A DNA stretch of 64,000 nt from a virus. Numbering within the stretch: the first letter of the stretch is position 1; each line of letters starts with the position of its first letter. The position numbers and the translations under genes were made by a program. The notes under the pieces were generated by a model. The model had not been told where the DNA came from. It was given only the letters and a program-made list of their open reading frames with translations, and ran no database searches. Location of the stretch: the IMG/VR virus record IMGVR_UViG_3300002925_000017. The stretch is one strand, 5' to 3'. This document shows, piece after piece, positions 1 through 64,000 of the stretch.

Positions 1-12
1 TTATATTAAAAA

Positions 13-312
13 ATGAACACAAGAAAAATAAAAGAATTAGATTTAAAAACACTTAAAAATTATAATTCTTATCAAGAAACTAAAAATTTTAGTTTAAAAG
101 AACACGATATTGAATTATTTAGGCTTATTGAATATCTAAAAACTAAAAATATTTATATTCATACAGAAACAGATGTTATTGGTAATATAATGAATATAAA
201 AGTCTTTTACGCAAAGAAAAAATATCTAAAAGACACCAACTTAAATACTTTAGAAAGTGTTTTATTAATGATATTCAATGAGCTTGACTTAGAAAAAAAA
301 TATGGAGTTTAA
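13..312 (+). CDS. hypothetical early protein, 99 aa
   Basis: ORF with ATG start, first of a tightly packed co-directional run; no recognisable motif. Confidence 0.6.
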   Translation: MNTRKIKELDLKTLKNYNSYQETKNFSLKEHDIELFRLIEYLKTKNIYIHTETDVIGNIMNIKVFYAKKKYLKDTNLNTLESVLLMIFNELDLEKKYGV

Positions 313-317
313 AAAAA

Positions 318-692
318 ATGAAATCTATATGTGAATATAAAATACTTAATAGTTTTATTAATAATAATTTTTTCAATTCCAGATTTACTCGTCTGACATT
401 TAATTGTATAAAAAATTATCATTATAGTTGTTTAAGAAATATTTATGGTATAAAAATAACTAATTTATTAATTGATTATAAAAAAGATTGTATAGTTAAT
501 GATAAAACTATATCTGTTATTGAAGCAATATGCGTTAGGTTATCAAATGAAATTTTACATATTCTTGAACAAGAAAATAATATATCTAATTATAATGTTT
601 TTACTTTTTATATTTCTTTCATAGATAAAAAAATAGAAGTTAATTCTTATTCTAACAATTCAAAAGAACAAAAAAACTATAAATTTAAATAA
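318..692 (+). CDS. hypothetical early protein, 124 aa
   Basis: ORF, 5 nt after previous stop. Confidence 0.55.
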   Translation: MKSICEYKILNSFINNNFFNSRFTRLTFNCIKNYHYSCLRNIYGIKITNLLIDYKKDCIVNDKTISVIEAICVRLSNEILHILEQENNISNYNVFTFYISFIDKKIEVNSYSNNSKEQKNYKFK

Positions 693-693
693 T

Positions 694-873
694 ATGGAAA
701 CTAAAGTAATTGCTAAAAAACAAAGTAATACAAATAGATACGTATTACTTAAACAAAATAAAATCTATTCTATTTTAAAAAGTGATAGAACTTATTTCGG
801 TTGGACAAGATTTGAACCATTATACAAATCAGAAGATATTAAGGAAATAAAAATAAAATTTGAATCATTATGA
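694..873 (+). CDS. small hypothetical protein, 59 aa (METKVIAKKQ...IKFESL), not in the supplied ORF track
   Basis: Hand-translated; fills the gap exactly, ATG 1 nt after the upstream stop, TGA overlaps the next ATG (ATGA). Confidence 0.65.
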   Translation: METKVIAKKQSNTNRYVLLKQNKIYSILKSDRTYFGWTRFEPLYKSEDIKEIKIKFESL

Positions 874-1112
874 AAATACCTTATAAAATCTTAAAAAAAT
901 TAATACCTAATTGGCATGTAGGTTACATTGATTTTAGTTTACAAGAAGGAGATTTTCATAAAAGAATAAGAAAACATTTAGGTAATAGCAAAAATTACTT
1001 AGGTGAATATCGTGGTATTTATTATTTTCAGTTTGATACAGAAGAAAAATTAAGTTTATTTTTAAAACTCATGGAATATAAATTAAAACAACTAAACGTA
1101 AGAACTATATAA
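870..1112 (+). CDS. hypothetical protein, 80 aa
   Basis: ORF with ATGA coupling to the upstream gene. Confidence 0.6.
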   Translation: MKIPYKILKKLIPNWHVGYIDFSLQEGDFHKRIRKHLGNSKNYLGEYRGIYYFQFDTEEKLSLFLKLMEYKLKQLNVRTI

Positions 1113-1270
1113 TGTATAGAGTTAGATTTTTTGTTAATGGAATAGAAATCAAACCTCATGTAGATTATCTTGATGAGGAATCTGCTTTAAAAGCAGGGAA
1201 ATTATGGGAAGAAATTTATACCGATGGTAATTTTAAACAAGTTTATACTTTTACAATTGAAAAAATATGA
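1112..1270 (+). CDS. small hypothetical protein, 52 aa (MYRVRFFVNG...TFTIEKI), not in the ORF track
   Basis: Hand-translated; TAATG overlap upstream and ATGA overlap downstream. Confidence 0.65.
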   Translation: MYRVRFFVNGIEIKPHVDYLDEESALKAGKLWEEIYTDGNFKQVYTFTIEKI

Positions 1271-1632
1271 TATACGACGTTTTAAGAGAAATATTAAAAA
1301 GAGCAAAAGAGGAGTTTAAAGTAAAAGAAACTCCTTTTTATTTTGATAATAGACAAGATAAAATATTGATAAGAAATATTTTAAGAGATACTTTAGATAA
1401 AGTATTTAAAAGTTATATTGAAAAAATAGCTTTGACTAAAAAAGGTTGGTCTATTGATGCTAAAAAAGAACAACAACCTTTATACATCTATTCTAAAATA
1501 GTAATCCATGAATTAGAAAAACCTGAAATAGAATCTCTAACAAAAGAACTACCTTTATCTAGTTATGAAAGACAAAGAGTTTATAGAAATGCAGAGAGAT
1601 TAATAAAACAATACTGTAATGAAATTGAGTGA
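1267..1632 (+). CDS. hypothetical protein, 121 aa
   Basis: ORF, translationally coupled. Confidence 0.6.
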   Translation: MIYDVLREILKRAKEEFKVKETPFYFDNRQDKILIRNILRDTLDKVFKSYIEKIALTKKGWSIDAKKEQQPLYIYSKIVIHELEKPEIESLTKELPLSSYERQRVYRNAERLIKQYCNEIE

Positions 1633-2047
1633 ATTTAAAGAAACTTGTAATTTTCTTTTTGGAGAATATGATGATACTTATTTAGAATTATATAACAAAG
1701 ACAGAAATTTCAAAAAGTATATCCATCTTTGTTATATTAGAAAAGACGACCCTGATTGGAAATCATTATATCGTTATAATACTTTTTATTTTATTCCTAC
1801 ATTTTTCTATTTAGAAAATACAAGTTTTATTATTAATAAAATAGATGTGTTAAAATTTTATAGCTTGTCTGATACATTATTTGTTAGTGGAACAGACCCT
1901 TCTACTTACTTAATGAAAAGATTAAAAACTGATGAGGACTTTGAAGTTTTTTTAAAGCAATTAACTGTTCCTTTTACACCTAAATCAGCAAAAACTTTTG
2001 ATTTTGTTTACAAAAATGAAATTATACATAGGAAAAGTGAATATTGA
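1619..2047 (+). CDS. hypothetical protein, 142 aa
   Basis: ORF overlapping its neighbours. Confidence 0.6.
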   Translation: MKLSEFKETCNFLFGEYDDTYLELYNKDRNFKKYIHLCYIRKDDPDWKSLYRYNTFYFIPTFFYLENTSFIINKIDVLKFYSLSDTLFVSGTDPSTYLMKRLKTDEDFEVFLKQLTVPFTPKSAKTFDFVYKNEIIHRKSEY

Positions 2048-2552
2048 AACTACAGTTAGATATAATAAAAAAGTATCTGAATATGTAGCAGAATTAGTCG
2101 GTGATGGAAAACATGTTATATCTAATAAATGTATTCCATTTACTAAGTATGAAAAAGTATATTTTGAAGATAGAGAACATATAATACTTTCAGATATACC
2201 TTTTAAAAATGAATTAAATCAATCCGTAGTATTATTAAATAATAACAAAATAGCCACCATTGAAGAGTTAAAAAAGCAAAATGAAAAACATGGTAAAAGA
2301 GTTAAAATTCAAATAGAGAGTGGAGATTTTTGTTATTTTATATTTAAAACCTTTAATGAAAAACTTAATTTTTTAGAATATAGAGGTCATTGCCCTAATG
2401 AATTAAAACCTCTATTAATTGATTATTTTAATGAAAAAAACGATTTAATAAAGAAAAATTTAGAGAACATAATATATGAACACGAAAGTTTTAAAAAAAG
2501 GCAAGAGAATTTGGAGAATAGATTGGCAGGACAATCAGTTCCGTCTTGTTAG
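2016..2552 (+). CDS. hypothetical protein (ATG at 2016 preferred over TTG at 1998)
   Basis: In-frame ATG at 2016 (MKLYIGKVNIE...). Confidence 0.55.
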   Translation: MKLYIGKVNIETTVRYNKKVSEYVAELVGDGKHVISNKCIPFTKYEKVYFEDREHIILSDIPFKNELNQSVVLLNNNKIATIEELKKQNEKHGKRVKIQIESGDFCYFIFKTFNEKLNFLEYRGHCPNELKPLLIDYFNEKNDLIKKNLENIIYEHESFKKRQENLENRLAGQSVPSC

Positions 2553-3534
2553 AGGATTAGAAAATGGTAAACTAATTATAGGAGATTGGCAAGAAGGGGA
2601 TGAAAAAAAGGTTAATTCTCTAATAAATAATAAAATAAAAAACAAATACAATGAAAATGGAGAACAAGATTATTTTGTTGCTATGTCAGCAAAAAATATA
2701 AGAAAAACTTCTCCTAAATTTCCTTGTATTGTAGAACCGAAGTGTGATGGTGTTAGAATTGAAGTAACGTCTGATGGATTATATACTACTCATAATCAAT
2801 CTAAGACTTTATCAAAAAAGATAGAACACTTAGTAACATTAGAAAAAGAATTAATGAAACTAAGAAATATAGTTTCTAAATATTTAAACACAGATGATTT
2901 TATATTAGAAGGAGAACTATATAATCATTATCTTGGTTTTGAAAATAGTTTAAAAGCTATATCTTCTAATAAAGACCATTTAACAGTTCAATTTTGGTGG
3001 TTTGATATATCAATTAAAGGGTTTACACAGGCAGAAAGAATTGCAATTAAAAGCAAATGTTTCGAACAAGTAAAAACAGATATGATTGTTAATATGCCTT
3101 ATTATTTAGTCAACAACAAAGAAGAACTAAAAACATTATTTAACAAATTTATATCTGATGGATATGAAGGTATAATGGTTAAAAATCCTTTAGCTTATTA
3201 TCAGAATAAAAGAACTTCTGATATTTTAAAATGGAAAAATAGAGAAGATATAGAAGTAACAATAATTGATATATTAGAAGGAAAAGGTGAAAGAAAAGGT
3301 TGTGCCGGTAAATATATAATACAATTTGATTATAAAGGTAATTCTATAACTCAAGAAATTGATTTGTTTAATGTAAACAAAGAGTTTCATAAAGACGCTC
3401 TAATCAATAAAGAAAAATATATAGGCGCAACAATTACTGTTGAATATATGAAACAAGAAAAATCAGGGAAACTAACTTTAGCTAAAGGAGATGCTAACAG
3501 TTTAGTTTTTAAAGCAGTAAGAGATTATGAATAA
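2476..3534 (+). CDS. ATP-dependent DNA ligase
   Basis: Adenylation motif EPKCDG (KxDG), EGELY, YEGIMVK, ILKWK, then an OB-fold-like C-terminus. Confidence 0.9.
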   Translation: MNTKVLKKGKRIWRIDWQDNQFRLVRGLENGKLIIGDWQEGDEKKVNSLINNKIKNKYNENGEQDYFVAMSAKNIRKTSPKFPCIVEPKCDGVRIEVTSDGLYTTHNQSKTLSKKIEHLVTLEKELMKLRNIVSKYLNTDDFILEGELYNHYLGFENSLKAISSNKDHLTVQFWWFDISIKGFTQAERIAIKSKCFEQVKTDMIVNMPYYLVNNKEELKTLFNKFISDGYEGIMVKNPLAYYQNKRTSDILKWKNREDIEVTIIDILEGKGERKGCAGKYIIQFDYKGNSITQEIDLFNVNKEFHKDALINKEKYIGATITVEYMKQEKSGKLTLAKGDANSLVFKAVRDYE

Positions 3535-3541
3535 CGCTTAG

Positions 3542-3571
3542 AAAAAAAGTAGCATTATTGCTACTTTTTTT
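3542..3571. terminator. intrinsic terminator, probably bidirectional
   Basis: AAAAAAAGTAGC-ATTATT-GCTACTTTTTTT perfect stem with T/A tails just after the ligase stop. Confidence 0.85.
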
Positions 3572-3592
3572 ATCTAATAAATTAAATATAAT

Positions 3593-4327
3593 ATGATAAA
3601 AGAGGTAGTTAAATCAGGAGATATAGGTTGGGGAATATATAAATATTATTTCCCTTGTAAAGTAATTAAAATGTGGAGAACAAACACAGACATATGCATT
3701 AGATTAAATCAGAAAGTATTAAAGTTATATGAAGGGACTAAAGATAATATTTCAAATAGATATACAGCACAAGTTCAAGAGCTTAGAAATCTTGGATTAC
3801 CTGAATATCTTTGTAAATTTCATAAAGTTTATTTAGATAAAGATAGAGAATGTACAATAATTTTACCTGATTTTATAGTTCAAGAAAAAGGACTTAAAAT
3901 AGATTCTGAATACCCCGGATACATAAATAAAATAGAACATAAAAACAAATTTTTCTACGCAGCAACTCAAGTTATTTATATAAAAAATGATTTTGAAAAA
4001 TGTTACATAAAACTTAACTATAACGAATTAACTAATAATGTTTTACTCAAAGTTGATGATTTTCAAATAAATTTAGATTTTGAATTTGATGGAAATGATT
4101 CTTTAAATAAATTAATACATTTCAAAACTGAAGATGATATAGTTAACTTTTTCAAATTATTAAAAGATTTAGTACCCGGAACAAATTTTCCTAAATTAAA
4201 TTTTATACTTTCTAAAAACTACAAAATAATAAAGAATTATTATCCTGAATATGTATGGTCAGAAACATTATTAGAGAATAATGAAGAAGAAGTGTTATCT
4301 TTACATACTTTAACTGAAACTGTATGA
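3593..4327 (+). CDS. hypothetical protein, 244 aa
   Basis: Long ORF, no motif recognised. Confidence 0.7.
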   Translation: MIKEVVKSGDIGWGIYKYYFPCKVIKMWRTNTDICIRLNQKVLKLYEGTKDNISNRYTAQVQELRNLGLPEYLCKFHKVYLDKDRECTIILPDFIVQEKGLKIDSEYPGYINKIEHKNKFFYAATQVIYIKNDFEKCYIKLNYNELTNNVLLKVDDFQINLDFEFDGNDSLNKLIHFKTEDDIVNFFKLLKDLVPGTNFPKLNFILSKNYKIIKNYYPEYVWSETLLENNEEEVLSLHTLTETV

Positions 4328-5268
4328 AAAATATTTTATTTATTATTTTGTTCTTTTTATTTAAAAGCTCTTATAGTCAATCTCTTGAATCATATGTTTA
4401 TGATTTTATAAAAGAACACGAAGGTTTATCTTTAAAAACTTACATATGTCCGGGAGGTAAAAAAACAATAGGATATGGACATTCGCTCTTACCTAATGAA
4501 TCTTATGGAACAATTACCAAGAGTCAAGCAGAATTAATACTTAAATCTGATTTTTTAAAAGCAAGAAGATTTGTCTATAAAGTTCTTCCAAATTTAAATT
4601 ATAATCAACATTTAGCTATAAGTCATTTTGTCTATTGTATAGGTATTGGTAATTTTATGAAATCAACTTTATATCAAGATTTAAAAAACAATAGGCATAT
4701 CAATAATAGTCTTCTTATGTGGACTAAAATTAATAAAAAACATAACAAAAATTTACTTAAACAAAGACAGTGGGAATTAAAATTATTTTATATGCAATTT
4801 ATACAAGGAGATTTATTATGTGCTTTTGAAAACGGAGATGTAAATATAATAGCGCATCAAACAAATTGTTGTTGTGGAATGGGAGCAGGAATAGCTAAAG
4901 TTATAGCTGAAAAATATCCTAATGTAAAATTCGCTGATGAAAAATACAGAAAAAATGCTATAGGAACTTGTTTACCTGTTTTTATAGAAAAAAATAAGTT
5001 TATAGTTAATTTATATGCGCAAAATCTTGTTACAGAAGAGCCTTTTGAACAAAGAAGACATTGGTTAATATGTGCTTTAAACGATATGAAAAACCTTCTT
5101 CTTATTAAAAACGAAGATAAAATAGGAATACCTTTAATAGGAAGTGGTTTAGCAGCAGATAAAAAAATGAAAGGAAATTTAACAGATTTAGAATATTTCA
5201 AAAAATATATTCAGCAAATTATTTTATCAGTATTACATGATTATCAAATAAGAGTTTATTATCTATGA
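4324..5268 (+). CDS. signal-peptide-bearing GH24 (phage lysozyme) endolysin fused to a C-terminal macrodomain (Poa1p/T4 tk.4-like)
   Basis: Hydrophobic N-terminus MKNILFIILFFLFKSSYSQ; EHEGLSLKTYICPGGKKTIGYGH lysozyme motif; from Met at 4792, MQFIQGDLL...IAHQTNCCCGMGAGIAKVIAEKYP macrodomain signature. Confidence 0.8.
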   Translation: MKNILFIILFFLFKSSYSQSLESYVYDFIKEHEGLSLKTYICPGGKKTIGYGHSLLPNESYGTITKSQAELILKSDFLKARRFVYKVLPNLNYNQHLAISHFVYCIGIGNFMKSTLYQDLKNNRHINNSLLMWTKINKKHNKNLLKQRQWELKLFYMQFIQGDLLCAFENGDVNIIAHQTNCCCGMGAGIAKVIAEKYPNVKFADEKYRKNAIGTCLPVFIEKNKFIVNLYAQNLVTEEPFEQRRHWLICALNDMKNLLLIKNEDKIGIPLIGSGLAADKKMKGNLTDLEYFKKYIQQIILSVLHDYQIRVYYL

Positions 5269-5561
5269 AAACTTTTTTTTTAGTTTTAGCATATATTTCA
5301 ATAGCAACGTTATCTTATTATATCGTAATAAATTCTGATGTAGATGTTTTAGCTCTTAAACAAGAAAATAAAGAACTAAAACAAACTATTAAAATTTTAA
5401 AAGAAGAAAATGAGTATTTAAAAAAAGAGATAAATAACTTAAAAGATAAAGCTTCTTCTTTTACAACATATCAATATTTATTTTTTATGTCAGTTTTAAC
5501 AATTATTATAATTTTATATTTAATCCATAAAAAATATGGCATGGAATCACAAATTAAGTAA
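5265..5561 (+). CDS. small membrane protein (TM - coiled coil - TM), holin-like candidate
   Basis: Hydrophobic N- and C-terminal segments flanking a heptad-rich region; directly follows the lysozyme gene. Confidence 0.5.
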   Translation: MKTFFLVLAYISIATLSYYIVINSDVDVLALKQENKELKQTIKILKEENEYLKKEINNLKDKASSFTTYQYLFFMSVLTIIIILYLIHKKYGMESQIK

Positions 5562-6375
5562 TATCATGAGAACTATAGGTGCAGTACCCTATATGTTCAT
5601 TGTTTTTGCTCCTTCTTTGATATTAACAGTGTTTAATATTTATTTTAATCTTAGTGTTTTTGAAGCAGTAGCAAGCACATTAGATTTAAGTTATAACTAT
5701 TATCAAAAACTCAAATGGTTTGTTTATTTAAGTTCTGTATTATTGATAATGAGACCTTTAATACAAGAATTATTCTTAATAACTAATGGAAAAATATCAG
5801 AAGTTGAAAGTTACTATTTAAGATTAATGAATTATGTAGGTATTGGTATTTTAGCAGTCGGTGCATTGGCTTATATAGCTTCTTATTTAACAGGTGATAT
5901 TTATGTAAATACTTATAAAACTATGCAAAACCCTTCTTTTTTCCAGTCTTTATTTGGATTTGATAAAGAAATTGCTGGTAAAAGAGTTATTAACGGTTTT
6001 GAATTTTCTTTAGATTTGTTTGCTATGTTTGCTTCTTATTTTACAGAAACTCTTGCTGGTTTTATGTTAATTACAAGTAAAGATATTTTATTCCCTGATT
6101 TACAATCAAAAAAACCACAAGAAGAACCTAAAAAAAATAAAATATTAGAAAAAGAAGCAGGAGAAATGCTAATTAGAGTAAGAGATTTAGCTAATATGAA
6201 TCCTCATGAAATAGCAAAATTATTAGTCTCTAAAGAAAAACTAACTAAACAAAAAGAAGATATTCAAAACTTTAATCTAAATCAATTTGATGGTTTTGAA
6301 AGTCAAAAATCAAAGTTTATTGAATATGCTAAAATTGCTTGCAAAAACATTGATACTGCTTTAACATTGGTTTGA
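5536..6375 (+). CDS. multi-pass membrane protein, 279 aa
   Basis: About 4-5 hydrophobic segments followed by a charged helical tail. Confidence 0.65.
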   Translation: MAWNHKLSNIMRTIGAVPYMFIVFAPSLILTVFNIYFNLSVFEAVASTLDLSYNYYQKLKWFVYLSSVLLIMRPLIQELFLITNGKISEVESYYLRLMNYVGIGILAVGALAYIASYLTGDIYVNTYKTMQNPSFFQSLFGFDKEIAGKRVINGFEFSLDLFAMFASYFTETLAGFMLITSKDILFPDLQSKKPQEEPKKNKILEKEAGEMLIRVRDLANMNPHEIAKLLVSKEKLTKQKEDIQNFNLNQFDGFESQKSKFIEYAKIACKNIDTALTLV

Positions 6376-6379
6376 CTTC

Positions 6380-6424
6380 GCCCGAGGCTAATTCCTCGGG
6401 CATAATTACAGACCTTGCTGTAAT
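6380..6424. promoter_or_regulatory. tandem RNA hairpins in an intergenic region
   Basis: GCCCGAGG-CTAATT-CCTCGGGC (6380-6401) and ATTACAG-ACCTTG-CTGTAAT (6405-6424); GC-rich in a very AT-rich genome; no U-tail. Confidence 0.6.
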
Positions 6425-6434
6425 ACAAAATGAA

Positions 6435-6917
6435 ATGAATGAAAAAACCAATAAGTCTTTAGAATTTTTAAAAAAAAGATATTCTAATATAAATTTAGAA
6501 AAATACCACAAACTTTCCCAAGAATCAAAAAACAAAATAGCTGAATTAGTATATACAGGAAATTTAACTTCAAATTATTCTTACCTAAAAGAATATTTAC
6601 AAAGACACGAAATAATAAATACTACCGTTGATGATAAAGTAAAAAATATAGTAAGAGATATAACGTCTTTTATTACAAGCAATTCTTATAGTCTTGGTTT
6701 AGAAAATCCTAATGATTTTATTGTGTCATTAGTTAAATCTATATATTATAATTTAGAACAAGAAGCTATAGGATTTAAACTTGTTGATGAATTGTTAATT
6801 TTTTATGTTGATAGTAGATTTTCTCAAAAACAAAAAATAATGGGTTATATGAAAGCACTTGCAAAAAGAAAAATTATCAGAGAAGAATTTTTAGAAAATA
6901 TTTTATCATGCATGTAA
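6435..6917 (+). CDS. hypothetical protein upstream of polB (ATG at 6435 preferred over TTG at 6372)
   Basis: In-frame ATG at 6435; the TTG-extended part coincides with the hairpins. Confidence 0.6.
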   Translation: MNEKTNKSLEFLKKRYSNINLEKYHKLSQESKNKIAELVYTGNLTSNYSYLKEYLQRHEIINTTVDDKVKNIVRDITSFITSNSYSLGLENPNDFIVSLVKSIYYNLEQEAIGFKLVDELLIFYVDSRFSQKQKIMGYMKALAKRKIIREEFLENILSCM

Positions 6918-8923
6918 ATCCTAATAATTATAATTTATATATACATGATTTTGAGTGTTATATATTTACAGTTGATGAAAAACCTGTTTGGTATTTATCT
7001 TGTACTTTTAAAAGCGTTAGCAATCAAGAAATAACATATTTTGAAATTAGCAATAGAATTAATCAAAAAAAAGAATTAGTTGATTTTTTAAAAAGACAAG
7101 ATATATGGTTATTAGGTTATAATAATAAAAATTATGATAATGTTATAGCTCAATTACTTATTGAATTAGATATAGAAGATGGATATGAATTAGTTAAATA
7201 TATACATGATAAAACTCAAGTTATATTTGACGAAAAAGTAAATCAAGCAGAAATAAATTTAATTAGAAACAGATATTCTGTTAAGAATTCAGATTTAATG
7301 ACTATGTATTATCAGAATAATTTTCAAAAACCACTCAAAATGTTAGGTGTAATGTTAAAACATGATTTAATATATGAAGGAAATATAGAATCAAATAGAA
7401 ATTATAGTTTATCTGAATTAAACGCTAAATCTATAGATGACATTTTTGAAGATAAAAAAAAGTATAATATAAATGATGTTGAAATAACTTATAAATTTTT
7501 TGAGAAAATAAAAGAAAAATGGAATCTTAGAATTGGACTTACAGAAAGATTTGGTATGGATTTATATTCAGATTCAGAATCTTCAATAGCTAACAAAATT
7601 GGTTTAAGATTATATATTAAAGAAACATTTCCTAATGCTAATCAATTTGAAATAAAACAATTAGAATCTATTTATAAAAAAAAATCTACACAAAGAGACA
7701 TTGTTTATTTTAAAGATGCTATAGTTAATGTTCCGAAATTTGAAACTACATATTTAAATTATTTACTTGATAAAATAATGAGTGAATATTGGTCTGAAAA
7801 TCATTTATTTAATGAATCAATTCATGTTGGTAATGTTACTGGTAAAATAGGAATTGGTGGAATACATTTATTTTATACAGATTACGAAAACTCTTATAAT
7901 CATTTACTTAATAAAAATATTAAAATTTCTAAAGATACTTCTGGTATATGTTATAAAACAATTCCAAAAAATAAAACAGTAAGAGAAATAGATGTCGCTT
8001 CGCTATATCCTGCTACTTGGATTAATTCAGGTATGTATCCTGAACATTTAAGTAAACATTTTATAGATGTTTATACAAGATTAAGAGATGAAAGAATTAA
8101 AGATAAAAAACAAGGTAGAACTTTTGATTCTAATTGGAAAAAGCTTGTATTAAATTCTTTATGGGGTAAAACAAAAAATAAATTTACTTTTGTTTATGAC
8201 CCTAAAGTAAGTCTAATGATTACAATGACTGGTCAATTAATGATTTTACAACTTATAGAAAAACTTTTGAAAATAGGTATAAAAATAATATTAAGTAATA
8301 CGGATTCTGTTGTTGTAGAATTTAACCTTGATAAAGAACAAGACTATTATTCTATAATAAAAGAATGGGAAGGTGAAAACAATTATGAATTAGAAGAAAC
8401 TATTTATCAAAAGTATTTTGCAAGAGATGTAAATTGTTATTTAGGTTTAGATATAAATAATAAAATTAAAGCAAAAAATGATTTTTCAGATGAAATAGAT
8501 TTTAATAAAGGCATGGATGCTTTAATAGTTGCTAAATCTGTTAAGAACTATTTTTTAAATAATATTCCTGTAGAAAAAACAATACATGAAGAAGAAGATA
8601 TTAATAACTTTTTAATAACACAAAAACCAGATAAAAATTTTAAAATGGAATATACTACAATAAAAAATGGACAAATACATACAAAAACTATACAAAGAAT
8701 AAATAGATGGTATATTACTAAAAGATTTGGTAAACTATTTAAAACAGGAATAAATAAAAACGGTGTTCTTTTTAAAACAGATATGTCAAAAAATTACTAT
8801 GTAAGAATTTTAAATGATTTTAATGAATGTTGTAATAATTATGAAATTAACTATGATTATTACATAGAAAGAGCTAAAGAATTTATTAATAAAATAGAAA
8901 ATAACCAAATAAAATTATTTTAA
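6908..8923 (+). CDS. polB: family B DNA polymerase with 3'-5' exonuclease
   Basis: ExoI HDFECY, ExoII GYNNKNYD, ExoIII YNINDV; polymerase motifs DVASLYP, KLVLNSLWGK, SNTDSV. Confidence 0.92.
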   Translation: MHVNPNNYNLYIHDFECYIFTVDEKPVWYLSCTFKSVSNQEITYFEISNRINQKKELVDFLKRQDIWLLGYNNKNYDNVIAQLLIELDIEDGYELVKYIHDKTQVIFDEKVNQAEINLIRNRYSVKNSDLMTMYYQNNFQKPLKMLGVMLKHDLIYEGNIESNRNYSLSELNAKSIDDIFEDKKKYNINDVEITYKFFEKIKEKWNLRIGLTERFGMDLYSDSESSIANKIGLRLYIKETFPNANQFEIKQLESIYKKKSTQRDIVYFKDAIVNVPKFETTYLNYLLDKIMSEYWSENHLFNESIHVGNVTGKIGIGGIHLFYTDYENSYNHLLNKNIKISKDTSGICYKTIPKNKTVREIDVASLYPATWINSGMYPEHLSKHFIDVYTRLRDERIKDKKQGRTFDSNWKKLVLNSLWGKTKNKFTFVYDPKVSLMITMTGQLMILQLIEKLLKIGIKIILSNTDSVVVEFNLDKEQDYYSIIKEWEGENNYELEETIYQKYFARDVNCYLGLDINNKIKAKNDFSDEIDFNKGMDALIVAKSVKNYFLNNIPVEKTIHEEEDINNFLITQKPDKNFKMEYTTIKNGQIHTKTIQRINRWYITKRFGKLFKTGINKNGVLFKTDMSKNYYVRILNDFNECCNNYEINYDYYIERAKEFINKIENNQIKLF

Positions 8924-8924
8924 T

Positions 8925-9182
8925 ATGAAAATTTATAATTTAAAAACAAAAGGAAATTATGATAGTGTAAACAACATAGTAGTTATACACGATGGTGTAG
9001 AATATTTCTTTTCTTATCAAACTTTGATATGTATAAGAGATGGTTCTGATGTTATACTTGATACTAATTGGGATTATAGTAAAACTACTAATTATTATAG
9101 AAATAAATTTTTAAGAGAAAGCAAAGAACAAACAAAAGAAAAAATTAAAAAAAGTATATATAAAGTTCAAAACCTTAATTAA
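8925..9182 (+). CDS. conserved phage hypothetical protein, 85 aa
   Basis: ORF containing FSYQTLI...WDYSKTTNYYRNKFL, a pattern I recognise from small phage proteins. Confidence 0.6.
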   Translation: MKIYNLKTKGNYDSVNNIVVIHDGVEYFFSYQTLICIRDGSDVILDTNWDYSKTTNYYRNKFLRESKEQTKEKIKKSIYKVQNLN

Positions 9183-9189
9183 AATTATT

Positions 9190-9531
9190 ATGGAAGAAAA
9201 AAATATTAATATAAAAAAAGATAATGGTAAAATATTTTTTAATAATGAAGAAACTGATATAGTATTAATTTATGTTTATAATAAAGGAGAAACTAAAGAA
9301 TTAGCTATATGGAGAAAAGAAATATATACTAATGATATTGATAGATGTGCTCTTGACGTTTTGTATTCTCTTCAAATGCTTTTAACACGAGATAACAGGA
9401 AAGAGTTCCTGAAATTTAATAAAAAAGTTAATAAATTATTTTATAATGTCACAAGAAAACTCACTGAATATTTCATCGAGAGACAAGAAGCAACAAGAAC
9501 TGATATACATTTGGAAAACAACCAAGAATAG
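9190..9531 (+). CDS. hypothetical protein, 113 aa
   Basis: ORF. Confidence 0.55.
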   Translation: MEEKNINIKKDNGKIFFNNEETDIVLIYVYNKGETKELAIWRKEIYTNDIDRCALDVLYSLQMLLTRDNRKEFLKFNKKVNKLFYNVTRKLTEYFIERQEATRTDIHLENNQE

Positions 9532-10753
9532 AGAAGGTAAAATATGTAACGGAACTATATGTGCAGTAGGAGGCTTTGGTAAAACTAATATGGTAATAGA
9601 ATACGTTTTTAAACCTATACAACAAAAAATAGATTTATCGATGTATGAAACTCCATTTATTGTTATAGTTCCAAAAATTGATTTACTTGTACAGTGGGAA
9701 AATAGATGTAAAGAAAAAGGTATAAATAACGTCTATTGCACCACTGTACAATCGTTAATAAAAAGTAAGAAATTATTTCAATGTAAACTTGTAGTTTATG
9801 ATGAAATACATAGATATTCTAGTACCGAATTTAAAAAATGTTTTTCTAATTTATTAATACATTCTGAATGGAGATTAGGTCTTTCTGGTTCTCTTAATGA
9901 AAAACTTAGATATTTTCTTAGAGAAAAAGATTTACCGATTGTTGCAGAGTTAACAGAACAAGAAGCTATATCAAATGGTTGGGTATGTGATTATAAAGAA
10001 TACAATTTACCTATTTATTTAGACAAAAACACTTCTTTAACTCTTAAAAATATTCAAGATGAATATAATAAAAAACTTATATTACTATCAACAGATAGAC
10101 CAGATTGGTCGATAATTGGAAAAGTTTTAGAATATAAAACTAATATATTAGGTAAAAAAGAATATCCTTACGCTAAGCAAATAGCACAATTAAAAAATTT
10201 AGATGTAGGTGTAATTATCGGCGCTGCTATAAGTTTAAGAAAATTAATACAAGAAAGAAAAAAAATAATATATAACTATCCTAAAAAAATAGAAGTAACT
10301 AAACAAATTATAGATTTATTTCCGAATAAAAAAATTGTAACTTTCTCTTTAGAAAATGATTTTGTTGATAAATTATCACAATATTGTGGAGGTATATCTT
10401 TACATGGTGGTATAGGCACTAAGAAAAAACAAAAAGAAATTTTAGATAATTTCTACTCAAGTAAAAGCGGTGTTCTTCATACTTGTTTTAAACTATCAGA
10501 AGGAACTGACATACCTGATTTAGAAATAGGGATTAATGTGTCTTATTATAGCAGTTGGGTATCTAATGTTCAAAAAATATGGAGAGTGACCAGAAAAATA
10601 GATAATAAAGAACCAATCTTTATTAATTTATATTTAAAATATCATCCAAGTATAAATGATATAACACAAGAAGAATATTGGTTGATAAAACAACAACAAA
10701 ATAGAAAAAGAAATGTAAAATGGATAGAAAACATTAACGATTTATATGAATGA
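9446..10753 (+). CDS. superfamily 2 (DEAD/H, ResIII-like) helicase
   Basis: Walker A GGFGKT, motif II YDEIH, motif III LSGS, LSEGTDIPD and QKIWRVTR C-terminal motifs. Confidence 0.85.
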   Translation: MSQENSLNISSRDKKQQELIYIWKTTKNREGKICNGTICAVGGFGKTNMVIEYVFKPIQQKIDLSMYETPFIVIVPKIDLLVQWENRCKEKGINNVYCTTVQSLIKSKKLFQCKLVVYDEIHRYSSTEFKKCFSNLLIHSEWRLGLSGSLNEKLRYFLREKDLPIVAELTEQEAISNGWVCDYKEYNLPIYLDKNTSLTLKNIQDEYNKKLILLSTDRPDWSIIGKVLEYKTNILGKKEYPYAKQIAQLKNLDVGVIIGAAISLRKLIQERKKIIYNYPKKIEVTKQIIDLFPNKKIVTFSLENDFVDKLSQYCGGISLHGGIGTKKKQKEILDNFYSSKSGVLHTCFKLSEGTDIPDLEIGINVSYYSSWVSNVQKIWRVTRKIDNKEPIFINLYLKYHPSINDITQEEYWLIKQQQNRKRNVKWIENINDLYE

Positions 10754-11369
10754 AATATTAGATAAGTTTGATTTGTTAATTAAGAGAAAGTTGTCTTTTA
10801 ATCAATTTTTCTATTTGTATTTAATTTATTCTAACAGAATTGCTACTTTATATAAATATCAAACAGAATCTAAATTTCCTCTAACTAAAGATGAAATTAA
10901 TCATCTTTTTGATTTAGGATATATAACAGAAGAATGGACAGATGAATACCCTGATAATGCTAATCTTACTAAAAAAGGTAAAAAAGTAATATTAGAAATT
11001 TTAGGAGAAAAAAATCAAGATAATTTAGAACTTAAAAAAAGATTTTGGGTAGAACTTTATGAAACCTATCCTAAATATTGGGGAATACAAAAGTTTGTAG
11101 CAACAGGATTAAAAGCAATATTGACTTTAGATGGTAAAATTATAGAAGGAGCCCCTGCTTATGCTGATTTATATTATAAAAATATAAACGGCGATGAGAA
11201 ATTACATGAAGAAATAATCAAAAAAATAGAATGGGCAAAAGAACAGAATGCCCCAGATAATATCAATAATGTAGTTTCAGAAATACATTGTACTCTTGCT
11301 TCTTTTATAGTTGATATGAAATGGAAAAACATTGAAATAAAAGAAACTAATGCGAGAAAACTTTATTGA
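10746..11369 (+). CDS. putative replication initiator/helicase-loader-like protein (wHTH-like N-terminus)
   Basis: LFDLGYI...LTKKG wing-like segment, FWVELYETYPK motif, located directly before DnaB. Confidence 0.5.
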   Translation: MNEILDKFDLLIKRKLSFNQFFYLYLIYSNRIATLYKYQTESKFPLTKDEINHLFDLGYITEEWTDEYPDNANLTKKGKKVILEILGEKNQDNLELKKRFWVELYETYPKYWGIQKFVATGLKAILTLDGKIIEGAPAYADLYYKNINGDEKLHEEIIKKIEWAKEQNAPDNINNVVSEIHCTLASFIVDMKWKNIEIKETNARKLY

Positions 11370-12261
11370 ATATGGGTTTAAGCATATTTCTGAAGTTTCA
11401 GAAATTGCTTTAAAGAAAATAGATAGTTATAGAAAAGGAGATATAAAGCCTTATAAATTTTGGAGTAAAAAACTTAATGATATTATTGGTGGAATTTTTC
11501 CAAGTGACCAAATTATTATTGCAGGTAGAACTGGCTCTGGTAAATCAGCTTTTGCTCAAATATTAGTTAAATATTTAGCAAGTGAATATAAAGATATTAT
11601 TATATTATATTGGTCATTTGAAATGAAAGATTTTCAAAATGTTTTTAGATTTTATTCTAATTCTACTAGTACGAGAGTTAAAGATTTAATTTCTGCTTAT
11701 AAACCTCTCTCTGATAGTATTTATAATCAGATTATTGAATTAAGTAATGAATATAAAAATTATAATATATATTTTAGAGATGTACCTGCAAATGTTAAAG
11801 ATTGGGCACTTATTGTTGATAAGATATGTTCTTCTAATAAAGACAAAGTAATAATAAATATAATAGACCATACAAGACTTATATCTCAAAAAAATGAGAA
11901 AACAGAAGAAGAAAGAATAACATCTCTTGCTAATGCAGGAATTGCTCTTAAAAATAAACATGGTTGTATAAACATATTTCTAAGTCAATTAAATAGAAGA
12001 ATAGAAGAAGGTGAAAGAAAAGATGTTGGTAAAGACGGATTATTATTAAGTTATATTTTCGGTTCTGATGGAATCGCACAATCTGCTGATTTAATATTAG
12101 GTATTCATAGACCAGAGATGTATGGTTTACTTCATTATGGAAAAGAAAAATTATCTACTGAAAATTTAATAATAGTACAAGTTATGAAAGCAAGAGAAGG
12201 AGAAATATGTGATATAGCTATGAAACATGATTTAGCAATTAATCAAATTTATGACTATTAG
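11350..12261 (+). CDS. dnaB: DnaB-like (SF4) replicative helicase, C-terminal ATPase domain only
   Basis: AGRTGSGKS, IIDH, SQLNR, ADLILGIHR, KAREG motifs; lacks the N-terminal DnaB domain. Confidence 0.9.
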   Translation: MRENFIEYGFKHISEVSEIALKKIDSYRKGDIKPYKFWSKKLNDIIGGIFPSDQIIIAGRTGSGKSAFAQILVKYLASEYKDIIILYWSFEMKDFQNVFRFYSNSTSTRVKDLISAYKPLSDSIYNQIIELSNEYKNYNIYFRDVPANVKDWALIVDKICSSNKDKVIINIIDHTRLISQKNEKTEEERITSLANAGIALKNKHGCINIFLSQLNRRIEEGERKDVGKDGLLLSYIFGSDGIAQSADLILGIHRPEMYGLLHYGKEKLSTENLIIVQVMKAREGEICDIAMKHDLAINQIYDY

Positions 12262-12421
12262 AGATAAATTAATTCAAAATCTTGGTAAAGAAGTAGAAAT
12301 AATTATTAACGAAAAGAAAATTAAAGCTAAGATTAATTGGGTTACAAACTCTTATACAAGTATTACTCTTACAAAAGGATATATAGTTTTAGACATTAAA
12401 AATATTAAAGAAGTATGTTAA
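12251..12421 (+). CDS. small hypothetical protein, 56 aa (MTIRDKLIQN...IKEVC), not in the ORF track
   Basis: Hand-translated; fills the dnaB to 12415 gap and overlaps both neighbours. Confidence 0.6.
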   Translation: MTIRDKLIQNLGKEVEIIINEKKIKAKINWVTNSYTSITLTKGYIVLDIKNIKEVC

Positions 12422-12852
12422 AGAATGTTATTAAAAGAGGTAACTTAGTTTATTTTACATTGAATAATAAACCATTTCATATGGAAGAAGAATTATTTAA
12501 TGAATTGGGTTTAAATAAAGAACAATTAAAAGAAGAATTTTATTTAGCAATAGATAATATCAATGAAAGTTATTATATTACTACAGAGCCGACAGAATAT
12601 AAAATTAATCAATATTTTACTAAATGTTCTATAGAAGATTTACAAACAGAATTAGTAAGTAAAACTGATATTATAGTTGCTTTTGAAACTAAAGAAAAAC
12701 ATAAAAGAATTTACAAAGGTAAATATGTTAATTATATAGAAGATAGAGATATTTATTTATTCTTAACTGATAATAATGAATTTAAATCTATAATTCCCAA
12801 AAATATAAAAATGATATTTAGATTAGATAATAAAAATGTTTATGAATTATGA
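12415..12852 (+). CDS. hypothetical protein, 145 aa
   Basis: ORF. Confidence 0.6.
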   Translation: MLKNVIKRGNLVYFTLNNKPFHMEEELFNELGLNKEQLKEEFYLAIDNINESYYITTEPTEYKINQYFTKCSIEDLQTELVSKTDIIVAFETKEKHKRIYKGKYVNYIEDRDIYLFLTDNNEFKSIIPKNIKMIFRLDNKNVYEL

Positions 12853-13261
12853 TAAAGTAATTCTCAATAATGCTTTATTAGAGCTAACAAAACATTATAC
12901 TAAAAGAAATAAATATCCTTATTTAGTAAATAATGTTGTTTTAGAAAAACTAATAAAAAAGACATTTAATATTTTAAATCTCAATATTAAAAACTTTATC
13001 ATTCGTGATTGGTGTTTAATATATAAACAACAATGTATTTACTTAGGATATTTTCTTAATGATTATTTTATAGAAAAATTAGAAAATTTTATAGAGTCTT
13101 TAAAACCAAAATATATAGTTCATAAAGATACAGGTATATTTTATGAGGTTTTAGAATATAAAGACACTATTAAATTAAAAACTTACAGATATAATAAAGA
13201 AATTATAAACACAATAACTGAAAAAGATTTAGACAATTTTTATATCATAGATTATGAGTAA
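12836..13261 (+). CDS. hypothetical protein, 141 aa
   Basis: ORF. Confidence 0.55.
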   Translation: MFMNYDKVILNNALLELTKHYTKRNKYPYLVNNVVLEKLIKKTFNILNLNIKNFIIRDWCLIYKQQCIYLGYFLNDYFIEKLENFIESLKPKYIVHKDTGIFYEVLEYKDTIKLKTYRYNKEIINTITEKDLDNFYIIDYE

Positions 13262-13934
13262 TGATTTAGTTCCAATGAAAGAAGATGCTAAAAATAATAT
13301 AGTATCAAGTAATGTAGAAAAATTTAAACAAGCAGAACTTTTAAATAAAGAACAAGCTAAAAATATCTACAAAACTTTAACTATTCCTAAGCATCTTTTA
13401 TCTTCTGATGAAGAAAGTACAATTAATTTATTAGCTCTTGCTGTCGCACAATGTAATGAACTAAAAATTCCTGCTGTTACATATTTTTCTAAATTCTTTC
13501 CTGTTAACGGAGTTTTACAACCATCTATACACATTTGGTATTATTTGGCTTCAAAAAATAAAATAGAAGTAGATGTTTTAGAAGATAGAGTAATCGTAGA
13601 TAGAGAAACTTTAGATTCAAAAGGAGAAGTCTCTAAAGTAAAAGACTTTAGAACTACTGTGCAAATAAGGTATTATAATCCTGTTCTTAAAACAATAGAA
13701 CACAAAAAAGAAAGTGTTTATTGGTCTGAAATTGTAAAAGCAGGTTTGCATACTAAAGAAGCGTATATAAAATATCCAGGTATTCAAATGCGACATTGGT
13801 GTTTTAGACAATTAATTAGGACAAATAGACAAGATATACTTGGTAACATTGAAATTTATACCGCAGAAGAAATTATGGATTTTTCTAATATTAATTATTC
13901 TTATGATAGTGAAGGTAATCTTATAACAAAATAA
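13254..13934 (+). CDS. RecT/Bet-related ssDNA annealing protein (recombinase)
   Basis: KAGLHTKEAYIKYPGIQMR...DILGNIEIYTAEEI resembles the C-terminal core of phage single-strand annealing proteins; replication-module context. Confidence 0.65.
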   Translation: MSNDLVPMKEDAKNNIVSSNVEKFKQAELLNKEQAKNIYKTLTIPKHLLSSDEESTINLLALAVAQCNELKIPAVTYFSKFFPVNGVLQPSIHIWYYLASKNKIEVDVLEDRVIVDRETLDSKGEVSKVKDFRTTVQIRYYNPVLKTIEHKKESVYWSEIVKAGLHTKEAYIKYPGIQMRHWCFRQLIRTNRQDILGNIEIYTAEEIMDFSNINYSYDSEGNLITK

Positions 13935-13939
13935 TAAAA

Positions 13940-14920
13940 ATGCTTTTAGAAATATATAATGAACAAAAAAAGAGAAGAGAAAAACCAAAAAAACCAAAAA
14001 AGTATTCTTTTCTCTTAATTTTATTTTCTTTTTTTAGTGTAGTTTTTGGTTGTTCAAATCTTTTAATTTTAGAAGAGTTTAATTTTTTTACTTTTATAGT
14101 AATAATTTTTACTCTGCTAATTTATATTATTAATGAATATTATAAATCTTATGGAGTTTTTAAATTTGTAGAAACTAATAAATATGTTTATCTATTTATT
14201 TGTATTGTATGTGTATTTATAAGTTTAACTTCTGTTTACGGAGTTTATCAAATAATGGATACTTATTCTATACAGAAAAAACAAATTACTTATAAAAGAG
14301 AAATAGATAGTTTGTACAACAAAATAAACTCTAACTATATAGATTCATTAGTTAAATTGAACAATCAAGAATTATATTCAACTAAAAAAATGTCTGATTC
14401 GCTAAAGCAACAATTGAGTTTAAAAAAACAAAAGATTGAAGAGGATATATATAAAGAAATAGAAAGATATAAAACTCTTGAAAAACAAGAAAATATTAAT
14501 AATTCTTTGTCTTATATGAAAAAATCTAAAATAAAAGACATAGTTCTTTATTTTCTTATTAGTATTGTTTTCATAGTAGAGTCTTGTATTATAGCTTTAT
14601 CTTATCAATCTGGAGTTGTTTATAAACAATATTTGTTAGATTTAGAGGAGTATAATAAAAGAAATAAAGAGTTATTAGAAAGTAAAATAGGTAGGCAATT
14701 TCAAGAGTATATAGAAGCTATAAAATATATTTATTCTCTATATGAAGTCCATGATGTTTTTGTTAGAAATAAATTTACTTTTATAAAGAATAATAAGTCA
14801 GAGTTTATAGATTTATTAGAATCTTTAAAAATAATTTCTGATGATAGAAATTCTAAAATTTTAGTAACAGAAAAAGAAGCACTTGAAATTATTGATAAAC
14901 ATTTTTCTAAGTTATTATGA
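13940..14920 (+). CDS. membrane protein with long coiled coil, 326 aa
   Basis: About 3 N-terminal TM segments, a charged helical middle and a further TM segment. Confidence 0.65.
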   Translation: MLLEIYNEQKKRREKPKKPKKYSFLLILFSFFSVVFGCSNLLILEEFNFFTFIVIIFTLLIYIINEYYKSYGVFKFVETNKYVYLFICIVCVFISLTSVYGVYQIMDTYSIQKKQITYKREIDSLYNKINSNYIDSLVKLNNQELYSTKKMSDSLKQQLSLKKQKIEEDIYKEIERYKTLEKQENINNSLSYMKKSKIKDIVLYFLISIVFIVESCIIALSYQSGVVYKQYLLDLEEYNKRNKELLESKIGRQFQEYIEAIKYIYSLYEVHDVFVRNKFTFIKNNKSEFIDLLESLKIISDDRNSKILVTEKEALEIIDKHFSKLL

Positions 14921-15075
14921 CAAAGAATGAAATTATAAAGCAAAAATTTGAAAAAGGACTTAAACCTATACAAGTTTATGATTTCCTTAAAACATATGAA
15001 AACGGTAAGTATCAAACCACAATTACTTATGTAACAGTAAGATACAAAGAATTTCTAAAAGAGAAAAAAAGATAA
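14917..15075 (+). CDS. small basic protein, 52 aa (MTKNEIIKQK...FLKEKKR), possibly HTH-like; not in the ORF track
   Basis: Hand-translated; ATGA overlap upstream, terminator immediately downstream. Confidence 0.55.
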   Translation: MTKNEIIKQKFEKGLKPIQVYDFLKTYENGKYQTTITYVTVRYKEFLKEKKR

Positions 15076-15095
15076 TTTAAAAATTTACTATAAAG

Positions 15096-15130
15096 AAAGT
15101 CAATTATTATATTAGTAATTGACTTTTTTT
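15096..15130 (+). terminator. intrinsic terminator
   Basis: AAAGTCAATTA...TAATTGACTTT 11-bp stem followed by a T run. Confidence 0.8.
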
Positions 15131-15171
15131 AATCACTTATAAAATTTTATAAAGTTTTAATAATTAATAAG

Positions 15172-16107
15172 ATGAATATATTTGATGAATTTGACAAACC
15201 TTCAAGAGTAAAAATGGTTGGATTAGCCCCTGCAAGATTAAAAAGTATTAATGTTGATAATAATTTAACTTCAAAAGGACAAAAAAGATTAGATTTAAAC
15301 CTTGAATTTGAGTATAAAAAAGATAATGAAATAATTACTCAACCTACCAAATGTTCTTTTTGGTTCAAAAATACTGAAGATATAACTACTACCAACGAGA
15401 GCAAAGCTAAATTTATAGATAATAGAGGTAATTCTACTTATTATATTCCTAATAAATTAAGTAAGTATAAAGCTGATTTTGAAAAATCTTCTTTTAAACC
15501 TAAAGAATTGGAAAATATTAATATCTCAAATATGAGAATTGCTTATTTAGGTGAAGTAGAAATAATAAATGCTTTAAAAGTTTTTTTAGGATATAATAAA
15601 AATGTAAAATCTGATTTTGTTAAAATTAGTGATAATGATGGTTATTTTTTCATAAAAGATTGGTATGATAATAAGTCTGAAAAATTAAATGAATTAAATG
15701 AATATCTTACTCAAAAAATTAAAAAAGCTATAGTAATGTTAGGTGTAAATGAAAAAGGATATTCTATAGTTTATCCAAGACAATTCAGTTACGGAAGTAA
15801 TTTAGAAATAAAAACAGAAAAAGATAAAGCTAACTTTGAAAAAATACAAAGTTATTTTATTAAAATTAAAGAAAACTATAAAAGAGATATAGTTAAAGCT
15901 TTAGACTCTGCAAAAGGAGATGTGAACATAATTAACGAAATTATGAAATATAGAACTGAAACTGATTTTTATTATACAGGTTTAGCTGTTGAATATGATG
16001 ATGAATTAAGACAATCTGAATTAGCAATTGATTATGCTCTTATAAGACAACAAATACTTTCTGAATATGGTATAGAAAGTAATATTGATAATAAATTACC
16101 TTTTTAA
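15172..16107 (+). CDS. crAss-like single-stranded DNA-binding protein
   Basis: Acidic tail ending DNKLPF (SSB-type C-terminus); N-terminal VGLAPARLKSIN segment; replication context. Confidence 0.6.
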   Translation: MNIFDEFDKPSRVKMVGLAPARLKSINVDNNLTSKGQKRLDLNLEFEYKKDNEIITQPTKCSFWFKNTEDITTTNESKAKFIDNRGNSTYYIPNKLSKYKADFEKSSFKPKELENINISNMRIAYLGEVEIINALKVFLGYNKNVKSDFVKISDNDGYFFIKDWYDNKSEKLNELNEYLTQKIKKAIVMLGVNEKGYSIVYPRQFSYGSNLEIKTEKDKANFEKIQSYFIKIKENYKRDIVKALDSAKGDVNIINEIMKYRTETDFYYTGLAVEYDDELRQSELAIDYALIRQQILSEYGIESNIDNKLPF

Positions 16108-16111
16108 AACC

Positions 16112-16948
16112 ATGAATCTGTCTGTCTATGAAAATTGTTTAACTGCTGAAGTTTTTGGAAACGTAAAAGATGAAGAAGTTTTCGATTACATAACAAGAAA
16201 TAAAAAAGCACAAAAAATTAGAAAGTACTATGGTACTGATAAATATGCAAAAGAAAAACTCAATCTACCGGGTGTAACATGGGCGGGCAGATTTAATAAA
16301 TATAGAGATAAAAACAATTTTTTAGAATCCTCTGGGTATGTTTACTTTGATATAGATAATTATAACGATAAAAATACAATAGCAAACATACCAGAGGTTA
16401 AAGCTGTATGGACTTCTTTATCTGGTAATGGAATAGGAGGAATATTTAAATCTGATGTAACAAAAGAAACTTATACTTCAACTTATAGAGAATTTGGAAG
16501 AAAATATAATTTAAATTTAGATAAAACTTCTGATGTTAGTAGAATTAACATTATTAGTTATGACAAAGATATAATAGTAAAAGATGAAGTAAAATTATTT
16601 CCTTCTGTTTCACCAGAATTAACTTCATATACTATTGATGTAGAAGTTAATAATGAAATAGAGGAAGCTTGTATTTTAGCTTATAATTCTACTATTAAGA
16701 AAGGATATGTTTATCAAATAGGTTGTAGAGATAACTTTTGTACACATTATTTTTATTTATGTAATATCTTTGGTGTTCCTTTAGAATACTCTATTAATTA
16801 TTTATATTCTAAAAATTTATTTAATTATAGTGATTTTAACATAGAAGAAAAAGGTAAAGATATTTATTCAAGAAATAAAATAATTTTTAACACTAAACAA
16901 ATAGATTCAATAAATGGCTTACTTAGAACAAAGAAAAAGAGATATTGA
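16112..16948 (+). CDS. VirE-N/BT4734-like primase (AEP superfamily) with helical C-terminal domain
   Basis: LPGVTWAGRF, SGYVYFDID, WTSLSGNGI, DKTSDVSRINIISYD; ATG at 16112 preferred as start. Confidence 0.75.
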   Translation: MNLSVYENCLTAEVFGNVKDEEVFDYITRNKKAQKIRKYYGTDKYAKEKLNLPGVTWAGRFNKYRDKNNFLESSGYVYFDIDNYNDKNTIANIPEVKAVWTSLSGNGIGGIFKSDVTKETYTSTYREFGRKYNLNLDKTSDVSRINIISYDKDIIVKDEVKLFPSVSPELTSYTIDVEVNNEIEEACILAYNSTIKKGYVYQIGCRDNFCTHYFYLCNIFGVPLEYSINYLYSKNLFNYSDFNIEEKGKDIYSRNKIIFNTKQIDSINGLLRTKKKRY

Positions 16949-18707
16949 AGATTTTCTTCCCGGAAAATCTGTAAGAGTAAATTTCTCAACTTTTGAAGAA
17001 GATAAAAAGTTATTAAGAAAATTAGCAAGGGACAGTATGTATGCTGACCCTTTTTCTTTCATAAGAGAAATTGCTTGTAATGCTTACGATGCTTGTGTAG
17101 AAAATAAATCAAATAAAAAACCACAAGTTATATTACAAACAGAAAGCGTAGAATTGTTAGAAAACAGATTAATATTTAAAGACTTTGGAAAAGGAATGTC
17201 TAAAGAATTTATGTTAAATAATTATAGTTCTTTAGGTACTTCAACAAAAAGAAATGACCCTAACCAAATAGGAAGTAGAGGGTTAGGAAGGTTATCTCCT
17301 TTAAAATATACAGATAATTACTATGTAATTACAAGATTTGAAGGAGTAGAATATATGTGGTTTGTATTCTTAGACCAAGAAGATGAAATTTCTATTAAAT
17401 TAGTAAGTGAAAAAGAAACAAATGATATAGGCACTGAAGTTATTATTCCTATTAAAAATATAGAAAAAGTAGAATTTGAATTAAAACGTAAATTGATATA
17501 TTTTCCTATTGAACCTATAGGTTGGGAATTTGAAAAAACACCTGATGTTCTTTTTGAAAATGAAGATGGCATTGTCTATCAATATATGTCTTATTATGAT
17601 GAAACTTTTATGGGAATAATTTTAGGAGGAGTGTTTTATAGTAGAAAAATATATATCAATGGTTTTGCTAGCATTCTTAAATTTAATATAGGAGAACTAA
17701 CTCTACCTGCTACAAGAGAATTTATTGAAGAAACTAATGAAAATATTTCTAAAATAAATGAAAAAAGTCAACGATTAAGAGAAGCATTTAAAAAGTACGC
17801 AGAAGAGCAAGTTTCAAATCAAAATAATCTTTTAGAAAAATATAATATCCTAAAAAAATATAATTTACAGAATACAATAAAATTACCAGATTTAAAATTA
17901 TATAAAGTTAAATCTGATTTAAGTTATTATAAAATTAATATTACAGATTTTTTTAGGAATGATATAAAAATATATGGCGATTCTCTAGAATTTTCAAGAT
18001 TAAAAGACTTTTTTAATAAAAATCCAAATGTAAATTCAATTTCTTTTATTACTTGTGATGAAAATCTTGTAAAAGAACTTAATATAGATTATATTAATAT
18101 AAAGACTTTCGATAAAATAATAAACAGAAAAAAATCTGATAATAAAGAAGAAATTTGGTGCTCGTTAGACTATTCTCCTTTAAGTAAAAGAATTATTGAC
18201 TTTGAAAAGAAATACATTTATTGTTTTTTAGAAGAAAGAGCAAGATTAGAAGAATTATATCTTTTTTTAAGAAATAATGATTGGGATAAAGAAAATTATT
18301 CTACAATATGCTTTGGTAAAAACAATAAAGGGATTATAAATGAAAATTTTATTTATTTAGATGATTTTATTAAAAAGCACGAAGAAGATTTAATTAGAAT
18401 GAATACTCTAAGTAAATTAGGTATTGAATTTAATAAATTTAAAGGTTTTAAAAGTTCTTTAGATTATATTGATGAAGTACATGAAGTTTTAGAGGAAATT
18501 CGTACTTATTATAAATGTAGTTTAGGTTCGTCTTATTCTTATTATACAGATAAACTTGGTTTAGAAAAAGAATATGAAACATTTGCTAAAAAAATTAATT
18601 CTTTATATGAAAAGTATAAAATACTTCTTTATGTAAAAGATTATGCACCTACAGAATTAATAAAAAACTTAATAAATTTAATAAAAAATGCAAGAGATAA
18701 TAGGTAA
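16914..18707 (+). CDS. rIIA: rIIA-like protein with GHKL (HSP90/MutL-type) ATPase domain
   Basis: IREIACNAYDA, DFGKGMS, GTSTKR, IGSRGLG GHKL boxes; followed by an rIIB-like gene. Confidence 0.8.
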   Translation: MAYLEQRKRDIEDFLPGKSVRVNFSTFEEDKKLLRKLARDSMYADPFSFIREIACNAYDACVENKSNKKPQVILQTESVELLENRLIFKDFGKGMSKEFMLNNYSSLGTSTKRNDPNQIGSRGLGRLSPLKYTDNYYVITRFEGVEYMWFVFLDQEDEISIKLVSEKETNDIGTEVIIPIKNIEKVEFELKRKLIYFPIEPIGWEFEKTPDVLFENEDGIVYQYMSYYDETFMGIILGGVFYSRKIYINGFASILKFNIGELTLPATREFIEETNENISKINEKSQRLREAFKKYAEEQVSNQNNLLEKYNILKKYNLQNTIKLPDLKLYKVKSDLSYYKINITDFFRNDIKIYGDSLEFSRLKDFFNKNPNVNSISFITCDENLVKELNIDYINIKTFDKIINRKKSDNKEEIWCSLDYSPLSKRIIDFEKKYIYCFLEERARLEELYLFLRNNDWDKENYSTICFGKNNKGIINENFIYLDDFIKKHEEDLIRMNTLSKLGIEFNKFKGFKSSLDYIDEVHEVLEEIRTYYKCSLGSSYSYYTDKLGLEKEYETFAKKINSLYEKYKILLYVKDYAPTELIKNLINLIKNARDNR

Positions 18708-19548
18708 ACAATTTAACAGACAAGATAATAAAATAACTATTTTCTTTAAAGATGATAATGGAAATGTGGAAGTATTTTACTATCCTTTTACAGACGAAAT
18801 TTTTGAATTAGCAAAAACTAATAATATAAATAAATTATTAGAACTTAAGAAACCTAAATTAGCTTTAAAAAACATTTTTGGGGATATTATAGAGAAAAAT
18901 CAAAATTATTATTTGGAAGGAACTAATATTCCTATGCCAAGTAATTTAGTTAAAGTTATTTTGAATGATTATTCTAAAAATTATAATGTAGATAGTTTAA
19001 TAAAATTCTGGCAGAAGAGTTTAAAATGTAAAAATATAGAAGCTGCTAAATCTCTATACGATTTCTTAGAAGCTAATAATATGCCTATTACAAATGAGGG
19101 TAATGTTGTGGCTTGGAAACGTGTAAGAACAAAAAATAAAAAAGGTTTAGAAGTTTCTGATGATTTTTATGGAGTTAAATTTTATGCAGGTAAAGTTTGG
19201 AAAGATAACCAAGAAGTAGATAAAGATTTAGAGCAAAGATATTTAACTTGGTTACATGATATTTCAGAAATCGATTTAGTAGATTGTTATACAGGCACAT
19301 TTATTAATAATGTAGGAAGCGTTGTTGAATTTAAAGGAACTCCAGATTACGATAGAAATAATACATGTTCTCCTGGAGGTTTACATGTTGCTAATGAAGA
19401 ATATGCAAGAAATTTTTATAACGATGCTTCAGGTGTTTTAATTATGGTTGAATTTAGTCCGGAAGATGTAATTTCTTGCCCAGTAGACCACAATTTCGCT
19501 AAACTAAGAGTCTTTAAATATAAAGTTTTAAGCGTAGTACCTGAATAA
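18688..19548 (+). CDS. rIIB: rIIB-like protein
   Basis: FLEANNMPITNEGNVVAWKRV, DCYTGTFINNVG, CSPGGLHV, EFSPEDVISCP, KLRVFKYKV. Confidence 0.8.
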   Translation: MQEIIGKQFNRQDNKITIFFKDDNGNVEVFYYPFTDEIFELAKTNNINKLLELKKPKLALKNIFGDIIEKNQNYYLEGTNIPMPSNLVKVILNDYSKNYNVDSLIKFWQKSLKCKNIEAAKSLYDFLEANNMPITNEGNVVAWKRVRTKNKKGLEVSDDFYGVKFYAGKVWKDNQEVDKDLEQRYLTWLHDISEIDLVDCYTGTFINNVGSVVEFKGTPDYDRNNTCSPGGLHVANEEYARNFYNDASGVLIMVEFSPEDVISCPVDHNFAKLRVFKYKVLSVVPE

Positions 19549-19558
19549 TTAACCAAAG

Positions 19559-19586
19559 AGGTAGTAGTGAAAACTACTACCTTTTT
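19559..19586 (+). terminator. intrinsic terminator with GAAA tetraloop
   Basis: AGGTAGTAGT-GAAA-ACTACTACCT followed by TTTT. Confidence 0.88.
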
Positions 19587-19600
19587 AAACTTTAAATAAT

Positions 19601-19798
19601 ATGAAAGAACTTAAAAGTATCATTGGTCTTGGAATTTTATTTTTTACTTTTTATTTAGCTTTTGAAGAAAATAATGAAAAAAATTCTGCTATTAAAACAT
19701 ATCTTTATTGGGATAGTTTAGGATATAGCGGCGCGGATACTGCTGTTTATCGCTCTTTAGAAGAAGATAAAAAATTTCAAAATAAACAATTTAAATAA
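19601..19798 (+). CDS. small protein with N-terminal hydrophobic segment, 65 aa
   Basis: ORF. Confidence 0.5.
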   Translation: MKELKSIIGLGILFFTFYLAFEENNEKNSAIKTYLYWDSLGYSGADTAVYRSLEEDKKFQNKQFK

Positions 19799-19800
19799 AT

Positions 19801-20004
19801 ATGATATACTACGAATTTAATTTTAAAAGATTTTATTTTCCATTTCAAAAAACAGAAAATGGTTGGGTTTTTGGTTTTATAAGAAAAGTTATAGAAGAAG
19901 ATTTTAAAACACAAAAATATGATAGATTTATTGATGATATATTAAAAGACATTCAAGATGTACAAACTTTTCCGAATGAAGATATTGAAAAAGAAATTAC
20001 ATAA
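19801..20004 (+). CDS. hypothetical protein, 67 aa
   Basis: ORF. Confidence 0.5.
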   Translation: MIYYEFNFKRFYFPFQKTENGWVFGFIRKVIEEDFKTQKYDRFIDDILKDIQDVQTFPNEDIEKEIT

Positions 20005-20010
20005 TAGGTT

Positions 20011-20035
20011 AGACTCAATTTATAAAATTGAGTCT
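20011..20035. repeat. perfect 11-bp inverted repeat
   Basis: AGACTCAATTT-ATA-AAATTGAGTCT, no T tail. Confidence 0.75.
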
Positions 20036-20059
20036 TACATTTATAAAAAATTATATTTG
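20028..20059 (+). promoter_or_regulatory. Bacteroidota primary-sigma-type promoter (TTG -33 / TAnnTTTG -7)
   Basis: TTG at 20028-20030, 21-nt spacer, TATATTTG at 20052-20059, in the noncoding region before the HNH gene. Confidence 0.55.
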
Positions 20060-20166
20060 GTTGAAAACGCGTAAAACTTAGCTGATAAAAAATTAAAAGT
20101 GAATTTTCTTATAAGAATAAAAAATAATTTTTTAAAAGCTAATGAGTATTTAGAATAAAATATAAC

Positions 20167-20640
20167 ATGATAAAAGGTAGAGATAAGTCAATTAAAAAAA
20201 AGTATAATATTAACCAAGAAGAATATGAAAAAATTAAAAAAAATCAGAAAGGAGTTTGTAAAATATGTGGTTCGCCCAGAGCTTCTATTAAAAGAAGAAA
20301 TATATCTTTCATGATAGACCATTCTCATAAACACGGGCACGTTAGAGGTTTATTGTGTTTTAGTTGTAATATAGGTCTTGGTTATTTTAAAGATAATATA
20401 GAAAATCTAAAAAATGCGATAAAATATTTAGAAGAAGATATGAAAAAGTTTTTTATATATGAAGATAAACAACTCATTTTAATAACTATATCAAGACCAA
20501 GTTATGATAAATTCAATGAGTTTCAATATATTTACTCACAAGGAGTTAAAATTAATAAGAACAATGCAGGAATTATTAGAGAACATACGCAAATTGGGAG
20601 AAATGATGAAGTCTATCATTTTGATAATATCGCAAGATAA
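20167..20640 (+). CDS. endonuclease VII-type HNH/His-Me finger nuclease
   Basis: YNINQEEY...CKICG...IDHSHKHGHVRGLLCFSCNIGLGYFKDNIENLKNAIKYL. Confidence 0.88.
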   Translation: MIKGRDKSIKKKYNINQEEYEKIKKNQKGVCKICGSPRASIKRRNISFMIDHSHKHGHVRGLLCFSCNIGLGYFKDNIENLKNAIKYLEEDMKKFFIYEDKQLILITISRPSYDKFNEFQYIYSQGVKINKNNAGIIREHTQIGRNDEVYHFDNIAR

Positions 20641-20893
20641 AGAAATATTATTTAAAAGACCAAGAGAGATAGTAATACAAGGTACTCAAAATAGAATTAT
20701 GGAATTATTAGGAACACAAGATAAAAACTTTATTTTTACATTTTTTGGAGAAACTAAAACTAGTGAAATTAGTTTACTTGACCCACAAATAGATTTTGAT
20801 ATTATTTACTATTTATGTATATCAGTATTAGAAAATTTTAATAATACAGGTAAAGAAGTAAATAACGTTAAAGGATATAGAAGGTCTGATTAA
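20504..20893 (+). CDS. hypothetical protein; true start uncertain (20516 or 20564)
   Basis: ORF overlapping the 3' end of the HNH gene. Confidence 0.45.
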   Translation: MINSMSFNIFTHKELKLIRTMQELLENIRKLGEMMKSIILIISQDKEILFKRPREIVIQGTQNRIMELLGTQDKNFIFTFFGETKTSEISLLDPQIDFDIIYYLCISVLENFNNTGKEVNNVKGYRRSD

Positions 20894-23800
20894 TTATCTT
20901 TTGAAAATTTATATAATTGATAAGGTAATCTTGTAACTCCTATGGTTCTAAACAGAGCTTCTCCTGATTTATCAAATTCTCCTGTTAAAGCGTTTCCTAT
21001 TACGTCATTAACCATAGTATTTAAAACAGAGGTAGTAACAAAAGGAGAAGTTTCTGTACCTAAATTCCAAACAGTATTAACAAATAACAAATCTTTACCT
21101 GAATTATATAAATATCTCATTACTAATTTTGTTAAAGTATCTCTGTCTTTTTCATCATCAAATAATCCTTTTGTTGTAGCTAAAATTAAAGAGAATAATA
21201 TTATATCACTAGCAAGATGTTTTAAATTTCTTAATTGGTCTGGTTCAAGTTTCTTTATAGCAGATAAATTTCTATAAAATGCTATTTCTTTTGTTATAAA
21301 CCATAAAGTATTTAATATACCTTCTTGCTGTCTCCCTTGCCATATTCTTACATAATTTCCATAAGAATCTTTTATTAAATTACCATCTTCGTCTTTTGCT
21401 ATTTCCCAATTTCCTGTTTCTTCGTCTAAAGAAGGGTTTTTTAAATACAATTCTCTTTTTGCATATATCCATCTTTTAAATTGAGTAAATAATATACCAA
21501 ATATACTCCTCTCAAAAGATGATTTAGTTTCTTCACTTGTTTCAGCAAATACATTACTTGCTATTTTTTTTAAAGTTCTTATTTCTTTTTCTGTCCATGC
21601 TTTTAAAGGTTTACCATCTATAAATAAACCTTCTTCTTGTAAGTCTTTTATGAAATATTCATATTTAGCTTTATGTTCTTCATAATTTTTTCCATTTTTA
21701 AAATAATCTTTAAATCTGTCATCTAATTCAGGAAAGTATTCTATTGTTTTCTTTTCGTCGTTCCATTGTAAAGCAGAATCTTTTGCAATACCAAATTTAT
21801 CTACTTTTATAACACCTTTTTCTATGTTTTCAGCTAAAAACCATAAAGTTCTAAAAAATCTATCAGGAGCCATTGTAAACCACATCATCCATCTTGAATT
21901 AAAAAGTGCCCCTCTTTTTCCTAATATACCTTTATTAGTTTCTCCAAAATGATATAATAAATTTTCTGGTTCTAAACCATGTATCCTATAATCTTCGGCT
22001 AAATAGTTTAAAAAATTTATATTATCAAAACTTAAAGATTGTTTACCTATAATAAGTTGTCCTGCTTTTAAAAATGAATTAAAAGATACTCTATCCGAAT
22101 ATTTACCTATAACTGCTGATAAAGTACCCCACAAAGAAGTTAAAAATTGTATAGCACCAGTTCCCGGAGATACACCTTGCAAAATAGTAGATACTGTATT
22201 TTTTAATCTTTGTGCATATTCGGCTGTTTCTTTTAATTCATCATTAATTACTCTTTTTCCAAATACTGCTCCAGTAAAATAATTATCTATTAACTCACTT
22301 ATATTAGTTAAACCATCTTTTTTAAACCAGTAATGACTTGAAAAATTTACTAATGTTTTAACAGCTAACATGCCAGGCATTACTTTATTATATTCTTTTG
22401 CTTTATAATATTGATAAGCATATAAATAATATAAAAATTCTATATCATCTTCAAATAGAGAATCATCATTAGTTTCTAACAATATTTCTCTATGATTTTC
22501 TGATTCTTGATATCTAAATAAATCAGAAATTCTTAATTTATCTTTTAAATTTATTTCTTTATCAAAAGCAATATTATCTTGATTTAAAACATCTTGAATT
22601 ATAACATTCATTTTGTTTTGAATAGTTTCTTTTAAACCTTTTTCTTTTAATTCTTTAAATATATATTCTAAATCTTTTCTAAACACTAAAGGTATATCTC
22701 TTATAGCTTCTTCATTTGCTTCTCCATATTTATTAATCAATAAATCTCTTTTCATATTGAAAAACATCTTAAGTACTTCTTTTTCTTCTTTAGTTAAAGA
22801 TGTTTGACCAAATTTATTGTATTCATAATTTTTATCATTTATATCTCTAAACCTCATTGTTCTTTTCTTTTTACCATCTATCATGGTATATTCAAACAAA
22901 TTTTCAAAAGCTTTTTTATGTAACCCTATAATATCAGTTTCTAATATACTTTTACTTTTATATAATTGTTTAAATACAGGTTGCGATTCTCTTGAAAATT
23001 GTTTAAATTTTTCAGTTAAATTATATCTTGCTTTATTATATAAATCTCTTAATATTTTAAATGGTTTTTTAGCAATATTATCTGCTGTTTCCATTTCTTT
23101 TACAAACTTAGTTAAATCTAATTCTTCATAACAATCTGATATATTATATAAACCTAAAATTGCTTCTGAAACTATTTTTAATTCTTCTAATTCCCAAGTA
23201 GTTAGTTTATCTTTAGCTTTTAATAATTGGATTTGTCTTTGTTCTAAATATTGCCTTAATCCAACCTCACCAGATTTTATATCTTCATTAATTACTGATA
23301 AAATATTTTTTAAAGAATTACTTTTAGTTTTATAATGTTTTAATTGACTGTTTTCTACAGATTTACTTGCTAACATAGAGTAATATTCAATAAGAGAAAT
23401 TAATGGTTCACTTCGGTAAATATCAGCAAATAATCTTTTTTTGTTAATTAATTCTTCTGATAAAATAGGTTGTGTAAAACCTTCTAATTTTGAAGTTTCT
23501 CTTATTAGTTTATTTAAATTTTCTATTGCAGTATCTATGGTTATAAAAGCAGGTTCACTATTTTCACTAATAGCATATAAACCTGAAATTTTATAAGTTC
23601 CATCAAATATTCTATCGTTTTGTAATACAAACAAAGCTGCTTTAATTAATTCTATATTACCTTCTGTTGCAGTTAATAAATTTAATTCTTTCTCTTTATT
23701 TTTACTAAAGAAATTACCACCTATTGTATTTCCTGTATCTATTATAGTTTTACCTAATACTTTAGTTTTCTTTGTTAAATTTAAGTTTACATTTTCTTGT

Positions 23801-25335
23801 AAATTTTTATTTGTTATAGATATGATTTTTACTTCATTTGAACCATCTACTTCATTTATTTTTCTTGCTATTAATAAATCTAAATCTTCTGCTTCTTTAG
23901 ATTCAACTATTTCCCATAAATATTTTCTTTTACCTTTTTCATCTAAAACATAATCTTCCCAAAGAAAATTTAGCACAGGAGCTAAATTATTTCTTACTTT
24001 TTCGTCATTTTCAGATTTATATAAAAAGCCCGGTATTGTTCCAAAATCTTCACTACCTTTTTCTCTTAACTCTCTTGTTTCTTTTATAAATTTATTTATG
24101 TTAGATGATAACTTTTTTCTATATTCAGCTAATCTAACTAAATACTTCTTTATTTTTTCATCATCTTCTTTTGTTCCTTTATATATTACTTTCTTATTTT
24201 CTCCTTGATTTGCTAAATTATTGAACCAATATCCTTTTTCTTTTGTTTTTTCTATAAATCTTTTTAATTGTTCATCACTAACTTGTGATTCTTTAATTTC
24301 TTCTTTCTTCTGATTAAAGAATACTTCCATAAATTCGTAAATATTCTTATTATCTTTTAATTTAGTTATATTAACATTTATATTATTTTTTATAACTTGA
24401 TTAACGTTTTCGGAAATAATAGAATGTTCTGTATTATTAATAGATTGTATTTTATCTTCTATAACTTGAGTTATTTTTTCGTTTTTAATATCAAAAGTAA
24501 ATGGTAATATAAACATGTTATCTACGTTAATTCCCATGTTCCTTATAATATTTCTATACATATGTTGTTGATAAAGAACTGTTTTTTGTTTAGCTCTTGA
24601 CCAATCTTCAGCATCTTTAACTGAAAACTTAAAATCAATTATATCTACTTTTGCAAGACCATTTACTTCTTTTAATACTAATAAGTCAGTTGTTCCTGCA
24701 ATTTTTGATTCTTCATCAAATACTCTATTTTCTGTTAATATTTTATATTTTATCCCTTGATATCTTAAATCTAATTGTTTTTTAAAATTTAAAGCTAATT
24801 GAAAAAAATCAGATAATATTTTTTCATTTTCAAAAGTTTCAATAGCTTCTTTTGCTTCTGGTTCTCTTTTTAACTCGTTTAAAGATTTAATATTTTTATT
24901 AATAACTAATTCTAGTATTTTGTGTGTTTTAGTACCAGCTTTTGCTATATCAGAAAAACCAGAAACTCTTTTTTCTAAATAATCTTTATACTCTTTTAGA
25001 TTATTAAAAGATTCTAATTTAGGGTCTTTTGCTTTTTTTCTAGATTCAAAAGATTTTAATTCTGTTTCTATATATTTTTGTGTATCATATTTTAATTCTT
25101 TATCAAATTTTTCAGATAATTCATTTTGAATAACTTCTGTTACTCTTTTATAATAAATTTTTTTACCATTATCTATACTATAATATTTTTCACCATCAGA
25201 TTCTATTTTCACTGATTTCAATACTGTTTCTAAATATTCTATAGTATTTTTATTTCTGCCTTTTAAGGCATCTAATAATTCTTCTTTAGAATTATACGTA
25301 TTTCCAGTTAAATTATCTACATATTTACAAGCCAT
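20890..25335 (-). CDS. large virion/ejection-type protein with N-terminal PD-(D/E)XK (RecB/Cas4-like) nuclease domain, 1481 aa
   Basis: RVTEVI...GTKTHKILE...ENRVFDEESKIAGTTDLL...IIDFK...QQHMY nuclease motifs; size and position typical of crAss-like RNAP-associated giant genes. Confidence 0.75.
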   Translation of the reverse strand: MACKYVDNLTGNTYNSKEELLDALKGRNKNTIEYLETVLKSVKIESDGEKYYSIDNGKKIYYKRVTEVIQNELSEKFDKELKYDTQKYIETELKSFESRKKAKDPKLESFNNLKEYKDYLEKRVSGFSDIAKAGTKTHKILELVINKNIKSLNELKREPEAKEAIETFENEKILSDFFQLALNFKKQLDLRYQGIKYKILTENRVFDEESKIAGTTDLLVLKEVNGLAKVDIIDFKFSVKDAEDWSRAKQKTVLYQQHMYRNIIRNMGINVDNMFILPFTFDIKNEKITQVIEDKIQSINNTEHSIISENVNQVIKNNINVNITKLKDNKNIYEFMEVFFNQKKEEIKESQVSDEQLKRFIEKTKEKGYWFNNLANQGENKKVIYKGTKEDDEKIKKYLVRLAEYRKKLSSNINKFIKETRELREKGSEDFGTIPGFLYKSENDEKVRNNLAPVLNFLWEDYVLDEKGKRKYLWEIVESKEAEDLDLLIARKINEVDGSNEVKIISITNKNLQENVNLNLTKKTKVLGKTIIDTGNTIGGNFFSKNKEKELNLLTATEGNIELIKAALFVLQNDRIFDGTYKISGLYAISENSEPAFITIDTAIENLNKLIRETSKLEGFTQPILSEELINKKRLFADIYRSEPLISLIEYYSMLASKSVENSQLKHYKTKSNSLKNILSVINEDIKSGEVGLRQYLEQRQIQLLKAKDKLTTWELEELKIVSEAILGLYNISDCYEELDLTKFVKEMETADNIAKKPFKILRDLYNKARYNLTEKFKQFSRESQPVFKQLYKSKSILETDIIGLHKKAFENLFEYTMIDGKKKRTMRFRDINDKNYEYNKFGQTSLTKEEKEVLKMFFNMKRDLLINKYGEANEEAIRDIPLVFRKDLEYIFKELKEKGLKETIQNKMNVIIQDVLNQDNIAFDKEINLKDKLRISDLFRYQESENHREILLETNDDSLFEDDIEFLYYLYAYQYYKAKEYNKVMPGMLAVKTLVNFSSHYWFKKDGLTNISELIDNYFTGAVFGKRVINDELKETAEYAQRLKNTVSTILQGVSPGTGAIQFLTSLWGTLSAVIGKYSDRVSFNSFLKAGQLIIGKQSLSFDNINFLNYLAEDYRIHGLEPENLLYHFGETNKGILGKRGALFNSRWMMWFTMAPDRFFRTLWFLAENIEKGVIKVDKFGIAKDSALQWNDEKKTIEYFPELDDRFKDYFKNGKNYEEHKAKYEYFIKDLQEEGLFIDGKPLKAWTEKEIRTLKKIASNVFAETSEETKSSFERSIFGILFTQFKRWIYAKRELYLKNPSLDEETGNWEIAKDEDGNLIKDSYGNYVRIWQGRQQEGILNTLWFITKEIAFYRNLSAIKKLEPDQLRNLKHLASDIILFSLILATTKGLFDDEKDRDTLTKLVMRYLYNSGKDLLFVNTVWNLGTETSPFVTTSVLNTMVNDVIGNALTGEFDKSGEALFRTIGVTRLPYQLYKFSKDN

Positions 25336-25354
25336 ATTAATTTAATTTACCTTA

Positions 25355-25362
25355 CAAAAATA
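25355..25362 (-). promoter_or_regulatory. TAnnTTTG -7 box upstream of the 1481-aa gene
   Basis: Minus strand reads TATTTTTG about 20 nt before the ATG; -33 box is poor. Confidence 0.45.
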
Positions 25363-25437
25363 ACAAAATAATAAATATATTTACATAATTAAATTTAACA
25401 CTATAAAGGGATATTAAAATAAATAATATAATCTATT

Positions 25438-28400
25438 ATGATTTGCATTGAACTAATTAATAATGAACAATTAAAATTTCAAAACGAGGATGAAGCAAAT
25501 TTGTTTGTTTATTGCTTACCAAATTCTTTAAAAGAATATTTATTAAATACTAATACAATTCAAGATGATTTTGTTTCAAATTCTTTAATCAAATATCATT
25601 CTGAATATATTAATAATACATTTAAAAATATAAATATAAATGATGAAGATTTATCTCATTTACTTAAAAATACCAAAAATATCAATATTATAATAGATAA
25701 ATTAGTAAATTTAATTGGTGTAAAACAAGTTTACAATAAGGTTTCTAATTTAAAAACAAAAAATTTAGATTTGTATAATGAAACTCTTTTTGCTTTAAAC
25801 CACATCGATAATATCTATAAAGATATTAATGAATTAACTCAAACAAAATTTGAACAAGTTGATTCTAATAATTATGAAGATGTAATTAAAGCAAACACTG
25901 CTTCTGATGCTACTTTATCTATTACTACTTCTGTTAACAATAGAGAGTCATTAGTTAAAAAATCTACTTTAGAACAAAATAAAAAATATATTCCTATAAG
26001 TATAGAAAATAATTTAATAATTGATAATACTGTAATAGATAAAATTGTAGAAAGTTTAAATGATATAGATGAAGAAAAATTTTATGAACAAACAAATAAA
26101 GATGAAGAAAAAATTAAAGAAAATAGCTCTTCTGCTATAGGTAGAAAAGAAATTTCTTCTAAAGATACTATCAAATATGATACACTTATTAAACCAGAAG
26201 TACAAAAATTATTTGATTCTAATCCTAAATTAGCTAATGAAGTGTATAAAGCTTTAGGATTTCAAGGTAATATAAATTTAGAATCTAATTTAAAAAATAC
26301 AGGTAAAACAGAAGAAGAGCTTATTGAATATCTTAAAAATAAATATCCTGAAATTAAGTTAAATATTTCTAATAATCCTGTATGGGAACAAGGAGATAAT
26401 ATATTTAATCAAGAAGAGTTTAATAATCAAGTTCAATATAGATTAAAAGCTGTAGAGATATTATCTTCTGATAAAGCTAAACAAATATTTGAAAAAGGAG
26501 AAAAAAATAAATGGAACTTAGATAGAATATTAACTGAATTACAAATACCTAAAGAACAAAAACAGATAATACTAAACTTAGGCAAAACTAATAGAGAAGA
26601 AATTATTACAAATTTATTAACTAATTTTAGTTATACTATTGAAATTAACACTGCTAAACAAAAAATACTTGAGAAAGGTAAATATGTAAATAATATACAA
26701 TTTAATTTAGATGGCTTTACTTATATTAAAGAAGGGTTAATATATGGTAAATTTAAAACTGGAACAAACGATAAAGTAATATTTATAGATAAAGAAGAAT
26801 TTGAGGAAGCTAAAAGAAAAAAATTAGCACAAGAAGAAAAACCTACTCAATATTACTCTAATTTAACAGTTCCGGGTGGTATTAATTATAGAGAAAACGA
26901 AATAGTTACACCATCTATTAAACCAAGTTTTAAAGGTCATGCGAAATTTAGTACAGATAAAGGTATTGGTTGGTTTAGAAGTGATGAAAAAAGTAATATC
27001 GGACAAATAAATACTGATTTAGAACAACTTGAAGAAGATTATAGAAATGGTGCGTTAACTGAAAATGAATATAAAGACGAATTACAAAGATTAGCAGAGC
27101 AAGGTATCTATAGAAAAAACGATTCTATTAAAGATTCTAAAACTCGTAGAATATTAGAAATACAATCTGATTTATTTCAAAAAAACAGAGATGAAAATAT
27201 AGCATTAGCTTGGAATAGATATATTTTAAATGATAAAGAAGAGATTATAGGAGAAAATCCTAATTTTCAAAATGAAAAAGATTTTTTAAATGTATTTAGA
27301 AAAGACAATAACTGGGTAAAATTTTTTATTAAATCTATTATACAAGACAGTGCTAAAAAAGGATATGAAAAAGTATGGTTTCCTAATGGGGATACAGCCA
27401 GTAAAGTTGAAGGACATACTACTTTAGAAGAATTTAAAAAACAAAAAGAAGAGGCAATATTAAGAAATGAGAAAAGATTAAATTCTTATTCTATTCAACC
27501 TTTTAATAATAAAGGTTTTAAAATTTTTGTCGGTGATGCTCCTCAATTTGATATTTTTAAAACAAAAGAAGAAGCAGAACAAAAAGTAAAAGAAATGTCT
27601 GCAAATGACATTAGAGAAATAGCACAACTTAAACAAGAAATTGAAAGAATAGAAAAAGAAGGATTTGGTTCTTTAAGACCTGTTTGGAATTTTTATGAAA
27701 ATACTATAAGTAATATCCTTAATAAAATTTATGGTAAAGAAAATGTAAAACAAATTACAGACGAATACGGTAATACTTGGAATGAAATAACTATTAATCA
27801 AGCAAGAGATTTATCTAATATATTACTTCAAAGAGATGAAGCCAATAGAATTATAGGTCAAGCTAATATTAGAGCTATGAGTGTTCTTGTAGATGCTATA
27901 AATAAAAAAGCAGATACAATACCACACGAATATGCCCATCATTATATTGCTTGGTTTAGAGATACTCCAATAGTACAAGAAGCAATAAAAAGATTTGGTA
28001 GTGAAGAAGCTTTAGTACAAGCTATAGGCGAACAAGTAGTTAAACAAAAAGGAGAAGCTTATAATTGGTGGAAAAAGTTTACTAATTGGATATTAAGTTT
28101 ATTATCAGATAAACAACTTTTACAAATACTTACAGATAGTTTTTTAAACAGATATAATCTAAATGACTTTACTTATAATGAAGTTAATGAGAAACAAAAA
28201 CAACTAGCCATACAACTATATTCTGAATACTTAGAATCATTGAACAAACCTAATGTCAATCCTAATATTAAAACTAATGTTAATACTAAACAAGAACCAG
28301 AAGATAAATCACGAGATAAAAATTACAAACAATTTGAAAAACTATTTTCAGATGAAGAAAATAAATTTTTTGTAGCAGAACAAAATATAAGAGATTTAGC

Positions 28401-29118
28401 AGAAAGAGTTTCTGCAAGAATAGGTATTTCTTATAAATTTGAAAATGATAAAACTAAAAAATATAAAAGATATTATAAAAATGGTGAAGCTGTAATTAAC
28501 TTAGCTTATGCTACATTAAATACACCTATATACGAAATATTAGGATATCCTATTATTAAAGTCTTAAAAAACAAAAATTCTAAATTATACAAAAATCTGT
28601 TAGAAGAAATTAAAATAGGTAGAGGTAAAGAAGTATTAGATAAAATTAAAAAGAATTATACTGAACTTAGTTTAGAAGAACAACAAGAAGAAGCAATAGT
28701 AATATTATTAGGAGAATTAACAACAAATAAGTTGAATGAAGTAAAAGATAAAAATCTTATATTTATATTAAAACAGTTATTAAAAGAAACGAATGACTTC
28801 GTCAGAAGTTTATTTAGCTCTGAAGAAATAAATTTAGACTTTAATGAATCTGATATAACTTATACAGATGAAAATGGCAAACTTTGTGCTGAAAATGGAT
28901 TACAATTATCTAAGTTTCAAAAAGGAGGTACTTGGGAAATCATTAAAGAATTTAAAGGTAAATCCCATGAACAAGGGGGTATTGATATTGAAATAAGTAA
29001 TGGGGTTATTAAAATGTCAAATAAACAGAATAAATTTAAAGCTAAGTTTGGTTTATTAATTCCTATAACGAAATATTATGCACAAGACGGGATTATTGTA
29101 TCAGAACTTTATAAATAA
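25438..29118 (+). CDS. N-terminal 1226-aa fragment of the interrupted gene (could still be expressed as a truncated protein)
   Basis: Long ORF; RRILEIQSDLFQK, HEYAHHY, KFQKGG, HEQGGID motifs. Confidence 0.7.
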   Translation: MICIELINNEQLKFQNEDEANLFVYCLPNSLKEYLLNTNTIQDDFVSNSLIKYHSEYINNTFKNININDEDLSHLLKNTKNINIIIDKLVNLIGVKQVYNKVSNLKTKNLDLYNETLFALNHIDNIYKDINELTQTKFEQVDSNNYEDVIKANTASDATLSITTSVNNRESLVKKSTLEQNKKYIPISIENNLIIDNTVIDKIVESLNDIDEEKFYEQTNKDEEKIKENSSSAIGRKEISSKDTIKYDTLIKPEVQKLFDSNPKLANEVYKALGFQGNINLESNLKNTGKTEEELIEYLKNKYPEIKLNISNNPVWEQGDNIFNQEEFNNQVQYRLKAVEILSSDKAKQIFEKGEKNKWNLDRILTELQIPKEQKQIILNLGKTNREEIITNLLTNFSYTIEINTAKQKILEKGKYVNNIQFNLDGFTYIKEGLIYGKFKTGTNDKVIFIDKEEFEEAKRKKLAQEEKPTQYYSNLTVPGGINYRENEIVTPSIKPSFKGHAKFSTDKGIGWFRSDEKSNIGQINTDLEQLEEDYRNGALTENEYKDELQRLAEQGIYRKNDSIKDSKTRRILEIQSDLFQKNRDENIALAWNRYILNDKEEIIGENPNFQNEKDFLNVFRKDNNWVKFFIKSIIQDSAKKGYEKVWFPNGDTASKVEGHTTLEEFKKQKEEAILRNEKRLNSYSIQPFNNKGFKIFVGDAPQFDIFKTKEEAEQKVKEMSANDIREIAQLKQEIERIEKEGFGSLRPVWNFYENTISNILNKIYGKENVKQITDEYGNTWNEITINQARDLSNILLQRDEANRIIGQANIRAMSVLVDAINKKADTIPHEYAHHYIAWFRDTPIVQEAIKRFGSEEALVQAIGEQVVKQKGEAYNWWKKFTNWILSLLSDKQLLQILTDSFLNRYNLNDFTYNEVNEKQKQLAIQLYSEYLESLNKPNVNPNIKTNVNTKQEPEDKSRDKNYKQFEKLFSDEENKFFVAEQNIRDLAERVSARIGISYKFENDKTKKYKRYYKNGEAVINLAYATLNTPIYEILGYPIIKVLKNKNSKLYKNLLEEIKIGRGKEVLDKIKKNYTELSLEEQQEEAIVILLGELTTNKLNEVKDKNLIFILKQLLKETNDFVRSLFSSEEINLDFNESDITYTDENGKLCAENGLQLSKFQKGGTWEIIKEFKGKSHEQGGIDIEISNGVIKMSNKQNKFKAKFGLLIPITKYYAQDGIIVSELYK

Positions 29119-29565
29119 AAAACAGGTAAAGATTGGAATACAGCTAAAGAAGAAGTTTTAAATACTAGTAGTTTTGAAGATAATATGAAGTTAAGAGATA
29201 GATTATTAAAAGGAGAATTTGATAATAAAACACTAAGTAATTCTAATTCTACAATTGAAACTAATAATCAAAACTATATAAAAGCTAATACTTTTAATGA
29301 AGCCTTTGCTGTTGCAAGAAAACAATTAGGTCCAAATCAAATATTTGAATATAACGGTAAAAAATACACTACTAATTTAGTAGGTGAAAAATTTGAACCA
29401 AGTGAAGAAGTATTGACTAAAAATAACATGAATAACCCAGAAGTAAAAAAAAGTTTAAAAAATTAAAATAAATTAACAGAATCAGTTTATTCAACTGATG
29501 AAAAAACTACAAAATTAGAACCTGAATATCAAGATTGGGATAAAATTAAACAAAGAAAACAAGAA

Positions 29566-30582
29566 ATGAATAAAATGAAACAAATTGATATTATAAAACA
29601 ATATCATAAAGATTCAGAAGAACAATATTTAATGCTTGATAAAAAAATAGGTAAAATGTACCTCATGAAAAGCAATAAAGAAATTGCTTCTTATAATGTA
29701 GGAGTTGGTGAAAATATAGGAGATGAACAAACAAGAACTTGGGTGGACAAAAAAACTAAAAAAGTAGATTGGACAAAAGGTAATAAACAAACTGGTGCTG
29801 GTATTTATACAGTGAGCGCAAGACAAGCTAAAAATAGCCATTACTCAAATGCTCCTTCATGGAATTTCACTAATGAATATGGTATTGAAGTTCCAATGGC
29901 TATTCACGCAGCAACTCCTGGAAGAGTAGGTAGAATAAATGATAAAGATGAAACTAACAATAGAGTTTCTAATGGTTGTATAAATGGTATTTGTCGTGAC
30001 CTTAAAGATTTATATAAAAGAAAATATAAAGCAGGTCAAAGATTATATGTATTACCTGATGATGATAATAATAGATATGAATTAAAAAATGTTATATTAG
30101 TTTTTTCTTCTAAAAATCCCAATGTAAACAGAACAGTAAATACTTTAAATTATAAACCTATTAAATTAGAATTAGATGAAGAAACCTTTAAAAATAAAGT
30201 ATTTACACCGATGGATTTTGATGATGAAGAAGAGCTTAAAACTACAAAATCTTTTATAAACGCTTTGCAAAATAATAAACAAAAAATAATGAAAGCTGCA
30301 AAAATAGATGGTGATACATATAACGATATTGCTAAAATAACATTTGGTATTTATGGTACTGAAAGTAATTTTGGAGATACTCATTCAGCAGTAGGAAACT
30401 TAATGAGAACTGTTAATAAATATTTTAATCCTGAATCTTCATCTTTTCCAGATATTCAAAGTAAAGCAACTACTTATGGAGCAGATAGTAATAATAATTT
30501 TGTAGGTTATACACAAATTAGATGGTCACAATTAAAAGAAAGAGAATTAAAAGAGGTATTACATCAAATAAAGATTTTTTAA
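29566..30582 (+). CDS. fragment with YkuD/L,D-transpeptidase-like domain and lysozyme-like domain
   Basis: IHAATPGR...RVSNGCIN (H-x-(S)xGC-hN); GIYGTESNFG...GYTQIR transglycosylase-like motif. Confidence 0.6.
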   Translation: MNKMKQIDIIKQYHKDSEEQYLMLDKKIGKMYLMKSNKEIASYNVGVGENIGDEQTRTWVDKKTKKVDWTKGNKQTGAGIYTVSARQAKNSHYSNAPSWNFTNEYGIEVPMAIHAATPGRVGRINDKDETNNRVSNGCINGICRDLKDLYKRKYKAGQRLYVLPDDDNNRYELKNVILVFSSKNPNVNRTVNTLNYKPIKLELDEETFKNKVFTPMDFDDEEELKTTKSFINALQNNKQKIMKAAKIDGDTYNDIAKITFGIYGTESNFGDTHSAVGNLMRTVNKYFNPESSSFPDIQSKATTYGADSNNNFVGYTQIRWSQLKERELKEVLHQIKIF

Positions 30583-30797
30583 ATCCTGAAAAATCTGCTA
30601 TCGCAACAGCAGCTATTTTAGCAATAAGATATCACGAACAATTAACTCCTGAACAAAAAAAGACATAGAAACTTATTTACCCTCAACGTGGAATAACAGG
30701 AGCAATTATTCTGATAGAGTTAAGTTAAATAGTCGATACTTAAAAATTAAAGAATTAGATTAATATAAACTGTAAACTTACATAAAAATAATTAACT

Positions 30798-31430
30798 ATG
30801 AAACAAGTTGAAGTAGAAGGTGGTGAATTAGCCATAAAAAATAGTTTTGGTGATATAGCTATTATTCCTAAAAAGTATAGAGCAGAGATTGAAAGAATGA
30901 TTAAAGATAAATGCTGGAGTTGTATTGACACTTTTGTTGATACCTTACCACTCGCATCTGATTATGCTCAAGGTGGAAGTGTATATTCGCCTAATACTAA
31001 AGTACAAGTTTATACGGGAGACCCGAAGTATGATGTTAAATCTTTAGCTCCAAGAGTAGGAGCAAGAAAAAACGACGATGGTACAGAATCAACGCATTTA
31101 ATGACTTATACCAGTGTTGGTAATAAATATTATGCTTATCCTACTTTATTTCAAAATAAAGACGGTAATTGGTTAGAATTATCAGATAAAAATAATTGGG
31201 AAGCATTTGAGGAAGCTAAAAAAAGAAAAGAGATTTTTGAATTTGATGATGAAAAATCAGCTAAAGATTTTGCAGAAGGGTCTTGGAAGAAGAACTATAA
31301 AGAATATTATACAAGTTCCCCTGAATATAGAAAATTATATAATTCAGGTAAATTAACATTTTATGATAAAGACACAGATACCTATATTGCTACACCATTA
31401 AAAGAAATAATTGTAACAACAACACAATAG
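30798..31430 (+). CDS. virion-cargo-like protein, 210 aa, possibly truncated
   Basis: EVEGGE and DYAQGG motifs shared with other cargo-like proteins in this window. Confidence 0.6.
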   Translation: MKQVEVEGGELAIKNSFGDIAIIPKKYRAEIERMIKDKCWSCIDTFVDTLPLASDYAQGGSVYSPNTKVQVYTGDPKYDVKSLAPRVGARKNDDGTESTHLMTYTSVGNKYYAYPTLFQNKDGNWLELSDKNNWEAFEEAKKRKEIFEFDDEKSAKDFAEGSWKKNYKEYYTSSPEYRKLYNSGKLTFYDKDTDTYIATPLKEIIVTTTQ

Positions 31431-31533
31431 TCAAAAGATAAAAATTAAATTATTTGAACATTTTAATAAAATGACTTTAGGATTAGTTCCTTCTTACTTA
31501 TATGTTAAACGACAAAATAAAAACAAATAAACA

Positions 31534-34500
31534 ATGAGCTGTAAACCTACATATAAAGGAAAAAGATATAATTCTATCGAAGAATTAAAGTCTAAAAATG
31601 GAGTAATATCAGTAGATATGACTCTAAATGATTTAGCTAATATTCTATCTTATAGAAATTCTAACATTATTCTTCCAGGTTTTAAAAAATTAGTTGTTAC
31701 TAATAACGGTAATGAAACACAATTTAATAAATTAAGTGAAGAACAAATAAATGATGGAATAAATCAACCTGAACAAGAACAAGTAAAGAAATTTGCTGAA
31801 CTCCAAGAAATCTTATCTAATAAAGACTTTTTAGAAGGCGCTAAAAAAGTTTATGAATCTACACCTGATTTACAAAAATATGGTACTCAAGAAGAATACA
31901 ATGACTATGTAGCGAGAATTATTTTAGGAATTATTAAAAATCCTACAAGTGGTGATTATAATTATAATAGTAAAGTAAAAGATATTGTTTATCATGGTAC
32001 TATATACGAATTTGATAAATTTAACAGAGGTATAAATGGTATTCATTTTACAAAAGATAGAAAAATAGCAGAAACTAAGTTTGGTTTACCTAATCAACAA
32101 TTAATAAATGCAATACCAGAATTACAAGAAAAATATAAAGGTAAAAACTCAAGAGTAATAAGTGCTATTTTAAATGCTAATAAAATTGATAGACAAGAAG
32201 ATAAATTTGTATTTAAAGGAGATAGAGATTTTGAAATAGAAAGTAAAAGATTTAGAGAGTTAAATAAAGAATATGATGCTATTGAATATACAAATAAATT
32301 TGAGGGAGGTGAAAAAGATAGTATTTTAGTATTTGAACCAGAACAAATACACATATTAGGAGGTAAAGAAGATATAGAAGGATTTAAACAATGGAATATT
32401 GATAGACAAGTATTAGGTGTTCGGAAAGAATTACAGGATACTAAAGAAACTTTTTTAAAAGATACTTTAATTGAAGAATTATCATCTAAAATATCTTTAG
32501 GAAATTCTAATTCTATTAGTTTAACATTACAAAATTCAATAAAGCTTGAAATACCAATAGAAACAGAATTTGTTTTAAATTCTGAACAAGAAAAAGCATT
32601 TAAAGAAATTAGTGAATTTATAAAGAAACCTATTTCTAGTACTTATAAAATTCCTAGCAAAACAAGAAAAGGAGAATTTGATATAAATCCAGAGAATTGC
32701 TGGTTATTAAGTGGCGCCGGTGGAACAGGTAAAACTTTTCTTATAGGAAAGATTATAAAAGAATCTAATAAAAATTTTCATTTTGCTACACCTTCTCATA
32801 ATGCTAAAAGAGAACTTATGAACTCTTTAGTAGATTCTAATTTTTATATTAATGTTGATACTTTACAATCTATATTAGGTATTAGTACTACAAATGGTAA
32901 AGATTTCTTTTTAGAAAGTAGAGAAAGTGAAAGAGGTAGAAGAGTATTTCCTATTGATAATATACAATATCTTGTTATAGATGAGGCTTCTATGGTAGGT
33001 GGAGATTTATATGAAGCAATGTTAAAAAGATTTGAAGAAATAGGGAGGTCACCAAAAATTATCTTTTTAGGAGATTATGCACAAATTCCACCACCAAGTC
33101 AAAAAGATAAAACAAGAGATAGTGAAGTTATTGATTTGTTATATCATCAAAATAAAGATAGAGTTAGTTTACTAACAATTAACATGAGAGCTAAATATAA
33201 AGATTTAGCAGATAAAAATTTACAATTAAGAAGTTTTATAGATAGAATAAATGATATTTTAATATATAATAAAAAAAGTCAAAATACTATTAAAAATGTT
33301 TTAGAAGATTTTAATAAATATATTAAAACTAAAAAATTAACTAAAAATACTTCTTTATTTAATAAAGAAAATTATGAAGATTTTTGGAGTAAATATGTCG
33401 AGCAATATAAAGAAATGTTATCAAATAATTTGAGTTTGAAACATTTAGTAATGGTTTCTTATAATAACCAAAAAACTAAACCCGAGCTTGTACAAATTGT
33501 TAGAAGTAAATTATTTGGTGACAATCAAAAAAATAAAATAAACGTAAATGAATTATTAGTTATTAATAATAATGAATTAAATGTACCTAATTCAGTAAAT
33601 CTTTATAAAGATGAAAGAATATTAGTTTTAAAAATAGAAGATTCTAAAAGTAATAAAATTTTTATTCCTATAAATAATAAAACGAGCAAAGGTATTATTC
33701 TAAATTTAAAACATAAAATATTAACGGTAAAAGCAGAAGATGGTGAAATTTATAAAATTATATATCCTGAAAAACCTTTAAATGAAATAATAAAAGATGT
33801 CAATTCTAATAATTTTAAAGATTTTGATATAAATTCTTTACCAAAAACAAAAAATGATTCTATAAACAAAAATCAAATAATATTTGAATTATCAAAAAAT
33901 ATATTAGAATTTGATTATGGGTATGTAGTTACATCTCATAGAGTACAAGATTCTACTTACGATAATGTTTATGTTTTAGAAGATAACATTTTGAATTCTA
34001 ATGCCTCTGAAAAAGAAAAATTACAATTACTTTATACTGCATATTCAAGAGCGAAAAAACATTTAAATATTTTAAATAAAGACCAAATAATACTACCTGA
34101 CAACGGAGAATATGATAATACAGAAATTATAAATAGTTATCAAAAACGTTTAAAACCTTTTTCTATTCCTAATATTAAAAATGAAGATGTTAAAGAAATA
34201 AAAGTTCCGTCAGAATTCTATTCTGAAATAAAAGAAATATTATATCGTCATTTTTTAAAACAAATTAAAAAAGAAAACCAAAAAGAAGTACTAATAACTT
34301 TAAATATTTTTGGTGATAATATTTATGAATTAACAAATAAATACAGTCAAAAATTATTAGATGATTTTTTATATAATTTATTAAAATCTATTACAGAGTC
34401 TCCTAATTTTAAAAATAAGATTAGTTTAATAAAAACAAGCGGAGAAACAGGAATAGAAGAAGCAGCAAATAAAGCATCAAATAGTTTAAAAATACCAAAT

Positions 34501-37500
34501 GTTACATTAACTACTAAAGATTGGAAATTTACCGTAGATATTGACACTTTTAATAAAAATTATAAAGATAGAGTTTCTTCTTATAAAATAGATGGTTCAG
34601 ATGTGTATATATTTGATGAAAAATATTTTAAAGAAAGGTTTAATGCTGATATTAAACAAGAAGAAACAACAAATGAAAACAACGAATTTTTTATTAGTTC
34701 TAAAAATTTAAATAATAAAATTATTGTACTTCTAAAAGATAAAATAGTACCTGATGCAATAATAGAAAATGATGAATTTTTTAGAAGAAATAAATATGGA
34801 ATTACTGATGAATTTTATATAGATAAAGATAATTTATATATAAACATAGATAAATTTAGAACAAGTAAATCTATAAAGAATTTAATACCATTGTTTGTAT
34901 ATTCTATAAAAAAAGATAATTCTGAATTTTATCAAGAATTATTAAAACCAATCAAAAGTTTACCTTTTTATCCTAAAGAATTTGATACTATAATATCTAA
35001 ATATTCTAATGTTCAAATAGATATTGAAGCAGAACTTTTAATAGATACTTTGTTCAATAAATATGATTTTTATCCTAAAGAATTAATACAAAAATTTGAA
35101 AATGCAGTAAAAGAAAAATTATCAAAATGGTTAGGTAATGATAATTTTTTCGAAGCAAAAAATAGTAATTTTGGTATAGATGAAAATTTGAGAAGTAAAT
35201 ATTTTTCTGAATCTGAAACAGTTAAATCTTCTGAAATTCTTAATAAAATTGCTAATAGTGCAAGTAAACATAGAAATTTAGCAAGAAAATTATTAGAACA
35301 TATAAATCAAAATGATGTAAATATAATATTACTTGGTGAAAAAAATTATGACATTGATTTTGCCGGATTATATAGTCATGGCACTAATGAAATATTTATT
35401 AACGAAAATGGATTATTTGGAGATATTGAATCTGAAGGAGTTATTATACATGAAATTATACATGCTTTAACTTTACATAAATTAAAAAATAATAAAAATG
35501 AATATTCTAAAGAATTTACAAGGATTTTTAATGAAATAAAAAACAGTGATTTAGAAGAAGTAAAAAAGTTAATAAAAGATTTTGAATATGAGACTTCTAA
35601 TGTTTTTGAATTTATAACTAATTTATTTACAAATAATGAGTTTCAAAATAGATTAAAACAATTACCAGACCTTAAAAATAAAGATAAGAGTATTTTTCAA
35701 AATATTATAGATTTTATAAATAGACTATTTGGATTTAAAGAGAATAATGAATTGTTTGATAACTTAAATAAATTGTCTTATAAAATACTTGATACAAAAG
35801 ACCCAAGAATTTTCGAAACAGGTGATAAATTAATAGATTTAAATGATATAGATGAAAAATCTGTTTATTATGTATTAAATAAAATAAGTACTTTAAATCA
35901 TCCTTTAAGTAAGTTAGCTGAAAAATTATTACCTTATTCTGAAAATTTAGGTGTCAATTTTTATTTAGTAGATGTTGTTGGAACTAAAAAGAAAAGAATT
36001 TTAGAAAAAAATCAAGAGATAAATTATAATTTAGGTTTTTATACATACGATAGTAATTTTAGAGATGAAATATATATTAATAAAAATAATATATATAAAA
36101 ATAAAGATTCTATACCTACATTAATGCATGAAGCAATTCACTCTTTAACTTATCATAATTTAAGAAAAAATTCTGAATATGTAGAAGAATTAAAGAGAAT
36201 TTATAATTATGTTAAAGCTAATACTAATGAAAACTTTTATGCTTTAAAAGATTTAGATGAATTCATGGTAGGTATTTTTACAGATAGTCGATTTATAAAT
36301 TATTTAAAAACTATTAAGCCTATAGAAATTAAAAAATATAATAATGTTTTTGAAGAATTAATAGATTTCTTTTTATCTATTTTTAAAATTGAAAAAGGAG
36401 AATCTATTTATGAACAAGCTTTTATCGTTGCATCAAATATTTTTGAAAATGAAGAAATTCCAATACCAAATGAAGAATTTTTTACTCAAGATTCAGATGA
36501 AAGAGATATTTACTATCAAATAAATATATTACAAGAAGAATTTTTTAATTTTTATAAAACTTTAAGTGAACAAAATACAGAAGATTATTTAATTAAATAT
36601 ATATATCCTTCAAATATTGATACAATATTAGAAGAATTAAATGCTGATGATAAAGTAAAACAAGAGTTAAAAGACTATTTTTTATCTAATAGAGAATTAA
36701 TTTATTCTGCACCTAATATTTATGAATTAGTTAATTCTTATATATCTAATAAAGAAGCATTTGAATATTCCTCTATAAGTAAAAAAGCAGATAAAGAGTT
36801 AGATTCTTTACTTTTAGATTATTTAAAACCATTAAATATAGAAGTTAGAGATTTAAACGAAATTAAATCGAAACTTAAAATAAATTCTTTAGGTGTTGCA
36901 GATATAATAAATAAATTAATTTATGTTGCGCAAGATAGAAATATTGATACATTACCTGAAGAAGTAGCACATTTTTACGTTGAGTTATTAGAAAAAAGAA
37001 ATAAAAAAGGAGAAGAGCGTAAATATTTATTATATAGAGATTTAATGTCAAAAATTAGTTCTTGGGAAAAATATGATACATATTATAAACAATATAGCAA
37101 AATATATTTAAATCCTGACGGAACTGTTGACGAAAATAAAGTTAAAAAAGAAATAGTAGGAAAAGCAATAGCTGAGGCTTTAGTAAGAAAATTTGAAACA
37201 AAAAATAAACAACTTAAATCTTTAGTTCAAAAATTAATAGATTATTTAAAATCAATATTTAAAAATAGACCTGTTTTTCCTATAAATCTATTAGTAGATG
37301 ACATTGCTGAAAAAATATTAAATAAAGATTATTCAGATATAAACAAAGATTTACTTAAAGGCGAGTTTTTAAAAGATTATTTTGATATATCAAATGATAT
37401 AAAAAGCCTTATAAAGAATTTTTCTTCTTTAGGTGCAATATTAACTGGGTCTTTACCATTGAGACTTTATGGTTCAATATATAGAACTAAAGAAGAAGAA

Positions 37501-40500
37501 TTTCATGATTTTGATTTTAAAATACCAAAAGATATTAATAAACAAGAAATAATAGAAAAAGTTAAACAATTATATCCTTCGTATGAATTGAAAACAGAGT
37601 TTGATTCTTCTAATAATTATAGTTTATTATTCACAATCGAACATAATGGTAAAAAATATGATATTGACTTTTTCTTCCAAAAAGATGATTTTAATATAGA
37701 ACCTAAATTTAAATATATGCATTGGTACGATACCTTTAAAGCTAAATTAGAAATGGGCAGAGCTAAAGACGTAAAAGATTTTATTAATTTTAAACCATAT
37801 GAAAGAATTTACGAAGATACTCCAACTTTACAAAAACCATCTGATTTTTATTATCAAATAGAACCAGATAAAAGAGCTAACATTTTAATACAAAATAATT
37901 TACCTACAGAAGGTTTAGTTTTACCTATAGGTATATCTGGTTCAGGAAAATCTACTTGGATAAATACTATTCCAAATAAAATAGTTGTATCTCCTGATGA
38001 AATAAGAAAAGAATTGACAGGAAATATATCTGACCAGTCTAGAAATAAAGAAGTATTTGAAATAGCAAAACAAAGAGCGGCTAATTATTTAAAACAAGGT
38101 AATCTGGTTGTATTTGATGCTACTAACGTAAACACTGTTTTAAGGAATAACTTAATTAAAGATATAGAAAGTTTATTAGGATATCAAGTTCCTCTTTTTT
38201 ATAAAATATTTGAATCAGACCCTGAAATATCTAAACAAAGAATTAAAAATGATATAATTTCTGGAAAAAATAGAGCGAACGTTCCAGACCATATAATTGA
38301 GATTCAATATCAACAATATTTAGATACATTAAATAATTTAAGTATCCCTCGTTTTCAACTTTTTAAAGAAGAAGAAAATAATACAGAAACATATAAAAAC
38401 GAAGCTCTTGAAAAAACAATAAGAGATATTGCCGCAAGAGCTTCTATTAGAATAGGAATACCTTTTGAAATAATAAATAATAAGAATTTTAAAACTAAAG
38501 GATATTTTAGTAATGGTAAAGCTACAATAAATATAGCTTATGCCACTTTAGATACTCCGATACATGAAATATTAGGTCATCCTATAATTTATTATTTAAG
38601 AAAAACTAATAGTAAACTTTATAATAATTTACTTAAAGAATTAGAATATGGTAAAGGAAAAGAAGTTTTAGAAAGTACTAGAAAATATTATTCAAATCAA
38701 CAATTAATTGACGAAGATGCAATTAAAGAGGAAGCTATCGTAGAATTATTAGGATTATATACTGCAAATAAAATAAAAGAATCAGAAAATAAAAGTTTAT
38801 TCTCTTATCTAAGAGAATTATTAAAAACTGTAAAATCTATCGTAAGAGAATTGTTAAATAAAAAAGAGATAAAAATTGATGAACTACCAGATAATTTAAC
38901 TATATCTGATTTATCAAAAATATTAGCTTATGGAAATAATACATTTATACTACCACAATTTGATGTAAAATATAGAACACCTGATAATAATTATTTTTTA
39001 ACTTATGCTGAAGCAAGTAAGCATATATCAGATTTATTTAATAAATCATTAAAAGAAGAAGATTTTAATCTTACATTAGAAGATTTATATAATTTTTCAG
39101 AGAAAGATAAAGAAAAACTTTTTGAATTAAGAAGAGAACAAGAATTAACAGTAAACGAAAAAAGAGAATTAAAAAGATTAGAAATATTATATCGTTTTTA
39201 TCCGTTTAAAAAAGAAATAGAAAATTTTATAGATTATAACCAGAAATACGAAATTAGTAATTTCTTTATACAAAAATGGAAAGAAATTGAAGGAATAATA
39301 TATAATCCAAACGAAGTTTATAAAAATAATATGAATTTTTATCATAAGATTGGGGCATATAGTTATTTTGACCCTTCTTTATTATTACAAAATTTATTAG
39401 TTCATATAGAAGACCATGAAAGAGAGGGCTTTGATTTTATAGTTAGTGCTTTTACTAGACGAAAGAACGAAAGAGCACAATTTGAATCTATACAAAATAA
39501 TGATATTAGGATTGTTATTTATCCTAAAAAAGAAGATATAGTGGCAGCATATAGAAAAGATATATGGTCAGGGACTGCATATTTAAGTAAGGCGGTATCT
39601 GAATATTTTACAAATAAAAGAATGGAACTTGTAGGAATAACTGCTACTAAAGCCGCAACATATCAATTTAATTCGTTTCCTGAATATAATTTATATGATA
39701 CTTTAAATTATGACGTCGAATATGATATTGATTTTGAATATGATAAATTGTATAATTATAATGAAATATTAATAAAATTAAAAGGTAACAATTTTAGACT
39801 TGAATATGATAGAGATGTAATTCCTACATTAAAAAATCTTATAGATAAAATAAACGCTATATTAGATAGTAAATATGGAAAAATAGAAATACCAAAAGTA
39901 AAAGCAACATACGTCGTAGAAGAACAAACAAGACCTAATAGATATTTTGAAATCGCTGGTCCTTTAAAAGATTATAATAATTTAGAAATTGATGGATATT
40001 TAGACTTAAAAGAATATTATAAAAAGAAGAATATTAAAAATATATTTTTAAATAAAAAAGATAATAAATATTTAATAATAGCAAATAAATTTGACGGTTC
40101 TGAAGAAATTTTAGAAGAACACGAAATAGAAAAAATAGCAGAGTTTAGATATAAATTATATACAGGACAAGAAAAACCAGATTTTACAAAAAAAGCTAAT
40201 GAAAATTTTAGACTTTCACAATTAAAAGAATTAAATAGAAAGTATTTAAGAAGTTTAATATATACAGAAATAATAAACAAAGAATATCCTATAGATTTAT
40301 ATAATGAAACATTTTTTCAACGTATAAAACCAAATTCTTCTATTTTAGACAAAAGAATAGATTATCTTATAGAAGAATTTGGTGATGAAAATTTAAAAGA
40401 ACAAATAAATAAAACTAAATTTTACAATGTTTATAAAGAAGATGATAAAGAAATCTTAAATTTAATTAAATCAGGAAGAATAACACAAATTTGTCAAGTT

Positions 40501-40503
40501 TAA
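31534..40503 (+). CDS. large polyvalent protein, 2989 aa (ART-like, RecD/Dda-like SF1 helicase, SLOG-like, 4 zincin-like, nucleotidyltransferase, PNK/AAA_33)
   Basis: VYHGT...GIHFT; SGAGGTGKT/IDEASM/GDYAQI/YTAYSRAK; TSGETGIEEA; HEIIH, HEAIH, EEVAH, HEILGH; LTGSLPL...HDFDF...DIDF; GISGSGKST...SPDEIR...DATN. Confidence 0.85.
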   Translation: MSCKPTYKGKRYNSIEELKSKNGVISVDMTLNDLANILSYRNSNIILPGFKKLVVTNNGNETQFNKLSEEQINDGINQPEQEQVKKFAELQEILSNKDFLEGAKKVYESTPDLQKYGTQEEYNDYVARIILGIIKNPTSGDYNYNSKVKDIVYHGTIYEFDKFNRGINGIHFTKDRKIAETKFGLPNQQLINAIPELQEKYKGKNSRVISAILNANKIDRQEDKFVFKGDRDFEIESKRFRELNKEYDAIEYTNKFEGGEKDSILVFEPEQIHILGGKEDIEGFKQWNIDRQVLGVRKELQDTKETFLKDTLIEELSSKISLGNSNSISLTLQNSIKLEIPIETEFVLNSEQEKAFKEISEFIKKPISSTYKIPSKTRKGEFDINPENCWLLSGAGGTGKTFLIGKIIKESNKNFHFATPSHNAKRELMNSLVDSNFYINVDTLQSILGISTTNGKDFFLESRESERGRRVFPIDNIQYLVIDEASMVGGDLYEAMLKRFEEIGRSPKIIFLGDYAQIPPPSQKDKTRDSEVIDLLYHQNKDRVSLLTINMRAKYKDLADKNLQLRSFIDRINDILIYNKKSQNTIKNVLEDFNKYIKTKKLTKNTSLFNKENYEDFWSKYVEQYKEMLSNNLSLKHLVMVSYNNQKTKPELVQIVRSKLFGDNQKNKINVNELLVINNNELNVPNSVNLYKDERILVLKIEDSKSNKIFIPINNKTSKGIILNLKHKILTVKAEDGEIYKIIYPEKPLNEIIKDVNSNNFKDFDINSLPKTKNDSINKNQIIFELSKNILEFDYGYVVTSHRVQDSTYDNVYVLEDNILNSNASEKEKLQLLYTAYSRAKKHLNILNKDQIILPDNGEYDNTEIINSYQKRLKPFSIPNIKNEDVKEIKVPSEFYSEIKEILYRHFLKQIKKENQKEVLITLNIFGDNIYELTNKYSQKLLDDFLYNLLKSITESPNFKNKISLIKTSGETGIEEAANKASNSLKIPNVTLTTKDWKFTVDIDTFNKNYKDRVSSYKIDGSDVYIFDEKYFKERFNADIKQEETTNENNEFFISSKNLNNKIIVLLKDKIVPDAIIENDEFFRRNKYGITDEFYIDKDNLYINIDKFRTSKSIKNLIPLFVYSIKKDNSEFYQELLKPIKSLPFYPKEFDTIISKYSNVQIDIEAELLIDTLFNKYDFYPKELIQKFENAVKEKLSKWLGNDNFFEAKNSNFGIDENLRSKYFSESETVKSSEILNKIANSASKHRNLARKLLEHINQNDVNIILLGEKNYDIDFAGLYSHGTNEIFINENGLFGDIESEGVIIHEIIHALTLHKLKNNKNEYSKEFTRIFNEIKNSDLEEVKKLIKDFEYETSNVFEFITNLFTNNEFQNRLKQLPDLKNKDKSIFQNIIDFINRLFGFKENNELFDNLNKLSYKILDTKDPRIFETGDKLIDLNDIDEKSVYYVLNKISTLNHPLSKLAEKLLPYSENLGVNFYLVDVVGTKKKRILEKNQEINYNLGFYTYDSNFRDEIYINKNNIYKNKDSIPTLMHEAIHSLTYHNLRKNSEYVEELKRIYNYVKANTNENFYALKDLDEFMVGIFTDSRFINYLKTIKPIEIKKYNNVFEELIDFFLSIFKIEKGESIYEQAFIVASNIFENEEIPIPNEEFFTQDSDERDIYYQINILQEEFFNFYKTLSEQNTEDYLIKYIYPSNIDTILEELNADDKVKQELKDYFLSNRELIYSAPNIYELVNSYISNKEAFEYSSISKKADKELDSLLLDYLKPLNIEVRDLNEIKSKLKINSLGVADIINKLIYVAQDRNIDTLPEEVAHFYVELLEKRNKKGEERKYLLYRDLMSKISSWEKYDTYYKQYSKIYLNPDGTVDENKVKKEIVGKAIAEALVRKFETKNKQLKSLVQKLIDYLKSIFKNRPVFPINLLVDDIAEKILNKDYSDINKDLLKGEFLKDYFDISNDIKSLIKNFSSLGAILTGSLPLRLYGSIYRTKEEEFHDFDFKIPKDINKQEIIEKVKQLYPSYELKTEFDSSNNYSLLFTIEHNGKKYDIDFFFQKDDFNIEPKFKYMHWYDTFKAKLEMGRAKDVKDFINFKPYERIYEDTPTLQKPSDFYYQIEPDKRANILIQNNLPTEGLVLPIGISGSGKSTWINTIPNKIVVSPDEIRKELTGNISDQSRNKEVFEIAKQRAANYLKQGNLVVFDATNVNTVLRNNLIKDIESLLGYQVPLFYKIFESDPEISKQRIKNDIISGKNRANVPDHIIEIQYQQYLDTLNNLSIPRFQLFKEEENNTETYKNEALEKTIRDIAARASIRIGIPFEIINNKNFKTKGYFSNGKATINIAYATLDTPIHEILGHPIIYYLRKTNSKLYNNLLKELEYGKGKEVLESTRKYYSNQQLIDEDAIKEEAIVELLGLYTANKIKESENKSLFSYLRELLKTVKSIVRELLNKKEIKIDELPDNLTISDLSKILAYGNNTFILPQFDVKYRTPDNNYFLTYAEASKHISDLFNKSLKEEDFNLTLEDLYNFSEKDKEKLFELRREQELTVNEKRELKRLEILYRFYPFKKEIENFIDYNQKYEISNFFIQKWKEIEGIIYNPNEVYKNNMNFYHKIGAYSYFDPSLLLQNLLVHIEDHEREGFDFIVSAFTRRKNERAQFESIQNNDIRIVIYPKKEDIVAAYRKDIWSGTAYLSKAVSEYFTNKRMELVGITATKAATYQFNSFPEYNLYDTLNYDVEYDIDFEYDKLYNYNEILIKLKGNNFRLEYDRDVIPTLKNLIDKINAILDSKYGKIEIPKVKATYVVEEQTRPNRYFEIAGPLKDYNNLEIDGYLDLKEYYKKKNIKNIFLNKKDNKYLIIANKFDGSEEILEEHEIEKIAEFRYKLYTGQEKPDFTKKANENFRLSQLKELNRKYLRSLIYTEIINKEYPIDLYNETFFQRIKPNSSILDKRIDYLIEEFGDENLKEQINKTKFYNVYKEDDKEILNLIKSGRITQICQV

Positions 40504-43500
40504 CAATTTACTAATCTTAATGTTTTTTCTTGTTTTTCTGCCTTTTTTAATTGAGGTTTGTTATAGTTCATTATAACTTTATTAGGATTAATATATTTTA
40601 AATCTTTTTCAAATTCTTTAGCATCAGATATACTTAATATATTATTACTAATTAATAAGTGCACAAACTTTTCATTACTATCTATATATGAAAAATCCAT
40701 ATTCGGATTGTTTATAATTTTACTATGTAAAAAATTATTAAATTCTATTGATATTGCGTCATTCTTATCAAAAAATCTAGTAAATGCTCTTTCTCGTAAA
40801 GAGTCTCTATGTACTAACATATTATACAATCTTAAAACATTATATATTGAATTATTTTGTATATATTTATTTTTTAAAGACTTTAATGCTAAACTCAAAC
40901 TTGTATATTTTAATGATTTACTTGAATTAGATAAATCTGTATGATTTTCGTTCATTTTCCAAAAAGTATATTTTTTACCAAAAATATCATAATCAACGTC
41001 TTCTATTAAATTATTTATAAACTCGTTTAACATTAATTTAGGGTCTGCTTTTAATGCAGGAAAAAATACTTCTTCGGCATATCTTATAAATTCTTTTCTA
41101 TCTTCTTCATTAGCTAAATTAAATAAATTTCCTTTTTCATTAAACACTTTAATTTGATTTGAATATTTCTGTAAAAACTCATCTATAAATAAATTATCAA
41201 ATATGTTATTTAATTTATTAAAAGTTTTTTCATCAATTCTATTTATATCTATAAAATTATTTCTATGAAAGTGCATTAATAATTTTTTTATATTATTTAA
41301 TCTTAAAGCAGTATTTCTATATACTTTTTCAGCAGAAGCAAATATTTCATATTGAGCTCTTGTATGAGGGTTAATTGCTATAAGATACAAAGGATTAAAT
41401 GTATCTTTAACTTTATCAAATTCTTTAATATAATTTAACGAATAAGAATCGTATTTTTCTTTACCCTGTAACCAATCATCAAAACCTTTTAAGTTTTCTA
41501 TAAACCTAACTAAATCAAACTCTTCTGCCATTTTCTTTAATTTATCATTTTTTTCACTTTTACTTTTCATATATTCTATAAGCATTTGTTCAAACTGAAA
41601 GATTGCAAAATTATCTGATTTTAATCCTTGATTTATACTAAATAATTTACTTATTATTCTAAATTCTTTTGTTTTGTCGTATAGCAATTTGAAAGATTTT
41701 AAATTTTCATCTTTTGATTCTAAATTTTTATATACAGCGTCTAAATTAGAAACATCTTTCGAATAAAAGTTTATATCTTTTGTTTCGAGTAAAGATTTTA
41801 CATTTTTTTGATTTAATATATAAGCTATATCTTCTGTTGGTATTCCTAATATAGAACCCAAAGAATAAATAGGTGCTGTTGTCATAGTAGAATTTAATCC
41901 TCCTAATTTTAATTCTTTTGCATTATCAGTTGCTAAATTTAATAATTCACCAAGAATATCAAAAGCTTTATCTTGTAAATTTAACTCATTTCTTAATTCT
42001 TTTAAACTTTTTCCACTATATAGTTCTTTTACTATAAAATTTATAGTTTCCTCATTTAAGATATCTAAATTTAAATTAGCGGGCATACTATAAGTTTTAG
42101 TTGATGTATTATTATCTCTTTCTATTTTTATTGTTAATTTTGGTATTTTTAAAATAGACTTGAATAATTCTTTTTTATCTTTATCTTGATAACTTTTATA
42201 TAATTCTAAAGTTTTGTAATAAGATGCTGTTATACCTGATAATACTTTTAATCCTGTTGCAAAAATTCCTATTTCTTCTTTACCTAACATATTATCATAT
42301 TTCATACTAACTTTAGACATTAAAGAATAATTAGACATTAAAGAAATACTATTATTTGTATAATTATCAGATATTTGACTTAAATAATCAACATTAATTG
42401 CTTTTTCTCTAACTATAATATTTCTTGGGTCATTTACTAAATCTATAAAAGAATCTATTATTTGATTTTCTATATCGTCATTTGGTTTATTTAAATTATA
42501 ACCTATAATAGTAGTTTTATCTACATCGTAATCACCACCAGTTAAAATTTGATGGTCATTATTAAGCATAATAGTATTTTCTTCAGTATGAATAAATCCT
42601 ACTATTTCGTTAACCATTACAGAAGCTAAAGATTGTAAAGGTATTCTTTGAGTCACAAATTGATTTGATTTAGAAAATTGTTCTCTTTTCATTTCAGAAA
42701 AAGAATTTAATAGTTCTTCTTTTATTTGTTTTTTATTTTTTACTTCTTGATATTTTCCTTTAGCTAATTTTTTAACTAATTTTTGTTTTTGTTCTTTTGT
42801 AAATTTAAAAGATTCATCAGATAAATAAGAATTTATTAAATTTTCATCAGAAAGACCTATATAATTAAAGAAATCATAAGCAGCTTTAATATTAGTAAAT
42901 ACTTTATTCTTAAAATAATCTTCTGATTTTATTTGATTTATAGAACTATTATTATTTATATAAAACATTCTTTTCCACAAACTTGGAGCTAACATCTCTC
43001 CTTTTGTTGCTTGCCAATAGGTTTTATCTTTTTGAACTAATTGATTAATAAACCTTTGTAATCTATTTTCTAATTCTCTTGTTGTTTCTTTATCGGCTTG
43101 TCTTAATAATTCTGAAAAAATAGCTTGTTCTGATAAACCTTCAAATTCTGATTTTATATTTAGTTCTTTAGATATATTTTTTAAATCTAAAACGCTTACT
43201 TCTTCGATTGGAATAAAACCTCTATCAGTTTTTAACTTTAATTCTGCTTTTTTCAAATCTCTTGGTTTTACATCTAAAATTATTCCTTCTTTCTCTTTTT
43301 GTTTTTTATATAATCTATACTCATATCCTTGCATGATTTTTCCATCAACTTCATAAATTTGTGTCGGTGGTTTAATTACCAACATAGCACCTTTTAACTT
43401 CTTTTTTATACCTTCTTTAGTTAAATAACTATTAAAACTACTTAAAAGTATTTTAACTATTTGTCTATTATCAAAAGAAGGCGTTTTGGAATAATTTATT

Positions 43501-46500
43501 ATTTCTTTTGTTAATTGAGTTACTGTTTTTTCTTCTATAGAATTTTTTAGAAAATCCCTTATTATGTTTATAAGTTCAATTCTCTCTTGTTCTTTTAATT
43601 CATTCTTTTTTACTAATTCTACTAATTTTTTATCTATAGATTTTAAACTTAATTCTTTTATATAATTAAATATTTTTTGCGATTTATCAAAAGTATATCC
43701 ACCAAAAGCAGTAGCATTTATTAATTGTGCAGGTAAAGTAGCTTCACTTTCTTCTACACTTTTTTCTGATGCTAATTGAATACCTCTCGTAGTATTGTCA
43801 AATTTCATAAATCTAAGTGATTTACCTTTATTAAATAGATATTTATTATCTACTTCTTGAGAAGTATTAATATTAACTTGCCCTGTTTTTACAGCAGATA
43901 TAAATGATATACTTTCTATATATTTACCTTTTATAGATTTCTTTTGTGCTAATTCTATTACTTTTTTCTTCTCTTCTATTACTTTATTAAGAAAAAGTTT
44001 ATATAAACTATATTCATCATCGTCTAAATCTAAAGGAGAAACAGGTTGACTTTTATAATATATTATACCATTATTATAAGAAAATTCTCCTATAGGATTT
44101 ACTTCTACTTTTATATTATCTAAGAAATTCTTAATTTCTATTTTATGTATAAGTCTTGATATATCATTACTATCTTTTATTGTAGTAAAAGTATATTTAC
44201 CTTTTATATCTCCGTTTTCTACTTCTTTAACTGTATAAGCACCTCCTAACCCTTTCCAAATATCTAACATATTTTTTGCAATAAAAGGTTTTGATTCTAC
44301 CACTTCATCTTTTTCTACATCATAATAAATAGATTTTTCATTTACTAAGATTTCCTCATCAAATTGTATAGAACTTAACATTTGTTCTATATACTTTTGC
44401 CAATCATATTTAGTTCCATAGCTATTTCTTATCATTTCATTAGTTATGGTAAAATCATTATGTTTTTGAAAACTAACTGCCCCTGTTCTTTGGTCATAGT
44501 TTACTCCTACAGATTTATGATGAATACCCGGATTAAACCCTATTTTTCCACCTAATGAAATTTCTTTTTTTAATTGAGCAAAATGTAAAGTAAATGTTGC
44601 ACCATCAGCATAATCTTTATTTTGAGGTTTATTTATTAAACTTTTAAATACTTGTGTTGGGTCTTCTATAATAGCAATATTTGAATATCTATTAATTCCT
44701 TCTGGATTTTTTATTAAATCTGTATAGTAAGACATAAAAGTTGATACGCCCATTTTATTTCTTTTTACATTTTCAACAAAACTCTTACCAATAGAATTTC
44801 CTTTATATTGTATAATATCTCCAGATATTCTTCTTGCAAAAGGCAAATTGACTACTAAGTTTTCTAATAAAAATATATAATCTAAAGGATTTATTTTAAT
44901 TTTGTTATTTACCTGTATTAATACATTGTTATTTTCATAAAAATCTTTATATAAATTATCTTTTTCTAATTTTTTATATTTTGCTATTTCTTTTTTAGCA
45001 TTATTTTTAGGTAAAAGATTTAAATAATATGCATCTCCATAAATTAAATCAGTTGTTTTTAAATCATCTTTATCACCAAGAACAATTTTTATAAATTCAT
45101 CTTTTTTATAATTTTTAACTAAATTAATTTTATTTATTAAATCTTCTCTAATACCTTTCTTAAAATAATGAATACCTCTAATTACATTAACTCCTTTGTT
45201 ATATAGCAAATTTGTAACTTCTTCTTCTGTTAAATTAACAATTAATTTTTGTATATCATCAATATTAGAAATATTAACATCAGTATTATTTATTTGATTT
45301 AATTCTTTTTCTGCTTTTTTAAAATCTTCAACTAATATTTTTTCTAAATTTAAATAATAACTCCTTTCATTATCATAAAAAGCTTGTTCTATTAAATCTA
45401 TTCTTTGTTTTAAAGACATATTGTCGATAGATAAATTTTCATTTTTACCTATAACTCTATATATTTCATTTAAATCTATGCTTAAAATATGTTCTTTGTT
45501 AGAATCAGAGCCAACATAAGGAAAGAAATAAACTTTACTATTAATAAATGCTTTTTCTGAATTTAAATTTTTTGCTAAGTTTTCATAATAATAAGGATTG
45601 ATTAAAGAATATAATATTTCATTTTTATTCATTCTTTTATGAGGTTTCACTAAAGAACCAGCTTTAACTCCATCATTTAAACTAATCTGTTTTATTCCTA
45701 CAAAAAACTTTTCATTTTGAGATGCAATAGTTAATTTATCTATTAAATCTTTTTTAAATACTTGCGGACTATTTTTAACTCTTTGAAAGAAATTATTTGT
45801 ATTAGTCATTGATGAAAACTTAGACACAGCATTTCCTTCTTTATTAATTAAAACAGATTTAATTTCTGTATTATCTACAGCATTTATTATCTTAGATATG
45901 ACTTCAAAATCATCAATTATTTCTTTAAATTTAGAAATATTTGTAACTTGTTTTTTACTACTTGTTTCAAATAATAATTTTTTAAATTTTGATTCTTTTT
46001 TAAAACTTTGTACAAATTTTTGAATTTCATAAACAGGTTTATTTTCTGTTATCATTTTATTTATTTGACTAACTATTCCTACTTTATTTGAACTTTCTAT
46101 TAAAAATTTCTTAAGTAAATTTATACTTTCAACTCTATCCGAATTTCCATAAATAGATATAAAGTATTCTCCATATTTAGTCAAGTCACCTGTTTCTGTT
46201 ATAAAATAAATACCTGTTATTTTTTGAATTAAGTATTTATCTTCAAAATGTTGCAACGTTTCTAAACCTATTTCGGTTTCATCAAATTTTAAATCTTCTT
46301 TTAATTTTTTATAATATTCATTAGATTTATCTATAAGTATTGATTTCTCTTTAAATGTTTCTTTTGTTTCTTCTACTAAAAAAGAATCATTTTGTTTATT
46401 TATAGAAACAAAATAGTTTCTGTTAGTATTTACAAATACATTTTCTATAGCACTGTGAAATAGTCTTAATAAAGTAGATTTATTATTTGAAACTATTGAA

Positions 46501-49500
46501 TCTAATGATTTATTTGTTCTTTTTTTATTATATCTATCTATATACTCAAAATCAGAATCGTTATATAAAAACAGATATAATGAATTATATATATTTCTTT
46601 TTGCAGGGTCTTCTTCTTTTCTTGCTTTTTCTAATATTACAAATTTTAATGAATCGTGATTTAGAGAATAAAAAGGATGACTTTTTATTTCATCTATTAA
46701 ATTTAGAACTTTTGCGTATTGCAAAAAACCCACCTGAATATATCCTTCTTTTGTTTTTGTTAAAAGAGGTAAGTTATTTATAATATTTATAAATAAAGAT
46801 GTACCAAATTTTTCGATTGCTATATCTTCGTCATATCCTTTTTCAAAGAAGTCTTGATTTTTTCTTATATATTTATTTTTCTCTTTTTTAATTAAACTTT
46901 TTAAATTAGTATCATATTTTATGAATTTATCAAAATCATTTAATATAGTATAATCTACGTAATCGATTATAACTTCAAGTTCTTTTTCAGACTTATTCTC
47001 TTTTTCAAGAAGATATTTTTTAAATAATTGTTCGGGCTTTTGAGAAGAGTAAAAGTCATTAAAAGTTCTATTATTTAATATTTTTTCTATTTTTTCTTCA
47101 TTACTAATATCTAAATCTAAAAAATCATTTATAGTGTATATACTATTTTTATCATATTCTATTGTTAATCCTTCTATTTTTTTAGCTAAATTAGAAATTA
47201 ATTCTAATTTTTTTGCTAAAATACTTTTATTTACATCTTTAGCTTTTATAAAAGTTCCTTTTTCAAAATCAATAAATGTATTTGGTCTAATAATATCTCT
47301 ATATAATCTATCTAAAGTAAATTCGTATAAAAGATAAATACCTTTAAATCTAAAATTTAATATATCTTCTAATGTTTTTATTTCTGAAGAAAAATCAGCA
47401 TAATCTTCTTCAAATTCTTCTACTTCTTTATTTATTATTTCATCTTTTATAGTTAAATCTTTTTGGGTTTCTTCTTCTGTAATATCTAATACATCTTTTG
47501 GAGTATCTTTAGTTTCATCTAAAATAACTTCATCAGTTATTTCTTCTTCAGACTGATTATTTATAGATGTTTTTTCTACTTCTTGATTTGTTTTTTCTGT
47601 AGGTTTAAATTCATTATCTTCTGTAATATTTAATAAATCTTTAAAAAATCTCAAATCTAAACTTATTTCTATAGGAGATATTCTTGCTTTAGTTTTTACT
47701 GTTGGTTCTATAAAAGCTATTTTATTTTTAGGATTTCTGTTAGCTGTTTTCTTAAATTTTACTCCTAAACCGGTTTGAATATTATTATAAAGCCTATCTA
47801 TTTCTTTTGGTAAAGGTATAGTTTCTGCATTTTCTTTTTTTATTTTATGAAATAACTTGAGTATTGGAAGTATCTTTATTTTTTCAAAAATTCTATTTGT
47901 TCCTGATAAATTATCAAAGAATTTCTCTTTTAAATATGAATCTAATTTAGCAGTTTCTATAGAAAGAAATTCTTTCTCATCTAATTCATCTGATATTTTG
48001 CTTAATAATGAATTTGTTTTAAATTCATCTAAAAAAGTAGCAACTGTTGGGTTTGATGTATTAATATCTTTTAATAAAGCATGTACTAATTGCATCAGTT
48101 GAATTATACCGTCATTAGAAGTAACAGATTCTAAATAAGCTATAAATTCTGAATCAGTTAAATTACCTCTATTTTCATACTCCTTGATTATTTCTAATAT
48201 TGATTTATCAATATTATCTAATAAAAGAAGACCAACTTGTGTTCTAGAATTTTTATCAGAATTATACCATTTTTCAAATAAAGCAGACAAATCAGATTCA
48301 TCATTTGATAAATCTATGTCTTTATTATATGTATATAAAACCGCAGGTCTGCCTTTTAATTTAAATCCTTGAGTAATAACAAAAGGTTTAGAAATTTTAA
48401 CAGCAGGATGATTATCAATAAAATCTGTAAAAGTTTGTTCTTTGTCTTTAAATATTTTACCTCTTCCTCTATTTTTTAAATTAAATAATTTATTAACTAA
48501 ATCTTTGTTTAAAATTATTTCATTATTATTATTGATTAATTTTTCTCTTAATTCAACTAATATATCAAATATTTCACTGCCGTATTTATTTTTATAATAC
48601 AATAATGCCTCACCAGAACCGAATTCATTTTTTGCAGGATTTTTTCTAAAATCATCAATTAAAGGTAAAGCAAGTAAATCAATGGTTATATTATCAAATG
48701 ATGCACTAATAAGCATTTGCTTAGGAGACACTCCTTCTAAAAATTCAGGTTTAAATTGAGTAGCTCCTTTTGCCAATACATCATTTTCTTTCCAGTCTAT
48801 TAATTCTAATTTATATTGTAAATTAGAAATGTCATATTTATCAGTTATTCCAAAGTATTTAAGATATTCATCAAATTGTTCTTGGATTCCTTGTGAAAAA
48901 AATATAGCATTTTTAAGTATAGTTAATTTATCTTCTGTATATAAATAGTATTCTTTACCTTGTTTTTCTATAATTTCAGGGTTAAAACCTAATTTTTCTG
49001 CTCTTGTTTTGTTATTATACCAAGAAAATAATCTTACAAATTCATTTTTATAATTATCAGGAGAATCATCTTCATAATTGTCTTTTATTTCACCATCTAT
49101 AGATATCTGTTGGTCAGATATTTTTTGAACATCATTAAATACTTGTTCATCCATCTCTTCGTCACTCAATACGACTTTTGGAGAAGGAGTAGTTGTAGTA
49201 AAATTAGATAAAGATTTCTTTTTAAAATCTTTATATTTTTGTATGGTATCATTATCAAGAGGAATTGTCAGTTCTATTTTTTCTAATTCTTTATATATAT
49301 TAAAACTTATTTGATAATCAAAGTTTTTTGGTTTATTATAGTAAGTTGCTTTTTTAGCTCTTGATACTAAAGTATATAGTTGTTTAAGGTAAGCATGAGT
49401 TTTATAATTACCTTGATATTGTTTATCAGATAAAATAAATACATAATCAAATTCTTGACCTTGTATTTCATCATAAGTAAATACTTGACCTATTGATTCA

Positions 49501-52500
49501 TATTTTGGTTTATCTTTTGCTAAGTCATTTGTTATAAAAGCTATTTTGTTTCTATCTACTCCTTTAATTAAATTTAAAAACCTATCTAAATTCTTTTCAT
49601 CTTCATCAACAAAAAATCCTATAAAGTCACCATTAGTTGTATATTGCACAGGAACTTGATAAGATTCTTTATCTTTTATTCTAGCAAAACTTTTTTCTGA
49701 AGAATCTGATTGAATTTCTTTAGCAGAATATAAATTATATAATGCTTGTGTAGCTTCTGGAACTCCTGTATAACGATTCCTAACAGAAAAACTTTGTTTA
49801 GGAGTTCTTTCTGCAATTATAGTTTCTAAATTCCAATCTATCTGTATATTAGATTTAAAAGGAGCATAATATCCTTCTAAAGTTTTTCCTAATTGTGTTG
49901 TATCGCAAGTTGCTATAACAGGTTTATTTGGATATAATTTATTTAACCAATATAGTAAAATAGGATTAGCATGAGTAGCTTCATCTAATATAATAGCTGA
50001 ATAATTTTCTAACTCTTTTGAATATTTAGGTTTTTCTATTTCTTGTTTTTCTTCTTTACCATTTTTTATATAATGTACTATTACTTTATCGTCTAAATAT
50101 TCTATTTTAGGAACAGCTACATTATCACTATTTGTTTCTATTATTATATTATCAGGTAATACAATTTGTTTATCTCCAAATAGTAATTTTTCTAAATCAT
50201 CGAATGTTCCTCCTCTATTTACGTTTTTAATATTATTTTCTTTTACATAATTATCTATTATATCTCCTTGACTCTCTCTTGGTGTAAAGTATATAAACGA
50301 TTTGTTTTCATCTAATTGAGTTAAATTTTTAAGTATTTGTTGTGTTTTTCCTCCTCCTGCTTTTATATCTACTATAGATAAATTATTTGCAAAAAAAGTA
50401 TATTCTGTTTTTAAATCTTTTAAAAAAGGATTTTGATAAGTAGGGTTTTGTAACTTAGAAAATAATTGGAATAAAGCTGATTCTTGAAAATAAAAAGGAG
50501 CATAATTATTTTCATCATTAAGTAAATTCCTAAGTCTTGCTAAAAAATCATCATAATTTCCTCTTTCTATTTGTATAAGTAAATTAACTAACTCCTCATT
50601 ACTAAGTTCATCATCTTTTGTTTGATAATATTCAAGACCTTTTATATTTTCTATTTTAATATTCTTATCTTTAATAAGATTTTTAACCTCTTTAAATAGT
50701 TCACTTAATTCTTTGTAAACTGACGCAATTTTGTCTGAGTCTTCATCAGGATTTAATAAAGAATTTCTTACTTCTAATTCATCTATTGTTTTAGTATCAG
50801 TATTTAAACTAAACTCTTTTTTTAGTCTATTTTTTATTCTTGAAGATTGAACAATTTGGTCATGTATAATATACTTTAATTTATTTTTTTTATTATCTTC
50901 TGCTATTTCTATAAACTTGTCTATTCTAGATATATAATCTGACAGTTTTGTTTGAAGTAAATCATGTGTTTTTTTGTCTATTACAGTATCTACAATCGAC
51001 AATTTATTATCTTTTAAATATTTTTTTGCTTGTTCTGTTTTTCTAAAATTATTCATACTTGGATTAATAGTCCTTAATGAATAAACATAAGCAGAATATT
51101 TTTTAACTAAAGATTTGAATTTTTCTAAATCGTCTATTATTTCTTGTGTAGAAAAATTAGAAGTATCTTTACTTAATTCTTTAGTTAAATTAAGTTTATT
51201 TTTTATATCACTGAATAAATCGTCTAATTTTTTATTTGTATTAGTTTTTTGTAATTTACTTAGTTTTGTAAATATTTTATGTTTTTTTGAATTTAAAATT
51301 TTATTTATTTCATTTTCTAATTTACTTTTTGTTTTTCTTTGTTTTTCAATATCAAATTTTTTTATTGTTTCAAATAATTTTATTTTATCTTCTAATTTAT
51401 TTTTTTCTTCTTCAAAAATAGAAAAGTAATCTGCAAATTCTTCTTTTTGTAAATCTTGTTCTATAGATTCTTTTTGATTTTTTAAACTTTTAAAGTTATC
51501 TTCAAGAGTTTGTAAATCTATATTATTATCTTTTATTAAATTTTCAATGTATTCTATATTTTTATTTAGAATTTTTAAATCATCTTCAAGTTGATTAATT
51601 TGTGATGTATCATATTTTTTTAATAAATCTTCATCTACTTTAAAATCTTTTAATGAATCTATATAATTATCTATATCATCAAGTTTTTCAAGATTTTCTT
51701 CTACTTCGATATTTTTAAAATAATTATCAAAATCTTCTTGTGTTAAATTATTTATCTTTTTTACATTATCATTATTTAAAAAATTATCATAATCTTTAAT
51801 TGCTTTATTTATATCATCAATTCTTTGATTATATAAATAATCTTTATAAGATTGTTCGTCTAAAGTTCCGTCTTTCTTTAAAAAATCATTTTTAGTTTTA
51901 AGACCAAAATTTTTTGTTATATAAGGTAAAGTACCAAAAAGAGCTTGCCTTACATATTTGTCTAAGTTTTCAAATTTACCATCTTCATCTATTAAATTTT
52001 CTTTAATTTGTTTTTGTAAATCATTATATATTTTTTCTTCTTGTTTTAATTGCAAATTAATACTTTGATTAATTACATCATCATCACCTAATTGCGATTT
52101 AAGATTTTCTATTTTCTTTTTTTGTTCTATAATCTTATTAGTTAAGTCTAAAGCATCTTTTCTTAAACTCGTATGCAATTCTGTATTTATAAAATTATTA
52201 AAAGCAGATTTTACTATATTTTCGCTTAAATCTATATTAAATTTATCTGCATTTAAAGTTTTTATAAAATTATCATTTTTTATAACTTCTCTTCTTATTA
52301 AATCAGATACAAATTTGTTTTGATTTATTGTATTTTTATTTGATGGTTTCCATAATATATTACCTTCTTTTTCTATAGGTTCTACTGATAAATCTTTTGG
52401 AGCAAAAAGACCTTTTTCCTCCATTTTATCAACTTGTTTAAGAATTAAATCAGTTTTGCCTTCTTGTATAAGTTGTATTAATTCTTTTGAAGGAGGTGTA

Positions 52501-54215
52501 GGATTTTTTATTCTATCAAATATTTTAAATCCTGCTCCGGCAATAGAACCGCCTAAAGCTGATAGTACCAATTCCTGACCAAATTCTTTACCCCATAAAT
52601 CTTTAAATTTAAAATCTTTACCTTCTTTATCCTTAGTAGTTCCAAATAAAGAATATAAACTATTATATAACTCTTTTATTCCTTCTGATAAAAATACTTC
52701 AGAAGTTTCTTCTATACCCTCACTTATTGCACCTGCCATAACACTATTAGCTCCATCTTCAGATAATTCTTTTAACCAATTTTCTGATTTTTTAAATACG
52801 TTTTTTGCAACATCTTTCATTAAATTGTAATATCCTTGTTGCTTCGCTTGGTCAGGTAATTCTTTAAGTTTTTCTAATGTTTCATTTATTGGTTTAGCAT
52901 AATCTCTAATAGCTTTTCTTATTAAAGTATCTTCTAAGTTTTTACTATAACTTTTTTCTACTAATTTTTCAAAAGGAGATAACTTATATAAAGCAGAAAA
53001 AGCAGCAGTAGTAGCTAATGATAATAATGCTCTATCTGAAGGAGTTAAATTATTTCTATCTGCTATATCCATCATTTCTTTATTAGCTAAACCTGCATTA
53101 TATATTATTTGTCCCGTTGTACCAAAAGTTTTAGGGTCAGCTTTTAACATTTTAGCTAAGTTGGAAGACATATTCATAACACCAAATTGTGCTCCTAAAT
53201 CTAAACCAATGTTAGAAATCATAGATGTTATACCTTCAAAATTAAAAGGATTTTCTTTCGCTGATTCGGATACTCCAGTACTGAGTTTCCCTAAAATACC
53301 CATAGCCTCGTTTACATTTTTATATCTTTTATCATCTTTGTCTTTTCCAGTAATAACTTGGTCAATAGTTTTTCCATATTCTAATCCTATATCAACTAAA
53401 GTTTTAGCAGCTAAAGCGCTTAAATAATATGTTCCAACTCCCGGTATTAAAGCAGGAGCCCATTTAATAGTTTCTTTTAAAATAGTACTACCCGCTGATT
53501 TTTCTAAATCATCGGATTCTAATGCACCTAAAGGTGTATATTTATTAAGAAAACTATCTTCTTCGGTGAGCATGTTTTCCCATGTTAATATTTCTTTATC
53601 TGATGGGTCTCTACCTGCTAATGTTTCTAAATAAGGTCTCCCTGTTTCAGGGTGAACTTTTGGTAAACCATTTTCATCTTTAGCTAAAACTAAAGTAGGT
53701 AAAGTAAAAGGGTCTAATATTCCACCAATATTACTATCAAGTTTTACAAATTTATTAGCTTCAACATCAAAATATTCATTATGTTGTGCTAATTCCATTA
53801 CTGATTTTGTAGGTCTGGATAATTCATTTGGTCCAACAAAACCAGTAGTTAAATTTAAAGGATTATATACTTGTTTACCTTGTTTTATATCTATCGGATT
53901 AGTAATTACACCAATCCCCATTCTTCTATTACTTGGTGTATCAAAACCTTTTGCTTCTTGAAATTGAAGTATATTAAAATCTTCTTTTTTATAAGTATTG
54001 TAACTTTCTAAAACAGAATTATAATAATCGTCAAATTTTCTTTTACTTGGTTCTCCTTTTTCATCTAAAAACAAAGGATTATTTCTAACTTCATCTAATT
54101 TCCAATAATTTTCATTTTTACCTAATTTAAATTCGTATCCCGATTGTTTAATATCGGCGTAATTGTTTCCTAAATTACCCCTTAATTGATTTAATAACCA
54201 ATCTGTTTCTTTCAT
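40500..54215 (-). CDS. giant single-chain virion RNA polymerase (crAss-like), 4571 aa, with internal SF1 helicase-like domain
   Basis: Catalytic loop TGGDYDVDK (~42519-42540), QRIPLQ, ADGATF, HKSVG...FQKH, ATDNAKEL; helicase-like AGGGKT/DEATH/QGQEFD/YTLVSRA. Confidence 0.88.
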   Translation of the reverse strand: MKETDWLLNQLRGNLGNNYADIKQSGYEFKLGKNENYWKLDEVRNNPLFLDEKGEPSKRKFDDYYNSVLESYNTYKKEDFNILQFQEAKGFDTPSNRRMGIGVITNPIDIKQGKQVYNPLNLTTGFVGPNELSRPTKSVMELAQHNEYFDVEANKFVKLDSNIGGILDPFTLPTLVLAKDENGLPKVHPETGRPYLETLAGRDPSDKEILTWENMLTEEDSFLNKYTPLGALESDDLEKSAGSTILKETIKWAPALIPGVGTYYLSALAAKTLVDIGLEYGKTIDQVITGKDKDDKRYKNVNEAMGILGKLSTGVSESAKENPFNFEGITSMISNIGLDLGAQFGVMNMSSNLAKMLKADPKTFGTTGQIIYNAGLANKEMMDIADRNNLTPSDRALLSLATTAAFSALYKLSPFEKLVEKSYSKNLEDTLIRKAIRDYAKPINETLEKLKELPDQAKQQGYYNLMKDVAKNVFKKSENWLKELSEDGANSVMAGAISEGIEETSEVFLSEGIKELYNSLYSLFGTTKDKEGKDFKFKDLWGKEFGQELVLSALGGSIAGAGFKIFDRIKNPTPPSKELIQLIQEGKTDLILKQVDKMEEKGLFAPKDLSVEPIEKEGNILWKPSNKNTINQNKFVSDLIRREVIKNDNFIKTLNADKFNIDLSENIVKSAFNNFINTELHTSLRKDALDLTNKIIEQKKKIENLKSQLGDDDVINQSINLQLKQEEKIYNDLQKQIKENLIDEDGKFENLDKYVRQALFGTLPYITKNFGLKTKNDFLKKDGTLDEQSYKDYLYNQRIDDINKAIKDYDNFLNNDNVKKINNLTQEDFDNYFKNIEVEENLEKLDDIDNYIDSLKDFKVDEDLLKKYDTSQINQLEDDLKILNKNIEYIENLIKDNNIDLQTLEDNFKSLKNQKESIEQDLQKEEFADYFSIFEEEKNKLEDKIKLFETIKKFDIEKQRKTKSKLENEINKILNSKKHKIFTKLSKLQKTNTNKKLDDLFSDIKNKLNLTKELSKDTSNFSTQEIIDDLEKFKSLVKKYSAYVYSLRTINPSMNNFRKTEQAKKYLKDNKLSIVDTVIDKKTHDLLQTKLSDYISRIDKFIEIAEDNKKNKLKYIIHDQIVQSSRIKNRLKKEFSLNTDTKTIDELEVRNSLLNPDEDSDKIASVYKELSELFKEVKNLIKDKNIKIENIKGLEYYQTKDDELSNEELVNLLIQIERGNYDDFLARLRNLLNDENNYAPFYFQESALFQLFSKLQNPTYQNPFLKDLKTEYTFFANNLSIVDIKAGGGKTQQILKNLTQLDENKSFIYFTPRESQGDIIDNYVKENNIKNVNRGGTFDDLEKLLFGDKQIVLPDNIIIETNSDNVAVPKIEYLDDKVIVHYIKNGKEEKQEIEKPKYSKELENYSAIILDEATHANPILLYWLNKLYPNKPVIATCDTTQLGKTLEGYYAPFKSNIQIDWNLETIIAERTPKQSFSVRNRYTGVPEATQALYNLYSAKEIQSDSSEKSFARIKDKESYQVPVQYTTNGDFIGFFVDEDEKNLDRFLNLIKGVDRNKIAFITNDLAKDKPKYESIGQVFTYDEIQGQEFDYVFILSDKQYQGNYKTHAYLKQLYTLVSRAKKATYYNKPKNFDYQISFNIYKELEKIELTIPLDNDTIQKYKDFKKKSLSNFTTTTPSPKVVLSDEEMDEQVFNDVQKISDQQISIDGEIKDNYEDDSPDNYKNEFVRLFSWYNNKTRAEKLGFNPEIIEKQGKEYYLYTEDKLTILKNAIFFSQGIQEQFDEYLKYFGITDKYDISNLQYKLELIDWKENDVLAKGATQFKPEFLEGVSPKQMLISASFDNITIDLLALPLIDDFRKNPAKNEFGSGEALLYYKNKYGSEIFDILVELREKLINNNNEIILNKDLVNKLFNLKNRGRGKIFKDKEQTFTDFIDNHPAVKISKPFVITQGFKLKGRPAVLYTYNKDIDLSNDESDLSALFEKWYNSDKNSRTQVGLLLLDNIDKSILEIIKEYENRGNLTDSEFIAYLESVTSNDGIIQLMQLVHALLKDINTSNPTVATFLDEFKTNSLLSKISDELDEKEFLSIETAKLDSYLKEKFFDNLSGTNRIFEKIKILPILKLFHKIKKENAETIPLPKEIDRLYNNIQTGLGVKFKKTANRNPKNKIAFIEPTVKTKARISPIEISLDLRFFKDLLNITEDNEFKPTEKTNQEVEKTSINNQSEEEITDEVILDETKDTPKDVLDITEEETQKDLTIKDEIINKEVEEFEEDYADFSSEIKTLEDILNFRFKGIYLLYEFTLDRLYRDIIRPNTFIDFEKGTFIKAKDVNKSILAKKLELISNLAKKIEGLTIEYDKNSIYTINDFLDLDISNEEKIEKILNNRTFNDFYSSQKPEQLFKKYLLEKENKSEKELEVIIDYVDYTILNDFDKFIKYDTNLKSLIKKEKNKYIRKNQDFFEKGYDEDIAIEKFGTSLFINIINNLPLLTKTKEGYIQVGFLQYAKVLNLIDEIKSHPFYSLNHDSLKFVILEKARKEEDPAKRNIYNSLYLFLYNDSDFEYIDRYNKKRTNKSLDSIVSNNKSTLLRLFHSAIENVFVNTNRNYFVSINKQNDSFLVEETKETFKEKSILIDKSNEYYKKLKEDLKFDETEIGLETLQHFEDKYLIQKITGIYFITETGDLTKYGEYFISIYGNSDRVESINLLKKFLIESSNKVGIVSQINKMITENKPVYEIQKFVQSFKKESKFKKLLFETSSKKQVTNISKFKEIIDDFEVISKIINAVDNTEIKSVLINKEGNAVSKFSSMTNTNNFFQRVKNSPQVFKKDLIDKLTIASQNEKFFVGIKQISLNDGVKAGSLVKPHKRMNKNEILYSLINPYYYENLAKNLNSEKAFINSKVYFFPYVGSDSNKEHILSIDLNEIYRVIGKNENLSIDNMSLKQRIDLIEQAFYDNERSYYLNLEKILVEDFKKAEKELNQINNTDVNISNIDDIQKLIVNLTEEEVTNLLYNKGVNVIRGIHYFKKGIREDLINKINLVKNYKKDEFIKIVLGDKDDLKTTDLIYGDAYYLNLLPKNNAKKEIAKYKKLEKDNLYKDFYENNNVLIQVNNKIKINPLDYIFLLENLVVNLPFARRISGDIIQYKGNSIGKSFVENVKRNKMGVSTFMSYYTDLIKNPEGINRYSNIAIIEDPTQVFKSLINKPQNKDYADGATFTLHFAQLKKEISLGGKIGFNPGIHHKSVGVNYDQRTGAVSFQKHNDFTITNEMIRNSYGTKYDWQKYIEQMLSSIQFDEEILVNEKSIYYDVEKDEVVESKPFIAKNMLDIWKGLGGAYTVKEVENGDIKGKYTFTTIKDSNDISRLIHKIEIKNFLDNIKVEVNPIGEFSYNNGIIYYKSQPVSPLDLDDDEYSLYKLFLNKVIEEKKKVIELAQKKSIKGKYIESISFISAVKTGQVNINTSQEVDNKYLFNKGKSLRFMKFDNTTRGIQLASEKSVEESEATLPAQLINATAFGGYTFDKSQKIFNYIKELSLKSIDKKLVELVKKNELKEQERIELINIIRDFLKNSIEEKTVTQLTKEIINYSKTPSFDNRQIVKILLSSFNSYLTKEGIKKKLKGAMLVIKPPTQIYEVDGKIMQGYEYRLYKKQKEKEGIILDVKPRDLKKAELKLKTDRGFIPIEEVSVLDLKNISKELNIKSEFEGLSEQAIFSELLRQADKETTRELENRLQRFINQLVQKDKTYWQATKGEMLAPSLWKRMFYINNNSSINQIKSEDYFKNKVFTNIKAAYDFFNYIGLSDENLINSYLSDESFKFTKEQKQKLVKKLAKGKYQEVKNKKQIKEELLNSFSEMKREQFSKSNQFVTQRIPLQSLASVMVNEIVGFIHTEENTIMLNNDHQILTGGDYDVDKTTIIGYNLNKPNDDIENQIIDSFIDLVNDPRNIIVREKAINVDYLSQISDNYTNNSISLMSNYSLMSKVSMKYDNMLGKEEIGIFATGLKVLSGITASYYKTLELYKSYQDKDKKELFKSILKIPKLTIKIERDNNTSTKTYSMPANLNLDILNEETINFIVKELYSGKSLKELRNELNLQDKAFDILGELLNLATDNAKELKLGGLNSTMTTAPIYSLGSILGIPTEDIAYILNQKNVKSLLETKDINFYSKDVSNLDAVYKNLESKDENLKSFKLLYDKTKEFRIISKLFSINQGLKSDNFAIFQFEQMLIEYMKSKSEKNDKLKKMAEEFDLVRFIENLKGFDDWLQGKEKYDSYSLNYIKEFDKVKDTFNPLYLIAINPHTRAQYEIFASAEKVYRNTALRLNNIKKLLMHFHRNNFIDINRIDEKTFNKLNNIFDNLFIDEFLQKYSNQIKVFNEKGNLFNLANEEDRKEFIRYAEEVFFPALKADPKLMLNEFINNLIEDVDYDIFGKKYTFWKMNENHTDLSNSSKSLKYTSLSLALKSLKNKYIQNNSIYNVLRLYNMLVHRDSLRERAFTRFFDKNDAISIEFNNFLHSKIINNPNMDFSYIDSNEKFVHLLISNNILSISDAKEFEKDLKYINPNKVIMNYNKPQLKKAEKQEKTLRLVNC

Positions 54216-54216
54216 A

Positions 54217-56067
54217 TTATTCTACTGGATTTATACTTTCTACTTTGGTTTCGCTTTGTGTGTTATAATTGAGTTGGTCTTCAACTTGTTCTTTTAATCT
54301 AGCTTCTTGTTGTGGTATAAGTTGTTCGTTTTTATCTTTATTTCTAGCTACAACTCTTGAAGAGGCAGGGAATAAAGCAGTAAATTCTATAAGGTCATCA
54401 CTTCCTTCGTCATATATATTTCTTGTATTTTCTGCTTTTTCTTCTCCTTGTATTTTTCTTTTCATATTTAATATACCCGCAAAAGTATTTTTTAATGTTT
54501 TATCTAATACTGGTTGTGCATAACCTTTTTCTACTTCTTCATCAAGTTCTCCTCCTGTAAACCATCCCGGTTTATCTTTATTAATACCAACAACTTTCAT
54601 CATTATCATTCTTCTTATTTCATGTTTTGTCGGGTCAAATTGTTTTGCTTTTTTTAAACTTTCTTCAGTTCCTATTATTTTATTTGTTTCTTTATCAAAA
54701 GCAACTAAAACTACAGCCGGTCTTCCGACAGGTATTACTTCATCAGATTTAACTTTTATATTATTAAAAGTATATCCTATATTACTAGCAATTAACGGCG
54801 CTCCTGGTTGATTTAAAATAGGACTTTCGTTTAATAATTTATATTCTGTTTTTCCATCAATGTTGGTAATATCTCCTAAATCTGTTCCTATTATATTCAT
54901 TTTATATTGCCCTTCTCCTATTGTAAATGTAAGTTGATTTCCATGACCTAAAATTGCATTTTCAAAAAACCCTATTTTTTCATATTTTTCACTACCTGCA
55001 CCTCCAATTATATTTTTACTAACATCTGTCATTTCAACTTTACCTATTTCACTAGCACTCCAATCGGAATAATCTTTTTTACTTTCTGCTAAGTTTATTA
55101 AAGCACTATACATTTGAGTTTTTAAATTTTCCGGTGTAACCTCTAAACCTAAAGAAATTAATCTACCATAAGCAAAACTATATAAAGTATCTATTTCTTC
55201 TTGACTCATAGCACTTAAACTCATATCAAGAGCGGACTTAACTTGTGCATAATTGCTTTTATTTTTGCTTTCTCTCATTATATCTTGTGCAAATAGTGTA
55301 TTTCCTGCTGCTATTTGTTTTGACACTATATCTATAGCATTTTTATACCTACTTCCTTGTTCAGTGCTTCCCAAAGAAGTAAAATTCTTTCTCCATTTAT
55401 CTATAACATCGTCAATATTTAAACCATAAGTTAATTCTTGTGATAAATTATAATTATGAGAAAGTTTTGGATTTGTATCTCTTTCTTGCCAAAGTTTAGC
55501 TTTTGTAGGTATAATAACTTTACCTTCTCTATATAATTTAATAGCTTCGTTTGGTAACATATCTACTACTTCTCCATTTTGATTAATAACTTTCACTCTA
55601 CCGTCTTTAACATGCATTTGAGATAAATTCTTTTTAGAAGTTGCTATTTTAAAAGATTCGTCTGTTCTATTTTTAGAATTTATTAATTGATTTACCATAG
55701 CAGGTGAAGTTAAATTAGCATAACCATTTAATACTTTTCTAAATTTATCTGTTCCTGATAATATATCTAAATCAGATAAATTTAATAATTCATTATCTAA
55801 TTGATTTTTAATATATTGTATTTGATTAACTTCGTTAGTATGACCTTTGCCTTTTAAATCTTTAAAAAATTCAGTCAAATCTGGTTTTAAAGCATCTTTA
55901 TTTACTCTTGGTTCTTTTGGAGCAAATATAAGATTAGGGTCTGCTGTTAAACTTCCAGCACCAGTGTAAGTATCTGGAATTTCAAAAGGTAGAGGCATTT
56001 GATAAAATCCTCCACCAACAATGCCACCGTATTGAAATTTTTCTTTTTTATTATATTTCAATCTCAT
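54217..56067 (-). CDS. putative internal virion (cargo) protein, 616 aa
   Basis: N-terminal KFQYGG motif; immediately upstream of RNAP in the same operon. Confidence 0.7.
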   Translation of the reverse strand: MRLKYNKKEKFQYGGIVGGGFYQMPLPFEIPDTYTGAGSLTADPNLIFAPKEPRVNKDALKPDLTEFFKDLKGKGHTNEVNQIQYIKNQLDNELLNLSDLDILSGTDKFRKVLNGYANLTSPAMVNQLINSKNRTDESFKIATSKKNLSQMHVKDGRVKVINQNGEVVDMLPNEAIKLYREGKVIIPTKAKLWQERDTNPKLSHNYNLSQELTYGLNIDDVIDKWRKNFTSLGSTEQGSRYKNAIDIVSKQIAAGNTLFAQDIMRESKNKSNYAQVKSALDMSLSAMSQEEIDTLYSFAYGRLISLGLEVTPENLKTQMYSALINLAESKKDYSDWSASEIGKVEMTDVSKNIIGGAGSEKYEKIGFFENAILGHGNQLTFTIGEGQYKMNIIGTDLGDITNIDGKTEYKLLNESPILNQPGAPLIASNIGYTFNNIKVKSDEVIPVGRPAVVLVAFDKETNKIIGTEESLKKAKQFDPTKHEIRRMIMMKVVGINKDKPGWFTGGELDEEVEKGYAQPVLDKTLKNTFAGILNMKRKIQGEEKAENTRNIYDEGSDDLIEFTALFPASSRVVARNKDKNEQLIPQQEARLKEQVEDQLNYNTQSETKVESINPVE

Positions 56068-59000
56068 TTTTTTAATATGTTTTTAACTATTTGCCAAAGT
56101 CTTGCATTATTTACGCGGTCTGCTCTTTCTTTACTTATTATATATCTTTCTATTAATTTAGCTTTGTTTTTTTCTTCATTTTGCATTTTTTTTAGCTGTG
56201 ACTCTAGTTGTTTTTTATAAAGATGAAATTCTTTTTTTTCATCTAAAGTAAGACCTCCTTTTTTCAATAATCCTCCTTTTTTTCTAACGTAAAAAGGAGT
56301 ACTAAGATAAGGTTTTTTATTTCTATAAGCACCAGATTCAGTATATAAAGGATTAATTTTTAAGAAATTTATTTCATTTCTCATTTGTTCATCAAGTTGT
56401 TCTACATTACTACCAAGATATTGTTTGTATTTTTCTTTATATTCTTTTTCTATATCTATTGTTTCCTTTTTTTGTTTTTCTAATTCTTGTAACTTTACAT
56501 TTAATTGTTTTTGTATTTCATCGGCTTCTGAAGTACCTAAATTTTGATTATATAAACTTTTTAAAGTTTCAGCTTCTTGTTGTAATGTATCTAATTTATT
56601 TTTACTAATTTTATATTTATTTATTAGTTCAAGATTTTCTTTTTCAAATAATTCCATTTTATCTTGTTTTAACGCTTTTGCATATAATTCAGCATTTTTT
56701 CTATTATTTATCAAATCTCTATCTGTTTGTCCTCCTTTAATTACTGCATCATAAGCTAAATTACTAAAATTAATCATATTTTTCATGTCCGTCATTGCTT
56801 TTGCAGAAGCAATATTATTATCAAGTCTTCTTTGTTCATTATCATATAATAATTTTCTATTTTTTTCTTTATTTAACTCTGCATTTACTCTTATATTTTC
56901 AGATAGATTACGTTCTTTAATTTTTTGATTTATATCTTCTCTTTGTCTATCTAAATTAGCTTGATAAGCCATAGCATTTTGCATCATGCCTGTCGCATCA
57001 GTATTTTTAAATTGATTTAACATTGCTCTTTGAGCTCTTGTGAAGTCTTTTTCGTTTTGAGTATTATCATAATACCGTTGAGGCAATATCATATTATACC
57101 TAAATTGTTCTCTTTGAAGTTTAGGATAATAATTTTTAGCTGCAAAATTTTGTATTGCTAATTTAGTTTGATTAAGAAAATCTTCTCTTGTTAAAGGAAA
57201 TCTTCCCGGTTGGTCTTCTATTAAAACTTTATTATTTGATTCGGATTTGTTTACTACTCTATTTAAATTATTTTGATTTAAACCAGTTGTGTTAGTTGTT
57301 TGCGTATTACTAACTGTATTTTGATTGTTATTATTACCAACTGTGTTTTGATTATTAACGCTGTTAACAATATTTTCATTATTACTATTATTGATAGTAT
57401 TTTGATTGTTGTTATTATTAACAGTATTTTGATTATTAATTTCTGTCGTTGTGTTTGTAGAAGTTTGATTTGTTAATTTTGTAGAATTTTGATTAGAAGA
57501 GTCAGTATCAGGTTTTAAGCCTAATCTGACTCTTTCTTCAACACTTAAAGCATTATATTCCTCTTGTGTATATTTTTTACCTGTATTATCTACCCAACCT
57601 CCTAAATTAAACTTTTTTTTTTAAATAACAAACCACCTCTTTTAAAAGAAGGTAAACTTTCTTCTTTCATTTTAGGTATGTAACCTAATTTTTTAGCAAT
57701 AAAATGGTTTCTTTTCATAAGATAATCACCTTCTTTTCTTAATTTAGCTGAATTTACTTTTCTTCCGTTTAAATCTTTATCTTTCTTAAATTCATTATTA
57801 GTAGCAAATTTACCATATAAATTTGGTGAATCTTTCATCATTTCTTTATTTTCTTCTCTTTGATTTTCTAATTGTTTTAAAATTTCTTTCATTCTATATT
57901 CATTGTTTAAATATTCTTTCTCTAAAAATTCTTTATATGCTAAACCTCCGTTATCCATTATACCACCTTTTTTCTTAGTAGTAGGTGGTCCTAAAAGAGC
58001 TGGTCCAAAAGTATTATTATTTGAACTACCTCCTCCAATTTGACTTGGTTGAGGAGAATTAGCAGGATACGATGTTGAAGGAACTTTTATAGGTGCAGGT
58101 TTTGTAACTGCTTTTTTTGCAAACTTCTTAGCTAAATATTTTAATCCACTCTTTAATGCTTTAGCACCTAATCCAACACCACTACCTATTGCTAAAGCCC
58201 AAGTTGCATAATCAATAACGTCTTCTTTATTTTCATTTGCCCATTTAAAAAGAGAATCAACAACTCCATTCTTTTCATTTTTTTGTGTTGAAGATTCTTC
58301 TCCTCTACTAATACCTTCTGTCCAATTAACTGTATTTGGAGAAGGAGAAGGAGGTGTAGGTACTTTTTTATCTTTATTCATTCCTTCGGTCGCCCACTCA
58401 CTAACATTTTTATAAATTTTTCCTACGTTTGGTTGATAATTTTTATCAACTGGTTTATAATTTTCATCAAGTAAACCTCTATTTTTTAATATTTCTAATA
58501 TTTCTTTATGTAAAACATCTTGGTCTTTTCTTTGTGCTCCATTTTTTGATAACCATAATTCACGATAAGCATCTTGTATATGTTTGGGCATTGATTTAAA
58601 CCATAAAATTCTTTCATTACCATCATTTTTGTTGCTTTCTTTTTTTACTTTAATTTTACCTTTAGACCCTTCTTCTTTTTTTACTTCTATTTTATCTTTA
58701 TCATCTTCTTGAACTTCAGTTTTTATTTCTTGATTTTCTTTTTTATTATTTTCAATATTAGAATTATTTTCTTGATTATTAGTATTAGTTTGTTCTTTTA
58801 CTGTTTCTTTCTTTTCATAACCGAATATTTGTTTTTTATCTTCATCACTTAAACTATTAAATAAAGAACCAATAGCAGTTACTGCTTTATCTACTTTATT
58901 TTCACCAGCCGTAAATAATCTTTTTGCTAAACTTGGTTTTTGTACTTCACCAAAATAAAAATCTGCTTTTCCTTGTGCTGCAGAATATCCTCCTTCTCTT

Positions 59001-59587
59001 GTTTTACCTGCTATATCATAAGTTCCATCTGGTTTTAATATATATTCTACATTAGGGTCTTGCATCATTTTAGTAATAGCTTTCATTAAACGAGTTTGAC
59101 TGTTACCTCCCATGCTCATTAAAGCAGCTTGTCTAAGCTTATCGTTATTTCTTAATAACATAGCTAATTTTCCAGCTTTTATTCTATAACCTTCTTCGTT
59201 TATTCCTCCTTCTTCAAAATATCTAATATTACCTCCTTTAGCATATTTAACTGCTAAATCTTTGTTATTATTATTAACGAAAGTATTTATTACTTCTGCT
59301 TCTTTTTCTACTTCTTTACCAAGCAAACCAGAAAGATTTGATAATAAATTTTCTTCGTCTTGCCGAGTAATTGTTTCTATTATTTTATCTTTTGCTAAAT
59401 TTCTAATATCTTGTATAATTAATTCAGCAGGTATTCCAAAAGATTTATTTTTTTCAATTAAATCTTTTACTTCTCTAGTTTTACTAAATCCAGATTCTTC
59501 TATATATTTATCCAACTGTGTTAAAACATCGGATTCGTTTTCAACTTGAAAAATTTCTTTTAATAATTCAATTTCTTCAGATTTCAT
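56064..59587 (-). CDS. putative internal virion (cargo) protein of ~1174 aa, split by a -1 frameshift at the A10 run (57613-57622)
   Basis: The 661-aa ORF stops 9 nt after the A10 run; the -1 frame is open from 57620 to 56064 with no ATG until 57092 and reads ...LFKKK/KFNLGG... Confidence 0.75.
57300..57445 (-). repeat. N/Q/T-rich imperfect tandem repeat (NNQNTV-like units)
   Basis: Repeated AATAATCAAAATACT/ACAGTT units within the frameshift-extended reading frame. Confidence 0.65.
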
Positions 59588-60465
59588 ACTAATTGTAATA
59601 TTTTTTGATATTGTTTAGTGTCTTTTATTGTTTGTGCAATATTTAGTAACTCTTCCCTATTTTTTATATTATCTATCTCTTTTATTTTTTTAGGTATTTC
59701 TATGTCTAACCTTATAAAATTATCATTTAATAAATAATTTAATATTTCATTAGTAAATATACTTTGTCCTTTAAACATTACATTTAATAATGGAGTATTT
59801 CCATTTTTAGATAACCATTCTTTAACTCCCCAATTTTCAGGATAAAAGCTATAACTATCAATTCCAGTTCCTATGCTTACTATAATAATATTTTTTAAAT
59901 CAAAATTCAATTTTAAAGCTTCAATTAAAAGTATAATAGAAGGATTATTTGCATAAACCCCTCCGTCTATAAAACTTTTATAATTAGCAAAATAAGTTGG
60001 CGCTGATGCTGTTGCTATAGCTACATCGGAAAAAGTGTAATTTCTGTTTTCCCAACTTTTAAATAGAAAAGGAAAATCTTCTATAACATTATAAGCGGTG
60101 GTTATAAATTTAACTTTAGAATCAGTAGTTTTATCATTACCTAAATATTTATTTATAACTTTAATTAATCCTTGATTATCATATTTTGGCGCAGATAAAC
60201 CGAAAAGAGAATTTAATTTCCAAAAGAAATTTCTTTTGAATATATTTTCTCCTTCTTTTAAATAAATATTAAGTATTTCTTCACCACTTAGTCCTTTTGC
60301 TATTGAAGTAGCTATTATTCCTCCTGTAGAAGTACCAACAATTAAATCAAAAACGTTATATGCTTTTTTATTAGAATCTTTTTCAAATTCTTTTATAAAA
60401 AAAGCAGGTATTATACCTCTATAACCACCACCGTCTATAGATAATCCTATAAATTTGTTATTCAT
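59584..60465 (-). CDS. patatin-like phospholipase
   Basis: DGGGYRG oxyanion loop, GTSTG nucleophile, SAPTYF, DGGVYANNP. Confidence 0.93.
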   Translation of the reverse strand: MNNKFIGLSIDGGGYRGIIPAFFIKEFEKDSNKKAYNVFDLIVGTSTGGIIATSIAKGLSGEEILNIYLKEGENIFKRNFFWKLNSLFGLSAPKYDNQGLIKVINKYLGNDKTTDSKVKFITTAYNVIEDFPFLFKSWENRNYTFSDVAIATASAPTYFANYKSFIDGGVYANNPSIILLIEALKLNFDLKNIIIVSIGTGIDSYSFYPENWGVKEWLSKNGNTPLLNVMFKGQSIFTNEILNYLLNDNFIRLDIEIPKKIKEIDNIKNREELLNIAQTIKDTKQYQKILQLV

Positions 60466-60826
60466 TGTCTATAAAATATTCACTAATATTTGAAAACATA
60501 GATACGTCAAAATCTAAACCTTTTAATTTTTCTAAATCTTTTTGTTTTATTTTAAATATATTTACCTCTACTTCTTCATCTCCCCATTCTTTTAATTTAG
60601 CTTGAACTTCTTCTATTTTAGGGTTTTTATTGTCAAAAAAGTTTTTTGATTTTTCTTCATCAGTTCCATATATTGACAATAAACCTTTTATCAATTCATC
60701 TCTTTCTTGTACAGTACTTTTAAAATTCATTGAATTTCTTAATGCTTCATATTTAAAGCAACTTGGAAATTTTTCATCTACAAAGACTAAATATAACCAA
60801 TAAATTGTTTTTTTATCTAATTTCAT
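60458..60826 (-). CDS. hypothetical protein, 122 aa
   Basis: ORF coupled to the patatin gene. Confidence 0.65.
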   Translation of the reverse strand: MKLDKKTIYWLYLVFVDEKFPSCFKYEALRNSMNFKSTVQERDELIKGLLSIYGTDEEKSKNFFDNKNPKIEEVQAKLKEWGDEEVEVNIFKIKQKDLEKLKGLDFDVSMFSNISEYFIDNE

Positions 60827-60832
60827 ATTATT

Positions 60833-62587
60833 TTATAATAAAACACTTCCTTGTTCCCAATTAAATGGGACATTATTATTATCTGTAAGTGAACTAAATG
60901 TTGAGAAATTTATTGTACCAGTTCCTCCAACGTGATATCTATTTCCTGTAGCACCATAATAAGTATTATTTCTTATAATAACTTCACCGCTAACGTATGC
61001 TTTATAACTTGGATTTGGAGAATCAGCACGGGCAGAATTTACTTGTAATCTACCATTAGTACCTAAATATCTAATAATATTATTTTCAAAAGTAACAAAT
61101 TTACTTCTCCATTCTCCTAAATACCCAGTTCCTCTATCGTCTTGGTGTATGTGTATAGGTCTTACTCGTGTGCCTACATTTGTTGAACGACAAATAAATA
61201 AGTTTCTTCTGTATTCAGTATAATTTGAACTGGAATTATATATTCCTCCTCCGTTATCAAGAGAAGTCATTGAATTATCACATTCTATAATTTCACAATC
61301 TTCTACTTTTACATAATGACTTATTTCTACAAATATGCCATTTGAATACGCTTCTATGTACTTACATCTTTTTAACGTAGCATAATAACAGTTATCAAAC
61401 CATTCACCGCAAACACTTGACAATAAAGTTTTATAAGAACAATAGCCTTGTCTAAAAGACACACAATCAAGATGTAATGTCTGCCAAACTCTATTTAGTT
61501 TTCTTGCAAGACTACCTTCTGCATGTGACCAACCACAATATGAACCGAAATAATTAATGGTAGAAATTTCATTTACATTAATTGCAGATTGATTAAAACC
61601 ATTATCCCAACTTGTTTGCGATATTTGTCCTGCTGTTACAACACCAACGCCACAATTTGTTACTCTGCAATTAACTGTATGCGAACCAAATTTATTTCTT
61701 AACGAACCACTACGACACAGAAATACATTTAAATCTTTATAAACCCAACGAAGCATAGGTCTATGGTTTTTGGAAGCATCCCACCTACCTAATGGTCCTC
61801 CTACTGCGCTACCTGATTGATTTGAACCACCTAACCTTGTAATATTAAAACCCTCTACTATACAATTGTCAGCTGCATTACTTGAATGTGGAATTATTCC
61901 GCCAGAAGAAAAAAAAGTAAAATCTCTTGCCCAAAGAATAGTTTTTCCTGTAGGATTTATTCCTATATATAATTCTTTTGTAGTATTATTATAATAAAAT
62001 TTTTCACCGGGATTATTAGTTACTTCTGTTGTAGAAGCTACAGGGTCAAAAGGTATTCCATCAACTTCTAAATGAAATGGTAAATCATAATAATATCCAT
62101 CCCATACTGCTGTATAATTCGGAGGTTGTTCTACACTATTCGGATTAGAACTTAAAGTAGTTACCCATAAACCTCCACTTACTGTCCAACTTGTTAATTG
62201 TAGAGAAGTATCTATAGTAATTAAATTATTACCTAAACTATCTTTTTCACCAAACAAATGAATAATTTTTCCATTATTTGGTTTTAGATTAGCAGTTTTA
62301 TAAATAGTCGGGTTTCCGCCATTAGATTTAAAGATAATACGAGTGTAATTAGGTGCAGAGTCAATAATATTTTGGACATTAAATTCATCTGCTTTTGTAA
62401 TTTCAATTTCGTTAACAAAAGGCAGCCTTGTATGAAATGTCCAAATATCATTTGGCTTCATAGTAATATTAAAAACTAAAGGATTTACCCAACCTACATA
62501 TTCTATAGGTACGTCGTTACTAACAGTAGGATACCCTCCCTCATTGTTATTTAAAGTTGGGTTGTAAAATACTTTAAATCTTTTCAT
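60833..62587 (-). CDS. right-handed parallel beta-helix protein (tailspike/depolymerase-like)
   Basis: Repeating beta-helix pattern with Asn/Cys ladders (YIEAYSNGIFVEISHYVKVEDCEIIEC, TFENNII, IRNNTY); adjacent to tail-fibre genes. Confidence 0.7.
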   Translation of the reverse strand: MKRFKVFYNPTLNNNEGGYPTVSNDVPIEYVGWVNPLVFNITMKPNDIWTFHTRLPFVNEIEITKADEFNVQNIIDSAPNYTRIIFKSNGGNPTIYKTANLKPNNGKIIHLFGEKDSLGNNLITIDTSLQLTSWTVSGGLWVTTLSSNPNSVEQPPNYTAVWDGYYYDLPFHLEVDGIPFDPVASTTEVTNNPGEKFYYNNTTKELYIGINPTGKTILWARDFTFFSSGGIIPHSSNAADNCIVEGFNITRLGGSNQSGSAVGGPLGRWDASKNHRPMLRWVYKDLNVFLCRSGSLRNKFGSHTVNCRVTNCGVGVVTAGQISQTSWDNGFNQSAINVNEISTINYFGSYCGWSHAEGSLARKLNRVWQTLHLDCVSFRQGYCSYKTLLSSVCGEWFDNCYYATLKRCKYIEAYSNGIFVEISHYVKVEDCEIIECDNSMTSLDNGGGIYNSSSNYTEYRRNLFICRSTNVGTRVRPIHIHQDDRGTGYLGEWRSKFVTFENNIIRYLGTNGRLQVNSARADSPNPSYKAYVSGEVIIRNNTYYGATGNRYHVGGTGTINFSTFSSLTDNNNVPFNWEQGSVLL

Positions 62588-63642
62588 TACGGTAAAGCCG
62601 CTATTTGGTCATAAGTAGGTAAAGTTCCTCTATAAAGTGCAAATTTGTTGATATATGGTACAACACCGGCTTTATATTGATTTGGTGCTAATCTACCTCC
62701 TATTGATATATTTTCTGCAATAGCAGATGTACTTAATTTACTAACTGTTACTTTAGTATCCGTAGTTTCTCCTCCTACAGTAGGATTTACCCAACATTCA
62801 AAAGCGCTATTACCTAAACTTCTTACTACTACTTTTATTTCATTACCTATTCTAACATTAGTTAAAGTACCTCCGTATGAGCCAGTTCTTTCTACTCTTA
62901 TATCAGTAGTATTTAAGGTCGCTATACCAAAAAAATTTCCTGATGTAAAAACTACATCAGCTAATTGTAAAAATGCAATAGAAGAACTACCAGTATCCAT
63001 TTTTAATTTTAAAACTATAAAATAGTTATCAGTTGAAGTATTATTCAATTGAATACCGGGAGTAAATGTTCTCCTTAAGTATTCACCAGTGCCTAAATTA
63101 ATTTTTGCTCCAGTAAAATCCACAGTTCCTCCTACTTCTATCCAAGTTCCTCCATAAGAACCTAAATCATTAAGAGAAGTGCCATCTAAGTACATTACTG
63201 GATTTAGTGCTAAGTATGGGTCAGATACTAAAATAACTTGTTCAGTGTTAGACCAATCAGAAAACTCATATCCTCCGTCTATAAATACTTCTGCTCTTAC
63301 TCTCACGTAATAAGTCGGTTGAGTAAGTCCTGTAAAAGCATAAAATAAAGCAGTAGTGGTATATTCTTGTGCTCCAGACATAGTGGGATTTGTTGAAATC
63401 TGAACTCTATACCTATTAGCTAATTGAGTTTCTGGATTTCCGTCTTGATTAGTAAAAATACCTGCTAAATAATTATAAGTAAATGCAGAAGAAGTTAATC
63501 CCGTAATTGATTGAAAAGTAGGCGGTGCTGGTAATTTAAACCATAAATCATTAGAAGTCATTATTGTAGGATAATTTACAGTTCTGTAAATATTACCTAT
63601 ACTAACAAATCTGCCGTTTTTATTATGTATTATATTTTTCAT
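62587..63642 (-). CDS. tail-associated protein with fibronectin type III and LamG/ConA-like domains
   Basis: YRVQIST...TGLTQPTYYVRVRA...FSDWS FN3 pattern; PVMYLDG...ISIGG...INKFALY lectin-like pattern. Confidence 0.65.
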   Translation of the reverse strand: MKNIIHNKNGRFVSIGNIYRTVNYPTIMTSNDLWFKLPAPPTFQSITGLTSSAFTYNYLAGIFTNQDGNPETQLANRYRVQISTNPTMSGAQEYTTTALFYAFTGLTQPTYYVRVRAEVFIDGGYEFSDWSNTEQVILVSDPYLALNPVMYLDGTSLNDLGSYGGTWIEVGGTVDFTGAKINLGTGEYLRRTFTPGIQLNNTSTDNYFIVLKLKMDTGSSSIAFLQLADVVFTSGNFFGIATLNTTDIRVERTGSYGGTLTNVRIGNEIKVVVRSLGNSAFECWVNPTVGGETTDTKVTVSKLSTSAIAENISIGGRLAPNQYKAGVVPYINKFALYRGTLPTYDQIAALP

Positions 63643-63646
63643 AGTT

Positions 63647-64000
63647 TTAATCTATATCTCTCCATTTTTGAGTTGCAGTGTCATAAAATAACATTATAGT
63701 TCTTTTAGGTACTAAAACTATATCTGAATTAACAGTAAAATCAAATCTATTTTGACTTAAACTATTAGTTGAATTATGTAAAAGAGTTATATTATTTATA
63801 CTATCATTACTAACTATTAAAAGCCTTGTAGTCGGTGCTGCTACAAAACCACTAATAGTTACAGAAGAAGATGCAGTTATTGACAAAAACAAAGTATTAC
63901 TTCCTATATCGTAATTATTTTGATTAGATGTTATACTAACGCCATTTCTAAATACATCTAAAGCCCCATTTAAAAATAAATTCCCTTGTAACCCTAAAGC
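63647..64000 (-). CDS. 3' part of a tail-fibre-like gene running off the window edge
   Basis: The frame stays open from 63647 to 64000 (ALGLQGNLFLNGALDVFRNG...); the TTG start in the track is not the real start. Confidence 0.65.
   Translation of the reverse strand, partial: ALGLQGNLFLNGALDVFRNGVSITSNQNNYDIGSNTLFLSITASSSVTISGFVAAPTTRLLIVSNDSINNITLLHNSTNSLSQNRFDFTVNSDIVLVPKRTIMLFYDTATQKWRDID

Follow-up and report, generated by a model that had tools for sequence, protein, structure and literature searches.

Evidence for an anciently inverted polyvalent gene slot in the virion RNA polymerase block of a crAss-like phage

Analysis of a 64,000-nt stretch of viral DNA (IMG/VR record IMGVR_UViG_3300002925_000017, referred to here as the window) revealed a 15-kb block of giant genes of the polyvalent virion-cargo type that lies backwards within the RNA polymerase (RNAP) gene block (Table 1). 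This block is likely to have grown by local expansion from a single conserved "middle" gene of the crAss-like virion RNAP/cargo block, one that was inverted long ago. The strand flip itself is real. In the open reading frame (ORF) map, the plus-strand genes sit between the minus-strand genes F and A, confirming an earlier note on this DNA, according to which the minus-strand genes on the RNAP side are interrupted and resume with the 1481-aa gene. The signs of the GC skew and the AT skew change exactly where gene orientation changes. Minus-strand genes run on past F up to position 64000. The minus-strand proteins encoded at 54 to 64 kb gave no structural matches in PHROG or Pfam, and the capsid module is probably encoded outside the window.

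Table 1. Features of the inverted block and its flanking genes
Feature	Position	Strand	Length	Remark
Gene A	20890-25335	-	1481 aa	
Divergent intergenic region A/B	25336-25437			
Gene B	25438-29118	+	1226 aa	
Imported mosaic segment	26188-32388	+		
Broken YkuD gene	29059-30760	+		Largest remnant is ORF C
ORF C	29566-30582	+	338 aa	
Gene D	30798-31430	+	210 aa	
Gene E	31534-40503	+	2989 aa	
Convergent junction E/F	40500-40503			Stop codons overlap
Gene F	40500-54215	-	4571 aa	Virion RNA polymerase fusion

Re-inverting 25438-40503 yields the order F, B, C, D, E, A on a single strand. The continuous one-strand array that the earlier note had envisaged thus holds geometrically, and its order matches that of the IMG/VR contigs G001 and G003, in which a giant RNAP gene, a B-like gene, a YkuD/D-like gene, and the gene for an MSCK-headed protein are all co-oriented. 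The N-terminal heads of the block and its neighbors are also alike, as had been noted: E begins MSCKPTYKGKRYNSIEEL and A begins MACKYVDNLTGNTYNSKEEL. The proteins of the block belong to one class with those of the virion RNAP block on either side.

Gene F encodes a gp47-like protein fused to a virion RNA polymerase. Pfam, motif, fold, and profile evidence placed an SF1 helicase at residues ~1403-1626 and the RNAP domain at ~3819-4483; the last residue is a cysteine. The catalytic-loop motif GGDYDVDK was located at residue 3895, and its three aspartates are nearly invariant in a 25-sequence alignment. The model of the C-terminal domain (pLDDT 78.5) had a sole significant PDB match, 6VR4 (E 2.8e-4, prob 1.00), which is the virion RNAP gp66 of phi14:2, and a profile of the same domain matched PhicrAss001 gp50 with an E value of 1.5e-20. 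F therefore contains a two-barrel RNAP with a DxDxD loop, homologous to phi14:2 gp66 and PhicrAss001 gp50, and the label "RNAP operon" given to this region earlier was appropriate.

Close relatives of the window phage are known from one species only, which was seen in Logan contigs from three samples (SRR15359035, SRR28863568, and SRR28863567). This relative shares 67% identity with the window in A (its protein P0002) and 51% in the C terminus of F, with a backbone dS of >1. Its genes follow in the order A homolog (1486 aa), 56-nt conserved divergent spacer, 3625-aa gene, 4-nt stop overlap, and 1828-aa plus 2890-aa genes, the latter two being the split counterpart of F. The overlap is the same as in the window, where the stops of E and F share TTAA. 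The 3625-aa polyvalent gene is intact and occupies the same slot in the same orientation. Its product contains PIF1/SF1 helicase, DUF7831, DUF6782, and LPD23 domains; its head matches that of B, and its tail matches that of E.

In the RNAP-domain tree, the window formed a clade with L028, L033, L027, L029, and L030 (support of 0.999). A convergent gene directly follows the RNAP gene in five of the six lineages, encoding 309 aa, 357+ aa, 1691 aa, 3625 aa, or the window block, whereas L030 is the exception with a co-oriented gene. Where the contig includes the start, the heads of these convergent genes are related. Since both junctions are conserved in a relative at a dS of >1 and the state recurs in other lineages, the flip is not recent but an old and fixed trait of the clade. 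The observation that the earlier note had named as a refutation of its own reading was thus made: the relative carries the block this way round, with both junctions and an intact 3625-aa gene, and three further lineages of the clade likewise have a convergent gene after the RNAP gene. We infer a single inversion event. However, the grouping of the five inverted lineages without L030 is weak (support of 0.31), which leaves room for one inversion plus one reversal or for two independent inversions.

Gene A has the head MACK..YNSKEEL, with a cysteine at position 3, and its product lacks a C-terminal cysteine. Its homologs follow the RNAP gene, one to three genes downstream, and share its orientation in all surveyed loci. 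They include proteins of 1449 to 1540 aa encoded on the RNAP strand in L030, L048, L102/104, L096, L072, L058, and others. The dN/dS ratio of A was 0.19. These data indicate that A belongs to the core of the crAss-like virion RNAP block, as its conserved terminal protein of about 1450 to 1550 aa. The genes between the RNAP gene and the A homologs are variable and, in crAss-like loci outside the inverted clade, co-oriented. The spacer between A and B contains a conserved block, CC.TACAAAA.TA..AAAATAAT.AATATATTTACA, common to the window and the relative (L024/L028), and this intergenic region is presumed to act as a bidirectional promoter region.

The largest gene of the block, E, encodes an ART-PolyVal domain (residues 151-272; just under the Pfam cutoff, with 28.4 versus 31.2 bits), an SF1/Dda-like helicase (332-988), an SprT-like zincin (1277-1338), and an AAA_33/polynucleotide kinase domain (2128-2257), as identified with Pfam and PHROG. 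Its MSCK head (Cys3) is imported, being 90% identical to the head of G001-1485, whereas its body and tail are native, the latter reading ..GRITQICQV with a cysteine at position 2987. E aligned collinearly with the relative's P0142, which carries LPD23, through the helicase and SprT domains, and the last 59 aa are 58% identical. Several unrelated catalytic domains and family-specific domains are thus combined in one giant protein, as is typical of the polyvalent proteins of phages and conjugative elements reportedly described by Iyer and colleagues. That family is the source of the Pfam entries ART-PolyVal (PF18760) and LPD23 (PF18838). Polyvalent proteins are thought to enter the host along with the DNA. 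The likeness extends to the giant chain of unrelated modules (ART, SF1 helicase, zincin/SprT protease, and kinase) and to extensive module shuffling. Unlike other polyvalent genes, the one described here occupies a fixed slot of the crAss-like RNAP block, where it runs against its neighbors, and its two ends, the head and the tail, are conserved.

A segment of the block (26188-32388) matched contigs G001 to G004 in blastn searches as a patchwork of 73 to 96% nucleotide identity; no nucleotide similarity to these contigs was found in the window outside this segment. The dS of the segment was 0.34 to 0.40 (~0.35), compared with >1 for the backbone against the closest relative. The DNA polymerase of G001 to G004 is only ~26% identical, the corresponding modules are co-oriented there, and the RNAP motif reads DFDxD. 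Together, these values identify the segment as a recent ~6.2-kb mosaic recombined in from distant crAss-like phages, and the import broke a native giant gene into B, the broken YkuD gene, D, and E. Gene B starts with a native head (MICIEL..LKF, Cys3), which gives way to an imported body at about residue 251, and it lacks the tail cysteine. The head is 53 to 55% identical to that of the relative's 3625-aa gene, whereas the remainder is unrelated; the body resembles G003-1160, with 55% amino acid and 73 to 82% nucleotide identity. The end of B runs in frame into the adjoining YkuD (L,D-transpeptidase-like; Pfam) gene, which is interrupted by two TAA codons in frame as well as by a frameshift near 30580. 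In tblastn, a 628-aa protein of G001 aligned to it with 76.5% identity over residues 50 to 561, straight across the stops. Gene D is a truncated paralog that retains the 64-aa head of a YkuD-type protein and is 73% identical to residues 1 to 64 of G001-628 and to G002-369. The earlier note had described part of the block as decaying. The YkuD gene is indeed broken, but it sits in the recently imported DNA and decay is confined to that import. Silencing of the block by the flip, which the same note had offered as one outcome, disagrees with the intact state of E and B, which span 2989 and 1226 codons despite the 22% GC content of the DNA.

We propose that, in the ancestor of this AT-rich crAss-like clade, the variable gene located between those for the RNAP and A moved to the opposite strand, the breakpoints falling at gene boundaries. 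Thereafter, a short conserved intergenic region would have been the point from which this gene and A are read in opposite directions, the former converging on the RNAP stop. The slot would house a hypervariable polyvalent gene, in which a head (M-x-C-I-x-L..LKF) and a tail (..G-R-[IV]-T-Q-I-C..) bracket swappable enzyme modules; ADP-ribosyltransferase, SF1 helicase, zincin/SprT protease, and polynucleotide kinase modules would be exchanged freely in this way. In the window phage, the ~6.2-kb foreign mosaic then entered this gene in the same reading direction, and the internal stops and starts that it carried gave rise to B, the broken YkuD gene, D, and E.

The inverted gene could also be a replacement instead of a literal flip. 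A different polyvalent gene, bringing its own head type and promoter, would have been inserted in reverse in the clade ancestor and displaced the co-oriented middle gene. The inverted genes' head M-x-C-I-x-L..LKF does differ from the type seen in L030, G001, and G003, whose co-oriented middle genes have a C-P-N..W head, and the locus demonstrably accepts foreign DNA. However, the difference in head type is weak evidence because heads evolve fast, whereas re-inversion recreates the exact tail-to-head and gene order of co-oriented relatives and the cysteine signatures of head and tail are kept, so we regard replacement as unlikely. Far less probable still is that the block flipped recently or that it switches reversibly between orientations in different genome states. 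The segment is flipped cleanly, its breakpoints coincide with gene boundaries, and one of its genes is broken; yet both junctions are conserved in the relative (dS of >1), four other lineages have the same state, and the broken gene belongs to imported DNA. Known site-specific invertible segments, such as the Gin/G segment of Mu, the Cin/C segment of P1, and the invertons of Bacteroides, resemble the block in being gene-bearing stretches reversed relative to their surroundings. In contrast to them, the block measures 15 kb, keeps one orientation across lineages, and is without flanking inverted repeats or an invertase: the longest exact inverted repeat shared by the two junction zones was 13 nt, within the null distribution (mean of 10.75 and maximum of 13 for random zone pairs), and no site-specific recombinase was detected among the window genes scanned with Pfam and PHROGs. 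The switch suggested earlier is therefore not borne out. We give the least credence to a chimeric or misjoined contig. Only one assembly of the exact window phage is on record, and no sequencing run contained more than 9% of the sampled sequence words, but the same architecture was found in three independent assemblies of the relative, and at the junctions the reading frames are undisturbed, head and tail are conserved, and the stops overlap by 4 nt.

A separate question is when the block is expressed. Given the shared terminal-cysteine heads and tails and the precedent of PhicrAss001, its products would still be packaged and ejected with the RNAP. We also entertain, tentatively, that the enzymes of the block are made early or middle as intracellular antidefense or DNA-processing factors, instead of or besides late packaging, because the block lies on the strand of the replication module with an upstream region of its own. 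Its convergent overlap with F, in which no terminator was found in the junction sequence, argues for transcription units separated in time. In addition, a review of Crassvirales describes "middle (replication + optional transcription)" genes and states that "most," not all, cargo proteins are late (PMC10136315). On the other hand, no promoter class could be assigned to the block, and E and its homologs retain the terminal-cysteine head and tail common to the virion proteins of phi14:2 and PhicrAss001 that were confirmed by mass spectrometry.

In Bacteroides phage PhicrAss001 (MH675552), gp48 to gp50 lie on the strand opposite gp47 and the structural genes and converge on gp47; gp47, gp49, and gp50 are virion proteins by mass spectrometry (PMC10172136). 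As in the window, some genes of the virion RNAP block run against the structural genes and converge on the first giant gene; the C-terminal domain of F is homologous to gp50, and the terminal-cysteine pattern is the same. However, the flipped genes of PhicrAss001 are those for the RNAP and the terminal protein, whereas in the window only the variable polyvalent gene between RNAP and A is flipped. With RNAP and A staying on the structural strand, A is left as an isolated single-gene unit. A rule that every gene of the block shares a strand with the structural module does not hold for 25438-40503, and since PhicrAss001 breaks it as well, it does not strictly define the crAss-like RNAP/cargo block family. 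The statement that these genes normally share a strand in crAss-like phages is correct in that the block is inverted relative to most of them, but it is not universal, as gp49 and gp50 lie opposite gp47. The gp67-gp66-gp65 array of Cellulophaga phage phi14:2 likewise places a two-barrel DxDxD RNAP of matching fold amid giant virion proteins, with MACK/MSCK heads and C-terminal cysteine tails identical in kind to those of the window, and one neighbor of its RNAP carries a zincin protease (preprint 10.1101/2020.03.07.982082). Its three genes are all co-oriented, though, and its RNAP and terminal protein are not separated by a multienzyme polyvalent protein.

These comparisons mark the RNAP/terminal-cargo slot of crAss-like phages as a hot spot at which giant multienzyme proteins are traded between very distant phages and whose orientation is evolutionarily free. 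The picture of "two oppositely oriented modules" is corrected accordingly, and strand is a risky proxy for expression class. The locus also provides a dated case in which recombination splits a gene of the 3000-aa class into several, with one passenger gene decaying.

The giant RNAP-block proteins are nearly cysteine free (0.16%) apart from terminal cysteines, which are arranged tail to head. A cysteine occurs within the first 7 residues in 89 of 104 giant proteins and within the last 6 in 87 of 111. The head cysteine is missing in the first protein of a block, and the tail cysteine is missing in the last (A-type) protein. In the virion proteins of phi14:2 confirmed by mass spectrometry, cysteines are found only at the ends: at the last residue of gp67, at positions 3 and 2179 of 2180 in gp66, and at position 3 of gp65. 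Where two genes have fused, as in F of the window compared with the 2890-aa and 1828-aa proteins of the relative, the junction cysteine pair is gone. It is conceivable, if doubtful, that the giant proteins encoded by crAss-like RNAP blocks are coupled to one another, covalently or through metal, as a "train." The flipped gene would then supply the middle car, RNAP-C~C-E-C~C-A, and the ejection order would be set by the termini and not by gene orientation, so that the slot would tolerate inversion and free module swapping. Such physical coupling through terminal cysteines, if real, would bear on the fixed-order exit of unfolded giant proteins from the crassvirus capsid.

The motif K[FY]xxGG, previously proposed as a hallmark of the block, is real but thin there, occurring once (KFQKGG, residue 1159 of B); it is also found in two minus-strand proteins, as KFQYGG and KYAKGG.

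The block, formed by genes B to E, lies on the plus strand between the minus-strand genes A and F (see the table). This layout was recovered as the earlier note had described it, together with the shared N-terminal signatures (heads), MSCK..YNSIEEL in E and MACK..YNSKEEL in A. The GC content of the window is 21-30%, and every change of coding strand coincides with a sign change in both GC skew and AT skew. The plus-strand left arm is the replication module, encoding an ATP-dependent ligase, a DNA polymerase, helicases, a DnaB-like helicase, rIIA/rIIB-like proteins, and endonuclease VII. The left arm also encodes a 314-aa protein (4324-5268) that joins an endolysin-type domain (phrog_7, residues 27-155) to a second domain matching phrog_335 "phosphatase" (137-313). 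With the domains it carries, E is a textbook polyvalent protein; no PHROGs or Pfam match was obtained for A, B, D, or the 616-, 342-, 661-, and 584-aa proteins.

Layout of the window and of contig L028 from its closest relative
Feature	Position	Strand	Content
Plus-strand genes	1-20893	+	
A, 1481 aa	20890-25335	-	lone minus-strand gene there
B	25438-29118	+	native head, imported body
C	29566-30582	+	YkuD domain
D	30798-31430	+	64-aa head of YkuD-type (G001 628-aa) protein kept, plus diverged stretch
E	31534-40503	+	MSCK head and ART region imported; body and tail native
E, ART-PolyVal	residues 151-272		
E, SF1/Dda-like helicase	residues 332-988		
E, SprT-like zincin	residues 1277-1338		
E, AAA_33/polynucleotide kinase	residues 2128-2257		
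F, 4571 aa	40500-54215	-	further minus-strand genes then run to window end
L028, replication module		one strand	rIIA, rIIB, IF3-like, UDG, EndoVII
L028, A-homolog, 1486 aa		opposite to replication module	
L028, 56-nt spacer			between A-homolog and 3625-aa gene
L028, 3625-aa polyvalent gene		divergent from A	PIF1/SF1 helicase, DUF7831, DUF6782, LPD23
L028, 1828-aa and 2890-aa genes		convergent with 3625-aa gene	follow a 4-nt stop overlap

The C-terminal ~700 residues of F contain the motif GGDYDVDK, and three Asp are nearly invariant in a 25-sequence alignment of this region. Its AlphaFold model (pLDDT, 78.5) gave a single significant PDB match, the phi14:2 virion RNA polymerase (RNAP) 6VR4 (E 2.8e-4, prob 1.00), and its profile matched PhicrAss001 gp50 (1.5e-20). 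Taken together, these matches identify the phage as crAss-like and F as the carrier of the virion RNAP. F additionally harbors an SF1 helicase-like region. A tblastn search of F against GenBank phages yielded two weak matches, and a word-based search with the F C terminus returned the window's own protein and nothing else. In the closest relative, F corresponds to two separate genes of 2890 and 1828 aa (L025 1335-15487), of which it is a fusion.

As the earlier note had proposed, the block is inverted relative to most crAss-like phages. In four IMG/VR contigs of distant crAss-like phages (G001-G004), modules resembling B, C/D, and the E head all share their strand with the structural genes and with a giant gene bearing DFDxD. 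The genes run giant gene, B-like, YkuD/D-like, MSCK-headed protein, the same succession that re-inverting 25438-40503 yields. Among 80 IMG/VR loci retrieved with the RNAP-domain alignment, the A-homolog is a conserved protein of 1449-1540 aa. It is encoded 1-3 genes downstream of RNAP and, in all matches, on the same strand. The genes in between vary and were co-oriented in nearly all surveyed loci with readable ORFs, a tally that omits many of the loci L031-L110, whose RNAP genes break up into short ORFs when read with table 11. Stop-codon recoding is known in some crAss-like lineages, and this fragmentation is consistent with it. Since A always keeps the RNAP strand and the genes in between are variable, the unusual element is the variable middle segment and not A or F. 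No relatives emerged from scanning IMG/VR with A or the F C terminus, or from a JGI metagenome scan using the A alignment, and PhicrAss001 gp49 and the p-crAssphage proteins were not reached by phmmer or the A-homolog profile.

The closest backbone relative, assembled from three runs, shares 67% identity in A (P0002) and 51% in the F C terminus (P0004). A conserved block is common to its spacer and to window 25336-25437. The first 47 aa of its 3625-aa protein are 55% identical to the B head and the last 59 aa are 58% identical to the E tail, with collinear matches to E in the helicase and SprT regions. The two backbones have reached saturation at synonymous sites (dS, 1.0-1.2); as both junctions are present in both phages, they are older than the split between them. 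One difference was noted between rIIB and endonuclease VII, where genes for an IF3-like protein (IF3_N/IF3_C) and a uracil-DNA glycosylase are found in the relative (L028 2924-4360); apart from one small homolog of 60 aa, window 19549-20166 is a gap poor in ORFs.

The shared junctions contradict the suggestion that the flip was recent. An orientation switch between genome states fares no better, because the longest inverted repeat joining the two junction zones was 13 nt (null mean, 10.75; null maximum, 13), hence none beyond chance, and no recombinase was present among the window genes scanned. Misassembly is not supported either, since the same architecture was assembled for the relative from three runs. 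Silencing of the block found no support. A word-based search of sequencing runs uncovered no RNA run with window sequence and only four DNA runs, which shared 6-9% of the sampled words (they carry hot-spring metagenome labels, from which no habitat is inferred). As an evolutionary state the inversion is genuine: it is old and fixed, and it has a precedent in PhicrAss001, where gp48-gp50 likewise converge on gp47.

The RNAP-domain tree joined the window to L028 (support, 1.0) and placed the window, L028, L033, L027, L029 (0.98), and L030 in one clade (support, 0.999). The L033 gene that follows RNAP is convergent with it and encodes 1691 aa, with the head MALCINL..LKF, the domains DUF6782 and AAA_33, and a stretch sharing 52% identity with E 2111-2347. 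In L027 the convergent gene measures 309 aa, its head being related and its tail carrying Cys, the convergent gene of L029 is cut by the contig end, and the gene of L030 is co-oriented. Parsimony favors one ancestral flip, although this is not proven, as the node setting L030 apart is weak (support, 0.31). What is new here is that the flip is limited to the middle gene and specific to this clade.

Also new is a dated mosaic import that split this middle gene. By blastn, window 26188-32388 consists of patches that are 73-96% identical to G001-G004, and the rest of the 64-kb window showed no nucleotide similarity to these contigs, whose DNA polymerases share only ~26% identity with that of the window. 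The dS of the imported segment is 0.34-0.40, far younger than the backbone split; the import thus came after the inversion, into the inverted gene and in the same reading direction. Gene boundaries arrived with it, splitting the native gene into the present pieces. The YkuD gene matches the G001 628-aa protein at 76.5%; the match continues past the stop of B (TAA at 29116), past another in-frame TAA near 29464, and across a frameshift near 30580. The claim that part of the block is decaying therefore holds insofar as the YkuD gene is broken, but the decay sits in passenger DNA. Over its history this gene has a dN/dS of 0.31-0.38, which suggests that it was lost recently. Recoding of TAA as the cause of the in-frame stops was rejected, given that neighboring genes end in TAA and that the YkuD gene is also frameshifted. 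B (residues 968-1153; 28378-28785) and E (2275-2468; 38410-38826) share a duplicated domain, with 46% aa and 70% nt identity, that occurs also in the G001 1786-aa protein and in L003.

The middle segment would act as a slot for a gene encoding a polyvalent and probably anti-host protein, with a conserved head and tail as its limits; its ends and the flanking junctions would be kept and all between them exchangeable. Cut off from the RNAP operon, A must have its own promoter, and the conserved A/B spacer is the obvious candidate for a putative bidirectional promoter region. In this AT-rich DNA a sigma-70 scan scored like shuffled sequence, neither the conserved intergenic motif nor a ACTATAAAG-like word recurs elsewhere, and TAnnTTTG is too frequent to inform. 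At the convergent junctions around the flipped region (20890-20893 and 40500-40503), stop codons overlap without a hairpin terminator; a GC-rich hairpin lies between the convergent genes of the more distant L033 (~12640-12674) and L029 (~11052-11108). The overlapping E/F stops without a terminator would fit a temporal separation of the block from F. A review of the Crassvirales speaks of "middle (replication + optional transcription)" genes and gives "most cargo proteins" as late (PMC10136315). PhicrAss001 gp47, gp49, and gp50 were all found in virions (PMC10172136); gp49 and gp50 show that location of a cargo gene on the "replication strand" does not preclude packaging.

Cysteine makes up 0.16% of residues in 134 distinct giant ORFs of crAss-like RNAP blocks; the pattern described here was seen in window F, E, and A, in loci L025-L110, and in L111-L114. 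Cys occurs within the first 7 residues in 89 of 104 complete heads (1.0 expected) and within the last 6 residues in 87 of 111 tails (C termini) not detected as A-type (1.1 expected), A-type being the conserved ~1500-aa last protein of the block. None of 16 A-type tails has it. A head Cys is missing from the first protein of a block, and a tail Cys from the A-type last one. The phi14:2 virion proteins confirmed by MS have Cys at their ends only (gp67, last residue; gp66, 3 and 2179 of 2180; gp65, 3). In PhicrAss001 the positions are 2339 of 2341 (gp47), 5, 1334, and 2404 (gp50), and 5 (gp49); in p-crAssphage, gp45 has Cys 1956 of 1957, and gp44 has Cys 3 and a Cys-free tail. Among the window proteins, Cys is the final residue of F, occupies positions 3 and 2987 in E and position 3 in A, and is present in the head but not the tail of B. 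The flipped genes retain the family signature. The relative's unfused proteins end in Cys (2890 aa) or have Cys7 and a terminal Cys (1828 aa); in the F fusion both junction Cys are lost and none lies near the junction. This pattern suggests head-to-tail coupling of the ejected proteins, and after re-inversion F|B and E|A would again stand tail to head. The phi14:2 preprint, the PhicrAss001 structure paper, and a text search contained no mention of this regularity, which is new and worth a separate follow-up.

Two minor features were noted on the minus strand beyond F. A patatin-like phospholipase (Pfam 1.4e-26; phrog_25573) is encoded at 59584-60465 amid the genes of the presumed virion module, and the 510-nt gap separating the 342-aa and 661-aa ORFs contains a 54-nt direct repeat (57305-57358 and 57386-57439; 83% identity).

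Follow-up and report, generated by a model that had tools for sequence, protein, structure and literature searches.

We identified a single gene of 2989 codons (31534..40503, + strand) in a 64-kb stretch of viral DNA (64,000 nucleotides, referred to here as the window) whose product, P0001, belongs to the phage-type polyvalent proteins defined by Iyer et al. (2017; PMC5512222). This single chain carries about ten enzyme modules: domains that modify proteins, a DNA helicase, four domains resembling proteases and a putative set of RNA-end enzymes. Catalytic signatures are retained in its ART-PolyVal domain, three zincins, nucleotidyltransferase and kinase, and a cpYpsA piece and a C-terminal ART-like module are decayed. 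We consider it probable, if well short of certain, that P0001 is a packaged, self-processing protein with zincin-mediated release of its parts, a host-modifying ADP-ribosyltransferase, a helicase, and a nucleotidyltransferase and kinase that heal RNA ends.

Domain organisation of P0001

The open reading frame drawn in the first-pass annotation is real and intact, and since ~9% of random codons are stops at 22% GC, a frame of this length is not due to chance. The same protein, identical in sequence, is encoded on a 71.9-kb contig from a JGI metagenome. The JGI gene call begins 28 codons downstream (2961 aa); the homology that residues 1–60 share with the beginnings of P0048, P0031 and P0035 supports the upstream codon as the probable start. 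All nine domains proposed in the first-pass annotation stand as statements of homology or fold, to differing degrees, and their spans match the Pfam, PHROG and fold results. P0001 has no transmembrane segment. All features below lie on the + strand.

The protein begins with the leader MSCKPTYKGKRY and the first copy of a repeated element (together 31534..31686; element at aa 26–51, element HMM match E 4e-10). The leader is common to the N-termini of P0048, P0031, P0015, P0035 and P0120, with Cys3 invariant across the six aligned N-termini. The element (consensus TLxDLAxILxYxNxxIILPGF) is found in 25 proteins, either near the N-terminus or directly after zincin 4; its second, full-length copy in P0001 spans aa 2444–2496 (38863..39021; E 1e-27).

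What had been described as an ART-like YHGT domain is clearly an ART-PolyVal ADP-ribosyltransferase (aa ~145–290; 31966..32403; VYHGT motif). Its PF18760 match covers aa 151–273 and scores 33.1 bits on the slice and 28.4 bits on the whole protein, against a cutoff of 31.2 bits. All 26 of the columns conserved at ≥85% among 40 family members are matched. It is followed by a clear Dda-like SF1 helicase, previously called RecD/Dda-like (aa ~340–860; 32551..34113), with Pfam matches to AAA_30, AAA_19, PIF1 and UvrD_C_2 (aa 386–848) and a match to the PHROG 325 Dda-like helicase (9e-52). Motifs I (GTGKT) and II (DEASM) are both present; motif V reads QDST, not QGST, with Asp at a conserved Gly in the alignment to PDB 9kwf.

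The suspected cpYpsA/SLOG-like remnant (aa 909–1000; 34258..34533) is a true one, namely a real homologue that is truncated and degenerate. It shares 39% identity over aligned segments with the full cpYpsA domain of P0059 (36% in the best BLASTP local alignment, E 2e-17), and a profile of both segments recovers 190 stand-alone proteins, nearly all with PF12694. Only positions 68–159 of 178 are present, 21 of 46 conserved columns deviate, and GGQTGxDE has become SGETGIEE. The next stretch (aa ~1040–1205; 34651..35148) is an orphan, with no BLAST coverage among the 58 giant relatives and nothing usable from Pfam or Atlas.

Four zincin-like domains are interspersed through the rest of the chain, and their motifs lie exactly where they had been reported: HEIIH at aa 1306 (nt 35449), HEAIH at aa 1532 (nt 36127), EEVAH at aa 1809 (nt 36958) and HEILGH at aa 2344 (nt 38563). 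Zincin 1 (aa ~1230–1440; 35221..35853; downstream Glu1359) and its tandem duplicate zincin 2 (aa ~1455–1660; 35896..36513; Glu1576) are clear HExxH zincins; Pfam SprT-like matches two stretches of P0001 (37 bits), and the H, E, H, E ligands of zincin 1 are invariant across 17 relatives. In domain 3 (aa ~1745–1935; 36766..37338), EEVAH replaces HExxH and is accompanied by a conserved K-x-E-A-x-G-K helix. Profile comparison with hhalign places EExxH on HExxxH (92%, E 6e-7, to the HExxxH zincin profile; 73% to zincin 1/2), which makes domain 3 an HExxxH zincin homologue with Glu in place of the first His. Its E65, E66 and H69 are invariant across 12 sequences, and the AF2 model shows only helices here, at low confidence. 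Wherever a relative has both, domain 3 lies N-terminal of the nucleotidyltransferase; several relatives have domain 3 without the latter. Zincin 4 (aa 2285–2440; 38386..38853; HExxxH, Glu2400) is supported by its motif, by H, E, H, E invariance across 22 relatives, by a profile link and by weak fold matches (VIA, Z about 5, below Z 8) to anthrax lethal factor, PPEP/Zmp1 and PprI. No family-conserved position deviates in the ART-PolyVal domain or in zincins 1, 2 and 4. An HEXXXH clade of polyvalent metallopeptidases has been described, and self-processing is predicted for polyvalent proteins in which zincins are interspersed (Iyer et al., 2017; PMC5512222).

The earlier count of nine domains holds for those nine; it overlooked a tenth, decayed ART-like module, M7 (aa ~2593–2785; 39310..39888). 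The best and most consistent fold matches of M7 are to CteC, DarT and Tpt1/KptA, although at Z values of only 5–7, all below Z 8 (VIA: CteC 8ux2, Z 6.9–7.0, 156–157 aligned; DarT, 5.9 and 5.6; Tpt1, 5.2). Foldseek likewise returned CteC (prob 0.96, E 0.028), and Atlas language-model features of an intact M7 member pointed to ART families only (scores 0.82–0.87). Profile comparison shows no similarity between M7 and ART-PolyVal, and neither Pfam nor PDB gives a sequence match. The P0001 copy departs from the family at 38 of 98 conserved columns, more than any other of the 23 members, and has lost the most conserved residues: SRGQ reads KNNM, and a conserved His and Ser are also replaced. The remaining C-terminal region (aa ~2800–2989; 39931..40503) is partly common to about eight relatives.

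Relatives and phage context

Each of the 58 giant relatives covers 4–23% of the length of P0001, whose modules come from a common pool shuffled by recombination across hundreds of giant phage proteins from metagenomes. It had been suggested that the combination may be undescribed. The full architecture occurs in no second protein among 5.8 billion; this uniqueness is nevertheless trivial, being usual for a mosaic class whose modules are individually common and widely shared.

P0001 resembles the polyvalent proteins of Iyer et al. (2017; PMC5512222) in being a giant phage polypeptide with many unrelated enzymatic domains in mosaic, shuffled architectures, including an ART of the PolyVal (Tox-ART-HYD2) type, a Pol-beta nucleotidyltransferase and several interspersed zincin-like metallopeptidases (HEXXXH form among them), with a virion RNA polymerase gene nearby. 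In contrast, polynucleotide kinase, SF1B Dda-like helicase and cpYpsA, all found in P0001, have no occurrence in the main text of that study, and the triad of zincin 4, element and M7 is not named there. The nucleotidyltransferases it describes are minimal, from firmicute conjugative elements and fused to ArdC-N, whereas the one here is MenT/LnuA-like and always lies behind an EExxH zincin-like domain.

The genome carrying P0001 is apparently that of a very AT-rich, distant crAss-like phage, as suggested by RIIA and by a DNA polymerase with best matches in crAss-like phages (29%). The gene lies within a giant-gene block adjoining a putative virion RNA polymerase gene, and its stop overlaps the end of a convergent 4571-aa gene carrying a DYDVD motif. 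In the polyvalent gene upstream of P0001, both zincin His residues are changed to Tyr. Giant genes beside a putative virion RNA polymerase are also seen in the cargo block of PhicrAss001, and crassvirus particles are known to hold cargo protein amounting to megadaltons (Bayfield et al., 2023; PMC10172136). However, the known cargo proteins have not been described as chains of enzymes, and the P0001 and polymerase genes are on opposite strands. In a tblastn search of phage genomes, only the helicase and one zincin piece gave matches, and no similarity to the PhicrAss001 cargo proteins emerged.

The orientation of the gene leaves room for P0001 to have the same domains without being virion cargo: expressed with the early/middle + strand genes, it could be a polyprotein that processes itself inside the infected cell, with roles in counter-defence, takeover and repair. 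We regard this as unlikely overall. The 25.4–40.5 kb block shares its strand with the replication genes, opposite the polymerase/cargo operon, and the P0001 gene converges on the polymerase gene, so that the layout gives no sign of late co-expression with virion genes. The same convergent layout around P0060 indicates that the orientation is conserved rather than accidental, and the lack of a transmembrane segment also fits. Against this, most relatives are co-directional within giant-gene arrays (87–100 kb contigs) typical of the crassvirus cargo block, the conserved N-terminal leader and element in several giant proteins are as expected of an address signal, and ART-PolyVal domains are typical of proteins predicted to be head-packaged (PMC5512222; PMC9503650).

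Nucleotidyltransferase and kinase

The proposed Pol-beta-type nucleotidyltransferase (aa ~1952–2090; 37387..37803) is clear from its modelled fold, closest to MenT toxins, LnuA and ANT(2''), and has no sequence-level match to any Pfam nucleotidyltransferase family. Its motifs run in the order TGS, R, HDFD, DIDFFF and KxxxGRxKDxxD, with GS...DxD...D conserved in relatives. VIA-align ranked MenT1 first (8an4, Z 10.0, rmsd 2.9, 129 aligned), followed by LnuA (4wh5, 9.7), ANT(2'') (4xje, 9.1) and TglT (6j7n, 8.8); Foldseek matched Pol lambda/beta and JHP933. The P0001 enzyme shares with MenT/AbiEii-type toxins, LnuA and ANT(2'') a Pol-beta fold (Z 9–10 over about 130 residues), the GS...DxD...D layout and a C-terminal helical K/R/D motif; unlike them, it has no antitoxin partner and is joined in one chain with a zincin-like domain and a kinase. 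Scores for LnuA and ANT(2'') are on a par with those for the toxins, so the modelled fold would leave the substrate unfixed. Its closest structural neighbours, which are toxins and drug-modifying enzymes rather than repair enzymes, weigh against RNA-end repair.

The P-loop polynucleotide kinase/AAA_33 domain (aa 2128–2276; 37915..38361) is clearly a Pnkp-type 5'-OH polynucleotide kinase (Pfam AAA_33, 1.4e-13, aa 2128–2257; PHROG 505 polynucleotide kinase, 2e-12). The top PDB matches, 4jst and 4gp7 (E 2e-7; catalytic Asp and Arg aligned), are 171-residue chains deposited under the name 'Metallophosphoesterase', which we take to represent the C. thermocellum Pnkp kinase domain. The P-loop (GSGKST), general-base Asp2155, Arg2158 and DATN are kept as in the bacterial Pnkp of Pnkp-Hen1 RNA repair and in phage T4 Pnkp. 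Unlike those enzymes, the P0001 kinase is embedded in 2989 aa without an attached phosphatase or adenylyltransferase/ligase domain, and no Hen1 was seen in the window.

Among pooled relatives, 154 of 204 bear the kinase, 45 of these exceeding 1000 aa. The nucleotidyltransferase and kinase are contiguous in at least three others (P0077, P0124 and P0066), an adjacency rarer than that of kinase and ART. A CCA-adding head directly follows the kinase in at least six proteins, and in P0045 and P0060 the kinase precedes HD and tRNA_NucTran2_2. Relatives often carry the kinase as a fusion with a complete CCA-adding enzyme (PolyA_pol head, HD, tRNA_NucTran2_2), which favours a role at RNA or tRNA ends. 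The earlier idea of an end-repair module gains indirect support from the Pnkp-like kinase and the CCA-adding fusions. A complete T4-type RNA repair pathway is not visible, because the 64-kb window yielded neither a 3' phosphatase domain nor an RNA ligase; the sole ligase there is an ATP-dependent DNA ligase.

The pair might instead be weapons that jointly shut down the host, the MenT-like enzyme blocking host tRNA 3' ends by nucleotide addition and a zeta-toxin-like kinase poisoning a host metabolite. MenT1 and TglT are among the best structural matches, Pfam Zeta_toxin matches the kinase of several relatives, and toxin-derived domains abound in polyvalent proteins (PMC5512222). We nonetheless find this quite improbable: the kinase retains the Asp-x-x-Arg pair that characterises 5'-OH polynucleotide kinases, finds its best match in a polynucleotide kinase domain (4jst/4gp7) and not in zeta toxins, and is fused in relatives to a repair enzyme (the CCA-adding enzyme with its HD domain), and the equal scores of LnuA and ANT(2'') mean that fold does not set the substrate.

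Predicted role in infection

The changed helicase motif V, the truncated cpYpsA piece, the lost M7 residues and the His-to-Tyr changes upstream could suggest the decaying remnant of a cargo block that was displaced, no longer functional as a whole, but this is very improbable for a 2989-codon open frame at 22% GC, which is incompatible with neutral drift, and for a protein whose ART-PolyVal domain, zincins 1, 2 and 4, nucleotidyltransferase and kinase keep their conserved or catalytic residues.

For the packaged, self-processing protein that we favour, we infer packaging, injection, self-cleavage and substrates as follows. P0001 would be synthesised as a single polypeptide, most likely loaded into the virion as cargo, and would enter the cell together with the DNA or ahead of it. 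The four zincin-like domains, spaced between the effectors, would then cut the chain at its linkers. Phages are thought to use polyvalent proteins against their hosts early in infection; here, the ADP-ribosyltransferase would modify host targets, the Dda-like helicase would act on the incoming DNA, and the MenT/LnuA-type nucleotidyltransferase and Pnkp-type 5' kinase would act on RNA ends, most likely of tRNA, and may heal or remodel those that host nucleases have damaged.

Gene and genomic setting

The polyvalent protein under study (P0001) is encoded by an open frame of 2989 codons on the plus strand (31534–40503 of the window). The first-pass annotation was right to treat this frame as a real gene. 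At the G+C content of the window (20–31%), a stop would fall at about one in 11 random codons; so long a frame cannot be chance and is certainly maintained. A 71.9 kb JGI metagenome contig encodes the same protein; its public gene call is 2961 aa and starts 28 codons downstream. The longer form, with its ATG at 31534, is supported by the homology of residues 1–60 with the start of other giant proteins.

The upstream genes on the plus strand form a replication-type set comprising DNA ligase, lysozyme, SF2 and DnaB-like helicases, DNA polymerase and RIIA. The ATP-dependent DNA ligase of this replication block (2476–3534; PF01068, 4e-14) is the sole ligase seen in the window. The best matches of the DNA polymerase are crAss-like phages (29% identity). 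The P0001 gene converges on a 4571-aa ORF of the minus strand (40500–54215), taken earlier to be a putative virion RNA polymerase; this ORF contains GGDYDVDK at residue 3895 and gives weak matches to SF1 helicases. From the DNA polymerase matches and the DYDVD motif, the virus is read as a putative distant crAss-like phage. A megablast search of 20 kb against phage genomes returned no match, nor did a tblastn search of phage genomes with the last 2666 residues of the 4571-aa ORF. When the whole of P0001 was compared with phage genomes by tblastn, the sole matches were to the helicase and a single piece of zincin, in crAss-like phages. A scan for sigma-70 promoters and terminators was dropped, as it performed no better than on shuffles in such AT-rich DNA.

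Modules from the N-terminus to the kinase

P0001 is a member of the polyvalent protein class (Iyer et al., 2017; PMC5512222), having at least ten modules in its 2989 aa, a phage context, and zincin-like domains interspersed between other domains. The N-terminal domain is an ART-PolyVal domain (PF18760). It reaches 33.1 bits on residues 1–330, above the cutoff of 31.2, and 28.4 bits over the full protein. It retains the strand-1 His within VYHGT (residues 152–156) and the conserved core, with 26 of 26 columns conserved in the 40 family members matched. The SF1 helicase that follows is matched by several Pfam P-loop families, UvrD_C_2 and a PHROG Dda-like helicase (9e-52). Its SF1B motifs GTGKT (I), DEASM (II) and YTAYSRAK are present, and motif V reads QDST as opposed to QGST in relatives, the nearest solved one included.

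The cpYpsA piece (residues 915–1045) has no direct Pfam match. It is 39% identical to a segment of the giant relative P0059 (best local alignment 36%, E 2e-17), and a profile of these two segments retrieved 190 stand-alone proteins, nearly all with PF12694. Against a profile of the retrieved proteins (178 positions), the P0059 domain is full length and P0001 covers only positions 68–159. In P0001, 21 of 46 conserved columns deviate and the nucleotide-binding loop GGQTGxDE has become SGETGIEE. The piece is thus homologous to cpYpsA without being a full-length domain with that loop, and the partial coverage, deviating columns and altered loop make the earlier description of it as a remnant accurate. 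A word-based search for helicase-fused relatives of this region found none, and language-model (Atlas) features of residues 880–1230 and 1040–1230 gave nothing usable. The occurrence of a Dda-helicase–cpYpsA unit inside a polyvalent protein is itself noteworthy.

All four metal-site motifs reported from the sequence are exactly as described, namely HEIIH at residue 1306, HEAIH at 1532, EEVAH at 1809 and HEILGH at 2344. In HEIIH, HEAIH and HEILGH the motif and a downstream Glu are invariant among relatives; the EEVAH domain is profile-related to them, but its first His is a Glu. Zincins 1 and 2 are tandem duplicates of the HExxH type with a downstream Glu (Pfam SprT-like, 37 bits). In a PDB sequence comparison, zincin 1 (35221–35853) also matched gp10, a 1239-residue phage chain in entry 23sg, weakly and without significance (E 0.5). 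The match spans the HExxH helix and the region after it, and gp10 may represent a virion or ejection protein of solved structure that has this peptidase.

In the EEVAH (EExxH) domain, all 12 aligned members keep Glu-Glu-x-x-His, with Glu in place of the first His, and a K-x-E-A-x-G-K helix further along. Profile–profile comparison places this motif over zincin 4's HExxxH, and a Glu further along over the third ligand of that zincin (92%, E 6e-7), with a weaker alignment to zincins 1 and 2. From these profiles, the domain is assigned as a zincin homologue with an altered first ligand. The comparison led us to abandon the view that the domain is no zincin. The AlphaFold (AF2) model of the domain is all-helical, of low confidence and without a sheet.

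The nucleotidyltransferase (NTase) behind the EExxH domain is invisible to Pfam, directly or via relatives, and to PDB sequence profiles, and is revealed by the structure model alone. A fold search with the AlphaFold model bore out the original NTase call, with Z scores of 10.0 to MenT1, 9.7 to LnuA, 9.1 to ANT(2'') and 8.8 to TglT (about 128 residues, rmsd about 3), and Foldseek returned only Pol-beta-superfamily entries. The motifs TGS, HDFD (HDxD) and DIDFFF (DFF) are kept in relatives, and the modelled fold, with its Gly-Ser loop and three carboxylates, is that expected of a Pol-beta NTase. A polymerase-like two-domain arrangement for the EExxH domain and NTase together was rejected, as the Foldseek alignments to family X polymerases covered about 270 columns at an rmsd of 17–20.

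The kinase was also identified correctly at first pass. It matches AAA_33 and the polynucleotide kinase family PHROG 505, and its best solved relatives are the 171-residue chains 4jst and 4gp7, which correspond to the Pnkp kinase domain of Clostridium thermocellum. The GSGKST P-loop, D2155 and R2158 (Asp-x-x-Arg) and DATN align with 4jst. With its P-loop, general-base Asp and end-binding Arg, the domain is predicted to be a 5'-OH polynucleotide kinase of the Pnkp type.

Zincin 4, the repeated element and M7

The HEILGH ligands of zincin 4 are invariant in 22 relatives and represent the HEXXXH form described for polyvalent proteins (Iyer et al., 2017; PMC5512222). The nearest folds, at Z of about 5, are anthrax lethal factor, PPEP/Zmp1 and PprI. 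A paralogue of this zincin is found upstream of P0001 in a second polyvalent protein of 1226 aa (25438–29118), which has other modules in common with the family of P0001. In this paralogue (28339–28869) the motif reads TPIYEILGYP, both zinc-binding His residues being replaced by Tyr and the Glu kept.

Zincin 4 is followed by a 50-residue element, TLxDLAxILAYxNxxIILPG[YF] (38863–39021), a shortened copy of which occupies residues 26–51 of P0001 (31609–31686). The element is present in 25 proteins (24 relatives and P0001), either just behind zincin 4 or at the N-terminus, preceded there by a leader, M[SA]C[KI]xxYKG, in which Cys3 is invariant. The element may serve as an address tag, or may be the fresh N-terminus that zincin cleavage would create. 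Both the element and the module after it, M7, had been overlooked in the first-pass annotation.

M7 (residues ~2593–2785) is about 200 residues long and shows the highest conservation in the entire family. Its best fold matches are all ADP-ribosyltransferases, namely CteC (Z 6.9–7.0 over 156–157 residues), DarT (5.9/5.6) and Tpt1 (5.2). Foldseek gave a probability of 0.96 for CteC, and the Atlas features of an intact M7 member retrieved only ART families (scores 0.82–0.87). No profile similarity between M7 and ART-PolyVal was found by hhalign. PDB sequence profiles of the EExxH–NTase, zincin 4–M7 and M7 alignments gave chance matches only, and AlphaFold DB clusters gave weak, mostly unnamed matches. 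Pfam returned nothing, directly or via 17 relatives, for the NTase, EExxH domain, zincin 4, M7, orphan stretch or termini. M7 is probably an ART-fold domain. In P0001 itself, 38 of 98 family-conserved columns of M7 deviate, the most of the 23 members (P0001 and 22 relatives), and the family's conserved catalytic-site residues are not retained (YSRGQ to YKNNM; H2650F, S2681T and H2742Y). These substitutions suggest that M7 is probably inactive in P0001. That P0001 as a whole is a decaying gene is unlikely, given its intact frame and preserved active sites.

Module shuffling, delivery and function

A search of 5.8 billion proteins yielded, besides P0001 itself, 57 giant proteins of 1.7–4.6 thousand residues, each with only 4–23% of the length in common. 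Mapping of the matches resolved discrete recombining modules, which include a constant triad of zincin 4, element and M7, a dyad of EExxH domain and NTase, and ART-PolyVal in about 40 proteins. A scan of IMG/VR with peptide patterns from residues 1230–2350 gave no confirmed relative. The exact architecture of P0001 is unique; the combination was thus undescribed, as first proposed, but such uniqueness is usual for the class. What is noteworthy is that the MenT/LnuA-like NTase is always preceded by the EExxH zincin-like domain, and that a conserved triad contains a probable new ART family (M7). Kinases of the Pnkp type are frequent in polyvalent-type proteins, yet absent from the main text of Iyer et al. 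(2017; PMC5512222).

An exhaustive search with the NTase–kinase piece found 3202 proteins, mostly via the kinase. Among the best 150 of these, 147 were additional to the relatives already collected, and 38 of the 147 exceed 1000 residues. Contiguity of NTase and kinase recurs in at least three of the matches listed (P0077, P0124 and P0066). The module after the kinase, among the kinase-bearing proteins listed, is most commonly ART-PolyVal (at least 12), followed by a CCA-adding head (at least six) and zincin 4 (at least four). Two relatives, P0045 and P0060, have the full CCA-adding set of PolyA_pol head, HD and tRNA_NucTran2_2. P0060, encoded on a 44.5 kb contig (L004), is the closest architectural relative, with helicase, EExxH–NTase, CCA-adding head, NDK, HD and PNK. 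There too the gene runs towards giant genes on the other strand and converges with them, so the flipped orientation in the window is conserved and no local accident. Relatives sit in giant-gene arrays on contigs of 87–100 kb.

The tripeptide YYQ occurs about twice as often as expected in the family (27 versus 13), with sites in the window at 36511–36519 and 37849–37857 and in the relatives P0003, P0019, P0028, P0030, P0032, P0043 and P0046. In several proteins it marks the C-terminal boundary of the NTase. The tripeptide may mark linkers or cleavage sites.

We infer that P0001 would be packaged and ejected with the DNA, from its site beside the putative virion RNA polymerase gene, its class, the cargo capacity of crassvirus particles (PMC10172136) and the shared N-terminal leader. 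A rival reading is intracellular expression of a non-packaged protein. The standard prediction for the class is that the zincins would cut the chain.

For the NTase–kinase pair, the best reading is a putative function at RNA or tRNA ends, to which the likeness to the Pnkp kinase domain and the repeated fusion of the kinase to CCA-adding enzymes both point. The first-pass annotation had gone further and proposed end repair. We hold back the word repair because neither a phosphatase nor an RNA ligase can be seen and because the NTase is similar to toxins. The T4-type RNA repair pathway (Pnkp and RNA ligase) has a 3' phosphatase domain and an RNA ligase partner. No phosphatase domain follows the kinase in P0001, and no RNA ligase was found among the ten larger ORFs of the window, itself part of a genome, where the DNA ligase was found. 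A less likely reading is an offensive use of the NTase and kinase. The DNA ligase could pair with the polynucleotide kinase on DNA ends instead of RNA ends.

Tpt1/KptA-type enzymes can cap 5'-phosphate ends with ADP-ribose. It is improbable that these crAss-like phages deliver such cassettes as a combinatorial set for the modification of nucleic-acid ends. In that scheme the recurrent pair of kinase and ART-PolyVal could be a two-step machine, in which the kinase would provide the 5'-phosphate and the ART would add the ADP-ribose cap, and zincin 4, element and M7 would be a self-cleaving delivery cassette with a new ART family. If true, the cap would shield phage RNA or DNA ends or disable those of the host.

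crAss-like phages dominate gut viromes, and a polyvalent protein is predicted to be the first blow that a phage strikes once inside the host. To our knowledge, almost no polyvalent protein has been studied experimentally, and none in crAss-like phages. The family of P0001 shuffles a set comprising ART-PolyVal, four kinds of zincin, a MenT/LnuA-like NTase, a Pnkp-like kinase, a CCA-adding enzyme and a candidate new ART family, and several of these modules are absent from the founding survey (Iyer et al., 2017; PMC5512222). The conserved leader and element are a candidate particle-loading signal, and the fusions of the kinase to CCA-adding enzymes and to ART domains lead to testable hypotheses on tRNA- and RNA-end warfare between phages and Bacteroidota-type hosts.
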